64,000 nucleotides of DNA from Narcine bancroftii (taxonomy: Eukaryota). The stretch is taken from contig NC_091473.1 of assembly GCF_036971445.1 (NCBI RefSeq), positions 206,460,001 through 206,524,000 of the forward strand, written 5' to 3'. The translations under genes were made by a program, and so were the position numbers. This document shows, in pieces, positions 1 to 64,000 of the stretch (position 1 is the first letter of the stretch; the number at the start of each line of letters is the position of its first letter). The notes under the pieces were generated by a model. That model did no database searches. It worked only from the letters and a program-made list of their open reading frames with translations, and was not told the DNA's origin.

Positions 1-698
1 AATGGCGTTTTCTCCCCTTTTCCCCCTATATTCACTCCCTCCTTCCCACTCCCCTCCAAACCCGTTAAACGTTCAGCATATGCAATAGAATAAAACTATT
101 AAACAATATCATAACTCAATGAAAATAAACAAGAAAATTTTGTAATCTACCTTTACACACTGGATCAGGTCATTTTGTCTTCTTCTTATTTTATCATTTT
201 AGGGGATGGAGGTCCGTGGTAAGCCTTCTCTGTTGTGTTCCATGTACGGTTCCAAAGGTTGTTCAAATAATGTGACTTTATCTTTTAAATTATATGGGTT
301 TTTTTTCAATGGAATACATTTATTCATTTCTATGTACTATTTGCTGTACTCACAGGCTCTCTTCTGATTTCCAAGTTGAAATTATAATTTTTTTGCTACA
401 GCTACGGCTAACGCAAGAAATCTTTTTTTTTTCCGCTTCATCCAGTTTGAAGCCTATTTCTTTACTTCTTATATTACTTAATAGAAGGATCTCTGGATTT
501 CTTGGTATGTTACTTTTTGTGACTTTATTTAATACCTGATTTAGATCTTCCCAAACGTTTTTCACTTTCTCACATGCCCAAATTGCATGTACTGTTGTTC
601 CCGTTTCCTTCTTACAGTGAAAACATCTATCTGATAATGTTGGATACCATTTCTTTAACTTTTTGGGCGTGATATATAGCCTGTGTAACAAATTATAT
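1..698 (-). mobile_element. L1-clade LINE 3' end (ORF2 C-terminal Cys-rich domain plus 3' UTR), cut by provirus at 698
   Basis: ORF 350-691 LHRLYITP..RCFHCKKETGTTVHAIWAC is the typical L1/Tx1 ORF2 C-terminal Cys/His motif. Confidence 0.85.
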
Positions 699-1165
699 TG
701 TCAGAAGTATAAATTCTCACACATGAGTCTCTTTAAAGTCGGTGACACGACAAGCTTTATTTACAAGTCTGCAGAGTTGGACTCAACTGGCTTCTCGCCA
801 AGTCAAGCCCCGATACATGCAGTGCATTGATTTTTATACCTTTTTTCCTTGTCCTTCCCCTCCTCTTTAACAGTGTTTTAATTGGTTTGTTTGTGCAAAA
901 TCATTCTAAGTACACTTGCATTTGTAATTATCATGTTAGTCACGTACACTACGAACTCTGCACACACTAAATTCTGTTTTTCACACTTTTATCAATCTTT
1001 GGCTCCTACATGTCTCTTTGTGACCATGAAAGATTTCTGCTTGTTATAACATTGTCCAGCTAAACTTTTATGGAAAGCTCCCTGTCTATTCTGGCTTCCC
1101 CTTTTATGATTAATCATCACATTTTAACTTAAGCCCCTTTTAACCTAAATTCTCTATCTATAACA
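699..1165 (-). repeat. 3' LTR of class I ERV (~467 bp)
   Basis: Starts TGTTA right after PPT AAGAAAGAAAGGGGTGGAT (1166-1184), ends CTGACA at the L1 junction; TATAAAA at ~832-838 and AATAAA at 756-761 (minus). Confidence 0.8.
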
Positions 1166-1197
1166 ATCCACCCCTTTCTTTCTTTAAAATGTGTGTA

Positions 1198-2938
1198 CTA
1201 TTTTTGAATGGGGGCCTTAACCCAGGGAAGAGAACCATCTTCTGATAAATTAATTTCGTGCTGAAGTAAAATTCTAACTGGGTCTCCCAGGCCCCCTGGC
1301 TGCATGGTCTGCTGGACCATCGAAATCACTAGGCTGCGCAGACAGGGAATAAGACAGGGTAAAACAAGCAGGAGGAACAAAACACCCCCGATGACCCACA
1401 ATAAGGTGCGCCACCATGTTCCTCCAAACCATTTGTCCAACCAATTTAATTTTGCGAAAGGATGCCAGGTCTGGACTGGTACATGGGACAAAGTGCGAAT
1501 ATTATCAGCGATTTTGCGAACATTATCATCAATCTTTAAGCAGCAGTTAGTCAAATTAAGCTTTCCACATACACCCCCTTCTGTGGCCAGCAAATAGTCC
1601 AGGGCCAGACGGTTCTGATAGATGGCAGAGCGCATCTGACCCTGCTGGGATGCAAGCAATTGCAGGGCTAGAGCCGTTTGGTTTGTAACAATCTCAAGGA
1701 CCGCCTGCAAGCGAATAATGCGATTTAGCATATAAATAGGAGTACGGTAACCCCAGGATCCATCTTGGGCCCATGTAGCGGGACCATAATATTCAATTAT
1801 TCGTTCCGTAGGCCATTCATCTCACCACTGTCCCAAATGCACCGTGCTGGAGCGGGGTCGACGGTGTAATGCATCAAAAACCTTCACTCCCAATCTATGA
1901 CCGTGATCGTGGGGTAGGAGGAAAAATTCTGGGCGGATTATTCCCAGGAAACAAGTTCCACTCCACTGCAAGGGGAGGCGGGTATACGCTTCATCACCAC
2001 ACACCCAGAATAACCCATTTGGGGAGACTCCATATCCCCGTTCCCAAACCCTTTAAAGGGTGGGGTTTGATTGGTTTGGTCCTGTGATGGTGGAGCTGCT
2101 ACAATTCCAAAGCTGAAAACAGCTATTAGACAGGGGTAGGCAATCAGTCTTAAAACAGTGGATAGGAACCAAGTCAGGTGTTTAGGAAACCAAGTGAAAT
2201 TACCAGGCGAAATGCGGATCCATACAGCCTTGCAGGGACTTTTTCCTACCGGGTACTTGCCGGCTCGTGAGAGGCAATAAAAACCGGAGGGGACGTTGGA
2301 AAGAGACCAATTCTCCCTTGACCTTGTTCGGTTAGTGGTCCAAACCCGGGAGATCATGGTCCATGAGTCGAGGGACTCCCCCACCAAGGCCATTGCTCTG
2401 ACATCCGTGGACCTCCGCAGACCCAACAATTGGTTACATTAAAAGTTCCTGCAATTCTAGTTGCAAGATCAACAAAAAGGTTGTCTCCCCCAACTGCGTG
2501 GCCAAAACTTTCATGGCCATTTGGATGGACCTGAACCAAGTCCGGATGCCCCAAAGGGGCAGGCACTCCCGAGTGTGGAGTGGGACTCTCTACCGGAACA
2601 GTAGGCTGGTGTATGCAGAACCAGAGTCCATTAGGGCATGGTGGGCCTGACTCACCCTCCCAGGGCCAACCGTTAAGAGGGAAAGGAGTACTATTAGGAA
2701 TCTGTATATAATGACCCACACTACTTCCCTCATTCTCCGTACAAGGGGTATATGGATGTTGGGTGGTATTTTCTGTCCAGCATTTCTTAGGAATTGAGGT
2801 ATGGGAAATGAAACTACCCTCCTTTCTTTCCCAAGTGCGGTCCTGAAAAAGGTCTACTGTGTCTCTGCACTTCTTACACTTCAGACCTGACAAAGACATA
2901 GGCAAACCAAGAAAAACCAAAGCATATAACAATAACAT
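1198..2938 (-). pseudogene. env: Gamma-type envelope, ERV3/HERV-R-like, with frameshifts and one stop
   Basis: Signal peptide MLLLYALVFLG, SU CWVC motif, furin site [53 protein letters not shown]7CC ([10 protein letters not shown]), TM helix; spread over ORFs 2354-2944, 1938-2429, 1822-2004, 1198-1731. Confidence 0.93.
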
Positions 2939-2944
2939 TGTCAA

Positions 2945-5900
2945 TCAAGTCTTCCTGCGAAATCGCAAAGTAAGAGGTTTGTCTCCAGGAACACAGTCCA
3001 ATCTGAGTCCGTATCAGGGTCCTGAGGCGCCTCTACAGGTCCCTTAAATCTGGATGCGTGCGTCCACCCCTTCTCTCTTGTTCGTACTGCAGTCAAGAGA
3101 ACTTGGAATGGACCTTCCCACTGTGGCTGGAGTTTTTCAGTTTTTCAGGTTTTGATGAGAATCCAGTCTCCCGGTTCCACCTTGTGTAAAGAAAAGTCTA
3201 GAGGTGGTGTTTGTGCCAATAGTCCCCTCTTTCGTAAATCTGTAAGAGAGCGTGACAGTGCCTGTAAATAGTTCCTAACAAAAATATCCCCTTCCGCCAA
3301 GGTGGGACACCCCTCAACTGTTCTCCAGAAGGGAAACCCAAACATCATATCATAAGGTGGCACCCCCACATCCCTGCGTGGGGCAGTACGAATTCTCAAT
3401 AAGGCCAGGGGCAGACACTTTATCCAAGGCATTTTAATCTCCACCATTAATTTTGTCAATTGCGTCTTTAGGGTTCCATTCATACGTTCAACCCTCCCTG
3501 AGCTTTGTGGATGCCAAGGGGTATGCATTTTCCAAGAGACCTGCAATGCATCACAAATCAATTGCTGGACTTTGGAGAAAAAATGTGGACCCCTGTCCGA
3601 CTCTATAGAATCCATTATGCCATATCTGGGGATCACCTGCTCTAGGAGGAGGCGAGCTACTGTGGAGGCTGTAGCATTTACTGTTGGGAAGGCTTCCACC
3701 CATCGGGTAAAGTGATCTATCACCACCAACAGATACTTCCATCTTTGGACTTGAGGTAACTCCGTGAAGTCAATCTGTATTCTTTGCAAGGGGAGTATGG
3801 CCAACGGTTGACCTCCCACGGTACTCATCCTCATTACCTTCTTATTAATTCTTGTGCAGATGTGGCAGTTCTGCACCTCCTGTTGGGCCAATGTATAGAT
3901 CCCCTCACACACATATTCTCGAAGCATTGTGTCGCACAAGGCCTGGATGCCCCAGTGGTTCTGATGATGCAGGTGTTTTAAAATATTGCGAGTTATTTCC
4001 TTATTTAGAACCATTCTTCCATCCGGTGTCTTCCATGTTCCATCAGGCAGCTGGCTTGCGCCCAGCTGAGCCATGTCCTTTTCTTCCTTAGCAGTGAAAA
4101 TGGGAGCTTTTTTATACCTTGTCTTATTGGGATTAAGGTCAGCAAACGGACTTCCTGTTGCATGGCCGCCCTTTTGGCCTCTTCATCAGCCAGTCTGTTC
4201 CCAATTGCGGTCGGGGTATCTTCCATCTGATGGCCTGGTATGGAGACCACTGCTATTTCCCGGGGTAATCTCAGGGCTTCCAAAGTCAGAGTAATCATCT
4301 GTTCGTGTGCTAATTCCTTTCCTCTTGATGTAACCAGACCGCGCTCCTTCCAGATCTTACCAAAGGTATGCACTACCCCGTATGCATATTTGGAGTCAGT
4401 GTAAATTGTTCCAGTTTTCTCTGCCAGTACTCTGAGGGCTCTCTGCAAGGCATATAGTTCACAGGACTGTGCCGACCAGCTTCCGGGTAGCCTCGCGGAT
4501 TCTACCACTTCCCAAGCATCTCCTTCTATTATGGCATACCCGCTTCTCCTCATTCCGTCAACACATCTGGCGGAGCCGTCAATGTAGAATTCATATCCCT
4601 CTCCCAGGGGAGTATCGCAAAGGTCCTCTCGGGTCTTGGTCTGGAGATCCGTCAACTCGACACAGTCGTGCTCCACTTCTTCCCCTGTTTCACTGCCGTA
4701 TAAAAACTGAGCTGGGTTGCAACTATTATTCTTAGCAAACTGTAGGTTTTCTCCAACCATTAAAATGGTCTCGTACTTTAATATGCAGGAATCAGTCAGC
4801 CATCGATGGGCGGTTTGTGCTAATAGAACACTCACAGAATGGGAGGTGTACACAGTCATCCTTCCTCCAAAAGTGAGTTTGCGTGCCTCCTCCACCAACA
4901 GAGCAGCAGCCGCTACTCCCTGGATACACGTCGGCCATCCGCGAGACACTGGGTCCATCATTTTGGACAGGAAAGCCACTGGGTGTCGCTGACCGCCTTT
5001 TTCCTGCGTCAAAACTCCCACAGCTGTTACTTGGTTATGAGTGACAAATAGCTGGAAGGGTTGTTTTAAAGAGGGCAGAGTGAGTACCGGGGCCCGCGTC
5101 AGGCGATGCTTCAAGTCCTCAAACCATCCCTTCTCCTCCTGGGTCCATTTCAATGGATATTCATCTTCATTTGTCAGCTTTTTATACATAAACTTCACCA
5201 ACGCTGAGTAGTCCTCTATCCATAACCTACAGTAACTTAAGAGCCCCAGGAATTGTCTTATTTCCTTCTTATTACGGGGTAACGGCATTCTGGTGATTCC
5301 CGTAATCCATTCAGGGGTAATCCGTCTCTGTCCTTTACTTATCTGGTGTCCAAGGTATACCACAGCCCTCTCAACGAACTGTAACTTGTTCCTGGACACT
5401 CGCAGACCCTTTTTCCCCAGATAATTCAAGAGTCTAATTGTATCTCCCCTCATTTCCTGTTCCTTGGGTCCTGATAACAGCAGATCATCCACATTCTGCA
5501 TCAGTTGGGAATCATCATACCGTGGATAGTCCGCCAAGATCTGTTCTAGCATTTGTCCAAACAGGTTCGGAGATTCAGTGAACCCTTGGGCCAATACGGT
5601 CCACCGAAGCTGCCTCCGTCTACCTGTCCATGGATTCTCGCATTCAAACGTGAACATATCTCTACTTCCCTCTTCTAGTGGGCACGTCCAGAAGGCATCC
5701 TTCAGGTCGATAACACTAAACCACTCATGGTCTGGGGGAATCCGACTCATGATAGTATAGGGATTGGGCACCACCGGGTGGCGGGTTTGAACAATAGCAT
5801 TCAAACTTCTCAGATCCTGTACTAGACGATAGGATCCATCTGGCTTCTTTACTGGGAGTATAGGGGTGTTATAGGGTGACATGCATTCCTCCAAAAGTCC

Positions 5901-6461
5901 GTCTCGTATTAGGGTCTCAATTACCGGCTGTAGACCCTTCCTCCCTTCCAAAGAAATAGGATACTGACGTTTCCTTACCGGCTGATGACCTGGTATTAAT
6001 GTGACATGTAAAGGTGGGATGTCCAGACCTCCTCGATTTCCCTTCTTATACCAGACTCTCTCGTCAATCTGCCGTTCATCCTCCTCCTTCAGAGCACAGA
6101 GGTGGACTCGCACTTCTCCGTCCACGGGGAGAGCACCCAAACCTAGGAGAGCCTGTAAATCTCTTCCTCAGAGGTTAAATCCGGCCGACGGTAACAACAA
6201 GAGGTCCTGTACCCCTTCTCTCCCTTCCAGCTTCACGGTCACTTGGGGATTTATCGATACCGTTCTGGGAGCCCCTTCTATCCCAGAAATTTTCAAATTG
6301 CTTTTTACAGGCTCGGTCCCAATTGGCACAGTTATTACACTACTTCGTTCCGCTCCCGTGTCCACCATAAACACCACCTCTTCTCCCTGGGGACCAATTT
6401 TCAGTTTTACCAAGGGTTCCCTCTTATACTTGGTCCCCAACACCCGGAACCCCTGACCCCC
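2945..6461 (-). pseudogene. pol: pro-pol (protease, RT, RNase H, integrase) of class I ERV
   Basis: Protease FMVDTGA; in-frame stop in NL*GRD; RT IDLKDAF and NVDD (mutated YVDD); RNaseH YIDGS/YTDS; frameshift near 4075; integrase HHCC and QIDF..SDRG..VERMN. Confidence 0.95.
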
Positions 6462-6464
6462 CTA
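6388..6464 (-). promoter_or_regulatory. gag amber stop readthrough signal with predicted H-type pseudoknot
   Basis: TAG GGGGGTCA G GGGTTCC...GGAACCC stem, plus TGGGGACCAA/TTGGTCCCCA second stem; pro is in frame with gag. Confidence 0.8.
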
Positions 6465-7951
6465 ATCTTCTTCCATGAGTTCAAGGGTCCGCACTTCCCT
6501 CTTATATCGGGGGCATTCCCTCTTGAAGTGTCCTTCTTCGTTACAGTAATAGCACTTAGCGGGTCTCCTGGGTCTCCCCTCTCTTGGATATCTTGGGTTG
6601 CTTAGAGGAGGGTTTTGTTTCCTTTCCCCTCTGGACTCGGCATTTATCTGTCGGATAGTCTGTACCATAATCTTCGCTGCCCTCTTTTGACCTTCCTCTT
6701 CCCTCTGCACATATACTCTTTGCGCCTTTTTCAACAGGTCGCTCAAGGGTTTTTCATTCCAGCCCTCCTCCTTTTTTAGTTTCTTCCTAATGTCCTGCCA
6801 CGATTTGGACACAAATTCAATTCGAATAAGCTGTTCACCCATTGGTGTACTAGGGTCCACACCCGCACGCTGTTGGACATTCTTTCTCACCCTCTCCAAG
6901 AAATCAGTAGGGGACTCATCTTTCCCCTGGTGGTTCCCAAATGCCTTGGCGAAATTGTGACCCTTTGGCACAGCCTCCCGTATTCCTTTAATCGTCCACT
7001 CTCTGTATTGTCTCATACTTGCCAATCCCTCGGGTGTTCGTTTGTCCCACCTGGGTTCATTCAGGGGATATTTTTGTTCATGGGGTCTGGGGTCCCCAGG
7101 TTGTTCACGTTCCCACATGAGGAGGGCAGCCTGTCGAATCATCTGCCTCTCCTGGGGTGAGAATAATGTTCCCATTATTGGGTGCATCTCTTCCCAGGTA
7201 TATGTGTTTGGTCCCAGGAACTGGTCGAACTGTTCGGCCAGTCCCATGGGATCTTCCAATAGACTTTTCATTTCCTTCTTAAATCCCCGCACCTCAGTAC
7301 TGGTTAGGGGAACGTTTACATATCCCGTTCCCCCTCCCGGTCCTCCCATAGGAACTTCCCTCAGGGGATTTAGGCTTACTGGAGCCTTCGATGGTCCTGG
7401 ACCAGTCTGGGATCTGGTCCAGGGTCGGTTTACCGGTGGAAGTTTAGGGTCCGACTCCCTTAATCATCCCTTCGTTCCCGGCCCCTTCCGGGACAATCAG
7501 ATTCATCACCTTTCCCCTCCAGCAGCGAGCTTCCCTCGGGTGCAGTGGGCACCGGGGGAACATAAGGAGGGGGGAGGTTGTCCAAAGGTTCCAACTTCTT
7601 TTCTCCCGCTACCCTCAATTTAAAACATTTTGTTAAGGATCCTGGCCAGGGAACCCAACAAAATGCATATGCCGACTCTTCTTGATTCACCTTTTGTCTC
7701 GAGTTTACATATATGTTTAATGCTTGTCTAACCCAATCCTCATCAGATCCAAATTTCGGCCACCAGAACGAGGAACCTTTGATAGGCTGTTTCGACCAAA
7801 GAAGACAATATTGAACCATCTTTTTCTTGTCTTTGTCTCGATATCGTTTACTATCCCAATTTTCAAACATTCTCCCCAAAGGGCTGTCAAGGGGAACCCC
7901 CGGGAAAAGTCCTGATCTTTCAGACGAGCCCTTAGATTTTGATCCTCCCAT
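6462..7951 (-). pseudogene. gag: gag of class I ERV (frameshift near 7460-7500)
   Basis: Myristoylation start MGGSKSK, PPPY late domain, MHR QGKDESPTDFLERV, single zinc knuckle CYYCNEEGHFKREC. Confidence 0.95.
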
Positions 7952-8408
7952 TTTCCCGCCTAGATCCGTTTATCGTTGCTGAGGACCCCCCCCCCCCGTT
8001 CGGGACCCTACTCCCTTTCGTCTCGGACGCCTCGTCGGAGGTACTATCCCTCCGCCGGTTCCCGCCGAGGTTTCCCTGGGGTCTATCCTAAGGTCCCACG
8101 ACAGGGTCCTCACGCCACGACAAAGGCTCTACACCTGATTTATCGTTTTATATTTTTTTAAAATTCCGTCATGACCCTTACCTGGGTGGTCTCGTCCGTC
8201 AATCCCCACACCACAATCGTAAGTAGTCACTTACCGGTGTCTTCCTGGGGATTGAACCGTCACCCCTCTCCTTTTCGTCTTGTCGTGTCACCTTGTCCAG
8301 ATACCACTCGCTCAAGCCGCCCGAGGCGACGAGCAAGGGACTAGGAGCCGCTGAACTCAGCGGGGTGCACCACCTCCGATGTCCCCCTTTCTCACCTCCT
8401 CCCACGGC

Positions 8409-10225
8409 TTATTACATTATGGAACATTATCTGTATATAAAGTTAATTGAGATATAAGTGAAATTTTACCAATGGAGAAGGAGATTATTCAGAATATAAA
8501 AGTATTATAAAATTGAAATGATCTGATAAAATTAAATATTTAGGAATAATTGTAAATACTGAGTATTAATCTTTATATGTTAAATTATGTTCCATTATTA
8601 AAAAAAGATTAAAGCAGGTCTAATTTAGTGGAAAGATCTTCCATTAACTTCACTTGGTCGAGTTAATTGTATTAAGGTGATTTTTTCCTCGTATTCAATA
8701 TTTATTTCAATCAAAACCGTGTTCTCTTACAAAGAGTTTTTTTTCAGGATTTAAATAACGTTACGAGAGAATTTTTATGGAAAGGTAAACTACAATGGCT
8801 AGCATTAAATAAACTCACTTGGAAGTATTAGTTAGGTGGGCTTCAATTACCTGATTTTCAGAATTATTATGAAGCAGCCCAGTTGAAATTTATTAGTAGA
8901 TTGATGGATTTGGTCCAGCCTCCAAGTTGGGCTAAAGTTGAGATGTCCTGTACTCCTGAAGTTGATGTGTATCCATTTATATTTCGATGGAATGTAATTT
9001 TTTTAGGGAATATAATATGCTGATATTAAAACATTTATTAAAATTATGGATTAAAAACCTAAGATTTTAGAATCAAAAGGTAAATTGTCAATTTTAACTC
9101 CATTATATAAAAATCAGCTTATTTATTTTTCAATGTTTAAATGTCATTTAAAGAGTTGGGATTTTAAGGGTATAAAAGCATTACAGGATTGTTTTGTAGA
9201 AGGTCAGTTTCTTTCTTTTACTCAATTGAAAGAGCGTGCTGATATTGCTGAAAATTCTTTATTTGTTTATCATCAACTTCGAACCTCGGTGAAAAATATG
9301 TATGATAGAGAGATGATTTTACCTGTATTGATGGAATTCGAGTCATTTGTTTCTTCTATACCAAAGAGGGGTTACATTTCCGTTATGTATCAAGTATTAC
9401 AAGATGATATGTATAAGTCGGAAAGGGAGAAGTCTAAGCTTAAATGGGAAAATTATCTTGCTTTTGTTTTTCCTGAAGATTACTGGGCAGATATATGTCA
9501 TGATAGTGTTACTAAATTGACGAATGTACGTTTTGAAATGGTTAATTGTATTGGTTTTACATCAATTGTATTTAACACCAGAGAAATTGGAAAAAAAATG
9601 GTTTTAGTAATTCGGATTCTTGTTTTAGATGTGATATATGTACTGGAAATTATTAACATGCTGTCTGGTCTTTAATGTATTTTCAATCATTCCGGGATGA
9701 AATTAAGTTAATTTTGGAAACAATTATATAATTGTAAGTTACCACAAGATCCATCTATTTTTAATGGGTTATATGATTCCTTTAAGGGTATTAGGGTTGG
9801 ATAAATTTCAAATTGCATTTATATATATAGCATTGTCTGTAGCTTGAAAATGTGTAGCGTACATGAAAAGATAATATAGTGATTAATATAATGTGATGGC
9901 ATAATGAATTGAAATCTTGTATTGTCTTGGAAAAAAATACATATAATTTACATGACAATTATTCTATTTTATTAATAAGAGGTTACAATATTTTGAATAT
10001 ATGCATTTAGATATATTTTGATTTATTGTATACATTTAGTTTCTGTTTATATATTTTAGCTCTCCTTAGGAGAGTTGGCAGATGGGATGGGGATTTTGTT
10101 AGAAAAATTTAGTTGTCTTGTTTTTTTTATTTTATTGCCTTTTTAAGGTATACATAAAATTTTCTTTCTGGATTGTACTTTGTATTACTATTAATGACTT
10201 CAAATAAATAAAGTTTAAAAAAAAT
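8409..10225 (+). mobile_element. 5'-truncated L1-clade LINE (ORF2 3' half, 3' UTR, polyA)
   Basis: KYLGI, WKDLPLT.LGRVNCIK remnants, ORF 9085-9675, AATAAA plus A-tail at ~10203-10224. Confidence 0.85.
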
Positions 10226-11733
10226 AGAAAAGGCTTTTAGCGTCACAATCCCTAAGCCAGAACTTGGTCAAAGACCCCGTTCGATCCTGATAAAGCTAAA
10301 ATATTTTCAAGATCATGAAATAATATTGTGGGCGGTGGCAAAAGGGGCAATTCAAAGGGGAGTTCTCCTGTAGTAAAAGGGGTCAAAAGTGTTGTATTAT
10401 CTCGATATTAATGCAGCTCTGCTCAAGAGGTGGAAAATCTTTGAACTGGTCAAGTGTTTGGCAAAAAAAAAGAGGTGTGATTGTGTTTTACGTCATCCCC
10501 CGGCATGAAAATTATATTGCCGTCGGGGGGATTTTTTACAGAAAATTGCAAAAGTGCGTCTTTTTAATAATACTCTGCCTGCAGTAAATAGAGGTATAAG
10601 TGGAAACGAATAAAACGGTCAGTAAGAATTTTTTTTTTAATTGTTAAATCTGGTACACTGGCGAGACATTGATTTCTGTGTTATAAAAAGAATGGGCTTT
10701 TGGCTGTTTCTGGTTTTTTTAAAGATGATATAAGGTGTTATATATAAGGGTCTGGGGGTTCTGGGACTGAATGGGTGGAGGGTCTGAGAGTGAGAATGGA
10801 GAATCCTGGTGATCACATGGTAAGGTTAATGGCGGTGAAAAGATGATAGTGACCAGCAGAGGTGTGAGTGAACAGCGGCTTAGACTCATATTCTAATTAT
10901 GTGTGGGATGTGTTCACTTTTATTATTTTGAGGGACATGGTTGTGTGTGGGTATATATTTTGTGGTGCTATGGGCAAATGTGTTTGTGGCATCTTCTTTT
11001 TTTTTCCCAGGGCCTGTCACGGTTTGGACTTTATGGAGCAACGAGAAGGTTGTAAGATATTTGGTGTGCCGAGATGGAGGGAAAACATTTAGGGAACGAG
11101 CCCCAGTGTGATCGCTAAAAATGTAAAGTATTCTACTTAAATGTTAACGGCCTAAACAGGATGTTGAAATGAAAAAGTGTCTTAGCACACATTAAAAAGA
11201 CGAGGATAGATCTGGCCTTCCTCACGAGATGCATTTAACTGAGTGGAAACATCAGAAGCCAAAAATCAGATGTGTAGGTGAGGTTATATCCACCTCGTTT
11301 GTCGCATAAGCAAGGGAGTCACAATTCTGGTGGGAAGAGTGTTCCAATGCAGACACAGAAGGTGATTACAGACAAAACGGGAATATTTGTTATGGTACAC
11401 TGTCCGATATAATCAGAATCCTGGACCCTAGTGAACGTCTATGCCCCCAATTATGATGATGAAATATTTATACAGGAAATTTTCCTACGATTGGGAGAGG
11501 CAAATAAATATATTCTAATGGGGTAACTTTAATCTATGTCGTGATCCAGTGCTGGATAAAGCCACAAAACGAATAACTAGGACTATACTGAATGAGAGAG
11601 CTGAATTTGATAGATGTGTTGTGGAAAAATCATCCAACAGATTACTCAAAACAACATAATTCCTACTCTAGAAAAAAATTGATTTCTGGCTTCAGCCCAA
11701 ATAGAGTGTAGGATTGTGGAAGCGAATTACGGG

Positions 11734-12436
11734 TGCAATTGAAGATTCTAACCTGTTTTTTTTTAATTTGCTGCTCTTGGTATTTAAAGGCTGAGAACCT
11801 GCATGTATTTTAGAATCTGCAGACATAAGCTAAATTCCACCGAGGTGCCAGAGATGCTGTGTACGAAGAACATTTAATCTTCCTGCTTGTTTAGATCACA
11901 GACCGTCAGAGGCCTAGCCTTGATGCAAAATAAATCATTGTATTCAAAGTGATAAGCTGAAAATTATGTTATTCCTTAATAGCCTAGCATGCTAGCTTGC
12001 TTGCTTATCTTTCTTGCTGTGCTGGGAATAGGTGCTTGGGTAAGCAGTTTTTGGGTAATATAAGCCATGGTCCCGCTGCTGAAGAGAGAGACTCTCTGAC
12101 AGGTGGCAACAACTCTCAGCAAGAAGAAGAACTTCTAGAGTCCAGCCAACGTCCCGGTCAGGGGAGGTGGAGAAGATGCTACCGGCGCCCTGACAACCAA
12201 CTACAAGTGTGCAGTCATTGCCTCGCTTCAGCAGTTGGGACCAGTCCAAGCGTTGATAAGTATAGTTGGGAAGGGCTTGCATATTGTAGTGTGAAATCAG
12301 CTTTTGAATTTGTAATAAACATTTGTATAAACTGAACTGCTCTCGGTGTGTGTGTGTGTCTACTTGCTTTCTGTAGCTCATACACTGTGACCAATCTGTA
12401 ATGAACAAAGTCAGAGGTATAAGTTTACCCAAGACA
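11734..12436 (+). repeat. 5' LTR, class III ERV copy 1
   Basis: TG...AAGACA termini; matches 17971-18690 and the reverse complements of 36173-36890 and 42059-42777. Confidence 0.93.
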
Positions 12437-12438
12437 AT

Positions 12439-12456
12439 TGGCGCTGCAAGCAGGAT
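12439..12456 (+). promoter_or_regulatory. Primer binding site, tRNA-Ser(CGA)
   Basis: TGGCGCTGCAAGCAGGAT; combined with copy 2 gives TGGCGCTGTGAGCAGGAT, complementary to the vertebrate tRNA-Ser(CGA) 3' end as I recall it. Confidence 0.8.
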
Positions 12457-12466
12457 TGGTCTCAAG

Positions 12467-14273
12467 ATGTTTCGCCGAAATAAAAAGGTGAGCCCTCAGC
12501 AGTTCTTGATTCCTGAATGGACTTCCAAAGACGATGGGTTTGGCATGTTGGCCAAAACCCTGTCTTTGTTGGGACCACCCATTAGTTGGGATGAGAAATT
12601 AGAATCATCAAGTGCACCTCTGGAATAGCGGGTTGCCACTCTCCTTCGAGAAAGAAAGTTTCCTGATAAAAAGGGGACGCTGACGGATGGTTTTTGGTTG
12701 CTGGCCACAGCCTTGCACTACTCCATTCAGCGTGAAGCAGAATAAGTTCAAAGAGAAGTAGAATCTCAGCACAAGAGAAAGCAATTAGAGGAGCAGCTAG
12801 AAGCCATGCGACAATGCTGTTCCATGATGAGCGAGATTGTTTGCACCAGTCAGGACAGAGCCAAAGAATGGGAAGATAAGCATGTCCAAACGATCTGCCG
12901 TAATATTAAACTCCGGCAGCAGCTCTGTGCAGATAAGGAAAGGCAAGGAGTAGAACCCGATCCATATCGTATTCGTGCCATGATAATTAATGGTGACGAT
13001 CCTGATGTAATTGAGGATTGGGATGGGAATATCTGGAATGACAATGGAAGTAATGCAGATACTCCTCAGCATCTGCCTAACATACTACCTTCTCCACCCG
13101 CTGTTCACACCCGCCCCGTTCGGCAGCTGACTTCCCAAAGAGGCGGAAGGGTGGATGATGTAAGGATAGAGATTGAAGGCATAGATACCCCAGTCTCCCA
13201 AGTGGATCCAGGGGCAAATAACCAAACCCCTAATTATGCCCTATGGCCTACTCCCTCTATGGGATGGCCTCGACCTCCTCCCCAAGACTGGGTGGAGGGC
13301 CCTGCGGGCCAAAGTGGGAACAGGGGTCGGTCGGAAGCAGTCAATGATACGTGACTTCTCTGTAAAAGAGCTGGCTGCCATTGGAGATCGATTAAGGCAA
13401 AAGGCAGGAGAAACTCTGGCAGCCTGGCTCATGCATGTCTGGGAACAAGGATGGGGTAATATATTTTTAACCCCTGAGGAATTGTTGGGATTAGGAACAT
13501 TATCCACTGAAATCAGGGTCACTGCTGAGCTGCGGGATAGAGGGAGAGAGATGGATTACTTACTTTCTACTCTAGGGGATGCCCTGCTACAAGTATACCC
13601 ATCACCAGTAGATTGGGATTTACATTGGCAGAACAATTGGAGAACCCCAGAGGAGGGTATAGAAGTAATTCGTCAATAGGCCCTGGCCTCTGCCTTGTAT
13701 GCAGGGCATTTGAGGCTATGGGTACATAGGGGGAGCCATGATGAAGAGATATTCATGGCTGGAATGCATACTAGATTGTTTCGCTCCACCCAACCCACTA
13801 CACGGGGACTGGTTCTGTCCGAAACTAGTGCGCTAATGGGGCACCCGGTGTCTGAGGCAGTGCACGCCTTATCTGGGCTTCAAGAATTAGAATTTGGAGG
13901 TAAATTCCACTCATGTGCAGCCCAGGTTACAGCAGAAAAGCAGAATGAAAAGAGAGGGGCTGGTGCTAATAATGGACCGACAAGAAAGGACCATTTTCTA
14001 ACCTTGTTAAAGTTAGGCGTACCTAAAAGTGATATTGATTGGAAACCTACTGCAGTCCTTTCTGCCTTTTATAAGAGAAAAACAGGGGAACATCATCCCC
14101 AGCTGTTGAGTCCTCCTGGCCCAGCTGTGCCTTCTGCTCCCACTGCTGCTCCTACTGAGCCAGCTTCTCTTCCTCCAGTTATCCGTGATGAGGTACAACA
14201 ATTAATTAACAAGTCTCTTATGGATAATAGTGGCATGTGGGCCTGGAAGCCCCCGAACCCTACTAAATCATGA
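12467..14273 (+). pseudogene. gag: ERV-L-like gag (stops/frameshifts), no zinc knuckle seen
   Basis: FSVKEL..LRQKAGETLAAWLMHVWEQG..I.L and GVPKSDID.KPTAVL motifs resemble ERV-L/Fv1-type Gag; N-terminal predicted coiled coil. Confidence 0.8.
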
Positions 14274-17200
14274 AGGTGTGGGCAGGGCTCCCGTGTCTAC
14301 ACTATTGAGATATGGCGAATACATGGGGACCCACGGCCCTACATACCGTTAACAATCCATTGGGGTGGGGGTAATGACTGCCAATATTTGGCCTTGGTCG
14401 ATACTCGTGCAGAGCACTTGATGATTCCGGGTAACCCTGACCTCTGGATTGGACCGACATATCGAATAGAGAGGTTGGGAGGAGCGTTCACTCCGGGAAA
14501 GGAAATAAAAGTCCATGCCACGGTGGTTGATAGCCCTTCCCCTGTTTGGTTACATTCCCTGGTTGCTGCTACTGATGAGTGTATCCTGGGAATTAATATG
14601 TTGGCCGGTACGGCCCTTAATACTAGCCAAGGGGGATTTGCATTTGGAATTCGGACTATTGCAAAAAACTAGTAGAGCATCAGGTTAAGTGGGATCCTGT
14701 GATGGTGCCACCCCCCATGAAACCAGTGTGCATTCCACAATATTGTCTCCCTGGAGGGCAAGAAGAGATTACTGACACCTTCGATGCTTTGCACGAAGAA
14801 GGGGTAGTGAGGCCCGCAACGTCGCCCTTTAATAGCCCTGTTTGGCCGGTCCCCAAGCCGGACAGCTCCTGGAGAATGACAGTTGATTATCGCTTTTTGA
14901 ACAAACATGCCCCACCACTTGCTTCAGCAGTTCCGGACATTGTTACCCTTATTGAAAACATTGCTACTGGGAACTCAGGAACATGGTATGCTGTCATCGA
15001 TCTCGCTAACGCCTTCTTCAGTATTCTTATAGCTGAGGACTCTCAGGATCAGTTCACTTTACCTGGAAGGGGCGCCAGTGTACCTTCGCTCGCCTCCCTC
15101 AGGGTTATGTACACTGTCCCACTATTTGCCACAGCCTAATTGCCCGTGATCTTGAGACGGTGCCAGCATTGCCTTCCGTTTCGATTCACCATGATGTTGA
15201 TGATGTGATGATCCAAGGGGCCACAGAAGAAATGGCACAGGAATGATTGGAGAGTGTCCAAGATACCCTGATGCAAAGAGTGTGGGCCTTTAATCCCACT
15301 AAGGTACAGGGCCCGTCCCAGACAGTTATTTTCCATGGAATTCAGTGGCATGCTGAAGAAAAAGTTGTTCCCGATAAAGTTCGCAATAAAATCGCAGACT
15401 TGGCCACTCCTACCAACAAAAATGAGACCCAGCATTTCCTGGGGTTATTGGGATACTGGCGACGCCATGTAACACACTTGGCATGCTTTTACGTCCTCTG
15501 TATAAGGTTACTCGAAAGAAAACAGACTTTGCATGGGTAACAATCAGGAAAGGGCGTTCCAGTCCAGCAAGCAGGCTATTCTTCAGGCCCTGCCCATTTC
15601 TCCCCACATCCCAGATACTCCCTACGAACTACAGGTCTCCGTTACTGATGATGTGGCCTGCTGGTGCCTCTGGCATAAACAAGAGGGTCGCCGATTCCCG
15701 CTGGGATTCTTGTCACATACCATGCCTGAGGCTGCCACTCGTTATTCTGTTTTTGAACAACAGTTACTAGTCTGTTTCTGGGCCATGCTGGAGACTGAAA
15801 GAATGATGGGTGATGCTGAAGTTCAATTGCGACCTGCACTTCCAATAATGAATTGGGTTCTGGCTAATGATGCTAATCTAAAGATCGGGCGAGCTCAGCT
15901 GTCTTCTATTGTTAAATGAAAGTGGTATATTCAGAATAGTGCAACCAGAGGGCCTGAAGGGGTGGGCCGCATACATAAACAGGTGGTTGATCTTCCGTCT
16001 CATCATGAGGACGTTGAACCTGCCTTGCCCCCTCCTTTACTCCCATCACCAGTTCAGTGGGGTAAACCATATGATTTGCTCACTCCAGCAGAACAAGAGG
16101 ATGCCTGGTTTACTGATGGTAGCAGCCGGTGGGTGCAAGGAAAGCAAAAGTGGAAAGCAGTGGCTTACCATCCCAAGTCAGGAACTCACTTATCAGGGGA
16201 GGGAGAATGGTGGCTCCAGTCAGTATGCTGAGTTGAAGGCAGTCTCTTTCCCACTAGATCCCCATGATCACCCTCTTTGCCTGTCTACTGATTCCTGGGC
16301 TGTGGCTAATGGACTTGTGGTATGGATGCCTGATTGGCAAAATAACGACTGGATGATACATGACCGCCCAGTGTGGGGCAAAAGGTTGTGGCAGCTGTTG
16401 TGGGTTGCTTCCCACCACCGTGAGATAAATGTGTATCATGTCTACCCAAATGACCACTCTGTTCATATCCCAATCGAGTCAGGGGGACGGTATCAGCACG
16501 GCTGATATTGGCAACCTGATCTACTACTGCATTATGTTGATGCCCATACCAATGTGGCGACTAACATGGCACAACATAATGCAGTAGCAGATCAGCTTGC
16601 CATTATCAGCCACGCTGATAACATCCCCTGGATCGATGGGCACATGAACAGAGTGGTCATTTGGGGGAGAAGGGATCAGCTATGTGGGCCAGAACACATG
16701 CTTTACCCGTCCATCAGGGTGATGTTCACATGGTCATGCGTACAGGCCCAGAATGTCAACTTGTGAAGTCCCATGTCATTCCTCCTGGTCCGCATGGCCG
16801 AATACAACAGGGTGCTCGCCCAGCTGCGGTTTGGCAAATTGATTACATAGGCACTATCCCAGACTATATGCGTAAACGTTACGTCTTAGTAGTGGTTGAT
16901 ATCTTTTCAGGCCTGGTTTTTGCTTTTCCCACCAAGACGGCTGACCCAGCTAGCAATATCCAAGGACAAAACCATTTAATTTCTCGTTATGATGTTCCAG
17001 ACGAGATTCAGCCTGATAATGGCTCGCACTTCTCCAGAAAGGCAATCTGTGATTGGGCAAATGACAACGGTATCTTATGGGTTCACCATATTCCTTATTA
17101 CCCGCAGGCTGCTGGGTTAGTTGAACGAATGAATGGCTTACTGAAGGAACAAATTCGTTTGTTACATCACTGGGAACCCTGAAGGGGTGGTGTCATGTGC

Positions 17201-17498
17201 TGCAGCAGGCAGTCGACAATTTGAATCATCGCCCTTTAAAAAGGAAGTAAACCTTTCCACTGACTTCTTCACGCTTCTGAACTACAGCCAACTCCAGAGG
17301 GAAAACAATCATTGCCCCCCCCCCACTCCTGAACTAGAGAATGCTGGACAAAAAGTATGAGTGGCACCACCAGGTATTGGCCCTCCAGTAAAAGGAGAAA
17401 TAGTGACACCTGCCCAGGGTAACACTCGGTGGCTGGCTATTGAGGGACAGGATGATTTAGTTTGTTTAAACACTGAACGCTTACGGTATCGTGAGTGA
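14274..17498 (+). pseudogene. pol: pro-pol of class III ERV copy 1
   Basis: LVDT(G)AE protease; FNSPVWPVPKPD.SWRMTVDYR, IDLANAFF; YSVFEQQLL; WFTDGSS; integrase WQIDYIG..DNGSHF..VERMNGLLK. Confidence 0.93.
16445..16665. repeat. ~90-bp inverted duplication inside pol (arms ~16445-16538 and ~16573-16665)
   Basis: First arm is the reverse complement of the downstream RNaseH/IN junction; absent from copy 2. Confidence 0.9.
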
Positions 17499-17499
17499 C

Positions 17500-17947
17500 A
17501 TCTGTCAGGCTTCTTTGTTCGAGGTACTCCGTTTTATGCTCCTGGTGATCTGGCTTAACAGTTGCCTTGGTGCCAACAATTGGATTTGTAATAACGAGGA
17601 CGTTCCAAGGGAGTTGCCCATGGGAGACACGGTCCGATGCATTACATCAAGGAAGTCCTCGGTCACCCGCCTCAAGTGCAGCTTATACAGCTTATATGTT
17701 TTTGTTATTATTCAGCATGTTTCGAATTCTGTTTGTGAGCTCCAACGTCTGGGTATTGTGTCCCACAATGATAGTTTGAGCCTTGGTTGGAATCCCTTTT
17801 CATGATTAGCTGGTACATTTGGGGGGTTGGGCCACACTATTCTCCGTTGGTTCCTCCCTTTATTGCTTGTTTTTCGTGATTATTGTAGTTTTGATTGCTC
17901 TTTTATGGTCTTTTTGTACTCTTATGCTTGTCAAGTCTCGTGTCTGA
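17500..17947 (+). pseudogene. Small type I membrane protein ORF at env position (mini-Env), copy 1
   Basis: Signal-like FMLLVIWLNSCLGA, short Cys-containing ectodomain, WNPFS(W)L, hydrophobic TM; one stop, one frameshift and ATC at the start codon position. Confidence 0.7.
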
Positions 17948-17970
17948 CAGCCTGTGACCAAGGGGTGGAA

Positions 17971-18690
17971 TGTAATGGAAGATTCTAACCTGTTTTTATA
18001 ATTTGCTGCTCTTGGTTTCGCAAGGCTGAGAACCTGCTTGTGTTTTAGAATCAGCAGACATAAGCTAAATTCCACCGAAGGGCCAGAGATGCTGTTTTCT
18101 GAAGAAAGGACATCTGTGTACCAAGAACATTTAATCTTCCTGCTTGTTTTATCACAGACTATTAGAGGCCTAGCCTTGATGCAAAATAAATCATTGTATT
18201 CAAAGTGATATGCTGAAAATTATGTTATTCGTTAATAGCCTAGCATGCTAGCTTGCTTGCTTATCTTTCTTGCTGTGCTGGGAATAGGTGCTTGGGTAAG
18301 CAGTTTTTGGGTAATATAAGCCATGATCTAGCTGCTGAAGGCAGAGACTCTCCGAGAGGTTGCAACATCTTTCAGCAAGTAGAAGAACTTCTATAGTCCA
18401 GCCAATGTCCCGGTCAGTGGAGGTGTGGAAACTGCTACCGGCGCCCTGACAACCAACTACAAGTGTGCTGTCATTGCCTCGCTTCGGCAGTTGGAACCAG
18501 TCCAAGCGTTGATAAGTATAGTTGGGAAGGGCTTGCATATTGTAGTGTGAAATCAGCTTTTGAATTTGTAATAAACATTTGTATAAACTGAACTGCTCTC
18601 GGTGTGTGTGTGTCTATTTTCTTTCGGTAGCTGAAACACTGTGACCAATCTAAAATGAACAAAGTGAGAGGTATAAGTTTACCCAAGACA
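17971..18690 (+). repeat. 3' LTR, class III ERV copy 1 (720 bp)
   Basis: TGTAATGG after PPT, ends AAGACA before TSD ATGGG. Confidence 0.95.
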
Positions 18691-19431
18691 ATGGGACAAG
18701 GCTTCTCTCAGAATTAGTTTTGACTATAGTAAAGCCGGATAAGCAGGACACAGCATATAGGTGGCGTCGTAACACGCTATTGTTGAAAACGCTGGAGTTT
18801 TGTAGTTTCATTAGAGCCAAAATAGCTCTGATTTGGAGACAAACTGCTCCTCTACTCCAGTTAAATTCCTTTTGTTGGACACCACTAAGGCATACGTGAG
18901 GGCCCAGATAATTGGGCACACAAAGATGGTCAAGAAAAATTATATGTGGGAGTGGAGGAATTGGAAAAGGACATTGCCCAATTATAGATGGGATTTCAGA
19001 AATAAGGCTCAGATAACCACTTACATATAATATTCTTCAGATGTATAGTATGGAGACGGACCTTATGACTTCGTGGCAAAAGTATTATGAGTTGTGGGAA
19101 GAGCTCGCAAGCTACTCACCTGGTAGTAAAGAGTAGAAGCCTCTAGAGCAATCAATACAATACAAACAGGGAATGGTGAGATCTCGTATAAACCAAGGGG
19201 AAAATTAATGAGACCTTGAAATTATTTTATGAAGTGCTGCATAAATCCGAATTGACCAGGGATTCCAATCGAATGGATGAGTTTTGGGCCAGATTAGATA
19301 TCCCACACTTACACTCGGAGGAGAATGAGGGATTAGTCCTTCTTCTTACAGAGGAAGTCCTGGGGAAAGCATTGAGTTCACGACAAGCTGGAAAGTTTCC
19401 AGAGGAGGACGGATTACCACCTGAGTTCATT

Positions 19432-20710
19432 TTCATTTGAAAAATATATTTACAAATTTTATAAAATGCATACAAAACAATTCACATAAAAAACTATAGC
19501 CCTACTACACCACCCCTCCCCTACCCTCCTCCCACCACACCCTCTTGGTCCCTCCCCCACATCGGAGCAGAATACCCTAATGTGTGGTAATTGTCAGTTG
19601 CTGTGTAGTGTGCCAACCCTTTACATTAAAAACAAACATTTATCTTATATCTAAACCCATTCGTTTCACATATAAACAACAGATTTTAACGAGAAAATTA
19701 TAATTATTTTGTAAGTTATGTTATTTTCTCGAAGTAAATACACGATTTTACTTAATTGTGCCATCGTTGTATATTCAAATCAACATCATTCTTCCACGTA
19801 ACAGCAGTACCTTTTCTAGCCACCGGTAAGCCCAGATGTATAAATGCTATTTGGAATTTATCCAATCGCAAACCCGTCCTTAAAGTATTAGTATAACCCA
19901 GTAAACACAATAACGGATAAAGTTTCAATTCAATCTTGAACGAATCTTCCCAAAATGTTTAACTTTTTCACATGTCCATACTGAATGTGAGGAAGTCCCT
20001 ATCTGTTTTCCACATTGGAAACACAAATCCAAAGAACTAAAACGGTATCTTTTCAACATCATAGGAGTCAAATACAACTGATATAAAAAGTTGTAATTAA
20101 CTTAACTATATCTATATCTCACATTAATTAATTTTCTAACACACTCTGCACACATATTCATCTATTCCTCCTGTGATAATGTAATAGACAAGTCCTTCTC
20201 CCATTTATCCTTCCCTTTGTATAAATCAACCTTAATAATCTTTGGGGTTTTTTTTTCTGTAACAACGCATACATTTCAGAAATGAACCATTTCTTCCCCT
20301 TATCAGCAATTAATACCTCAAATTTAGTTTGTCCAGGTACAACTAAATCCCGTCCAAAATGTTCTAACAGTAAAGCCTGAACTTAATAATAACAAAATAA
20401 AGAGCTTGGTAATATACAATATTTTTCACTGCGTCTGGTAAAAGAAAGAAACGTACTGGCTTCAAAATATCCTCCACCAACTTAATATCTTTTAGTGCCC
20501 AATCTTTCAAATAGGGATTATTAAATGAAAAAGGAATTATTTAATTCTGATCTAATGGGGTCTTTGCTGACATTTTGCCTTTAGTTCCTATAATTTGACC
20601 CCTTTAATACCAAGTATCTGTATTATAACTGGCAATTTATACTTTTGAAAAAGAGAAATATTCCATTTGTGTATAAAATGATACACAATATTCTCAAAAA
20701 TCTGAGCTAA
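19432..20710 (-). mobile_element. L1-clade ORF2 3' part and 3' UTR
   Basis: Minus-strand NYNFLYQLYLTP..LCFQCGKQIGTSSHSVWTC; resembles 8409-10225. Confidence 0.8.
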
Positions 20711-22535
20711 CGCAAGATGGCGTTGGAAGAAGACGTGTGCAAACACCTCTACCTAGCTGATCAATTAATGCCCGAATTATAAAGACATTCAAAACTTTTT
20801 CAGAGTGGCTTAAACTTTGTTTACAGCAATAATGAAGAAAACAAGAGGCCAACTAGTGAAGAAATTAATTTTAAAACGTGCAGAAAGTGCAGAAGAACTG
20901 AGTCCTACCTTCCAGAAAGATCCACGGCAATCGATTGGAGAGGCCACGAAACTGCAGAGGTCTCTGAAGATCAAACTGAGAGTTACTCCGGCGACTTCTT
21001 TGCCTTCAGGGACACATAATGGCGCCGGTGTGGTGTGTCGCTGTATGGAGTGGACGGGAGTGCAAGCACTAGACCCGATGCGCGCCCGTCGAGGCCATTG
21101 AGTGTGAAAGCGAGCGCCCTGACCGAGAACGCGAACACGAACGAATGTACGTTGCCGGCGATGTTGCCGTGACGAGCGCAGCGTCTGAGGACGTTCGCCT
21201 CTGCACCTTGGGTGAACTGGGCATGCGTGAAGAGTCATGCATGCACACCACTCCTGATCGCGCCATGGCTGTGGGCGGGATCATCCAAGAAGAAAACGCT
21301 GAAATTCTGGAAGAAGAGGGGGAAACAATTATTATGGATGTATCAAGAATCATGGTAGGTAGGATACAAAGGTTTAAATCTATTCCTTTACAGACATTTA
21401 AAATGTCTGCTGCTGGAGTTGAACCTGTTAATCCTTTACCAGAAGATTTATTTTGAGAATGGATAATATGGCTGTTCATGTGAGTCAAGGTTTTTCAGAA
21501 GTTTCAGAAGTTAAAACCCAATTTGCTGATTTGCGAGGGGAAATGAAAAACATATTTGAAAAGGTTTCTGCCGTTTAAATAGAGTTAAACATTTGAGAGC
21601 TGTGGATACGGTACGAGATAAGTTTTAAAAAAAAAGATTGAGTAGGCTTTTATTAACTGTAATGATAAGGTGGAGAGATATACTGAATGGATGTACTATG
21701 TTGAATATTCCATTACTGGCTGGTATATTCAGATTAAATAATTCCTGATAAAAATCGATTTGTTGGAAAATCAGAGTTGGCCTAATAATGTTAAGACAGT
21801 AGGTCTACCAGAGATATTGAAGGAATGGATCCTCTAAAGATTTTCCGGGAATGAATCCCAAAAACGTTGCTTGAAGAGGCTTTCCGCGAGGGATTGGAAA
21901 TAAATCGAACACATAGAGTGATAAGGAAAAAAAAACTTTCCCGGTTCAATCTGACGGGCAGTTCTTATTCGATGTCTGTAGTATCACGATTGAGAGTTGA
22001 TTTTATGTCTTGTGGTTAAAAAAAAAACACTAATCGAAATCAAAGCCCTTTGATGATTCAACGCAATAGTTTTTTTAGGCCAATTTGAGTCAAGATGTTA
22101 TTAGGAGATACAAAGAATTTAATCCTGCGAAAGCTGTTCTGTGGGAGAAAAGGGTATAGATTTGCCTTACCATTCTTAGCTGTTTCGACGGTGTTTTATG
22201 GAAATTTTCAGGCTCAGTTTGTTTCAAAATTAGAGAGATGCTTTAACCTTTGACAATTCTTTGCCAGATAATGAGGCAAGTTATGAGTTGCACAAGCAGT
22301 CGAATAGGTATTTGAAGAAGAATGGGAATGGAAACAGAAAGAATGCACGAAAAACTCATCGATTCATTGCGATGGAAGGAGAGGATCAAGATGATTGTGA
22401 AATAGCATCTGTGGGCTAAATGTCATTATTTTATATATTTTCGTCTGTGGAGAAAGGTTGTGTGGTGTGGTGGACGACTCTGAAATGTTCGAAGTCGTTT
22501 TGACCACGCCCAGTCTAGAGAGGGTGTATCACTAA
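20711..22535 (+). mobile_element. L1-clade 5' UTR and decayed ORF1
   Basis: Begins near CAAGATGGCG (YY1-type core seen at L1 5' ends); ORF1 remnants LENQSWPNNVKTVGLPEILKE and LEINRTHR. Confidence 0.7.
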
Positions 22536-25194
22536 GGTGGTTTCCCATCTGTCCTATCGAGAATTTAAAGATTCACTAATGTATCTGGAGGTGATGGACC
22601 AGGTTAGGGAAATATGGACCCTCCCAGAATTGTTCACAATTGCGATTGTTACGAGGATCTTAAAGATGGGGAAGTATCCGTTTTTATATTCTTCTTATAG
22701 ACCAATTACCATGCTGAATAATTATTATAAGATTCTTTCCAAGCCCCTGGCAAACAGATTTACGTTGCATTTACCGAAATCTATACACAAAGACCAGGAA
22801 GATTTTGTGCAGGGGAGACAAACGGTGGATAATATTGGCAGACATTTTCCTTTAATACATCTGGTACATATCAGAAATGAGAAGGGATTGGCCGTTTCTT
22901 TGGATGCAGAGAAGGCGTTTGATAGATTGGAGTGGGAATTCTTATTTAAAGTGCTTAACAAGGTGGGGTTATGGTCAATTTTTCTAAATTGGATTAGGAC
23001 GCTCTATCATGCAGCCATAGAAAATGATTATGACCAATGGACAAATCTCTTCAGCTTTCCCACTTACTAGATCTAGAAGACAAGGGTTCCCGCTGTCACC
23101 AGCTCTCTTTGTGCTAGTGATGGAACCACTGGGTGAGGCCATTCGCCAGGATTCAGATATTACAATTTATCGAGTGGGCCAGGAGGAGCACAAAATAAAT
23201 TTATTTGCTGATGACATGCTGGTGCACCTGACAGATTCTGCGACTTCTCTGCTTTAACTGCACGTGTTATTGGAGGCCTATGGGAAACTTTCCATGTATA
23301 AAATCAATTGGGGAAAATGTGAGGTGATGTCACTCACCAAGAAGGATTATATCCATCTTAAAGAAAATTGTAATTTAAAGTGGCCGAAGGGGGGGATCAG
23401 ATACCTATGAGTTAATTTTGAAGGAAACCTGAAAAATTTACACATGTTAAATTACGCCCACGTGATGGAGAGAGTCGTGGAGGATTTAAATAGGCCGATG
23501 TCCCTGCGCATAACATTAGTGGGAAGGATTAACTGTATTAAAATGAATGTGCTGCCAAGACTCCAGTATATTTTCCAGCCAATTCCTGTGTCATTACCCC
23601 ATGGTTTCTTCAAACAGCTGATACACAAGGCCATAATATTTCTCTGGAATGGTAAAGTGGCAAGCGTCTGTATGGTAAAATTTATATGGAAATTCAGTGT
23701 AGGCGGATTGAGTATGCCAGACTTTAAAACATATTACTCGGCAGCCCATTTGAGATACATCACTTCCAGAGTGGAGGTGTATTATCCTGGGCACAAAGTG
23801 ACCTGCACCTGCACGGCAAGAGGATGGCAGAGGTCGTTATTTATAACGTGACGCGAAATTGCTGTCATGAAAGAAGGGCAGCCCCACATAATAATAAAAA
23901 AAAACAAGTGACTAATATCTGGCACCAAATTAACCAATATTTGAACATCAAAGTGGGACTGTCCCCAAAAACGCCCCTGACTCCTAATAAATTAATGTCA
24001 TTTATGGTAAGACCCTGGACACCTGGCACCGTAATGGCGTAGAGGACTGTTAAGAGCATGGACAACTAATGTTATTTCAACAACTCAAAAATAAATAAGA
24101 TTCGTCAAATAAGATATTCCACTGCTACGTTCTTTTTTACCGGACATACTGGGTCCAGGTATGGCCCTACATCGGTGCAGTTCCATAGAGACTATGATTT
24201 GAATGGGAGAGTGAAAAGAAATTCATTTCTGAAATGTATTTCCTGCTCCAGTCGGATGGACCCAAACTGGACCTCCATAGATCGAGAGAAAGATGGGAGA
24301 TGGACTTGGGTGTTGTAATTGATGAGGAATGCTGGTCGATTTTTTTTCGGGACAGCATGACCACGATCATCAATGCAAGGTACAGGGTGGTGCAATCTAA
24401 TTTGTTGCACCAGCTGTACCTAACGTCGCAGAATATAAACAGGTCAAAACCTGAACACTCAGACCAATGATTCAGATGTGGCATGGTGACTGGAACGTTC
24501 ATGCATACATCCTGCTCATGTACAAATGTGTGACCCTTTTGGGAAGAACTAGGCCACGTCCTAGAGAAAATCACAGGTAAACATTTCCCGCAGGTCCCAG
24601 GGTTGTTCCTGTTGATACATCATGCACATAAGACTTACAATAAAGCTGTCCAAATTTCAAGTACAATTTGTGTTAATCGCATTAGCAGTGACCATGAAAT
24701 GCCTTGTGGAAACATGGAAGTCCTACTCTAGTCTTATTATGGAATGATGGAACCATTAAATGCAGTGCTGCGTTCCCCTGGAGAATATAACATGACCTGA
24801 GAAACAGGATCTGGCAGCAGTACATGTGCTACATGGGCACTTGGCGGTGATTGGTTTCCCCGCTTTATGCTGTAGTTTCCTCTCCCTCGCACTGATCCTG
24901 ATTAAAGGAAGGTGACGAATGAATATCTGTCTGGATGCCGCCCATTGAGTTGCGACAATCCCTGCCCCTTGTTTATTATTTATTTTCCTAGTGTTAAAGT
25001 TGTGTTGTTGTTGGTTGACGTTTGAATGATTGGTCTTGCTTTATACGTTGGGGAGGGGGCTGGTAGAGACACGGACTTATATAAGTCATAAAGAGAATGA
25101 ATATATGTATATTGGAATGTGAACTGCCATTTTATATGGCTGTACAACTTTGTGTGAAAATATAAATGCATATTTTTAGTTATAGGAGTGAAAT

Positions 25195-25333
25195 NNNNNN
25201 NNNNNNNNNNNNNNNNNNNNNNNNNNNNNNNNNNNNNNNNNNNNNNNNNNNNNNNNNNNNNNNNNNNNNNNNNNNNNNNNNNNNNNNNNNNNNNNNNNNN
25301 NNNNNNNNNNNNNNNNNNNNNNNNNNNNNNNNN
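25195..25333. other. Assembly gap
   Basis: N run. Confidence 1.
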
Positions 25334-25659
25334 CTGATTTTCCATCCATCCATCAGTACGTGTTATTTCAGTTTATTGATTAAACTTCCTGAAAGACTGA
25401 AATACAGGTTTTTCAAATAACAGGCAAATGATTCTGTTAAAAAGACGGTGCCATTTTCAAACAGACTCTTGCGGATCTCTGGAACAACCTGCTGGAGGAG
25501 GCTCTGGAGGCACACAGGAATTGCACGTTTGTCATCCATCGTTTGTCGATATAAAACACCTAGAATGGCGAGAGCATGAAAAGGGGATCAGCAATTACTT
25601 CTCGATATGCCCATGGCTATGCTATATCATTCTATGACTGATAATATTATGATTTTTAG

Positions 25660-25890
25660 ACATAGAGCACAGCTACAGGCCATTTCGTCCCACGATCCCA
25701 TGCCACCCAATTTACACCCAATTAACCGAAACACCCTGTACGTTACGAACAGTATGATGAAACAATAGCTCCAAGAGAAAACTCACACAGATATGGGGAG
25801 AATTTAAAACTCCTTATAGGCAGCGTGGGCTTCCAATTCCGTCCCATTCGCTGGAGTTGTCACAGCATTGGGCTATCCGTTATTCCAACC
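25660..25890 (-). mobile_element. Probable tRNA-derived SINE with LINE-like tail; related decayed copies at ~26030-26330 (+) and ~31250-31370 (-)
   Basis: CATAGAGCACAGCTACAGGCCATTTCG tail like the CR1 3' ends in this window; tRNA-like head; shared with 31258-31370. Confidence 0.5.
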
Positions 25891-26789
25891 ATATTGAGGT
25901 TATCTGAGGACTGGTGATATAAACGTGCAATGCCTCCACCAGAGCCAAAGAGATTATCATGGCTTCCTGAAAGCATGAAAACTAAAAGAAAAGCATGTCC
26001 TATAGATACTGAACATCTTAAAAATAATGGTTAGAGTAACAGTTAGCGCAGCATCATTACATCGCCAGCAACCAGGGTATGATTTCCTCCTAATGTGCAA
26101 TAACTAGAAGTGTCACAGTGAAAAGCAGTTTCAAGGTTAGCACAGTGGTAACAGCGCTATGAATTTGGCTCCAAATCAGTGCTATCTCTGAGGAATTTCG
26201 TCTGGTTACCTCGTGACCTGTTGCATATTTCATCGGGTGCTCCAGTTCCTTCCCGCCTTCAAAATCGTTACATTGGCTGAAATTGGGCGACGCACATTTT
26301 TATGGCTTTATACAGTTAGGATCTGTAAACATTGAAAGTAGAATTTGAATCTCTGTAGTCAGAAAATATCCTTTGAAAAATTTGAACATTTCAAAAATAT
26401 ATCGCAGAATATTTTTGCAAATCAGCCCGAGTGTACTAATCGTGTGATTTCACATCAAAGGCTGCATTTGCTCGATTCATTATTTATCTGATTTCAATAC
26501 TGATAGCTTAGGATTCCACCCTATATGACGTATCCTACTCCAGTAGTACCCTTTTTCTCTTGCCTCTATCGCCGTTCGTCACGGACTTATCAATCAAATG
26601 TCCCTTACATTCCCCATTTATCCCTCATCTTCCCCCCTCTCTGCTTCACAAATCCCGTCTATAACCATTTAAACCTTTTCTCAATATACAGGCTATCTGC
26701 CCTCTGAATTGGAAGGTTCTGACGGGGGAAACGTGAATAGAATTTTTTCTTCCACTGTTGACTCATGTACAGAGCAGTTTCTGCAAACG

Positions 26790-27770
26790 ATAAGAACAGA
26801 AGAACAAAGGAAATAGGATTGGGAGTAGGCCATTCAGCTCGTTGTACCAGCTCCACCATTCGAATTGATCATAGCTGATATGATGTCGGCTCATCTTCAC
26901 CTACCTGCCTTTTCCCAATTTACCTTAATTCCTTAACTCTGTATACATCTATCCAACCATGTCTTAAATATATTTACTGAACTCACCTCAACTGCTTCAA
27001 TGAGTATAGAATTCCACTGATTCAGCACCCTCTGGAAAATCCTCATTTCTGTCCTAAATATACTGCCCTGAATATTGAGTCGGTATTGAGTTTCGGTATT
27101 CTCAATCAATGGAAATAACGTAAATAACTCTGTCTATGCGTTTCACAATTTTACATGTTTATGTAAGATACACTTTCATTCTTCTAAATTCAAGTGAATC
27201 CTGTCCCAAACAATTTAATTTCTCTTCATAGGCCAACCGCTTCATCCCTGGAATCTACGTAGTAACCTTCCCTACATTACATCCAAAGAAAATCCATGCT
27301 TCCTTAAATAAGGAGACAAAAGATGCACTAAGTATTCGAAATGCAGTCTCACCATTACCTCTCATAGTTTCAGCATGCTCTCCATGCTCCAAATTCAATC
27401 TCTCCAGCAATTAAAGCCAACATTCCATTTACGTTTTTGATTGCCTGCTGCACATGCAAATCCACCTTTTTTGATTCATGCACAAATATCCCCCATTCAT
27501 TTTGCACGTAAGCATGCTGCCATCTTGACATTTACATACCATTCTGGTCTTATATTTTTCCTTCCAAAGTGAATAGGCTCACTTTTCCAAACATTGTACT
27601 TAATCTGTCAGACCCTTGGCCACTGAAGTAACCCATCTATGTCTCTTGGCAGATTATCCACATGCTCGGCACAATTTGGCTTTCAACTCAATGTAGTGCC
27701 ATCAGAACATTAAGAAATGCTATACTTTGCCACTTCTTCCAGATCGTTTATATATACTACGAACAGTTGC
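26790..27770 (-). mobile_element. CR1-type LINE 3' fragment
   Basis: 3' tail AGGAATAGGA..GTAGGCCATTCAGCTC and RT C-terminal remnants (RLHFEYL, GTTLS) on minus. Confidence 0.7.
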
Positions 27771-28904
27771 GGAACAGTTATTTTTCTTTTGTTTAAGGTT
27801 TCTTGTACCACTCACCCCAAATGCCGTGACAACGAAGGGAGAGGTGGATAGGTTTTGTCAGGCATGGATTGTTTTGGGATGTTTTATCTGTAATAAAATT
27901 GTTTATTGGAATCAAGGAGAGCAGCATACTCAACTAAAATAACTCACCAATCCACCAATTAATAGTCACAATCATGAAGGCTAAATGGATGAATTTGGCA
28001 ACACTCCCGCAAAATTTGTGTGTGCACCCATCGTCGGGCAGCGATTTAAAAATTGTCCTGACAATCGCCAATATTTTATATTCACCCCCATGAAGTCTCG
28101 AACCGGCCCAGATTCTACCATACACCTACACATCTGTGGCAATACCACTTTCAGATAATGTTGGCCACATCGAAATGAAAGGAAACTCCGCATTTGCTGT
28201 GATAGTGCGTGCACTTCTGAGAGAGGACCTGATGCCAAGATTAAAACTGTGCATCTGACGATGAGAGCCTGCATCTTTCTGATCTTCGCTGTATTGCTTC
28301 ACATCTTCAGCGGTTCTTTGATAAATTAATATTTACCGATGTTCAATTTTCAAATTGTCTATCTAATATTATCACAAAATTTTGACACTGCCACTCTCTA
28401 AATCTGACTGAACGCCAGGTATCACCGAAATGTAAGAATAGTTGATACCATCAGAAAAGCTGTGACCACAGACTCTCCCTTTGCATTTAGATGCTAACCA
28501 CAAAGACTTAGATCTGGCCCAGATATTTTTTCCAGTTATTGCAACAGACATTCTGCGACTGTGTTCCTGTGAATTAAATCTAGGTCATGAAATATTCAGT
28601 TTGTTCTGTTATTGGGAACGTTAACTTGAAGGGAAAGATGGCTTGAAGCAGAAATCATACAAGATAGAATACTATGTTTCCTGGTTTTCATTCCAAAGGG
28701 ATGGCGCTAAGAAGAAATACAGGCTTCTGGATGAAATATAGGTTTCGCGTGAGTGCGAACGGATCTCCAACGCGTTCCACAAATGTGCAGAGACCAGTTC
28801 TGTGTAAAATCCCAAAGGTTTTCAAATGCAAACATAAAGGCCAAATGAAATTATCTTGTTCAACCTTCACGGACGGTGCAGTGGATGTCTGGACGGGTGT
28901 GAAT

Positions 28905-29500
28905 TAGCATAGAACATTGCGGCAGAGTAGGGGCCCTTCGACCCACAATGTTGTACTTACCAGTAGAGATATACTCTGCGATCATTCTAACCCTTGCGTT
29001 GTTCATAGCCTATTTTGTGTCCATCCACGTGCCTTTCTGTGTATCTCATAAATTTCTCCGTCATATCACATTCAACCACCCATCCTCCGCAGTGTTTCCG
29101 TATGTAAAATATTTATGAAATCTCCCATAAGTTGCACCACTGATCCAAAACGGATATTCTCTCTATTTGGTCATTTCCTTCTAGCTATCCACATTCTCCA
29201 TGTCTCTTGTAATTAAATGCACATCTATTAAATCTCCTCTCATTGTCCAATGCTCCAATGAGAAAGCCCTGGATGGCTGAACCCCTCTTGATAAGTCATG
29301 TCTTCTACTCCAGGCACAATCCTGTTAAATCTAATTTGAACTGTATCTACATGCGTCCTACAACGAGGATATCAAAACTACGCACAGTACTCTGTGTTTC
29401 TAATATGATTTACCGAAGCTAAGGTACATTGGCGTTCTTGAACTCAATCACCCGACTAATCTAATTAAGCGAAATATCTTAATAAACAACTCATGAACTG
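28905..29500 (-). mobile_element. CR1-type LINE 3' fragment
   Basis: CATAGAACA..GGCCCTTCGACCCACAATGTTGT tail and EYCA.FW.P-like remnant on minus. Confidence 0.65.
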
Positions 29501-30082
29501 GCGTAGAACCTTTCTGAAATTCAAGGACGGAGTTATAGAATGCTCAGTCGCTGCAGGCTGAAAAACATATTGTCATTAATAGGACGGAATAAGCTAAAGC
29601 CCACGGCTAGGAGTAGAATAGAACAGGGGAAACAAGAGAAAAGGTATGCGGGTTACTAGTGGAAATGAAAATGCAAAAGATGGTAATTGATGTGAAATTA
29701 ATGACGTAATTATGAAGGTGGTGTTTTGAAAGCATAAGATTGCTTATAGGTAAGATGATATATAAAAGATAGTTAAAAAGTTGTAACTTCTCAGAGGTTA
29801 GCGTAACCTCCGAAAAAAGTGATGAAAACGTGCTGTGCCAGAGGATTCCATCAAATGCATGCTGCAAGGATGGAGACATCATGAAAACGATGGCAAGTGT
29901 GCATCAGAAAAAAAAAAATAGTCTTGCATATTTTATTTTTAGCATCATGTTTACAAGGTGAAACGACAACTCAGAATTTTTTTTAAAAAGTAAAAGGATG
30001 AGGAGCAGTGGAGAGAGAGAGAAAGGGAAAGAGAAATCAAGGTACAGTGGCTTTCGCACAATGCCATATGCAATGCGTGAGA

Positions 30083-30157
30083 TGTGTGTGAGATAGAGAG
30101 ATGTTTTGTGTGTGTGTGTGTGCGTGTGTCTGTGTGTGTGAGAGAGAGAGAGAGAGT
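30083..30157. repeat. (GT)n/(GA)n microsatellite
   Basis: Visible dinucleotide runs. Confidence 0.9.
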
Positions 30158-30492
30158 GGGGTGTTTACGTTTTCACTTTATGCCAGAGTTTCTTCCATGT
30201 ATTCCATTTTCCCATACCTTACTCACATACTTCCTGATAAATTTGGGCATTCCGTTAATTGTCAGTTATGAATTGGCCCTTGCGTGCCAATGAAATATGC
30301 GGCGGCAGAATTTAATGGCGGCAGAGCAAAAGTGGTATTCTGGTAGAAATAGTATAACCTGGTGGTTTGTGCTTGGTTCAGATGAAATTGCTGAAATTAC
30401 CTGTTTACGTTCCATAACTTTTAATGACCATATCAGTATGCCTCCACACCGTGGTCAGTATTATTTAATGTCATCATGAAAAGAAACATTGA

Positions 30493-30531
30493 TATTATTG
30501 TACAGCCTTATGACTGCTGTGCATGACTGTG
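30493..30531 (-). promoter_or_regulatory. 23-RSS of supporting TCRdelta V
   Basis: Heptamer CACAGTC, 23-nt spacer, nonamer ACAATAATA. Confidence 0.85.
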
Positions 30532-30843
30532 TGGCGCGAGGTACCATCGCACAGTAAAACACAGCCGAGTCGTTCAATTGCGGTTTTGAGATAACCAGTG
30601 ATATCATTTTCTCCGAAGGACTATTAACGGCAAACATTCTTCCTGTGGGAACTTCCTCCTTACGCTCCTGTCTTGATGTTTCAATCTGAAGTAGGTATGT
30701 CAGAGATTGTCCTGGAGAGCCTCTGAACCAGAAAACCGTGTTGTGACAGTACCCTGAATATTTACACTTTAAATTGACGCTGTAACGTGCTTGAGACGAT
30801 TGTACAACCGGATATTGTAGCACGTCGATTTTCTTTTCGATAT
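30532..30843 (-). CDS. Leaderless supporting TCRdelta V segment of NAR-TCR
   Basis: Acceptor CCTACAG at 30845-30844; open exon (D)IEKKIDVLQYP..LKCKYSGYCHNTVFWFR..DSAVFYCAM; extra CDR1 Cys; no leader exon found; phase matches the J donor. Confidence 0.88.
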
Positions 30844-32281
30844 CTGTAGGATAAACGTGGACTAAAATCATTTAATGTGTATCGGAGGAAGATCACAACT
30901 ATTTCCCATTAGTGCCTTCGGGAAAATGGCTTTTTTTTTGTTCATGTGTGCTTGATCATACTCGATACGATGCAAATATTTGAATGTCTAATTCTTATTT
31001 CCAGAGAGTGGGAAATGAGGGGAGGAATTGAATTGGATTGTATATGTGCATTGTCTTCCAGAATATTGTATAACACATCCAGATAAGTATATTCATACTC
31101 AAGCAGAATACTCTAATGTGTATTTCTACAAATCTCACCCATCGGTTCCGCATACATGTCGTTTAATTAAATGACAGAAGTGATATTCGCTTTTATTTTT
31201 AGGAGCAGGTTACACTTTATGGTTAGTTTCTAAGTTAAATTTAGATTTAATATTTACACATAGAGCAAAGTAACAGGCAACAATCCACGCAGGGATGGAT
31301 TGCGCAGGATTTGACTCCTCTTCCCGATCATTTGCTCAAGAACAGAGATGTGCTCGTCGCTACACTAACTGTCCCGTCCCGTACGTCATCTGTATCGCCA
31401 AAGTCTTTGGAAAACATGTTTCTCTAATATTCTAAATGCAATCGAAGTAAAAAATGAAATACAAAATATCAAATTTTCACTTGATTCATAAATATGTCAT
31501 GTCAAAAAGGCAGGTGGGATAAATGAAAATTACAATGCAAATAATATGGATATCCAAATCCACCAGAGGTTCTAACAAACCTTCCATTAAATATTTCAAT
31601 GTTAGGCAAAAAGAAGTAGAAATGGCTCAGGTTTCAAGCTCTTCCCATATTCGAGCAGAAGCCTCAGGACCAACGCCTCTAAATTCAAGAAGAGTTTCTT
31701 TCTAACATCTATCATGTCCTTGAATTTCATATCGTTACATTGTTACACTACTCAGAGAATCCCTGCACTATCGATAACTTTCGTTGAATATTGAATAGTT
31801 ATCATCTCTCATTTAAAAATAAAATTATTGTCTCCTATTGATAATCTGAGTACAGTATTATGGGATTGTTTTGTCTTTATTATTTTAAAGTACCCGTTCA
31901 GCTGCAGCAAGGAAGAATCGTGATACATATATACACGGTGGAATGGATATGAACGTTGACCAATAATCGTTAACAAATCCTCAATTGTATTCTAAGTGAT
32001 CAAAACTAATGAAATACAAGCTAGGGCATCCTAATAACTAATTTTACCTATAGCCCCTCAATCCCTTTCAGTACAATTCTGTGCAGTTGAAGAAATGCCT
32101 CACCCTCAGAGATGTACAATCTTATTTTATATTTCCGATTGTATGCAACCCGACTACTTGAGTTTCCAATCGTGCACTAAACAAGTGCACTAAACAAGTG
32201 ACAAGTCTCTCACACCTGTGGTCTGAGAAATAAGTTATGGTGATCATTAACAATGAACATAACGATGTTCAGGAGACTTAC

Positions 32282-32345
32282 CAGATGTCACTGTTACCGC
32301 CGTACCTGATCCATCAACAAATTGTGCCCACTCTCCCCAGGCATA
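32282..32345 (-). CDS. NAR-TCR J segment (YAWGEWAQFVDGSGTAVTVTS)
   Basis: GxGT..TV J motif, phase-1 donor G|GTAAGT at 32281, upstream RSS. Confidence 0.85.
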
Positions 32346-32374
32346 CACATCATTTGAAATTCGTGAAAGAAACC
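32346..32374 (-). promoter_or_regulatory. 12-type RSS of J (13-nt spacer)
   Basis: Read away from the J: CACATCA, 13 nt, AAAGAAACC. Confidence 0.65.
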
Positions 32375-32688
32375 TGCTGTGCCTTTATGGATATCTATTC
32401 AAACAGATTTCAATCTGGTGCCCGTTTCAAGATATTGGCACATAATTTTGTCTCCACCGGGACATAGTGAAACACGAACATTCATTCAAAAATGGGAATT
32501 TTTATTTCTATTCTTGACGAGACCGATACATCAGTTCAACAAGATTTCTCGTCATATTCATGATGTGAACTGCAAAATACTCATCGCAATATAAAAACAA
32601 CTGAGGCTGAGTGGCAGAAAGATCGCACACTGACTGAATCGGTGGATTTCCTGCAAGTGGGACTGTTTGTTGCGATTGATAACACTGA

Positions 32689-32727
32689 AATTATCCGCTT
32701 CTCGCAATGACTAAATACAGCACCGTG
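32689..32727 (-). promoter_or_regulatory. RSS of NAR-TCR V; good heptamer, degenerate nonamer
   Basis: CACGGTG at 32727-32721; at 22-23 nt spacing only GCGGATAAT/CGGATAATT. Confidence 0.55.
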
Positions 32728-33017
32728 TGTGTTCCACTCCCTGTACTGAGCCTTACAGTAATAGCTGGCGCTGTCGTCTGTTGTCAAATGTAAAAGTTGG
32801 ATCGTAAATGTATTTTCTGTCTCATTAGTGGACACGACAGTTCGTCCTACAGCGAACAAGACATCGACGTTTGCATTGATTTTCCTGAAGAGATGCCAAC
32901 GTTCCAATTTATATCCAACCGTATTATCATCGGAGAAGCGACAGGTGATACTGACAGACTGACACTCCATCCGGGATACTACTAGTGGGGTTTGAAGAAC
33001 CCGTTGACCGATAATGC
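32728..33017 (-). CDS. NAR-TCR (IgNAR-like) V exon
   Basis: QRVLQTP..ECQSVSITC..DDSASYYCKAQY; 61 residues between canonical Cys versus 70-71 in the other two Vs (CDR2 deletion); extra FR1 Cys; acceptor TTTCAG at 33019-33018. Confidence 0.88.
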
Positions 33018-33177
33018 CTGAAATTTAAGAATTAAAGGGATGGTTTATTCAGAGAATTTAATTACAAAGCTTGGAATAATACGATGCTTAAACCACGAAA
33101 CTACTCATGATTCGGAAAGATATCCGATGATTTTGAGAATAATAGAAAAGGTATTTTTGAGATTGAGTCGCACTCAC

Positions 33178-33256
33178 AGTATAAAGGGGAAAACAAAGAG
33201 AAAGCAAGGATTGGAATCAGTCTGCTGCAGTGCGTAGATCGGCAATTCAATGGCAT
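33178..33256 (-). CDS. Leader exon of NAR-TCR V
   Basis: MPLNCRSTHCSRLIPILAFSLFSPLY + phase-1 donor GTGAGT, splices in frame to the V exon; exact start codon uncertain. Confidence 0.7.
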
Positions 33257-33918
33257 GTTGCATACTTCAGGTCTAGTCAATGATGTGACACTCGCGCTTG
33301 AATCCCTTGGAGGCACCTTAGCATGCCCTCTACGTAGTCTTCCGTTGTTTACCGAACGCCCTCGTGTTTCGTGAGTCTTCGGCGATGAGTTATACGAGTA
33401 TGAATCTACTTTTAACCGAGACAAGGCTTTGTTTTAAATCCGCAAACTCTCTCCGTCGCGTGAGCCCAGTCCACAATGCTGCTGGCAAACTGGAAATGCG
33501 CCTTCGTCGGCAGAGTCTGCCGTCTCATCATGCTGTGGTAGAGATATGTGTAGAATATTTTGTTCCAACTGTATATCCACTGTCCTCTTGAGGACATCTG
33601 AACACTAACTATGGTTGTATCAGGAATTCTACACGATTCACTCTTCCTTCCGTTAATAATCAATTCACTTATAGATAAATTGAGAATCAAGAATTTGGTC
33701 CGATCTGCACCAATCTGAAAGGTGTCCACAATTAATCAAGCTGTTTAAAACGATTTAACCCTTCAGATTCATAATATAGAAAATCCGTTGTAATTAGAGG
33801 ATTGGTTCTTTTACTGATATTTCCGGATATTGCATATTATGAGGAAATCTTCCGTGTAAAATTATAGCACAGAATTAATAATTTGACAAGTTAGTATGAC
33901 AGCGTGGCAATTCTGAGC

Positions 33919-34058
33919 NNNNNNNNNNNNNNNNNNNNNNNNNNNNNNNNNNNNNNNNNNNNNNNNNNNNNNNNNNNNNNNNNNNNNNNNNNNNNNNNNN
34001 NNNNNNNNNNNNNNNNNNNNNNNNNNNNNNNNNNNNNNNNNNNNNNNNNNNNNNNNNN
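33919..34058. other. Assembly gap
   Basis: N run. Confidence 1.
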
Positions 34059-36172
34059 GCAAAAAAGGCACACATTATATTTGTCAATGGCTCCCTATTG
34101 TTTTGCATTAAATGAGGGTTAATGTATAATTTACACTCAAACTACATGCAGAAATTTGGAAAATGGTATTTCGGTTGCTCGGACAATATGCATTGAGGGC
34201 AAAAAGCCTTCGCACGACCAATATGAATCAGTTCGGAAGGATACTAATATAACCAACATGCAAATTAGTCAAACAACGTCCGTTGTAAACAAAACCCTAT
34301 ATATTATAAATAGTATACGTTTGCATAGTGTTGATTTATATCAAAAATGTTTATATTTTGATCCTGTTCCAGCAATTAGCTGCAATAACAGAAGTTCCAG
34401 TGAATACTCTGTTTCTGAGAGCAAAATTATTGTTCAGTTCCAGTGACAAAAATGACTCTTTCGACTGAACGGAGAGCAATATTTGAGCTATGACTTAATT
34501 CGCTCAATACATACGCAACAATGAAGTGCGACATTGACCGACATGCATTCCAATTCTTCGTTTCTACGAATTTAATATCTGATATGAAATTGCAGTAACG
34601 GCGATGGAGGCAATTAGGACAGTTGAATGCTCCGATTTCAGGAGGTGGGAGGTCAGGGACTGCATAGATATTCCAAATAACTACACCTGCAGAAGGTGCA
34701 TCCAGTTGCAACACATAGAAAACAAGGTTATGGAACTGGAGTTGCAGCTGGATGAAGTGCGGATTATAAGGGAGACAGAGGCAGCGATAGATCGGAGTTA
34801 TAGGGAGGCAATCACGTCAAGCAGTCAGGAATCATGGAAATGAGTGACATTAAGAAAACGGAAAGGAGGAGAGAGGCAGTGCAGAATACCTATGTGGCCC
34901 TTCCACTCAATAACAAGTATACTGTTTTGGATACTTCTGGAGAGACGATCTATAGGGGACATCATGGAGGTCGGGTTTCTGGCAAAGGGGCTGGACACTT
35001 GGCTCAGATGGGAAGGGGAAAAAGAGTAAGATCTTATAGTTAGGGACTCACTGGTTAAAGGAGCAGATAGAAGGTTTGCTGGATGAGATTGGAGAGCCCG
35101 ATGTGCATGTTACGTCCTAGGTGCCATGGTCAGGGATATCTCTGATCCGGTCTTCAACATTCTCGAGAGGGAATGCGTGCAGTGCGAAGTCGTGGAACAC
35201 GTCAAGACCAATGTCCTAGTTAGAAGTGAGGATGAGGTCATGAAATGTGATTACATAGAATTAGGGAAGAAGTTAAAAAGAGGACCTCAAGGGTGGCAAT
35301 CTCGGGATAGCTGTCTGTGCTACGCACTGGAGAGGGTAGAAATAGGAAATTGTGAAGGATGAATGCATGCTTCAGCAGCAGGTGCATGCGGCAGGAGTTT
35401 TGATTTCTGGATCATTGGGATCTTTTCTGGAGAAAATCTGACTTGCACAAAAGGGAAGGGCTGGATTTGAACTAGATGGGAACAGTATCCTGGCGGGCAG
35501 GTTTTCTAGAGCTGTTTGGGAGGGGGTTAAACTAGTTTGGCAGGAGGTGGCAATCAGAATGAAATTAGGGAGGAAGAAAACCTAGATTGGAAGGAATGGA
35601 GGGAACAAAACGTAAAAAATAAATGGATGAGGTAAAGGTCGTTGGTATGAAAACGTGTTTTGTGGGAGGACAGTCTATAAAGTGCATATATGTTAATGCA
35701 AAGAGCATTGTAAATAAGAAAGATGAGCTTAAGGCATGCATGGCCTCATGGAAGTACGATATTGTGGCCATCAGTTAAACTTGGTTGCAGGAGGGCATGT
35801 GTGGCAGTTAAATATTCCAGGATTCCGTTGATGTAAGCATGATAGAACGGGGAGGGGAATAAAAGGTGGAAGAGTTGCATTGCCTATTATAGAGAACATT
35901 ACATCAGTGCTGTGGCAGGATGGTTTACTGGAATCGTGCAGCGAGGCTATCTGGGTAGAATTTCGTAATGGAAGAGGCATAAATACATTAATGAGGGGCG
36001 CATTATAGACGACTAAATGGGATAAGGGAATTAAAGGAGCACATTTGTAAGGAGATTGCAAGTATTGGTAACATAAGGTTGTGGTTGCGGGATATTTCAC
36101 CTTTCCAAGCATTAATTGGGACGTCCATGCAGTGCGAGGGCAAGATGGGGTCGAGTACTTTAAGTGTGTTCA

Positions 36173-36890
36173 TGTCTTGGGTAAACTTATACCTCTCATT
36201 TTGTTCCTTTTAGATTGGTTACAGTGTTTGAGCTACCGAAAGAAAATACACACACCGAGAGCAGTTCAGTTTATACAAATGTTTATTACAAATTCAAAAG
36301 CTGATTTCACACTACAATATGCAAGCCCTTTCCAACTATACTTATCAACGCTTGGACTGGTCCTAACTGCCGAAGCAAGGCTGCGACTGCACACTTGTAG
36401 TTGGTTGTCAGGGCGCGGGTTGCAACTTCTCCACCCCCCCTAACCTGGTCGTTGGCTGGACTCCAGAAGTTCTTCTTCTTGCTGAGAGATGTTGCCACCT
36501 CTCGGAGAGTCTCAAACTTCAGCAGCGGGACCATGCCTTATATTACCCAAAAACTGCTTACCCAAGCTCCTATTCCCAGCGCAGCAAGAAAGATAAACAA
36601 GCAAGCTTGCATGCTAGGCTTCTAACGAATAATGTAATTTTTAGCGTATCACTTTGAATACAATGGTTTATTTTGCATCAAGGCGAGGCCTCTAACAGTC
36701 TGTGACCAAAACAAGCAGGAAGTTTAAATGTTCTTGGTACACAGATGTCCTTTCGTCAGTTAACAGCATCTCTTGCCCCTTGGTGGAATATAGCTTATGT
36801 CTGCTGATTCTAAAACACAAGCAGGTTCTCAGCCTTGCAGAACCCAGAGCTGCAAGTTTTTAAAAAAACAGGTTAGAATCTTCCATTACA
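36173..36890 (-). repeat. 3' LTR, class III ERV copy 2
   Basis: Follows PPT (36891-36902); TG..CA termini. Confidence 0.95.
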
Positions 36891-36913
36891 TTCCACCCCT
36901 TTGTCACAGGCTG

Positions 36914-37347
36914 TCAGACACGAGACTTGACAAGCATAAGAGTAGAATAAGAGAGTAAAAGAGAAATTAAAACTACAACAATCACAAAAACAAGCAATAA
37001 TGCGAGCAACCAACGGAGAATATTGTGACCCAACCCCCCGCCCCCACCCCAAATGTACCAGCTAACCATGAAAAAGGATTCCAACCAAAGCTCACATTAT
37101 CCTTGTTGGCCACAATACCCAGACACTGAAGCTCACGAACAGATTTTGAAAAATGCTGAACAATAACATATTTATATAAGCTGCATTTGAGGCGGGTGAC
37201 TGAGGACTTCCTTGTTGTAATGCATCGGACCGTGTCTCCCACGGGAAACTCACTCACAACGTCCTCGTCATTACAAATCCAATTGTTGGCACCAAAGCAG
37301 CTGTTAAGCGTAAAATGGAGGACCTGGAACAATGAAGCCTGACACAT
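36914..37347 (-). pseudogene. Small type I membrane protein ORF at env position (mini-Env), copy 2
   Basis: ATG 1 nt after pol stop; MCQASLFQVL..NNWICNDED..WNPFSWL; frameshift in G-run; TM LRWLLALLLVFVIVVVLISLLL; ends KSRV*. Confidence 0.7.
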
Positions 37348-37348
37348 G

Positions 37349-40267
37349 TCATTCACGATGCCGTAAGCATTCAGTGTTTAAACAGACTAAATCAGCCTTT
37401 CCCACAATAGCTACCCACCGAATGTTACCCTGGGCAGGTGTCACTATTTCCCCTTTTGCAGGAGGGCCACTACCTGGTGGTGCCATTCATACCTGTTGTC
37501 CGGCATTCTCTAGTTCGGGAATGGGGGACAATGATTGTTTTTCCTCTGGAATAGTCTGTAGTTAAGAAATGTGAAGAAGTCGGTGGAAAGGTGAACCTCC
37601 TTTTAAAGGTCGATTATTTAAATTGTCGACTGCTTGCTGAAGCACATGACACCACACCTTCAGGTTTCCCAGTGGTGTTAACAAACGAATTTGTTCCTTC
37701 AGTAAGCCATTCATTCGTTCAACTAACCCAGAAGCCTGCGGGTAATAAGGAATATGGTGAACCCATAAGATACCGTTGTCATTTGCCCAATCACAGATTG
37801 CCTTCCCGGAGAAGTGCAAGCCATTATCAGACTGAATTTCCTCTGGAACATCATAATGAGAAATTAAATGATTTAATCCTTGGAAAGTACTAGCTTGGTC
37901 AGCCGTCTAGGTGAGAAAATCAAAAATCAGGCCCGAAAAGGTGTCAACAATTACTAGGACGTAACGATTACCCATACAGTCTGGCATAGGGCCTATGTAA
38001 TCAATTTGCCAAAGCGCAGCTGGGTGAGCACCCCGTTTTTTTCGGCCATGAGGACCAGGAGGAACGACATAGGACTTCACAAGTTGATATTCTGGGCATG
38101 TACGCACGACCATGCGGACATCATCCTGATGGATGGGTAAAGCATGTGTATGGGCCCACATAGCTGATCTCTTCTCCCCCAAATGACCACTCTGTTTATG
38201 TGCCCATCGAGCCAGGGGGACGGTAACAGCACGGGTGATAGTGGCAAGCTGATCTGCAACTGCATTATGTTGTGCCATGTTAGTCGCCACATTAGTATGG
38301 GCATCAACGTGATACACGATTATCTCACAGTGGTGGGAAGCATCCCGCAACAGCTGCCACAACGGTTTGCCCCACACTGGGCTGTAATGTATCATCCAGT
38401 CATTCTTTTGCCAATCAGGCATCCATACCACAGGTCCATTAGACACAGTCCAGGAATCAGTAAGCAGGCGAAGTGAGTGATCATTGGTGAAGGGGGTAAG
38501 GGAGGGGGCAAGGCAGGTTCTACGTCCTCATGATGAGACGGAAGATCAGCCACCTGTTCGTGTATGCGCCCCACCCCTTCAGGCCCTCTGGTTGCACGAC
38601 TCTGAATATACCACTTCCATTTAACCATAGAAGATTGCTGCGCCCGTCCGATCTTTAGATTAGCATCATTAGCCAGAACCCAATTCATTAGTGGAAGTGC
38701 AGGTCGCAATTGATCATCTGCATCACCTGTCATTTTTTCAGTCTCCAGCAGGGCCAAGTAACCGGCTAGTAACTGTTGTTCAAAAGGAGAATAACAAGTG
38801 GCAGCCTCAGGCATGTTACGTGACCAGAATCCCAGCGGATTCGGCGACCCTCTTGTTTCTGCCAGAGGCTCCAGCAGGCCACATCATCAGTAACGGAGAC
38901 CTGTATGTTCGTAGGGGGTATCTGGGATGAGGGGAGCAACGGGCAGGGGCTGAAGAATAGCCTGCTTGGTGGACTGCAATGCCCTTTCCTGATCGTTACC
39001 CCATACAAAGTCTGTTTTATTTCGGGTAACCTTATACAGAGGACGTAAAAGCAATGCCAAGTGTGGAATATGGCGTCGCCAGAATCCCAATAACCCCAGG
39101 AAACGCTGGGTCTCATTTTTGTTGGTAGGAGTGGCCAAGTCTGCGATTTTATTGAGAACTTCATAGGCAACAACTTTTTCTCCAGCATGCCACTGAATTC
39201 CAAGGAAAATAACTGTCTGGGACGGGCCCTGTACCTTGGCGGGGTTTATGGCCCACCCACTTTGCATTAGGGTATCTTGAACACTCTCCTAACCTTCTTG
39301 TGCCATCTCTTCTGTGGCCCCTTGGATCATCACAGCATCAATATAATGGTGATTCGAGAGGGAAGGCAATACTGGCACCGTCTCCAGATCACGGGCAATT
39401 AGGCTGTGGCAAATAGTGGGAGAGTGTACATAAACCTGAGGGAGACGAGCGAAGGTATACTGGCGCCCCTTCCAGGTAAAGCGAACTGATCCTGAGAGTC
39501 CTCAGCTATAAGAATACTGAAGAAGGCGTTAGCAAGATCAGTCACACCATACCATGTTCCTGAGTTCCCAGTAGCAATGTTTTCGATAAGGGTAACAATG
39601 TCCGTAACTGCTAAACCAAGTGGTGGGGCAGGTTACTTCAAAAAGCGATAATCAACTGTCATTCTCCAGGAGCCGTCCGGCTTCTGGACTGGCCAAACAG
39701 GGCTCTTAAAGGGCGATGTTGCGGGCCTCACTACCCCTTCTTCTTGCAAAGAGTCAATGGTGGCACTAATCTCTTCTCGCCCTCCTGGGAGGCGATATTG
39801 TGGAATGCGCACTGGTTTCATGGGGGGTGGCACCATCACAGGATCCCACTTAGCCTGACCCACTACTATTTTTTTTTTTGTAATAGTCCGAATTCCAAAT
39901 GCAAATCCCCCTTGTGTAGTATTAAGGGCCGTACCGGCCAACATATTAATACCCAGGATACACTCGTCAGTAGTAGCCACCAGGGCATGTAACCAGATAG
40001 GGGAAGGGCTATCACCCACTGTGGCAAGGACGTTTATTTCCTTTGCCAGGGTGACCGCTCCTCCTAACGCCTCTATTCAAAAGGTCAGTCCAGTCCAGAG
40101 GTCGGGGTTACCCAGAATCACCGAGTGCTCCGCACCAGTATCGACCAAGCGAAATATTGGCGGTCATTACCCCCAGCCCAATGGATTGTTAATGGTATGT
40201 AGGGCCGTGGGTCCCCGTGTATCCGCCGTATCTCAATGGTGTAGACACGTGAGCCCTGCCCACAACT
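37349..40267 (-). pseudogene. pol: pro-pol of class III ERV copy 2
   Basis: VDTGAE, SPVWPVQKPDGSWRMTVDYR, YIDA (mutated YIDD), WQIDYIGP, VERMNGLLK. Confidence 0.93.
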
Positions 40268-42028
40268 TCATGCTTTAGTAAGATTCGGGGGCCTCCAGGC
40301 CCACATGCTACTATTATTCAGAAGAGCCTTGTTAACCATTTGTTGTACCTCATCACGGGTAACTGGAGCAGGAGAAGCCGGCTCGATAGAAGCAGCAGGG
40401 GGAGCAGAGGCTACAGCTGGGCGAGGACGACTCAGCAGCTTGGGATGATGTTCCCCTTCTTTTCTCTAATAAAGGGCATAAAGGACTGCAGTAGGTTTCC
40501 CATCAACATCACTTTTAGGTACGCTTAACTTTAACAAGGTTAGAAAAATGTCCTTTCTTGTCTGTCCGTTATTAGCAGCAGCCCCTCTCTTTTCATCCTG
40601 CTTGTCTGATGTAACCTGGGCTGTAGGTGAGTGGAGTTTACCTCCCAACTCTAATTCTCGAAACCCAGATAAGGCCTGTACCGCCTCAGACACAGGGTGC
40701 CCAATTAGCGGACTAGTTATGGACAGAACCAGTCCCCGTGTAGTGGGTTGGGTGGAACGAACCAGTCTGGTATGTATTCTGGCCGTCAATATCTCTTCAT
40801 CATGGCTCCCCCTATGTACCCATAGCCTCAAATGCCCTGCATACAAGGCAGAGGCCAGGGCCTGTTGACGAATTACTGCTACAACCTCCTCCGAGTTTCT
40901 CCAATTGTTCTGCAAATGTAAATCCCAATCTACTGGTGATGGGTACACTCATAGCAGGGCATCTCCTAGAGTAGTAAGTAAGTAATCCATCTCTCTCCCT
41001 CTACCCCGCAGCTCAGCAGTGACCCTGATTTCAATGGATAATGTTCCTAATCCCTACAATTCATCGGGAGTTAAAAATATATTACCCCCTCCTTGTTCCC
41101 AGACATGCATGAGCCAGGCTGCCAGAGTTTCTCCTGCCTTTTGCCTTAATCGATCTCCAATGGCAGCCAGCTCTTTTACAGAGAAGTCACGTATCATTGA
41201 CTGCTTCTGACCCCTGTTCCTTCTTTGGCCCGCAGAGCCCTCCACCCAGTCTATGGGAGGAGGTCGAGGCCATCCCATAGAGGGAGTGGGCCACAGAGCA
41301 TAAGCAAGGATTTGGGAATTTTCCCCTGGGTCCACATCATCCCCCCTTCCGTCTGTTTGGGAAGTCAGCTGCCTTATAGGGCGTGAGTGAACAGCAGGTG
41401 GAGAAAATAATGTGTTAGACACATGCTGAGGAGTATCTGCATTATTACCATTGTCATCATTCCAGATATTCCCATCCCAATCCTCAATTACATCAGGATC
41501 ATCACCATTCCTTATCACGGCACGAATACGATATGGATCGGGTTCTACTCCTTGTCTTTCCTTATCTGCACAGAGCTGCTGCCGGAGTTTAATATTACAG
41601 CAGATTGTTTGGACATGCTTATCTTCCCATTCTTTGGCTCTGTCCTGACTGGTGCGAACAATCTCACTCACCATGGAACAGCATTGTCACATTGCTTCTA
41701 GCTCCTCCTCTAATTGCTTTTTCTTGCGCTGAGATTCTACTTCTCTTTGAACTGATTCTGCTTCACGCTGAACGGAGTGGCGTAAGGATGTGGCCAGCAA
41801 CCAAAAACCATCCGTCAGCGTCCCCTTTTTATCAAGAAATTTACTTTCTCGAATGAGAGTGGCACCCCACTCTCCCAGAGGTGCAATTGATTAATCAAAT
41901 TTTTCATCCCAACTAATGGGTGGTCCCAACAAAAACAGATTCTGTTCTTCCAAAGACCCATCATCTTTGGAAGTCCATTCTGGAATCAAGAACTGCTCAG
42001 GGCTCACCTCTTTCTTTTGGCGAAACAT
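40268..42028 (-). pseudogene. gag: ERV-L-like gag, copy 2
   Basis: ORFs 41891-42085, 41054-41674, 40466-40948 homologous to copy 1 gag. Confidence 0.8.
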
Positions 42029-42038
42029 CGTGAGACCA

Positions 42039-42056
42039 ATCCTGCTCACAGGGCCA
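42039..42056 (-). promoter_or_regulatory. Primer binding site, tRNA-Ser(CGA)
   Basis: TGGCCCTGTGAGCAGGAT, 2 nt after the LTR. Confidence 0.8.
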
Positions 42057-42058
42057 AT

Positions 42059-42777
42059 TGTCTTGGGCAAACTTATACCTCTCATTTTGTTCGTTTTAGA
42101 TTGGTCACAGTGTTGGAGCTACCGAAAGAAAATAGACACACACACCGAGAGCAGTTCAGTTTATACAAATGTTTATTACAAATTCAAAAGCTGATTTCAC
42201 ACTACAATATGCAAGCCCTTCCCAACTATACTTATCAACGCTTGGACTGATCCCAACTGCTGAAGCAAGGCTACAACTGCACACTTGTAGTTGGTTGTCA
42301 GGGCGCCGGTAGCAACTTGTCCACCTCCCCTGACCGGGACGTTGGCTGGACTCCAGAAGTTCTTCTTCTTGCTGAGACATGTTGCCACCTCTCGGAGAGT
42401 CTCAAACTTCAGCAGCGGGACCATGGCTTATATTACCCAAAAACTGCTTACCCAAGCACCTATTACCAGCTCAGCAAGAAAGATAAGCAAGCAAGCTAGC
42501 ATGCTAGGCTTCTAACGAATAACATAATTTTCAGCTTATCACTTTGAATACAATGGTTTATTATGCATCAAGGCGAGGCCTCTGACAATCTGTGACCAAA
42601 ACAAGCAGGAAGATTAAATGTTCTTGGTAAACAGCAGATGTCCTTACGACAGCTAACAGCATCTCTGGCCCCTTGGTGGAATTTAGCTTATGTCTGCTGT
42701 TTCTAAAACACAAGCAGGTTCTCAGCCTTGCAGAACCCAGAGCTGCAAGTTTAAAAAGGTTAGAATCTTCCATTACA
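42059..42777 (-). repeat. 5' LTR, class III ERV copy 2
   Basis: Matches the other three LTRs; TG..CA termini. Confidence 0.95.
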
Positions 42778-45149
42778 GTTCTGGAAAGTTTTCTTAATAA
42801 ATACATAGAAGAACCAACTCGAGACAGGGCAATGTTAAGGAACAAGATAGGTCAGGTGACAGAGTTTTGTGTTGGGGAACACTTTGGGTCTGGTGATTAA
42901 AATACTATTAGTTTTAGGCTAGTAATGTAAAGTGTTGCAAAGGATGGTATACCCATCTATTTGGAATGAAACGGATTCATTCGGAATAGTCAGCATGGTT
43001 TTATACGTGGTAGATCATGTGCAAGAAATTTTAAAGATTTTAGAGGATGTTACTAAAAAGGTTGATGAAGGGAAGGCTGTGCATGTTGTCTATTTCGACG
43101 TTAGTAAGGCTTTTAATGAGGTTCCCCATAAGAGGTTAATAAGGATGTTGGAAGCATAAGTAGTGAAATGGATTCAACAATGTTTGCATGGGAGATGCCA
43201 GAATAGTGGTGGAAAATAATTTGTCGAATTGGAGGCCGGTGACGAGTGGATATCCTTAGGAATCGGTACTGGAACTATTGCTGTTTGTCATAAATATTAA
43301 TGATCCAGATAATAGGGTGGCAAATTGGATTAGTAAATTTGCAGATGATACAAAGTTTGGCGGTGTTGTGGAGAGCGAGGAAGATTATCAAAGTTTACAG
43401 TGTGATGTAGGACAGTAGAAGAGTGGCCTGAAAAATGGCAGATGGAGTTTAATATTAATAAATGTGAGGTGTTACAGGAATAATGAACATAGGATGTACA
43501 CGGTAAATGGTAGACAACTGAGGTGTGCAGTGGAACAAAGGGATTTAGGAGTCATGGTGCATAATTCTCTGAAAGAATCACATGTCCATTGGATGGTGAA
43601 GAAGGCACTTAGTATGTTGGCTTTCATAAATCAGGGTATAGAATACAGGAGTTTGAATGCTATGTGAAATTGTATAAGGCAATGGCGAGGCCAAATCTGG
43701 AATACTGTGTGCAGCGTTGGTCGCTGAATTACAGGAAGGATATAAACAGTATAGAGAGAGTGCAGAGGGCTTTCCGGGGTTTCAGTGTTTGAGTTGTGGG
43801 GAATGGTTGAGCAGGCTTGGACTTTATTCCCTGGAGCATAGAACGTTGAGTGGTGATTTGATAGAGGTATTCAAAATTATAAAGGGGAAAGATAGAATAA
43901 ACGTGGATAGGCTTTTACATTGAGAGAAGTGGAGATTCAAACAAGAGGCCATGGTTTGAGAGTAAACGGCGAACAGTTTAAGGCAAACAAAAGGGTAAAT
44001 TTCTTCATGCAGAGGGTGGTAGGGATATTGAATGAATTTCCGGCAGGTGTGGTAGAAATTAGATAAATTTTAATATTCAAGGGAACGTTGAATATGTATG
44101 TGAACGGGAGAGGAGTGGAGGGGTATGGGGCAAATGCAACACACGGGACTAGGTGGGACAAGATGTTGACCACGGAATAGTAGGACCAAACTCGCCTGTT
44201 TCTGTGCTATAAATGTTTATATCGTTATATTAGTATGATGGCTTGGGATGAACAAAAAGTTGCTGGGATATCGATGCCAATGGGAATAATCATTCATTGT
44301 ACACGCATATAAATTGGTGTCCCTGACAACAGTTTCTTTTTCAATCTATTCATTAAACGTATTATAAGTAAACAATACATTAGGAGAATAGAATACAGAA
44401 TCGAATAGTAAAAACAGAAACATCAATATATTGCAATACGTAACACAACGTATAACACTGTAACGTATTAAACAATATTATCCCTTTCTCAATTTTGAAT
44501 ATTCAACAAAAGGAAGAAAAAAAATATTATATACTGACAATACTGACAATATCACCAGTCATGGAACGTTTGTGTTCAAAGGCAGTGTAAATACCGTTAG
44601 AGTAAATACCGTCATTGCATATGAGCATAGTTATGTGTTGGTTTGAATATCGAATCGTGCTTTATTTTAAATTCGATGTATAATACGATATATCAATTTT
44701 CATTTTTTATGTATCATTCTATTGGCTGATCATGTCAGTGAACAAAAGAATTAAAAAAGATTAACGAAGGAGAAATTGATCAAATCTTTCAAAAATCCGT
44801 TTTCAATAAAAACAATTTCCCTGTTAATATAAACAGTTTATTAGTTTTCTTACTATATTTTATCAAAATTTCTAACCAAAGCTCCTTTTCATAAATAATC
44901 ATATGAATCCTTTAACGATATAAATTCGCATGTGCAGGAAAATGACGAACTCTGTAATGCTCAGGCCACACACTTGACTGGTCTGTAAATTCTGCTCCTG
45001 TCTTCCTCACAAGGACTACCATAATCATCGATGGTGGTCGAATAAAGATTGCAGAGTTTTGATATGACACCGGAGACATAGGAAAATGTCCACAGAGGTG
45101 TAACGTAAACGGTTCTGACTGCACACGTTGTGATATCCCTGAACGTAAT

Positions 45150-45625
45150 TCTCTCCAAAAGCTAGTGTACAGAGTCCAGGATATCACAGACAAAATTCTC
45201 CGCACTATTGAGTACATCTTCAGGGAATACTGACACCGGAGAGCAGCATCTATTCTCAGAGATCAACACCACCCATCACATGCTCTTTCCTTGATGATGC
45301 CAAAAGGAAAGAGATATAGGTACACCAATACACGCAACTCCAAGTTCAGCACAGCTGCTACCCCGTCACCATAAGACTCAGTAACGACAATCTCAATCAG
45401 AGAATCGATGAAAAACACTTAACTGTGCATTTTATTGATTTTCATTTTGATCTCTCTGTATCGCACAGTAAGGTTGTTTACATTCTTTGTTTGTTGACAT
45501 GGTTATCCTGTGTACAGTTGTTTTACACTACCTATTAGAAGCAATTCTGCTGCTCTCGTAGGAAAGAAATATCTCAGGGTTTTATAAGTACTCTGACAAA
45601 GAATCTGAAATCTGATATCTGAAAT
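45150..45625 (+). mobile_element. Rex1/Babar-like LINE 3' fragment
   Basis: LQKLVYRVQDIT..RDQHHPSHALSLMMPKGKRYR remnant and short TCTGAAA-repeat tail. Confidence 0.55.
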
Positions 45626-45889
45626 CTTGAATCCGAAGTAGAATCCAAATGGTTCTCTAATGAAAGCGTTGGCAATATTCCAGTATAAACGGTCGACTCA
45701 AGTTTGACAGGGTCTTTATGAGCACACAGCTGATTTATTGGACCTAGGGTTACTCAAATAGCGAAGCCCTACAATCCGAGAATTAGAACAAAGGAATTCC
45801 AAAATATGGATGTCACAAGTCACAGAAAGACACTTTTAATTTGCTTAAATCAAGCATATTGTTGTTAATATTGTGGTATTATAGCCACA

Positions 45890-46088
45890 NNNNNNNNNNN
45901 NNNNNNNNNNNNNNNNNNNNNNNNNNNNNNNNNNNNNNNNNNNNNNNNNNNNNNNNNNNNNNNNNNNNNNNNNNNNNNNNNNNNNNNNNNNNNNNNNNNN
46001 NNNNNNNNNNNNNNNNNNNNNNNNNNNNNNNNNNNNNNNNNNNNNNNNNNNNNNNNNNNNNNNNNNNNNNNNNNNNNNNNNNNNNNNN
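45890..46088. other. Assembly gap
   Basis: N run. Confidence 1.
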
Positions 46089-49000
46089 TTCTGTGTTTTA
46101 TCCGGGGTTCAGATCAGACTTTTATACTCGCCATGCTACCTCCATTTTCCCATTTAGACACATCATGACCTGCATAACAAAAGCGGGTTTCTCAAGCGTG
46201 GGTACCTTTCTTGCATAGGAAGAATGAATCACTTCTTCCTCGCATGCTATCCCTGACTGTTGGTTGTGCAGCAAAACCAGGGCCATTTTGGGGTCCATGG
46301 ACTATAAGCTGCCCTTGTCATCCGTACGCCGATTCGTTGGTTGGAGCCAGAGCCGCTGTGCAGTCTGATGTCCTTTACATATGCTCGCTGCGCGGAGAGT
46401 CGGCTTGCCACGACATGATCCCCCAGAATCGGTCGTTGTCTTTAGTGCTGGGAGACAAAGTCACTGCAGGCTTCGATGGTCTGTTTAACCAGTGTGCTGT
46501 TGGTGTATCAACCGGGCGAGCTGGATCCAAGTGTTCCTGTTCTTGGTTAAGACCTCTGTCTTGCCTACGACAACCAGTTCGAACATTGCCTCACTGTTAC
46601 AGATAACCTGGAACAGACCCTCGTATGAAATCTGCAGCAGTGGGCGATATGAACCGCTGCAAATGAAAACATACTCACAGTCCTGTTAGTCTTTTGGTAT
46701 GCTGGTCCTCGCATGTCCGTGCCTGGAAAGTGGAATCAGGGCCCGGTTGCCATCTTATTCCCTCAGTTTGCGGAGGAAAGCTGTTCTCGGTCTGGAGACG
46801 GTACAAATCCCCCCGGGACCACCAGTGGAGCTCCGTAAATGAGTACAGATGAAGATGTGTTGAATTCCTCCTTGGGTGTCATATGGATACCGAATAGTGC
46901 TCATGCTAGCTCATCCTCCCCGTGAGGTCCTTGAAGTCTGGTCATGAGTGCAGCCTTGAGGTGCCTGTGAAAGCGTTCCATCAACCAATTTGACTGTGGA
47001 TTATGTGGTGCAGCTAGGGGGCCCACAGGCTGATGAGGTCGGACCATAGGGTGGAAGTGAAATGGACCCCTCTGTCGGATGTGATGTAGGGTGATATTCC
47101 ATACCGTGCCACCCAGGACGATATGAGGGCCCTCGTAGATGAGGATTAGGACGCATCTGCTAGAGGGACAGCTTTTGGCAACCTGGTGAAGCGGACAACC
47201 ATCGTGAACAGTAGCATAAGCCCTGGGATACTGCTAAATGTCCTATCATGTTCAAGTTGATGTGGTCGAACATTCGTTCTGTGGGATCGAAGCGTGGAGG
47301 TGGTGTCTTGGTATGCCACTATACTTTGGTTGTTTGACTCTGCATGCATGCCTTTGCCCACCTGGTGACCTGTTTCTGCAATCCATGCCACCACATATTT
47401 GCTGGACACCAGCCTGACTGTGGTCCTCATGGACGAATGAGCCAGTCTGCAGATGGAATTGAAAACCTGACATCTCCAAGCGCCGGGGTGAGAGGTCTAA
47501 CCTGCTTGTTGGACACGTTGCACAGGAGGGTGCTGTTACCCGTGACGACTGGGATATCCTTGAGCTGTAGTCTCGATATGGCAGTCCTGTATTGGGGCAT
47601 CTCCTTGTCGCTCTGCTGCACTTCTGCTCCCCTGAATAGTGCATGGATATTTTGTCAGGACAGTGCGAGGCCACGATATTTTCCTTTAAAGAGTCGTGCC
47701 TTAAATCTGTGGTGTACTCTGACATGTAAGACAGGTGTCACTGTGGTGGGATGACGAGGGGTCCAAGATTATAGCCAAGTCGAAAGGTTGGGGCTTGTGA
47801 TTTGCGAAGGCCATGAAAGACCTGCCCTCTAAGAAGTACCCAAACTGGTGGATGGCTAGGTATCTTGCCAGTAACTCTCTGTCGAAATCGCTGTTCTTCA
47901 TTTTCGGAGGCTGCAGGTAATTGCTGAAGGAAGTCAGCGGCTGCCAACTTCCTTCAATATGCTGCTCCAGAACTCCACCCATCGCAATTCCTGAGGCATC
48001 CACAATCAGGGACGTTGGAGCATTTTCCCTGGGGTGTGCCAGATGTTTGGCGTCCTTTGCCTTCACTAAAGCCTCTGCTGACTCCTATCTCCATGTGATG
48101 TCTTTCACCTTGCTTGCCATGTGCACAAACAAGCGAGGCATGATCTAGGCAGCGGAGGGGATGAACCTGTGGTAGAATTTGATCATCCCCAAGAAGTCAT
48201 GTAGTCCTTTGGAGGTGCTCAATCAAAGTGATTTATAGATGGCCTCGACTCTGCTTACACTGGTTACCTGTGGCCCATGCACTCGTTGGCCCCCAATCCG
48301 AAATTTAATTTGGCTAGGTTGATCGAAATGGCGAAGTCGCTCGGTTGGGTATAGAGGTTGAAGAGGTTCTTCATGTGTTCTTGGTCGCCACAATGATTTC
48401 ATTCAGGTACACGAAGGTGCCATCTATGTCTTAGTCCACTCCATACATTAGTTGCTGGAAGTTCTATGTGGCATTCTTCAGCCTGAACAGCATTTGAAGG
48501 ACATCGAACAGGACAAAGAGGGTGATGATGGTGGTCTTGGGGATTATCATCAAGGTGCACCAGGATCTATTCATATTCCCGCACGAGATCCACGTTAGAA
48601 AAGATCTTTTCCCTGTGCAGGTTATTGGCAAAGTCTTGGATGTGCACCTCACAGTATCGATCCCATGTTGTGGACTCATTGAGCTGGCAGTAGTTGCCAC
48701 ATGGTGTTCAGCCCCCTGTTGCTTTGGGCACCATATTCAGGGGAGAAGCCTATGTGCTTCCTGACCGAAGTTCAATGCCAAGCTCCTTCAGATTATTGAA
48801 TTCTCCTATCGCCAGCTGGAGCTTCTGTGAGGGAAGGCATCTTGCCCTTGCATTGAGCAGAGTGCACTGGGTCAGGATGTGGTGCTGCGCTCCATTCCGG
48901 GGCATCACCGTGATGAATTTGGGGGGGGGGGGTGGGGGGAGCAGTGCAAGGAACTTAACCAGGACCTTGGCCTATTTGTCATTTGATCGCTGCATGGAGT

Positions 49001-50430
49001 CCACGTGGAGTATTGGGAACTTTGCATCTTTGAGGGGGAAGTTTGGAAAATTTTGGCGTGGACCAGTCTCCGACCTGTAAGGTCCAGGAACAAGCTATGT
49101 TTGCGCGGAAATCTGCCCCGAGGAGTGGATGTTGCACTGCGGCCAACCTGAACATCTATAAGAAAAGGGCTGCTTCCCAACTGCAGTTAGAACTTGTGGG
49201 TACCATAGGTCCAGATCGTGTTGCTGTTAGGTGCTATCAGCGTGGGGCCCGGCTGCCAGTTCCTGGTATCGTGTTTCGACAGAGAGGACGCTAACCATCG
49301 CTCCTGTGTATTCGAGGAACCGTTGTCCGGACTGGTGGTCCCAAACGTACAAGAGACTGTCTTGTTAACTAGCCGTCATGGCCATTTCTGACGGCTGGTC
49401 CCGGCGTTTCCCTAGATTTTGCATGGCGGGCTGCACCGGTGGTCCCTGGAGCTCACTCGCTGCTTGTAGAAGAACTATTGGTCGTTAGGTTCGCCTCCTC
49501 GGTGGTCCTGTGGTTGTAACAGCAGTTCTACATGGAACTGGCTGCGACTTTCTGGGGGTCGGTGAAGTCAGCATCTGCCAGGAGCAGTTCGACGTCCTCG
49601 GGCAGTTGCTCAAGTCATGCCTACTTGAACATGATGCAGGGTAAATGTTTACCCAGGAGGGCCAGTATTTCGTTCATGAAAGCTGAGGGGAGCCTGTCCC
49701 TTAGCCCATTAAGGTAGAGCAGAGGTGCTCTTCCCTCATGCCGGGAGAGCCCGAAGATTTCGATAAGCAAGTCCTTGAATGCAGTGTATGCTCCTTTCGT
49801 TGTGGGATCCTGGATGAGGTTTCCCGCTCGGTCTGACGTCTCCTGGTACAGGCCGCTCATTATGTGGTGGTACCGGCTGGACTCTGCTGTGTTCTGACAG
49901 ATCCGGGATTGTGCATCAGCCTGGTCAAATCACACGCGTGGTTGATTCTTCTAGAAGGTCGGCATTTGAGAGCGACTGTGTGGAATGCTGCCAGTTCACT
50001 TATCATGGGGTTTATATTCGATCTAAACCGTCAGGTCTCCATTATTGGTTGCGTGCTACTGGATGGAAGACGCACACATAGACGGTTGTCAGGTTAAGCT
50101 CTGTGTTTCATTGGACTCAGACCCGTCTTTTATACGCCCTGTGTTCCAGCCTTTTCCCCCTTTACTTACATCATGACCTCCATAGCAGAAGCGGATTTCC
50201 CGCGCGCGGGTATCTTCTTGCATAATAATCCCTTCTTCCCCGCGCGCTGTCCCTGACTGTTGGCTATGCAGCAAGACCAGTGCCATTTTGGGGTCACGAG
50301 CCTTTAAGGTGCCCTCGCCATCTGCCCGCCAGTTCAGTTGTTCGGGCCAGTGCCGCTGCACAGGCCCTTAGTTGTATTCGCTGCCAAGATCCCCGGCTTG
50401 ATCGCCACGGAGGCCTGCCGCCACTGTATG
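46089..50430 (-). mobile_element. Decayed Ty3/gypsy LTR retrotransposon
   Basis: Gag (GLRDRLPSAFMNE), RT (FRLKNA), RNaseH (VDASG..SDFDRELLA), integrase remnants; Trp-like PBS TGGAGACCTGACG ~50028-50041; diverged LTR-like repeats ~46089-46414 and ~50044-50430. Confidence 0.85.
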
Positions 50431-51929
50431 TAAAGGCTACAGTGCGCCAGTGACCAATGGTAACGTTCTGCGAGCTGCAGAACCTATGTTAAATACTCCT
50501 TTAAAATACTCACCTTCCCAGCTGCTTTCGTTATAATCAATCATACCTTGATAAAATGTTCAAGCATGAATTTTCGGTTATGTTTTTTTTTTCCTTTGCT
50601 ATATAAAGGACACTGTTTGAACTGCTGAGTTTCACCAACATTGTGTTTTGCTTTTTAATTCATCGCATTCTGATTTTTATGAGGTCAGAAATATGGAAAC
50701 CACAGCGCCATATAGAGTTACGGCCTCGGGTAACGCACAGAGACATTTCATGGAAATGGACAATTCTCTTCATTACTTCCAAGATGACTGTTTCCAATCC
50801 ACCAGCACTCATCTTGCATTCATTCGATTTTTTTAATAATTTCCGCATTCCCATGAAGCACGTCAAATCTACCCCTCGAACTACATGACTGTGGCAATCG
50901 ATCGTGACCTATTCACTGTATATCGGTGCACGCGACAATATAAAATTCAATTCAGTAACTTCACCTGAGTATATTCATCGATGGAAGATCGTAGGTCATG
51001 GCCACCTATTTACAAATGTGCAGGTGGACAATAAATATTACCTTATTTTCCTTAAAAGAATAATATTCATAATTGTACACGGATTCCTTTTAAAAAATGC
51101 ACTGAAATATAAATTAAATTTATCAATTAATTAAAAAAAAATAAAATGCTATTTTTTCTAGTCCCAGATCACCAACATTGATTGGGGTAGTTTTTTTTTA
51201 TATATATATGATTTGATTAGTTCAACTTTATTTTTCAAACGTGGCGAAAATAATGATTGTTAATGCCAGAAAACCTGTCTGCTTCAATTCTGTCAGTTAA
51301 ACAGAATGCATTACCGCGATCTCTGGTGGGATATCTTCCTGTTTCTCGAAATATCAGGGGTATTTATTAAATATCTTTTTATAATTTCTTACTTTCTAAA
51401 GATCTGTAGTCACATTGGAAGGACTGGCCTGTTTACGGAGTTGTATGCATGCAATTTGTTCAGTTAGCTCCATCTTGTGATGTTTTTGTTGTAATTTAAA
51501 TCGCGATTGCTGTGATGGCAGTGCTTTAAATCTTGTTTCATACATATGACAGTCTCAGTTTTTTTAAAGTTTATTTATTCGTTCAAAAAACAAATAATAT
51601 ATGACATATACAGAAATTAAACATGAACATGTGTGTGTGTGTATAAATTAATATATTTGTATTTATTTATTTATATCTATTCTTTCTTTCTTCTTCTTTG
51701 GCTTGCCTTCACAGACGAAGATTTATGGAGGGGTAATGTCCACGTCAGCTGCAGGCTCATTTGTGGCTGACAAGTCCGATGCGGGACAGGCGGACACAGT
51801 TGCAACGGTTGCAAGGGAAAATTGGTTTGTTGGGGTTGGGTGTTGGGTTTTTCCTCCTTTGATTTATATAAACAAAAGAAAAGAACCTTCTCCCCCCCCC
51901 CCCCCTTCAGCTAATTCCCTTAAGGAGAG

Positions 51930-52925
51930 CCATATAAAAAAATAGAAAAAATAATATTTAAAAAAGAGTTAAACATACATATTAAAATCTAATCAATATA
52001 AATTGAATGGTAAATATTCCGTATAAAAGCCACTTATCAATAAAAAATATATAATTATCATGCGAATCATACGTAATTTCTTTCATTATTAAACAATATT
52101 ACATCTCATTATGCCATCTAATAATATCAATCATATTTGTATATTTCCACGTACTAGCAATATATTTGTTCGCTATGGATAAAGCTAAATCTACAAAAGC
52201 AAGCTGAAACCTATCTAATCCCAAGCCTTTCAGTGGTTCCAAAGTACCCAATAAAAATACTGTTGGATCTAAAACTGTTTTAATATTATACAGATATTCT
52301 AAAAACAATTGAATTTTCTTCCAAAAAAGATTGTATGTGTATACATGACCAAACAGCATGAAAAATGTACCAACCGTATCACCACATCTTCAAAACAAAT
52401 CTGATTCATTAAAATCATATTTTGTTTAAAATTTTTGAGGTGTCAAATAAAATTGATGTAAAATATTTCAATTAATCATTGCATAACGTGCATTTATCAA
52501 TCTAGTTACACTATCATAACAGATATCTAACCACTCCCCTTCAGAAAAAGTAAAACCAATATCTGCTTCCCATTTAATTCTAGATCTATCCCAACACTTT
52601 TTATCCATACCATCCTGCAATATTAGATACATAAATGAAATATAACCCTTCCCTGGTACCTTCATAAGAGAAGACTCGAATTTAGTCATTTTAGGTAAAA
52701 TAATATCTCTACCAAACATACATTTTACCAAAGATCGAATTTGATAATAAAGAAATGAATAATTCTTATCATTACCAAAATCTTCCCTCATCTGATTAAA
52801 AGATAAAAATTTACCCTCTTTAAAACAATCTCCCAAATTTGTCACACCTTTAAATAAACTGATTATGTATTGAAAAAGAAATAAGTTGATTATTACACAA
52901 CGGAGTCAAAGCCAATAATTTACTA
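51930..52925 (-). mobile_element. L1-clade ORF2 3' fragment
   Basis: ORFs 52468-52845 and 52099-52359 closely resemble ORF 9085-9675 and its downstream region. Confidence 0.85.
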
Positions 52926-53364
52926 CAATCTGTCTCAGTTGATGTGCGCTTACAGGTGGCTTTTTTTACATGTGACGTGTATTTCATCTATTTATCCTTC
53001 ACAAATTATAGCAGAAAATCTGCTATAACATAATTTGGAGGAATTCGGAAACAAGAGAGACACACAAATACATTCATAAAAACAGGTTCCACGTGATTTT
53101 TTTTTGCAGCTGAGGGATTTCTTCTTTTCCAAAAAAAATGTTCGACAACCACAAATGTTCAGCAGTGCATCACAGGTGCATCATCTATTATTGCAAATGT
53201 AGAGATTCAAGAGATATATTTGGCATCGAGCATCATGAAAACCATCAGTGCACCTGTAGCTAGAGCCCGGTTGACATGCTAGAAAATTATTTGAACGGCA
53301 GAAAACCGCAGATATCAGAGTGCAAAGCTTACACAAGGATTCAGCGGATCTGCATGGCACAGCG

Positions 53365-53403
53365 AGTTTCTGTATGAGTGCGTGATCGGTTTGCCTCATT
53401 GTG
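53365..53403 (-). promoter_or_regulatory. 23-RSS of TCR V
   Basis: CACAATG, 23 nt, ACAGAAACT. Confidence 0.92.
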
Positions 53404-53710
53404 CGTCGCAATGCGCAGTAATAACTGGCAGAATCGTTGAGCACCAGTCCTGCGATATGCAAACTGATGAATTTAGTCATAGTTTGGAGTTCAGCGGTGA
53501 AACGAAGTGAGGCGAATTCTGCTTTTCCTTCAAAATTATCGCTGTCCTTCCACAGAATATACTGAAGCAGTGTGCCTGGTTGTTGACGATACCAGAATAA
53601 GCTACAGCTATCCGAGTTGATATTATAGGCACACTTTAAGGTCACGGATTCTCCTTCAGCCTTTAATTCTGACGACATCAAGTGTGTGACTGATTCTCCA
53701 TCGCAGTGGT
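53404..53710 (-). CDS. TCR alpha/delta V exon, apparently functional
   Basis: ESVT..EGESVTLKCAY..LFWYRQQPG..LQYIL..DSASYYCALR; acceptor TTTGCAG; 23-RSS. Confidence 0.93.
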
Positions 53711-53819
53711 CTGCAAAAGAAATTAAAGAGGAAACTATCAAACAGGCGAGATTAGAATTTTCGGATCATAAAATGTTTCAAAGGAGTGGGAAAATGTAAT
53801 ATGTTTTCTGCATAATTAC

Positions 53820-53865
53820 CCCTCAGATGTGCTCCCCACACAATGCAAATGATGAAGATTCGCAT
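53820..53865 (-). CDS. Leader exon of TCR V
   Basis: MRIFIICIVWGAHLR + phase-1 donor GTAATT, 109-nt intron, in frame with V exon. Confidence 0.88.
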
Positions 53866-54739
53866 TGCGTCTGTTGTTTCCGTAAAAGCTATGTTGGAGT
53901 TGTAAATTGTTGCATCCTGATGCTCCTCCCATGTAATGTTATGTCTAAAAACACTAAGGTCTCTCCTCCCGGCTTATTGTCGCATTTTGCCATGATAGCT
54001 GCGTGTGGGCAGCAGTAGATAAGTTAACAGAACCGCCCTTACTCTCCTTATGTCCCACCGTCATCTGAATGGGTGAAAATAAAAACGTCGTATGGGTAGT
54101 TTTTCCCAAGGAATTCTGGAGTTTTCAAATGGCCATAACCTGTAAATAACCAACGGTAAGGAAACTGCTGAATTTCCATTGAAGTGGAATGAGAGATGAA
54201 GGTTGGCTGCGGTTAAAAGTCCATTAAATAGAAATATAAATAACTGCTAAGAATTCTCATTGATTGACACGAATCCATTCATCCTCGGAAGTGACTGCTC
54301 TTAGGAGGCCCAGCGACTCACCGCTGTTCCAATCAATCTTGCCAAAATCTGAAGAAAATATGACTCAGTATTCAAGAGGACGAACAACAGCCTCACTACT
54401 GGAGTAAATACTGATATTAACATTATTTTTCGAATGTTCCTTTCGCAATTAAGCTTAATTCTGAATTATGCGACACTTGCTTTTACTTTTCCAGTTCTAG
54501 TATTATTTTGTCTGTTTAGATTTCTGCCGTTTTTGGTTGTATCGTTTCTCTTCTGTTTTACCTAATCGAGATTACACTTTGACGAATTGTTTTCCTTTTG
54601 CTTTTTTGACCTTTTTTTTTTATTCGTTCTGATTCAAAAAAATCGACTAAAGAGTTAAATTTGATTCTCTATCCTCTGAAACACTTCGCTTGCTATGGTT
54701 ATCACAAACTCGCCTCTTTAGTACGAAATCATTCGCCTC

Positions 54740-57620
54740 TACAAGGAAAATTGAAGCAGACGTCCAGAACGATATGGACATGCCATTGTGAACTGGTATT
54801 CATAAAGAAAAGCTGGTTAAAAGAGAGGCTGCGCTAGACCCTCAACATTCCATGGTACACGCTTATGGAGAGTCAAAAGGAGATAAAGAATTAGAGAGTA
54901 TTTATCAAAGTCGATCGCACAGTAGTGGTATGAGCTGTCATTAGAGATGGGTCAGCCACTGAGGCTCTGCGGGTAGCGACGAAAAGCAGGAAAGACATGA
55001 TCACCTTGACGGGAGTGCTCCACAGAAAACCAAATAATCAAATTAATTTAGAGGAGCGAACATGCCAGGAGATCGCAGGCAATGTTATGTAAAATTATAT
55101 AGTCATATCAAATGATATTACCCTTTCCAAACATTACCTGGGAATGAGATGCAAGTCAACATAGTGGCGATAAATATTTTTTTTATAATCCTGTAATACA
55201 AAACTCCTCTATATTTTGAGCATAAATTAACCTCTCGTCTTTTGCAATCTTAACCCCACGAAGGGTTCATTTGTCAGTCCCTGTGACGATAGGAAACACA
55301 CCATATAGTTGACAATATCCTATGTGGTATACTGATTAGATATTGTTCATCTAACAATATTTATAAACAATATAGACGATGTTGTGACCGTTACATCTGG
55401 AGCAATGGCAAAATTTGCTGAAACAGGTACTGGGGTTTAGGTGTTTCAAACGAATAGATTTGGAAGTAGAAAAGGGGAGGGGTAAAACCTCGGCTATATA
55501 AATGGAAGACGCTGCAGAGGAAGTGTTCACTGAGTCGGTATGCATGGAAGGCAGAAATAGGAATGTAGCTATATCTGTGCTGGGGGTTGTCTCCATTCCC
55601 TCTAATAGTCCTTTGGACATCGAGGAGCAGAAAACAGGCAGATTTTGCAGTTTTGTGGAAAATATCAAGGTTGTAATTATCGGTAATTTCAACTTGTCAG
55701 GTGTGCACAAGAAGTATTCTTGACAAAGTATGTGTAGCGGCCGACTAGAAGAGATGGCATAATGGATTTGGTCGTAGGAAAATAACTTGGTCAGGTGGCG
55801 GGCCTCTCAGCGTGGGAGTATTTTGGCGAAAGTAGCCACAACTCCCTTAGTTTTAACATAGGTATGGAAAAGGATAAGAACAGTCAAACTGGCAATGTGC
55901 TTAACTGTGGAAGGGCTAATTATGAAGGGATGAGGGAAGAACTAGCGAGAATAAATTGGAAACAGATATTTTAGGGTAAAATGCGGGAGTAAAGTGAAGG
56001 AGGTTTAGGGACCAATGGAGCAGTTTCAAAATGCGTTCGTCCCATTGGGACAATGAAAGCAATGGTGGCAAAAAGGAACTGTGGCTGTCGAAACAGGTGA
56101 AGCAACTAGACGAGAGGAAGAAGGAAAATACATTATATGTAGGATGCCGGAAACAGGAAGGGCTCGTGAGTGATATATGGTAGCCAGGAATAAGCTTAAG
56201 AAAGGATTTAGAAATTATCAAAGGTGGGGGTTGGCGTGAGAAATGCTTGGAAGTTTGAATTAAGGATAAACATAAACGATTGTATCTGGTTGTGAAGAAC
56301 AGAAGGATGACGAAAATGAACGTGGGGCCGGTAAAGGATAAAAGAGGCATCATGTTCCTGGAGGATTAGGAGGTCTGAGAGGTCATAAATAAATGGCTTT
56401 CATGAGTATGCACAACAGAAAAGGAATTCGATCAGGATGAGATCGAAATTAAACATGCCTGCACACCAGACAACATGGAGATTAACGATATGGAAGACTT
56501 TGATCTTCGTAAAAACATCTATTGATATGTCCCCGGGGCCGGACAAAATATACTGAAAGCTGTTATGGAAAGTGAGAGAATACATACCTATGGCAGGATC
56601 TCTGATATTTGAATCCGCTTTGGCCATGGGAGAAGTGCCAAAGGATTGGAGAATGGCAAATGCAGTAATTTTTTTTAATGTTAATTGGGAGAATCCTAGA
56701 CAGGTAAGTCTTCCAGAACACTTATGGAGAGGACTCCAAAGGATAGGATCTAAGAGAATCTGGAGAAGTACAGTCTATCAAAGAAAGTTAGCATTATTGT
56801 TTTTGAAAGGATGTTCATGCCTCACGAATCTAATTGAGTTTTTGAGGAGATAGCAAAACAAAACAATGAGGGTAGGGCGGTAGATGTGGACTACATGGAT
56901 TTTCGCAAGAAATGTCCTTCACGATAGACTCTCCAAGAGAATCATGAGGCACAAAGGTTGGCTGTGTGTGTTAAAATTGGGTGATAGCAACAAAGCACAA
57001 AGTAGTATTGGAAGGAAAATATGTTGCCTGGAGGTCAGTGATTAATGGAATGCAGCAATGATCTGTTGTGGAACTCCCTGATGTTTGTGACTTTTATAAA
57101 TGAACTGGATAAAGAGACTGAAGCACAAGTCAGTCAGTCTGCAGATTACAAAAAGGGTAGAGGAGTTGTAGATTGAGCAAAGGTTGTCAAAAGAGGATAT
57201 AGACAGGGTGCAGAGTTGGGAAGAAAAGTGTCAGTACGATTACAATCTGCATAAGTGTGAGGTGAAGCATTTTGTAAAGACAAACCAGAAGGCTGAGTAC
57301 AGGTTAGATGAACAGAGTGAACTTCTTGTTTAAATTCATACACCCCTCAATGTCACTGCAGAGGTTTATAGGATGGGTAAGAAGGCCTATTGGATGTTGA
57401 GATTCATTATTAGAGGAACTGATTTCAGCAGTAGCAAGGTCATTATCAAAAATCTACAAATTGCTGGTAAAACCACAATGAGAGTATTGTGTTCTGATCT
57501 GGTCACCTGATTATAGGAAGGATATAGAAGCTATGGAGAAGGGGAAGAGTCGATTTACAAAGATGTTTTTGGGATTGTTCAACAAGTCTTATGAGGCCAG
57601 ATTAGCGGAATTGGGACTGA
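54740..57620 (+). mobile_element. Heavily decayed CR1-type LINE ORF2 (two endonuclease-region pieces, RT)
   Basis: VIIGNFN, SPGPDKIY, EVPKDWRMANA, SCLTNLIEF, YMDFRK remnants. Confidence 0.75.
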
Positions 57621-57779
57621 ACTGTTCAGTACATTTATATTTTTTTACAGAATGAAGACGGAAGATATGGGTTGGCACATCTATGGTCCAAACCCCGGGA
57701 TGTACCATATTTTTTTGTGTATTGTATCATGGGAAAACTTGCATAAAAAACTGCATTAAGGCAAAATACACGAAGGAGA

Positions 57780-58290
57780 TTGAAATCCTAGGTCAATGGT
57801 GTACCAACAACAAACTCGCATTCAATGTCATCAAAAGCATGGAGCTCTGTGGAGTTTGGTGAGCGACACCGGAGCTATACATTCCTATGATAATTGGGAT
57901 TTCAGAGTAGGACAGGTGGAGGAAATTTAAATTCCTGTAAGCCACTGTTTCCTGGGCCAATTCACACATGTCATTTTGCAGAAAACACGTCAGCACCTTT
58001 TCATTCTTAGGAGTTTGTCCAAGATTGAACTGACCTAGAAACCTTGGATATCTTCTGCAGATGGATATTGGAAAGTGGGATTGCTGGCAGCATCAGAACC
58101 AATGCCTCTGCGAATAACGCCATGCCATTGATAGATAATGCAGTACAATACCTCACAGGCAACAACCTCACCAGCATAGAGAAAGTTTGCATGAAACGAT
58201 GCTGCTGGAGAAAATCAGCAATCATCAAGGATTCATACTACCGAGGACATGCTTGGGTCTAATTACTTTATCAGGAATCTGCAAAAGCAG
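57780..58290 (+). mobile_element. Rex1/Babar-like LINE fragment
   Basis: FKFL, ILESGIAGSI, SAIIKDSYY remnants, same type as 45150-45625. Confidence 0.45.
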
Positions 58291-59865
58291 TTAGACGTCT
58301 AAATAACAAGGTGGCATAGGAAGGAGAGAACAAATGAGAAGACGGATTAAGAAGAAATGGAAGAAGAGATCGGATCAAGAGGAAACAATGTGGAGGCCAT
58401 AGGTGGAGAGCTGAAAGTAGGAGGAAAGTGCAGAGGGGTATGAATGACTTCCCTATCATAGAAAAGCGATAGGTTACGTGGAGCTGGTGGAACGGTGATA
58501 GTAGTATATGGATAGATGTGCACTGGGACGAATTTAACGGAAATCGGAGGTCAATTCTAATGTTGTCTGGTTGTAAATCGCTTCCACGTGCCTCATCCTT
58601 ATATCGGAGCGAAATACTGGTATTTAAATTTACAATATCCGCTCACATTTGACATTACGCTGCAGTATCAGAATGTCTACACAGGATTGGTGCCGTAGGT
58701 TCCTCCCATGTCTATTTCTGGGTAAAATCAGTTCTTTGGAAGTTCAATTAATTAAACAGCACTCAATATCGCCAATGCAAAAATGTACATCGAGAAAAGC
58801 AAGAAAACAAACAAAAAAACAAACAAAATTTCGATTTCAAACATGAAAATGTCTCGAAGCACCAATGTGCTCTTTGAAAATCGGACACCTGTGAATGAGT
58901 GCGATCTATTAATGCAAAGGTGGAGGAAACGTTGAAGGAAACGATGAGTTGAAAGAACTTCACAAGCACAACTTAAATGAAAAGTAAGTAGATACATAAT
59001 TAGACGCCGCCCCTCATGCCTGACGTGACCCTTCAACAATGGGAGGCATTGGGCCTGTGACCTGTGTTTGAATCCGACTCTTCCTATAAAGAGTTTGTAC
59101 CTTCTTCCTTTGTCTGCATGGGTTTTGCCCAGGTGCTTCAATTTCCTCAAATCTATTACGACCTCCTGTTTTAGTAAAATGTGTTTATCATTGTAAGTTT
59201 GAGTGTAGACAGGAGGGACTGAATGGACACAGATAACCTTTTACATTTTGCAAAAGCTCAAAACAAGTAACAGTCCAGCAATGGTAAGGTACATTGGAAA
59301 AAATGAGGCAAGGATTGTTACTGTCCGCTCCAGAATTCGATACATGTGCAACGACATAGCGATTTTGCAAAAGGAGAATAAATCTGACTGCTGAAGAAAA
59401 AGCAGCTTTTGAACCAGATAGAGTGGCCAGCTATTTTGTGGAATTCAGAATAACCAGGCCTTTTCGATGGTTAGACCTCTGCCATGAGGCTCTTTTGGGA
59501 AGCAAATTGCTTCATTTTGATTGTGACTAATAGTGAAAGTCACTTGGAATGACTACTTCATCTTAAATGTGGCTAGCAGTGAAGCTACTTGGAGAAACCG
59601 GTGCTGGGTCTTGGAAGCTTCATCGAGGTTACCCAGTTTGTGGCTTGCCTACCGAAGGACTGGCAGTGTTATTACCGCAGCTCACGTGGATAGACATTTC
59701 TTCAAAGGTAATGCGTCTTTAGCAGCTACAAATCAAGTCTTCCCATCATTTCACAATTAATTCTGGACATGAAATTTCAAAGGCCTACGCTTCAAAACTG
59801 AATTTAAAAGAGCGACCTTTTTAAGTAACTTTCTAGAATGTGGCATGGAGTGTAATTGTTTGGAC

Positions 59866-59922
59866 ACACACACACACAAGCACGCACACACGCACACACT
59901 CACAAACACATGTACACACTCA
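59866..59922. repeat. Imperfect (CA)n microsatellite
   Basis: Visible CA runs. Confidence 0.85.
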
Positions 59923-60220
59923 CCTGCATATGGCTGGCAATAGATTTACTGTTAAAGAGAGTTTATGAGTTAAGACGATAGCTTAAGAGTAAAAAATACA
60001 ATTAGTATTTTAAAATTAAATGCAATCTGGTTCATTCTCTATTGCTGCCGTTATGCCCAGTCCTAAAAAATTGAAGGCTGATGGTCGGGATTTTTATCAC
60101 ATTTGAAGCTAATTGAAGCTTCACCAAATTTAGAAACTTGTATTGTATGTGCTACGGAAAGCAGCACAGTATTGGAAGCTTTGCGATCGACAAAATTTCG
60201 AATGGGTGTTTAATCAGCAG

Positions 60221-60375
60221 NNNNNNNNNNNNNNNNNNNNNNNNNNNNNNNNNNNNNNNNNNNNNNNNNNNNNNNNNNNNNNNNNNNNNNNNNNNNNNNN
60301 NNNNNNNNNNNNNNNNNNNNNNNNNNNNNNNNNNNNNNNNNNNNNNNNNNNNNNNNNNNNNNNNNNNNNNNNNNN
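60221..60375. other. Assembly gap
   Basis: N run. Confidence 1.
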
Positions 60376-63300
60376 AATATGTATATTGAAAGCAATATGT
60401 ATATTGAATTATGTTTGGAATCACCATCTCTGGCAGAGTTTCAGAAAGCAAAAAGTATGATTTGATGAACATTGCTGAACATTTGTAACTTGCTGAAGGA
60501 AACTATCCATGATAAAGGAGGAGATTGTGTAAATTATAGGAAGTAAATATGTAGATGATGGAGAATTTGAAGAGACGGAATTAGAGAAATTCCTTGACAG
60601 TATATCCTTTGAGCAGCAGCTGGCGTTGAAAAGGATTGAAATAAAAACTGAGGCAGAGGAAAGAAAAATTCAAATGGAGTTAGAAGTAAAAGAGAGACAA
60701 AGGTGTTTCGAAACAGAGAAGAGACAAACCAGAGGTCTACCTTCGTTCAATTGAGAAGTTTATAGCCAGTAGAGGGCTGATGTTAGTACCTCCATTTGAT
60801 GAATGTGAAACTGATAAATACTTTAAACCTTTTGAAAAGGTTACTGAAAGTTTAAAATTATCACTAGTCCTTCATGTCACAAAGTGTAATTAAAGGGAAA
60901 GCACAGCAGTCTTACTCGGCCCTGACTGCAGAACAAGCTGGTAATTATGCGATAGTAAAGAAATCAACGATTAAAGATTATGAATTTGTTCCTGAAGCTT
61001 ACAGACTAAAATTCATTACTTTGAGGAGATCAGTAAATCAATCTCTTATGAATTTTGCCTATGATAAACTATGTGATTTCACCGATGGTGTGCATCAAAA
61101 GAAATAAAGAATTATTATAACAGATTAAAAGAACTGATGTTAGTTGAATAAATAAAAACATGAGTTAATATGATATAAAACCTTACTTAGATGATATAAA
61201 ATTAGGAAATTGGCAAGAATCTGCTAAGTTTTCCAATGAGTGTGCTCTGACCCACAAGATTAGGTTTATACCCAATAATTTCTTTCAAAGTGCTAATGTA
61301 GTTCATTGCAGTAAATTAGAGAATAATTCAGTAAATGATGTTGGAATTAAAATGATGGGAAATAGGAAAGTGAAATACCTTCAGTTCCCGTTCGGTATTA
61401 ATGTAGAAAACCTGGTCATGTGATAGCAAATTGTTATAAGCTGACGAAAAAGATACTGCACCAGATGCTTGGCACCAAAGGCATCATTACAAACAAAAAT
61501 ACCTGTTTTTGGAGAACCCTTTCTAGAGTTATTGTGGATTGTGAAGGTCCATTGCCTAAGACAAAAGCTGGTAATCAGTATTTGTTAAATGTTATGTGTG
61601 CAGCTTCCAGGTGTCCAAAAGCTATTCCACTTAGAAACATAATAGCTAAATTCATAACTAAAGCTTTGGTTAAATTATTTACATTAGTGGGATTCCTGAA
61701 CGTAATTCAATCGGATCAATTAAGTAATTTATGTGAGGTATTTTCAAACAAATTATTTATAAAATGTGAGTTCAAAAATTATTTCATCTGTATTTAATCC
61801 TGAAATTCAAGGAGCATTGGAGAGATTTCGTTCGACACACAAGAGCAAGATGAGGATCTATTGCTGTTTATTACTCATGGTTCATAACACAAGTTGGGAC
61901 TTTTACGAGATTTTAAGCCGCACCGGTCACACCCAAACTGAAAATTATACCCGAGACCTGTTGCTGGTACAATGAGACGCATTGGAATGAGGCTATCCAT
62001 TTGATTCTGTTTGCAGTAAAATTAGTCTCTAGGTGAATCATTAGGCTTCAGTCCAGTTCAGCTGGTGTTTCGACATCAATTAGACCACCTTTATAATGAT
62101 GTTGAAAGAACAATGGGTTAATGAGGATGTGCATTTAGGTTTATTGAAGAAAGTCTAGGAATTGGTGCAAGAGGATTTGATGTTGGCACAAGGAAAGATA
62201 AAACCCAGGTATGATAGGAAAGCTGAAGTGAAGCATTTTTTAAAAAGCAAGATAAAGTGTTAATTATTTCCCAACAAACTCCAGTCCACTAAGGGCTAGA
62301 TTTTCAGGACCGTATGAAATAGAATCAAAGAAAATGATTCGGTTATTTTGTTAAAACACCTGATCAGAGACACAAAAAATAAAACTGGCACTTGAATATG
62401 TTGAAGCAAATATTTTGAGATTCCATGTGCTGGTAATGGACAAACTTCGCTCGAGGTACTGTTGACAAGATGAAAGAATTTATGAATCATGAGACAGTAC
62501 AAGTTGGCTATTATTGGGTCATTTTAAACAAAATATTGTCCAGGTTCGACTGTATAATTCAACTTTTTGCTGAATAAGAATGATATGATAGATAATAGAA
62601 ATCCCCGGGAAAAGGAGCAATTGAAACATATAATTTCAAAATTTGTTTCCAGGTGTGCCTGAAAGAACATCACATATTTGTCATGAAGGGGATGTGGGAG
62701 AGGTGCATCCAATAAAACAACACCTCTGTCGAATAAACATTGGAAAATGCAAAGGTGAAATATATGTTGGGAAATTATATTATTGAACCTTAGAACTTAA
62801 ATTGGAATTCTCCCTGTGTTCTGGTACCTAAAGCAAATGGAAACATTAGAACCTGTTCAAATTAAAGAAAGTTTAATTCAACACCCAAAACAGATGCTTA
62901 TGCCATTCTTAGATTTGATAATTGTGTGATACAATTGGCAAATCTAAATTTATTACTAAGATTGATATGCTGAAACGTTACTGGTGCGTGCTACAACTGA
63001 AAAAGGAGAGGATCGTTCCACATTTGTGACACCCTCAGGATCATACGAATATAATGTGCTACCTTCTGGCATGAAAATTACCCCAGGGATATTTCAAAGG
63101 ATGTTAAAATATGTAATCCAAGTTTTAAAAAAATACATTTCTTAAACTGATCATTTGGTTACAATAAGGGAGAGATAGGAAGAACATTTGATGGAACTGG
63201 AGAAATTGTTTGCAAGATTACCTGTAGCAAAGTTAACTATCAATTTAGCTAAAGGCAAATTTGGACATGGTACTGTGACATAGTAAGGACAGGTAGTTGT

Positions 63301-63925
63301 TCAGAGAAAAGCTACGCCTATTCAAGCGAAAGTGCAGGTAATTTCTAAATTCCCATTTTGAATGGCAAGAAATAGTGAGAAGGTTGTTTTTGGGAAATGA
63401 CAGGATATGATGGAAAGTTTTTCAAGAATTTTGCGGACGTGACTCATTTAACAATTATTCTGAGGAAGTGGAGAAATTTGAGTGGAAAAATTTGTGTCGG
63501 AAAGCTTTAGAAAAATTAAAGGAGCTATCGTGTCATAACCCATTTTAAAATGATTTGGACAAACCGTATTCTTCAGCGTTGGATCCGAGTGAACTTGCTG
63601 AGGGAACAGTGTTATTCTAAAAGTGTGATTGTTATGGCATTGATTATCCAATGGCTTATGTTTCCACAAAATTCAATAAACATCCAAAAATTCATCTACC
63701 GTACAGAAAGAACTATTTCACTTGTTTTGTCGTTGCAGTACTTCGATGTTTATATCTCCACAGCCCAGGGACCAATTATTGTCTATTCTTAAGAAAGATG
63801 AAAAACAAAAACAAAATATCGAAGTTTATAAAACTGGAGTTTAATTCTGAAAGAATATAATTTAATGATAACGTACATTAAAGGCAAAGATAATGTAATA
63901 TCCGATTGCATTTTGCGATGATAAG
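60376..63925 (+). mobile_element. Decayed Gmr1-type gypsy element (gag, integrase, then RT-RNaseH)
   Basis: Gag VPPFDE..DKYF..FEK and CRKPGHVIANC; integrase RVIVDCEGPLPKT..IQSDQ at ~61520-61870 precedes RT (NSPCVLVPKANG, TKIDMLKRYW) and RNaseH end (HIKGKDNVISD). Confidence 0.82.
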
Positions 63926-64000
63926 ATTGCAATGTTTCACAACAAAAAGAAACTATTAGTTGTATATGTTTCTAAAAAGAATGTTATTTGTCTGTATTAT

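Follow-up and report, generated by a model that had tools for sequence, protein, structure and literature searches.

An in-frame 1092-nt env deletion in an ERV-S-like endogenous retrovirus family of the ray Narcine bancroftii

Relatives of the element and its two copies in the window

The Xenopus tropicalis element XtERV-S is a class III endogenous retrovirus (ERV) with a class I env (PMC8278194), and a gamma-type env in ERVs of cartilaginous fish, as well as the pairing of class III pol with class I env, have been reported (bioRxiv 10.1101/2021.11.23.469661). Amplifying env-deleted ERVs are also on record: one env deletion is common to 29 of 43 copies of the cat FcERV, and cat FcERV-gamma6, bat MLERV1_3 and the IAP "superspreaders" are of this kind (PMC4643047, IAP as cited there). 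We analyzed a window of 64,000 nt of N. bancroftii (contig NC_091473.1, positions 206,460,001 to 206,524,000), in which a sequence-only reading had noticed two copies of one LTR element with about 450 nt between the pol stop and the polypurine tract. Indeed, two such proviruses were found, copy 1 at 11734..18690 on the plus strand and copy 2 at 36173..42777 on the minus strand; they belong to one LTR element, are ~88% identical to each other, and both have the spacing of ~450 nt. Judged by its sequence, the element belongs to an ERV-S-like class III family and derives from it by env deletion.

Copy 1 has broken gag and pol genes and a deleted env, and 4 of the 5 bp of its target site duplication (TSD) match. 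Its 5' LTR (11734..12436) and 3' LTR (17971..18690) differ at 48 of 698 aligned sites; a primer-binding site (PBS) of the tRNA-Ser type lies at 12439..12456, the first seven gag codons at 12467..12487, the pol stop codon at 17496..17498 and the polypurine tract at 17960..17970, all on the plus strand. Within copy 1 pol, ~96-100 nt at 16445-16544 match adjoining pol sequence in inverted orientation. Copy 2, on the minus strand, likewise has broken gag and pol genes and a 5-bp TSD with 4 matching positions; its LTRs (42059-42777 and 36173-36890) differ at 40 of 712 aligned sites, and the first seven gag codons are found at 42008..42028. A pattern derived from the PBS had six matches, two of which were the host genes for tRNA-Ser(CGA) and tRNA-Ser(TGA).

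According to the available sections of PMC8278194, XtERV-S shares with the ray family a class III-type pol that carries YIDD, in-frame gag and pol genes separated by a TGA, a Gag without myristoylation signal or zinc knuckle, a tRNA-Ser PBS, a 5-bp TSD and a gamma-type spliced env that begins at the pol stop, and internally deleted copies are known there as well. The ray Gag has neither a zinc knuckle nor Gag_p30. In contrast to XtERV-S, the ray family has no dUTPase after integrase (1043-aa Pol, aligned to a 1145-aa Xenopus Pol), and its splice donor lies inside gag, past the PBS, whereas PMC8278194 predicts a donor upstream of the PBS. Furthermore, the deleted Xenopus copies lose most of the internal sequence, and an in-frame Env remnant is not described in those sections. 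The nearest reverse transcriptases (RTs) are stingray, amphibian and bird ERV proteins (50-66%), several of them with dUTPase, and the class III label rests on the shared features. No description of the ray family was found in the open-access literature; the supplements of bioRxiv 10.1101/2021.11.23.469661 may list it.

The short frame and its parent env gene

The stretch between pol and the polypurine tract had been read as one intact ORF of about 148 aa, hidden behind two differently damaged copies, that replaces env. In copy 1 (17500..17947, plus strand), codon 1 at 17500 is not ATG, 9 nt are duplicated at a junction, and an in-frame stop (17803-17805) and a 1-nt frameshift (near 17875) follow. 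In copy 2 (36914..37347, minus strand), the ATG at 37347 stands one base after the pol stop, exactly as noted before (TGA-C-ATG), a 15-nt deletion affects the signal region and an 11-nt insertion shifts the frame. A DNA search against the ray's own genome, 3.33 Gb in size, yielded 1593 candidates, of which 40 were scored, and with a strict motif, intact 145-aa ATG frames were present in 5 of 30 loci (7 loci unparsed). Among the older deleted copies, 18 of 41 are open from the splice acceptor to the usual stop, and among the younger ones 58 of 72. Since unbroken natural copies exist outside the window, the short frame is not a product of chance. Thus, an intact ORF does stand behind the broken copies, but with a length of 145 aa in natural copies and 140 aa in the younger subfamily, in which a 2-nt frameshift rewrites the tail. 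The topology that had been noticed also held: a hydrophobic N terminus, a C-terminal transmembrane helix (TM) at residues 114-132 of 145 and a tail of 9-13 residues are predicted, and furin site, fusion peptide, ISD and CX6CC, as well as HR1, are absent from the product.

Natural unbroken copies (P0001 and P0007) served as queries. Searches of Pfam and PDB sequences with the 145-aa protein gave no useful match, and the ESM Atlas returned only viral glycoproteins at 0.79-0.83, which is under its lead threshold. A structural comparison with Env TM subunits had been suggested; the single-sequence AlphaFold model was poor (pLDDT 59, pTM 0.28) and Foldseek found no match at an E of ≤0.001, and the model was set aside. 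A search for homologs of near-equal length found a gene model of the same family as its sole match. Among 1.84 billion representatives, phmmer gave four matches, namely a 493-aa stingray Env (P0006, TLV_coat), a 335-aa Env piece of the ray's own genome (P0005) and two gene models. The P0005 piece was located in the own genome with 100% identity over 335 aa, and when both halves of the short protein were compared with the ends of the stingray Env, the scores exceeded those of all 2000 shuffles.

Relatives with a full-length env, which had been proposed as a means of mapping a deletion, were in fact found in the same family. P0005 and P0006, used to search the ray's own genome, yielded 124 and 88 matches, respectively, many with open frames of 513-520 codons; twenty of these matches, examined with their flanks, belong to the LTR family of the window copies. 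A natural 509-aa Env (P0008) matched TLV_coat with an E of 1e-13 and, as its best PDB match, Syncytin-1 with an E of 3e-15, and it contains CWVC, the furin site RHKR, the ISD LQNRMALD and CX6CC. The short protein is 90% identical to the two ends of P0008, with one gap of 364 codons, and all the elements missing from it, from furin site to CX6CC, lie inside these codons. On this alignment the short frame is the family's own gamma-type env with the middle 70% lost, in which the signal peptide and the first ~40 SU residues are fused to the TM end. The ORF therefore does not replace env but is env with an internal deletion; of the two origins considered earlier, the minimized in-frame Env was traced to the nucleotide, and the new accessory protein was refuted by the identity of both halves to the family's Env.

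Of the first 30 integrase-end matches, 26 had a net env deletion of 1092 nt, as did 11 of 20 further loci picked for their absence from the junction list. Six other large env deletions were each present in a single copy, and four of them were out of frame. With exact patterns, we counted 510 deletion junctions versus 100 undeleted 5' sides in the genome, about 5 to 1, both numbers being lower bounds from patterns that favor young copies; a tail pattern (427 matches) was not used as a subfamily count, since full-length copies match it too. A shared deletion that takes most of env, and a deleted form that outnumbers the env-bearing one, are also features of FcERV-gamma6, MLERV1_3 and IAP in the available text of PMC4643047. 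Unlike in those elements as described there, the ray deletion is in frame, the copies retain splice sites, signal region and TM, and young copies with open frames coexist.

Both endpoints of the deletion could be read directly from the copies and their full-length relatives, and each carries the heptamer TGTTATT within a longer imperfect repeat. In the type A junction, found in most copies and in copy 2 (near 37165), the ends are joined at the TGTTATT core; in the type B junction, found in a minority and in copy 1 (17679..17712, where the 9-nt duplication lies), the joint lies slightly upstream, with the register unchanged. The frame of the deletion is fixed because its endpoints sit on the direct repeat. 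The in-frame state was thus set by the repeat spacing, which makes it one event with a prior of one in three. Copy-choice by reverse transcriptase is an established retroviral mechanism, and template switching at the direct repeat is the likely cause that would have removed the 1092 nt. Type B requires a full-length template and therefore a second deletion or recombination. In a tree of the 5' piece (169 sequences), older deleted and full-length copies were intermixed with weak support, and repeated deletion and recombination were inseparable. An intron in place of a deletion was ruled out, since the junction retains the bases that flank the candidate GT and AG.

Splicing and the start of Env

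In avian sarcoma-leukosis virus, Env takes its start and first residues from Gag by means of a donor inside gag (PMC8220723). A comparable arrangement was observed in the ray family. In the proviruses whose 5' end was found, both window copies included, the donor follows gag codon 7 (GT at 12488 in copy 1; directly after the seven codons at 42008..42028 in copy 2), and the env acceptor is located at codon 8/9 of the env start, at 17521..17523 in copy 1, where it is degenerate, and ending at 37324 in copy 2. In full-length loci (58 of 60 parsed), codon 1 was ATG in 14, TTG in 25, ATA in 18 and ATT in 1, and codon 8 was CAG in 57. In the deleted copies (85 of 90 parsed), ATG was present in 83 and a YAG acceptor in 84. 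Young full-length env frames (L114, L116-L118) have TTG at the position of the deleted copies' ATG, which is consistent with a start from the gag leader. From these data, Env starts at the Gag ATG via splicing from the gag-internal donor, which explains the start; the leader exon provides the Env start and the basic n-region of the signal. As far as PMC8220723 describes it, the virus borrows six gag codons, compared with seven in the ray family, and it is a class II alpharetrovirus rather than a class III ERV; in the ray, the borrowed residues abut the hydrophobic core.

With a spliced start at the Gag ATG, the termination-reinitiation proposed for the short frame is not needed and found no support. 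That the frame encodes a new accessory protein or a FAST/sORF2-like fusogen which replaced env and is made by termination-reinitiation is hence hardly credible. Its 140-145 aa, its one TM helix and, in 83 of 85 deleted copies, the ATG one base past the pol stop would suit such a protein, and sORF2/FAST, too, is a short ORF that follows pol in an LTR element and has a single membrane pass (PMC11952523). However, the ray frame is env-derived end to end, which refutes the proposed origin, 44 of 58 full-length env copies lack the ATG, and at 8 of the 30 loci screened with the strict motif codon 8 is a stop, with the YAG acceptor nonetheless retained. Moreover, sORF2/FAST proteins, in the part of PMC11952523 that deals with them, have a central TM, a small myristoylated or acylated ectodomain, a polybasic patch and a long amphipathic tail, whereas the ray product has a signal peptide, a C-terminal TM and a tail of only 9-13 residues, without a myristoylation motif (residue 2 is not Gly) or a long basic amphipathic tail.

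A spliced mRNA had been suggested as a check, and the expression data consisted of assembled contigs from four sequencing runs of one study, guessed to be RNA. A joint that skips 4234 nt at the predicted place was present in all four runs, with exact GT..AG in three (aligned to a younger deleted copy), and contigs covered the env region of that copy. We also found a natural provirus with the spliced structure (L231, G000:C17:157297336), which consists of LTR, PBS, the seven gag codons and an env of the full type. Copying from spliced env RNA is feasible because the donor lies downstream of the PBS. L231 differs at 7 of 40 bases past the acceptor and is therefore likely not the source of the exact joints; older full-length copies, with 1-4 differences there, could account for them. 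Thus, the splice itself was seen, but the joint could stem from older full-length copies as well as from deleted ones. The acceptor point is also where two public gene models enter env. In the gene models P0004 and P0003, host exons are spliced into the env acceptor, and in one gene model the short membrane-anchored frame is predicted to be fused to a cupin/JmjC protein (HSPB1-associated protein 1, isoform X4).

Selection on the short frame and spread of the deleted copies

The earlier suggestion that the ORF is kept for a non-fusion role was addressed with 72 younger and 41 older deleted copies and 33 older and 21 younger full-length copies, taken from the first 90 of the 510 junction matches, the top DNA matches and the fetched env loci after copies that failed the alignment filter had been dropped. 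Variants were classed against the commonest codon of each column, CpG sites were set aside, and variants in at least three copies were called shared. In the short frame of older deleted copies (40 copies), the nonsynonymous-to-synonymous (N:S) count was 30:7 for shared and 122:38 for private variants (ratio 1.33, P = 0.67), whereas in their integrase (39 copies) it was 29:35 versus 312:96 (ratio 0.25, P < 1e-4). For younger deleted copies, the counts were 7:4 versus 40:18 in the short frame (P = 0.73) and 25:22 versus 133:61 in integrase (P = 0.06), where constraint was thus not clear. Purifying selection on the short frame was thus detected neither in the older nor in the younger deleted copies, with a test that is weak on these codons because the same codons look neutral in older full-length copies (32:14 versus 87:33, ratio 0.87, P = 0.70). 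The whole env gene of the latter is constrained (ratio 0.49, P = 0.0003), and the signal sits in the codons lost by the deletion (ratio 0.40). Between the two full-length lineages, the kept codons have a dN/dS of 0.33. Many shared variants, found in deleted and full-length copies alike, are older than the deletion or have crossed it. On the stem leading to the younger subfamily, 4 N and 2 S changes fell in the short frame, near the neutral share of 0.71, compared with 11 N and 14 S on the stem of the younger full-length lineage (P = 0.39, tiny counts). Two of the four N changes are at positions shared with the stingray Env, and one lies in the region of the inferred signal cleavage site.

Older copies had 0.71 lesions per 100 codons in the short frame versus 0.86 in integrase (P = 0.36), and younger copies, counted copy by copy, had 0.15 versus 0.42 per 100 codons; as distinct events, the latter amount to 8 versus 34 (P = 0.23). 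Two stops and one 23-nt deletion were each present in two younger copies, and no lesion upstream of the tail was common to three or more. By these counts from a weak test, selection on the short frame is neither shown nor excluded.

We consider it probable that the short frame, the family's own env with a 1092-nt in-frame deletion, travels as a passenger without a job in copies that spread without a working Env; a chance in-frame deletion, which had been named as the finding that would speak against a new system, is the best-fitting reading. The frame would be open because 364 codons separate the repeat copies and because the younger copies are too recent to have decayed much. That the sole amplified env deletion is in frame, that the splice sites are retained and that lesions per younger copy are rarer than in integrase argue against a mere relic. 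These observations would be accounted for if selection had kept a non-fusogenic mini-Env that is translated from the spliced mRNA, sits in the membrane and benefits element or host, for instance because its HR2/TM part poisons full-length Env trimers or because it aids particle traffic; so would the retained frame, signal region and TM, the 58 open frames among 72 younger copies and the spliced joint in four of four runs of one study. Truncated Envs with antiviral roles exist as well: Refrex-1, FeLIX and suppressyn are Env-derived, non-fusogenic and begin with an Env signal peptide (PMC9245640). As described there, those proteins are soluble, keep the N-terminal SU region and stem from single or few loci, whereas the ray product keeps ~40 SU residues together with the TM, and its copies number in the hundreds, with no selection signal detected. 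Shared amino acid changes show no deficit, stem changes fall on conserved positions, the tail is frameshifted and the joint may come from full-length copies. With most of SU, ISD and HR1 lost, the parts by which receptor interference and ISD-type immune modulation are known to work are missing. We therefore regard the selected mini-Env as unlikely. Equally doubtful is its extension, a defective-interfering retroelement whose spliced, membrane-anchored mini-Env acts on full-length Env or particle traffic and helped the deleted copies, riding on intact helpers, to reach five to one.

If RNA of the deleted copies is spliced, it would yield a type I membrane protein of ~140 aa, composed of seven Gag residues, the Env signal region, ~40 SU residues, the HR2 end, the membrane-proximal region, the TM and a short tail. 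Such a product should be unable to fuse membranes because furin site, fusion peptide, HR1, ISD, CWVC and CX6CC are lost. For the older deleted copies, the constraint on integrase indicates that they may have copied themselves, and they would have spread by their own Gag-Pol or by helpers. In the younger deleted copies, LTR pairs are 97.7-100% identical where both were found, and with young full-length copies they share 97% identity in the 5' part of gag-pol. In 13 of 13 copies examined, which came from a protein search, three in-frame pol deletions (66, 450 and 177 nt) lie in the RT/RNase H region and remove RT motifs; this largest subfamily also carries the tail frameshift. Having lost the RT motifs, the younger copies would need RT in trans. 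Helpers could have provided for such spread, as some young copies still have gag, pol and env open. The large younger subfamily would then take its enzymes, and any Env, from intact relatives. One copy with near-full-length env has the three pol deletions too (set L061-L072, L078, L119), pointing to recombination between lineages.

These pol deletions also bear on a quite improbable alternative, in which defective genomes with open frames escape RNA decay or are packaged better, so that in-frame deletions are favored throughout the element. All three are in frame although they remove RT motifs, and an older shared pair (563 + 283 nt) is in frame in sum. However, genomic RNA should not be the template for env translation, so the env frame should not matter there; the pol frame was perhaps kept for integrase instead, and the single env event had its prior of one in three.

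With the env deletion as a probable passenger, the family offers a clean, well-sampled env loss in a still-young class III family of cartilaginous fish, in which parent and deleted forms coexist, breakpoints are mapped and nonautonomous copies dominate. Although it does not amount to a new system, it can serve studies of how viruses turn into retrotransposons in hosts other than mammals, and an Env start borrowed from Gag adds a small point for class III elements. Should the short product turn out to be functional, it would represent a novel type of accessory protein derived from Env.

At one locus (L065 and L066; G000:C183:30000-49999), younger deleted proviruses form a head-to-tail array of near-identical units with a period of 5467 nt. 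In the window itself, a separate class I (gamma/epsilon-like) ERV occupies 1198-7969 on the minus strand, with Gag_p30, a zinc knuckle, a TLV_coat env piece and pol in two long frames of 720 and 345 aa. A fragment at 22519-23067 on the plus strand encodes a reverse transcriptase (RVT_1, E of 1.9e-15) and is probably a LINE. An Ig V-set exon was found at 53184-53765 on the minus strand (E of 1.9e-11), and a related stretch at 9080-9982 on the plus strand is 68.5% identical and inverted, which points to duplicated, clustered immune-type genes surrounding the proviruses.

Follow-up and report, generated by a model that had tools for sequence, protein, structure and literature searches.

This locus raises the question of whether a short, leader-bearing V exon (V1) and a leaderless V exon (V2) on one strand of the Narcine bancroftii genome belong to a single receptor chain and, if they do, how that chain is put together and how closely it follows the NAR-TCR of other cartilaginous fish. 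The hallmarks of NAR-TcR in nurse shark and elephant shark, as given in the available passages of PMC1845163, are a NAR V with a cysteine in its a-b loop and a leaderless supporting delta V with another in CDR1. A reading of our window (a stretch of 64,000 nucleotides) from its letters alone, referred to below as the sequence-only reading, had assigned this architecture and this pair of extra cysteines to a cassette that runs on the minus strand from the leader ATG at 33256 down to 30493, the end of the 23-RSS of V2. This cassette is part of the TCR alpha/delta locus, the V array of which spans 205.19–206.74 Mb of C11. We compared it with spliced contigs from three runs (X1, X2 and X3), which we take to be RNA because their introns are removed. 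At the RNA level, a NAR-like V that has a leader and a J of its own is spliced onto a leaderless V-delta, the two cysteines match those quoted for the sharks, and the cassette is confirmed as transcribed, a TCR delta unit of the type known from the NAR-TCR of cartilaginous fish.

The structure of the message is given by X1 record 1 (767 nt), which follows positions 33275–33177, 33016–32728, 32345–32282 and 30843–30532 without a differing letter and then continues for three further letters; none of the 764 letters differs from the genomic copy, in which V1 and J are split. X2 record 7 provides a second instance of the V1-J and J-V2 joints, and X3 record 17 a second instance of the leader splice, with no X3 contig over J or V2. 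The leader exon, together with at least 19 nt of 5′ UTR, occupies 33177–33275, as read from the sequence, its translation and the start of the X1 contig at 33275; it encodes a hydrophobic leader from ATG 33256 and ends in phase 1 at 33177, before a GTGAGT donor. The UTR also holds an out-of-frame ATG at 33263, from which an upstream frame of 58 codons begins, preceding the leader AUG. Removal of the 160-nt GT..AG leader intron (33017–33176; joint 33177 to 33016) is seen in two of the three runs (X1 and X3) and leads into the V1 exon (32728–33016), which begins after a TTTCAG acceptor, is covered by contigs of X1, X2 and X3 with no differences, and has a germline CDR3 stem ending ..YYCKAQYREWNT.

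The 64-nt J segment of the NAR domain (32282–32345), the piece that lies between two joints in the X1 and X2 contigs, reads ..FVDGSGTAVTVTS plus one nucleotide, is followed by a phase-1 donor (GTAAGT at 32281), and is the sole J-like match with a donor in 164 kb. It is spliced across a 1438-nt GT..AG intron (30844–32281; joint 32282 to 30843, in two of the three runs, X1 and X2) to the V2 exon (30532–30843), which has a CCTACAG acceptor (AG at 30845–30844), an extra cysteine in CDR1 (..KYSGYCHN..), and an end reading ..FYCAMVPRA plus one nucleotide. Two short dispersed repeats in this intron (31675–31724 and 31883–31918) are matched by unrelated contigs. The 23-RSS of V2 (30493–30531) consists of CACAGTC, 23 nt and ACAATAATA, scoring 6/7 and 6/9 in our RSS scan; no RNA contig extends into it, those of X1 and X2 ending three letters beyond 30532. 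By eye, there is no leader-like exon in the 400 nt upstream of V2, and the contigs enter it from J only, such that the dedicated leader named beforehand as a finding that would overturn the proposal is not used in any contig covering this exon. Once joined and spliced, the message keeps its frame open for 248 codons from ATG 33256, with the V1-J joint in frame, and both V exons exceed the Pfam V-set cut-off of 26 (27.0 bits for V1 and 49.7 bits for V2). The sequence-only reading, which made no mention of the strand, had these parts right: the leader and the short V with an extra FR1 Cys (ECQSVSITC), the J at 32345–32282 with its phase-1 donor, the 1.4-kb intron, the in-frame splice of J to the second V (..VTVTS-D-IEKK.., present in the X1 and X2 contigs), the open exons, and a second V (30843–30532) with an acceptor only, the CDR1 Cys in YSGYCHN and its own 23-RSS (30531–30493).

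It could be argued that the cassette is a transcribed relic, giving rise to a message and to no receptor chain, as would be in line with the upstream frame opened at 33263, with the weakness of the V1 and J recombination signals described below, and with the presence of a single copy. We consider this very improbable, since against it stand the 248 codons open across three joints with the V-J joint in frame, the conservation of the 3′ end of V1 in a second protein (see below), and the fact that the contigs stop at the coding end of V2 rather than running on into its RSS, as is expected for a rearranged V2.

The assignment of V1 to the NAR type draws on Pfam, PDB and Atlas matches in addition to the contigs. 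Its top three Atlas clusters are all V-NAR (scores of 0.95, 0.94 and 0.93), and in a PDB profile search 10 of the 60 matches listed are VNAR or new-antigen-receptor domains (46.2–35.7 bits), with the five multi-domain chains listed reaching at most 20.1 bits per single domain. Among the matches listed, the best single-domain ones are shark VNARs, the lengths of which agree with V1 to within 1–2 residues over the full length. The distance between the canonical cysteines is 62, compared to 70–72 in 26 TCR V genes of this genome, making V1 shorter by 8–10 residues. The extra cysteine lies in the a-b loop (..MECQSVSITC..), 7 residues N-terminal of the canonical Cys, and recurs in P0001, an orthologue-like protein that is the sole relative of V1 returned by the protein database searches; 10 of the 12 residues of the CDR3 stem are conserved between the two, compared to 60% over the whole alignment. 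In a tree containing no NAR reference, V1 falls among the Ig V genes (VH and VL) of this genome (split SH-aLRT 92). A grouping with the conventional TCR V genes of this genome, the kind of outcome that had also been named in advance as speaking against the proposal, is therefore absent.

The same tree position would also be compatible with an origin of V1 outside the NAR lineage, as an independently captured Ig-light-chain-like V; the cassette would then encode two V domains on a delta chain that has converged on the workings of NAR-TCR or mammalian TCR-mu without belonging to either. In line with this, human V-lambda-2 chains can be aligned to residues 1–45 of V1 with no gap, all five of the alignments listed putting W40 at the canonical Trp (weak matches, E 0.09–0.24), there is no D, and the protein searches return no relative besides P0001. 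However, the VNARs are the best single-domain PDB matches over the full length, to within 1–2 residues, the three leading Atlas clusters are V-NAR, and the pair of a-b loop and CDR1 cysteines on a leaderless V fed by J is the published mark of NAR-TcR (PMC1845163, in the passages available). Furthermore, the part of PMC4279169 that bears on this point places the IgNAR V itself nearer to IgL and TCR V than to VH. Taking both sides into account, we regard an origin outside the NAR lineage as improbable, and retain the NAR-type assignment.

One residue bears on how closely V1 is related to the published lineage. In its ..RWHLFRK motif, six of the seven listed alignments place W40 at the position of the canonical Trp, and the profile alignment puts F43 there; to judge by these alignments, V1 has most likely retained the canonical Trp. 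In the published NAR-TcRV, the canonical Trp of the WYRK motif is absent (PMC1845163, in the passages available). This difference lowers our confidence in orthology with the published V lineage, and leaves the shared mechanism unaffected. The AlphaFold model of the V1 exon, built without the J strand, has a pLDDT of 68.8 with residues 1–16 disordered, and a Foldseek search of this partly disordered model against the PDB gave no match at E ≤ 1e-3 and generic V domains only. A genome search found V1 in a single copy, split from J, and the search for further V1-like (IgNAR) V genes gave only three chance-level matches at E ≤ 10; one of these, considered as an IgNAR V, was rejected as a pIgR/CD300-like V. 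In the 10-kb stretches upstream of 13 sampled C1-set clusters, there is no short IgNAR-type V; the V genes in these stretches are three VH and three VL-like ones, the cysteines of which span 71–74.

We turn now to the joint between V1 and J. In the X1 and X2 contigs, 32728 is followed directly by 32345, so that the 382 bp between them (32346–32727) are absent from the expressed form. As this interval begins with CA and ends with TG, it is not a spliceosomal intron. Its borders (32727/32728 on the V1 side and 32346/32345 on the J side) coincide exactly with those of the two heptamers: in these two of the three runs, the joint connects one heptamer border directly to the other, without loss or gain of a single letter and without a D. 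On the V1 side, the recombination signal (32689–32727) comprises the heptamer CACGGTG (32727–32721), a 6/7 match to the consensus, followed by 23 nt, and the RSS scan finds no recognisable nonamer, with at most 3/9 at spacers of 11–13 and 22–24. The sequence-only reading had placed an RSS after the first V; the heptamer stands, the nonamer does not, and because the nonamer is not recognisable, the label is valid for the heptamer only. On the J side (32346–32374), a 7/9 nonamer (GGTTTCTTT, 32374–32366) is separated by a 13-nt spacer from a 4/7 heptamer (TGATGTG, 32352–32346). With no nonamer on one side and a 4/7 heptamer on the other, both signals are, judged from their letters, weak RAG substrates. 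The RSS scan also finds no nonamer/heptamer-D-heptamer/nonamer unit in the 382-bp interval; the sole pair of signals within it, at about 32494–32430, was considered as a D and rejected, its order being wrong for a D.

The joint is identical in X1 and X2, there is no other V1-J junction among the contigs, which hide rare variants and may thereby mask some junctional diversity, and no contig of X1, X2 or X3 covers the unjoined interval. Exact joining is unusual in somatic coding joints, and germline-joined genes have arisen repeatedly in the Ig loci of cartilaginous fish. A second way of accounting for the joint is a single RAG event in the germ line; the RNA donors would then carry a joined VJ allele, or a copy that the assembly lacks, and the split form would be the other allele. 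The same letter-perfect joint in two samples and the lack of contigs with any other junction are what such an allele would give. The comparison with P0001 points the same way: this protein continues through a CACTGTG heptamer, positioned at the heptamer codon of V1, and then reads ..SQKP.. 22–23 nt past its heptamer, a peptide the codons of which would force at least six of nine nonamer positions to the consensus, whereas the signal of V1 has no nonamer. Against a germline joint, the only copy of V1 in the assembly is split, the transcripts agree with this split copy at all 764 letters, and its V1 and J are both intact and mutually in frame; an animal heterozygous at this locus for the joined and the split form would, moreover, be expected to be rare a priori. 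On balance, we consider a germline joint unlikely, though far from negligible, and favor a V1-J joint made by RAG in T-cell precursors. With no D and a letter-perfect V-J join, the resulting NAR domain is likely to be nearly invariant.

For V2, the assignment to V-delta follows from Pfam, genome matches, the tree and the contigs. All 29 of its genome matches at E ≤ 1e-3 lie within the V array (C11, 205.19–206.74 Mb), its nearest genes being those of the TCR alpha/delta V array at 37–40% identity, and the tree places it on the side of the TCR V genes; its Cys-Cys span is 71. A genome-wide list of C1-set exons has none in the window, nor in the 60 kb to its left or the 40 kb to its right, and there is no J-delta or C-delta in the 164 kb around the cassette. 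A D-delta, two J-delta and a C-delta are found from sequence and RNA at 206.975–207.009 Mb of C11, 484–514 kb from the cassette and on the opposite strand. The D-delta has a 12- and a 23-RSS, with a perfect heptamer in the former, and the first J-delta reads ..YEKLIFGSGTKLIVEP. The C-delta comprises a C exon and a TM exon with ..LTVMGLRILFFK..NVLMT... PDB and Atlas searches with the C exon return lambda-like C1-set matches, and its identity rests on the TM motif, the J-delta, the D-delta and the J-C splice: the first J-delta is spliced to the C-delta exon in X1 and X2, and the D-delta motif occurs in diverse junctions.

The 23-RSS of V2 is a suitable partner for the 12-RSS of D-delta, and the V2 contigs stop three letters past the coding end. 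The joining of V2 is a step that we infer, because no contig in the three runs connects it to D-J-C-delta; of the two kinds of transcript that the sequence-only reading had proposed to look for, the J-to-V splice was found (X1 and X2), and V-V-Cdelta transcripts were not. That it would proceed by inversion, turning about 484 kb, follows from the position of D-J-C-delta on the other strand, 484–514 kb away. The product would be a three-domain delta chain, in which a nearly germline-encoded NAR domain, linked to V-delta through the splice of the J donor to the V2 acceptor seen in RNA, is carried on a diverse V-delta, and in which a bridge between the two domains may be formed by the extra cysteines, that of V1 in the a-b loop and that of V2 in CDR1. 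Overall, we are confident that this is an expressed NAR-TCR-type delta-chain cassette, in which a leader and an IgNAR-like V, with a J of their own, are spliced onto a V-delta that lacks a leader, and with a predicted inversion to D-J-C-delta. We put forward more tentatively, as a possibility that falls short of being probable, that it is a single NAR-TCR with a germline-encoded distal domain, as the lack of a D, the one canonical exact V-J joint and the CDR3 stem conserved across species would suggest. If the NAR domain is germline-encoded, it would be an invariant, innate-like single-domain binder carried on a somatically diverse V-delta.

NAR-TCR is the textbook case of an antibody-type single domain on a T-cell receptor, and the literature passages available describe both of its V domains as diverse. 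If the D-less domain with one exact joint and a stem conserved in a second species is indeed fixed, this picture would change for at least one lineage, the domain would suggest a fixed ligand rather than a repertoire, and there would be one defined protein to express for ligand fishing, the ligand of NAR-TCR being unknown according to the relevant passage of PMC7615758. In any case, the locus documents a two-step assembly with RNA support, the predicted second step of which would have to invert about half a megabase.

In comparison with known systems, the cassette is of a known kind in a novel form. It shares with the NAR-TcR delta chain a leader-bearing N-terminal IgNAR-type V with an a-b loop Cys, its own J with a donor feeding a leaderless V-delta with a CDR1 Cys, a second V with its own RSS, and a position inside the TCR alpha/delta locus. 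It departs from the published nurse-shark and elephant-shark form in having no D and one exact V-J joint in RNA, whereas separate VDJ rearrangements giving two diverse V domains are described in the available passages of PMC1845163, as well as in a Trp that is most likely kept, a single genome copy, and the inverted orientation of the cassette relative to D-J-C-delta, 484 kb away. The papers covered by our literature search describe no D-less, invariant or germline-joined NAR-TCR V.

The IgNAR V (VNAR) provides the best sequence and feature matches of V1, and is likewise a short domain without a C″ region. In IgNAR, three D segments come after the V, and the J is spliced to C exons (PMC4279169, in the part available), whereas here there is no D, J is spliced to another V, and there are no Ig C exons in the window, in the 60 kb to its left or in the 40 kb to its right.

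Inverted V segments, such as human TRDV3, join by inversion. As in that case, V is transcribed opposite to D-J-C, with both RSSs on the same side of the coding ends; here, however, D-J-C is downstream of the inverted V, at a distance of about 484 kb, and a whole second V-J unit accompanies the V.

Finally, in the TCR-mu of marsupials and monotremes, as described in the passages of PMC3457774 and PMC7615758 available, two of the three domains are V domains, and one V varies somatically little or not at all: platypus makes one V without a D, and marsupials have one that is germline-joined. The present chain resembles TCR-mu in having two V domains among three, with one V of low diversity. TCR-mu differs in its independent origin from VH-like genes and in that its membrane-proximal supporting V is the invariant one, whereas here it is the distal NAR domain that appears germline-encoded and the proximal V-delta that is diverse. 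If this holds, an invariant distal V on a diverse proximal V would be the reverse of the arrangement in marsupial TCR-mu.

Each part of the cassette that the sequence-only reading had named, namely a leader, a short V, a J and a second V, is found where that reading placed it, on the minus strand. The leader exon runs from the ATG at 33256 to 33177 and ends in phase 1 at a GTGAGT donor, and a 160 nt intron separates it from the first, NAR-type V exon (V1, 33016–32728), which reads ..MECQSVSITC.. and ends in ..YYCKAQYREWNT. An RSS had also been claimed for V1, of which the heptamer stands (CACGGTG, matching 6/7, directly 3′ of the exon), while the RSS scan found no nonamer at spacers of 11–13 and 22–24 nt, the best candidate matching 3/9. 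The J segment (32345–32282, 64 coding nt), 382 bp downstream of V1, is preceded by an RSS with nonamer GGTTTCTTT (7/9), a 13 nt spacer and heptamer TGATGTG, and ends in ..VTVTS plus one base before a GTAAGT donor. The second, leaderless V-delta exon (V2, 30843–30532) opens at an acceptor 1438 nt after J, carries ..KYSGYCHN.. in CDR1, ends in ..FYCAMVPRA, and has a 3′ RSS (CACAGTC (6/7)/23/ACAATAATA (6/9) in the scan), as had been proposed for a second V with its own 23-RSS and CDR1 cysteine. Against a Pfam V-set cut-off of 26 bits, V1 scores 27.0 and V2 49.7.

Just downstream of the V2 RSS, a microsatellite-like CA/GA-rich tract (29900–30170) gives rise to long, repetitive but spurious entries among the listed ORFs. 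The window also holds a minus-strand retrovirus-like element with long open frames (1201–7969), comprising an env TM-like frame (1201–1821), integrase (3148–4182), RT and RNase H (4008–6167, 720 aa open), protease (6171–6461), and gag p30 with a zinc knuckle (6465–7463). Pol fragments (RT, RNase H, integrase) lie among the V genes at 14627–17179 and 22519–23067 on the plus strand and at 37565–38527 and 47704–48084 on the minus strand.

The description of V1 as short and IgNAR-like, with an extra FR1 cysteine (ECQSVSITC), agrees with the Atlas and PDB searches. All three top-ranking ESM Atlas clusters carry the name V-NAR (scores 0.95, 0.94 and 0.93), and VNAR or new-antigen-receptor domains make up 10 of the 60 rows listed in a PDB profile search, among which VNARs are the best single-domain chains (46.2–35.7 bits); single domains within the five multi-domain chains listed reach at most 20.1 bits. 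V1 is within 1–2 residues of the VNAR alignments in length, whereas light-chain V domains are 3–8 residues longer. Its canonical Cys-Cys span is 62, compared with 71 in V2 and 70–72 in 26 TCR V genes of the same genome, where two loci (L018 and L029) without a pattern match were omitted and the first pattern match for V1 fell on the a-b loop cysteine, giving 69. V1 is a genome singleton, with one match at E ≤ 1e-3 among 13 candidates, and a search for further copies at E ≤ 10 added three matches, all at chance level. Its sole database relative, the unnamed protein P0001 (59–60% identity), matches V1 alone when searched back against the genome. A quick 35-row tree pairs the two with support of 99 and places them with three VH and three VL genes of this genome, opposite the 26 TCR V genes and V2; this split has an SH-aLRT of 92, in a tree with long branches and no named NAR reference.

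The TCRdelta-type identity proposed for V2 fits both this placement and its genomic relatives: 29 of 95 candidates match at E ≤ 1e-3, all on the same contig (205.19–206.74 Mb), mostly on the plus strand, the best at 37–40% identity. The nearest, at 40%, is a conventional TCR alpha/delta-type V 20 kb away (53365–53865; leader 53865–53820, V exon 53710–53404), on the minus strand like the cassette, with a 23-RSS (CACAATG/23/ACAGAAACT).

Evidence for splicing and joining comes from contigs of three coded runs (X1, X2 and X3) of one study, none recorded as RNA; the contigs lack introns and therefore derive from spliced RNA. The first X1 record, which is 767 nt long and differs at no letter, is made up of 33275–33177, 33016–32728, 32345–32282 and 30843–30532, plus three letters. 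The leader intron is removed at GT..AG borders in two of the three runs (X1 and X3), as are the 1438 nt between J and V2 (X1 and X2), the splice that had been predicted; no X3 contig covers J or V2. Once joined and spliced, the message has an open frame of 248 codons beginning at the ATG at 33256, in line with the in-frame splice and open exons expected earlier. An out-of-frame ATG (33263, minus strand) precedes the leader ATG by 7 nt within the transcribed 5′ end, and in the spliced message it opens a 58-codon frame overlapping the leader. Within the J–V2 intron, 31675–31724 and 31883–31918 are matched at 90–95% by many unrelated contigs that continue into other sequence, and are probably dispersed repeats.

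Position 32728 is joined to 32345 in X1 and X2, with no letters between them and none fitting both sides. The 382 bp removed open on the V heptamer's CA and close on the J heptamer's TG, and this is therefore not a spliceosomal intron; the borders are those of a RAG coding joint that lacks a D and has neither lost nor gained a letter. This single in-frame junction recurs in two samples and is the only one assembled, although contigs drop rare variants and other joints may be made as well. Since the V1 nonamer is lost in Narcine bancroftii, efficient somatic joining is less well supported, which keeps alive a rival in which the RNA donors carry a germline-joined V1–J allele; the assembly, however, contains the split copy only, and the transcripts equal that copy at all 764 letters. 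In P0001 the reading frame continues through a CACTGTG heptamer at the codon corresponding to the V1 heptamer, and its ..SQKP.. 22–23 nt further on, judging from the codons, forces at least 6/9 nonamer positions to consensus, so that the split, RSS-bearing state is common to a second species. Of the final 12 residues of V1, 10 are identical in P0001, against 60% overall, and this conservation, like the read-through, fits a germline-encoded CDR3 under constraint.

Neither a C exon nor an additional J was found in the window or in 100 kb taken around it. A C1-set exon lies on the plus strand of the same contig (C11, 207,004,651–207,005,022), followed by a transmembrane exon with an alpha/delta-type ..LTVMGLRILFFK..NVLMT.. 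motif. Two J segments, one reading ..YEKLIFGSGTKLIVEP, lie 10 kb upstream, and a D segment (12-RSS 5′, 23-RSS 3′) 19 kb further upstream. The first J-delta is spliced to the C1-set exon in X1 and X2, and contigs of these runs carry several differing junctions ahead of J with the D motif within; this D-J-C is therefore an expressed, diverse TCR delta unit. An unspliced 4297-nt X3 contig spanning the whole J-delta region (L048:3300–4800; C11 206993300–206994800) and an unjoined X1 contig reading into J-delta 1 are delta-locus transcripts of germline or precursor type. A second C-delta-like exon (L044; C11 206786520–206786792, minus strand; 34% identity to the expressed C-delta), interrupted by two stop codons (a TGA and a TAG), sits between the cassette and the working unit, opposite to the latter in direction. 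Multi-exon C1-set clusters with VH genes upstream (L057 and L059, 207.5–208.2 Mb) lie further along this contig, 0.5–1.2 Mb past C-delta, a position that agrees with the IgH–TCR alpha/delta linkage reported for cartilaginous fish in the available part of PMC12227049.

We propose that RAG would join V1 to J in T-cell precursors, the exact joint, leader splice, J-to-V2 splice and open frame being what the contigs record. The X1 and X2 contigs end three letters past the V2 coding end, not entering the RSS. From that RSS it is 484 kb to D and 514 kb to C, in the opposite transcription direction, and as each RSS flanks its coding end on the low-coordinate side, V2–D-delta joining would invert the interval. 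The final product would be a three-domain delta chain, in which the two extra cysteines may bridge the V1 and V2 domains.

The cassette is built like the known NAR-TCR, and the architecture recognized by the sequence-only reading is therefore supported. In the accessible portions of its descriptions, NAR-TCR undergoes separate VDJ rearrangements that yield two diverse V domains (PMC1845163; PMC5931798), and relative to these the V1–J joint is the point of departure. No account of an NAR-TCR V that is D-less, invariant or germline-joined was found in the literature searched, although such a form may have been described earlier. Unlike NAR-TCR as described, the Narcine bancroftii cassette assembles V and J without a D, through one exact joint, exists as a single genomic copy, and is inverted upstream of D-J-C-delta. 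V1 also most likely keeps the canonical Trp, judging from W40, which aligns with it in 6 of the 7 alignments listed, and would thus depart from the absence of this residue reported for nurse-shark and elephant-shark NAR-TcRV in the available text of PMC1845163.
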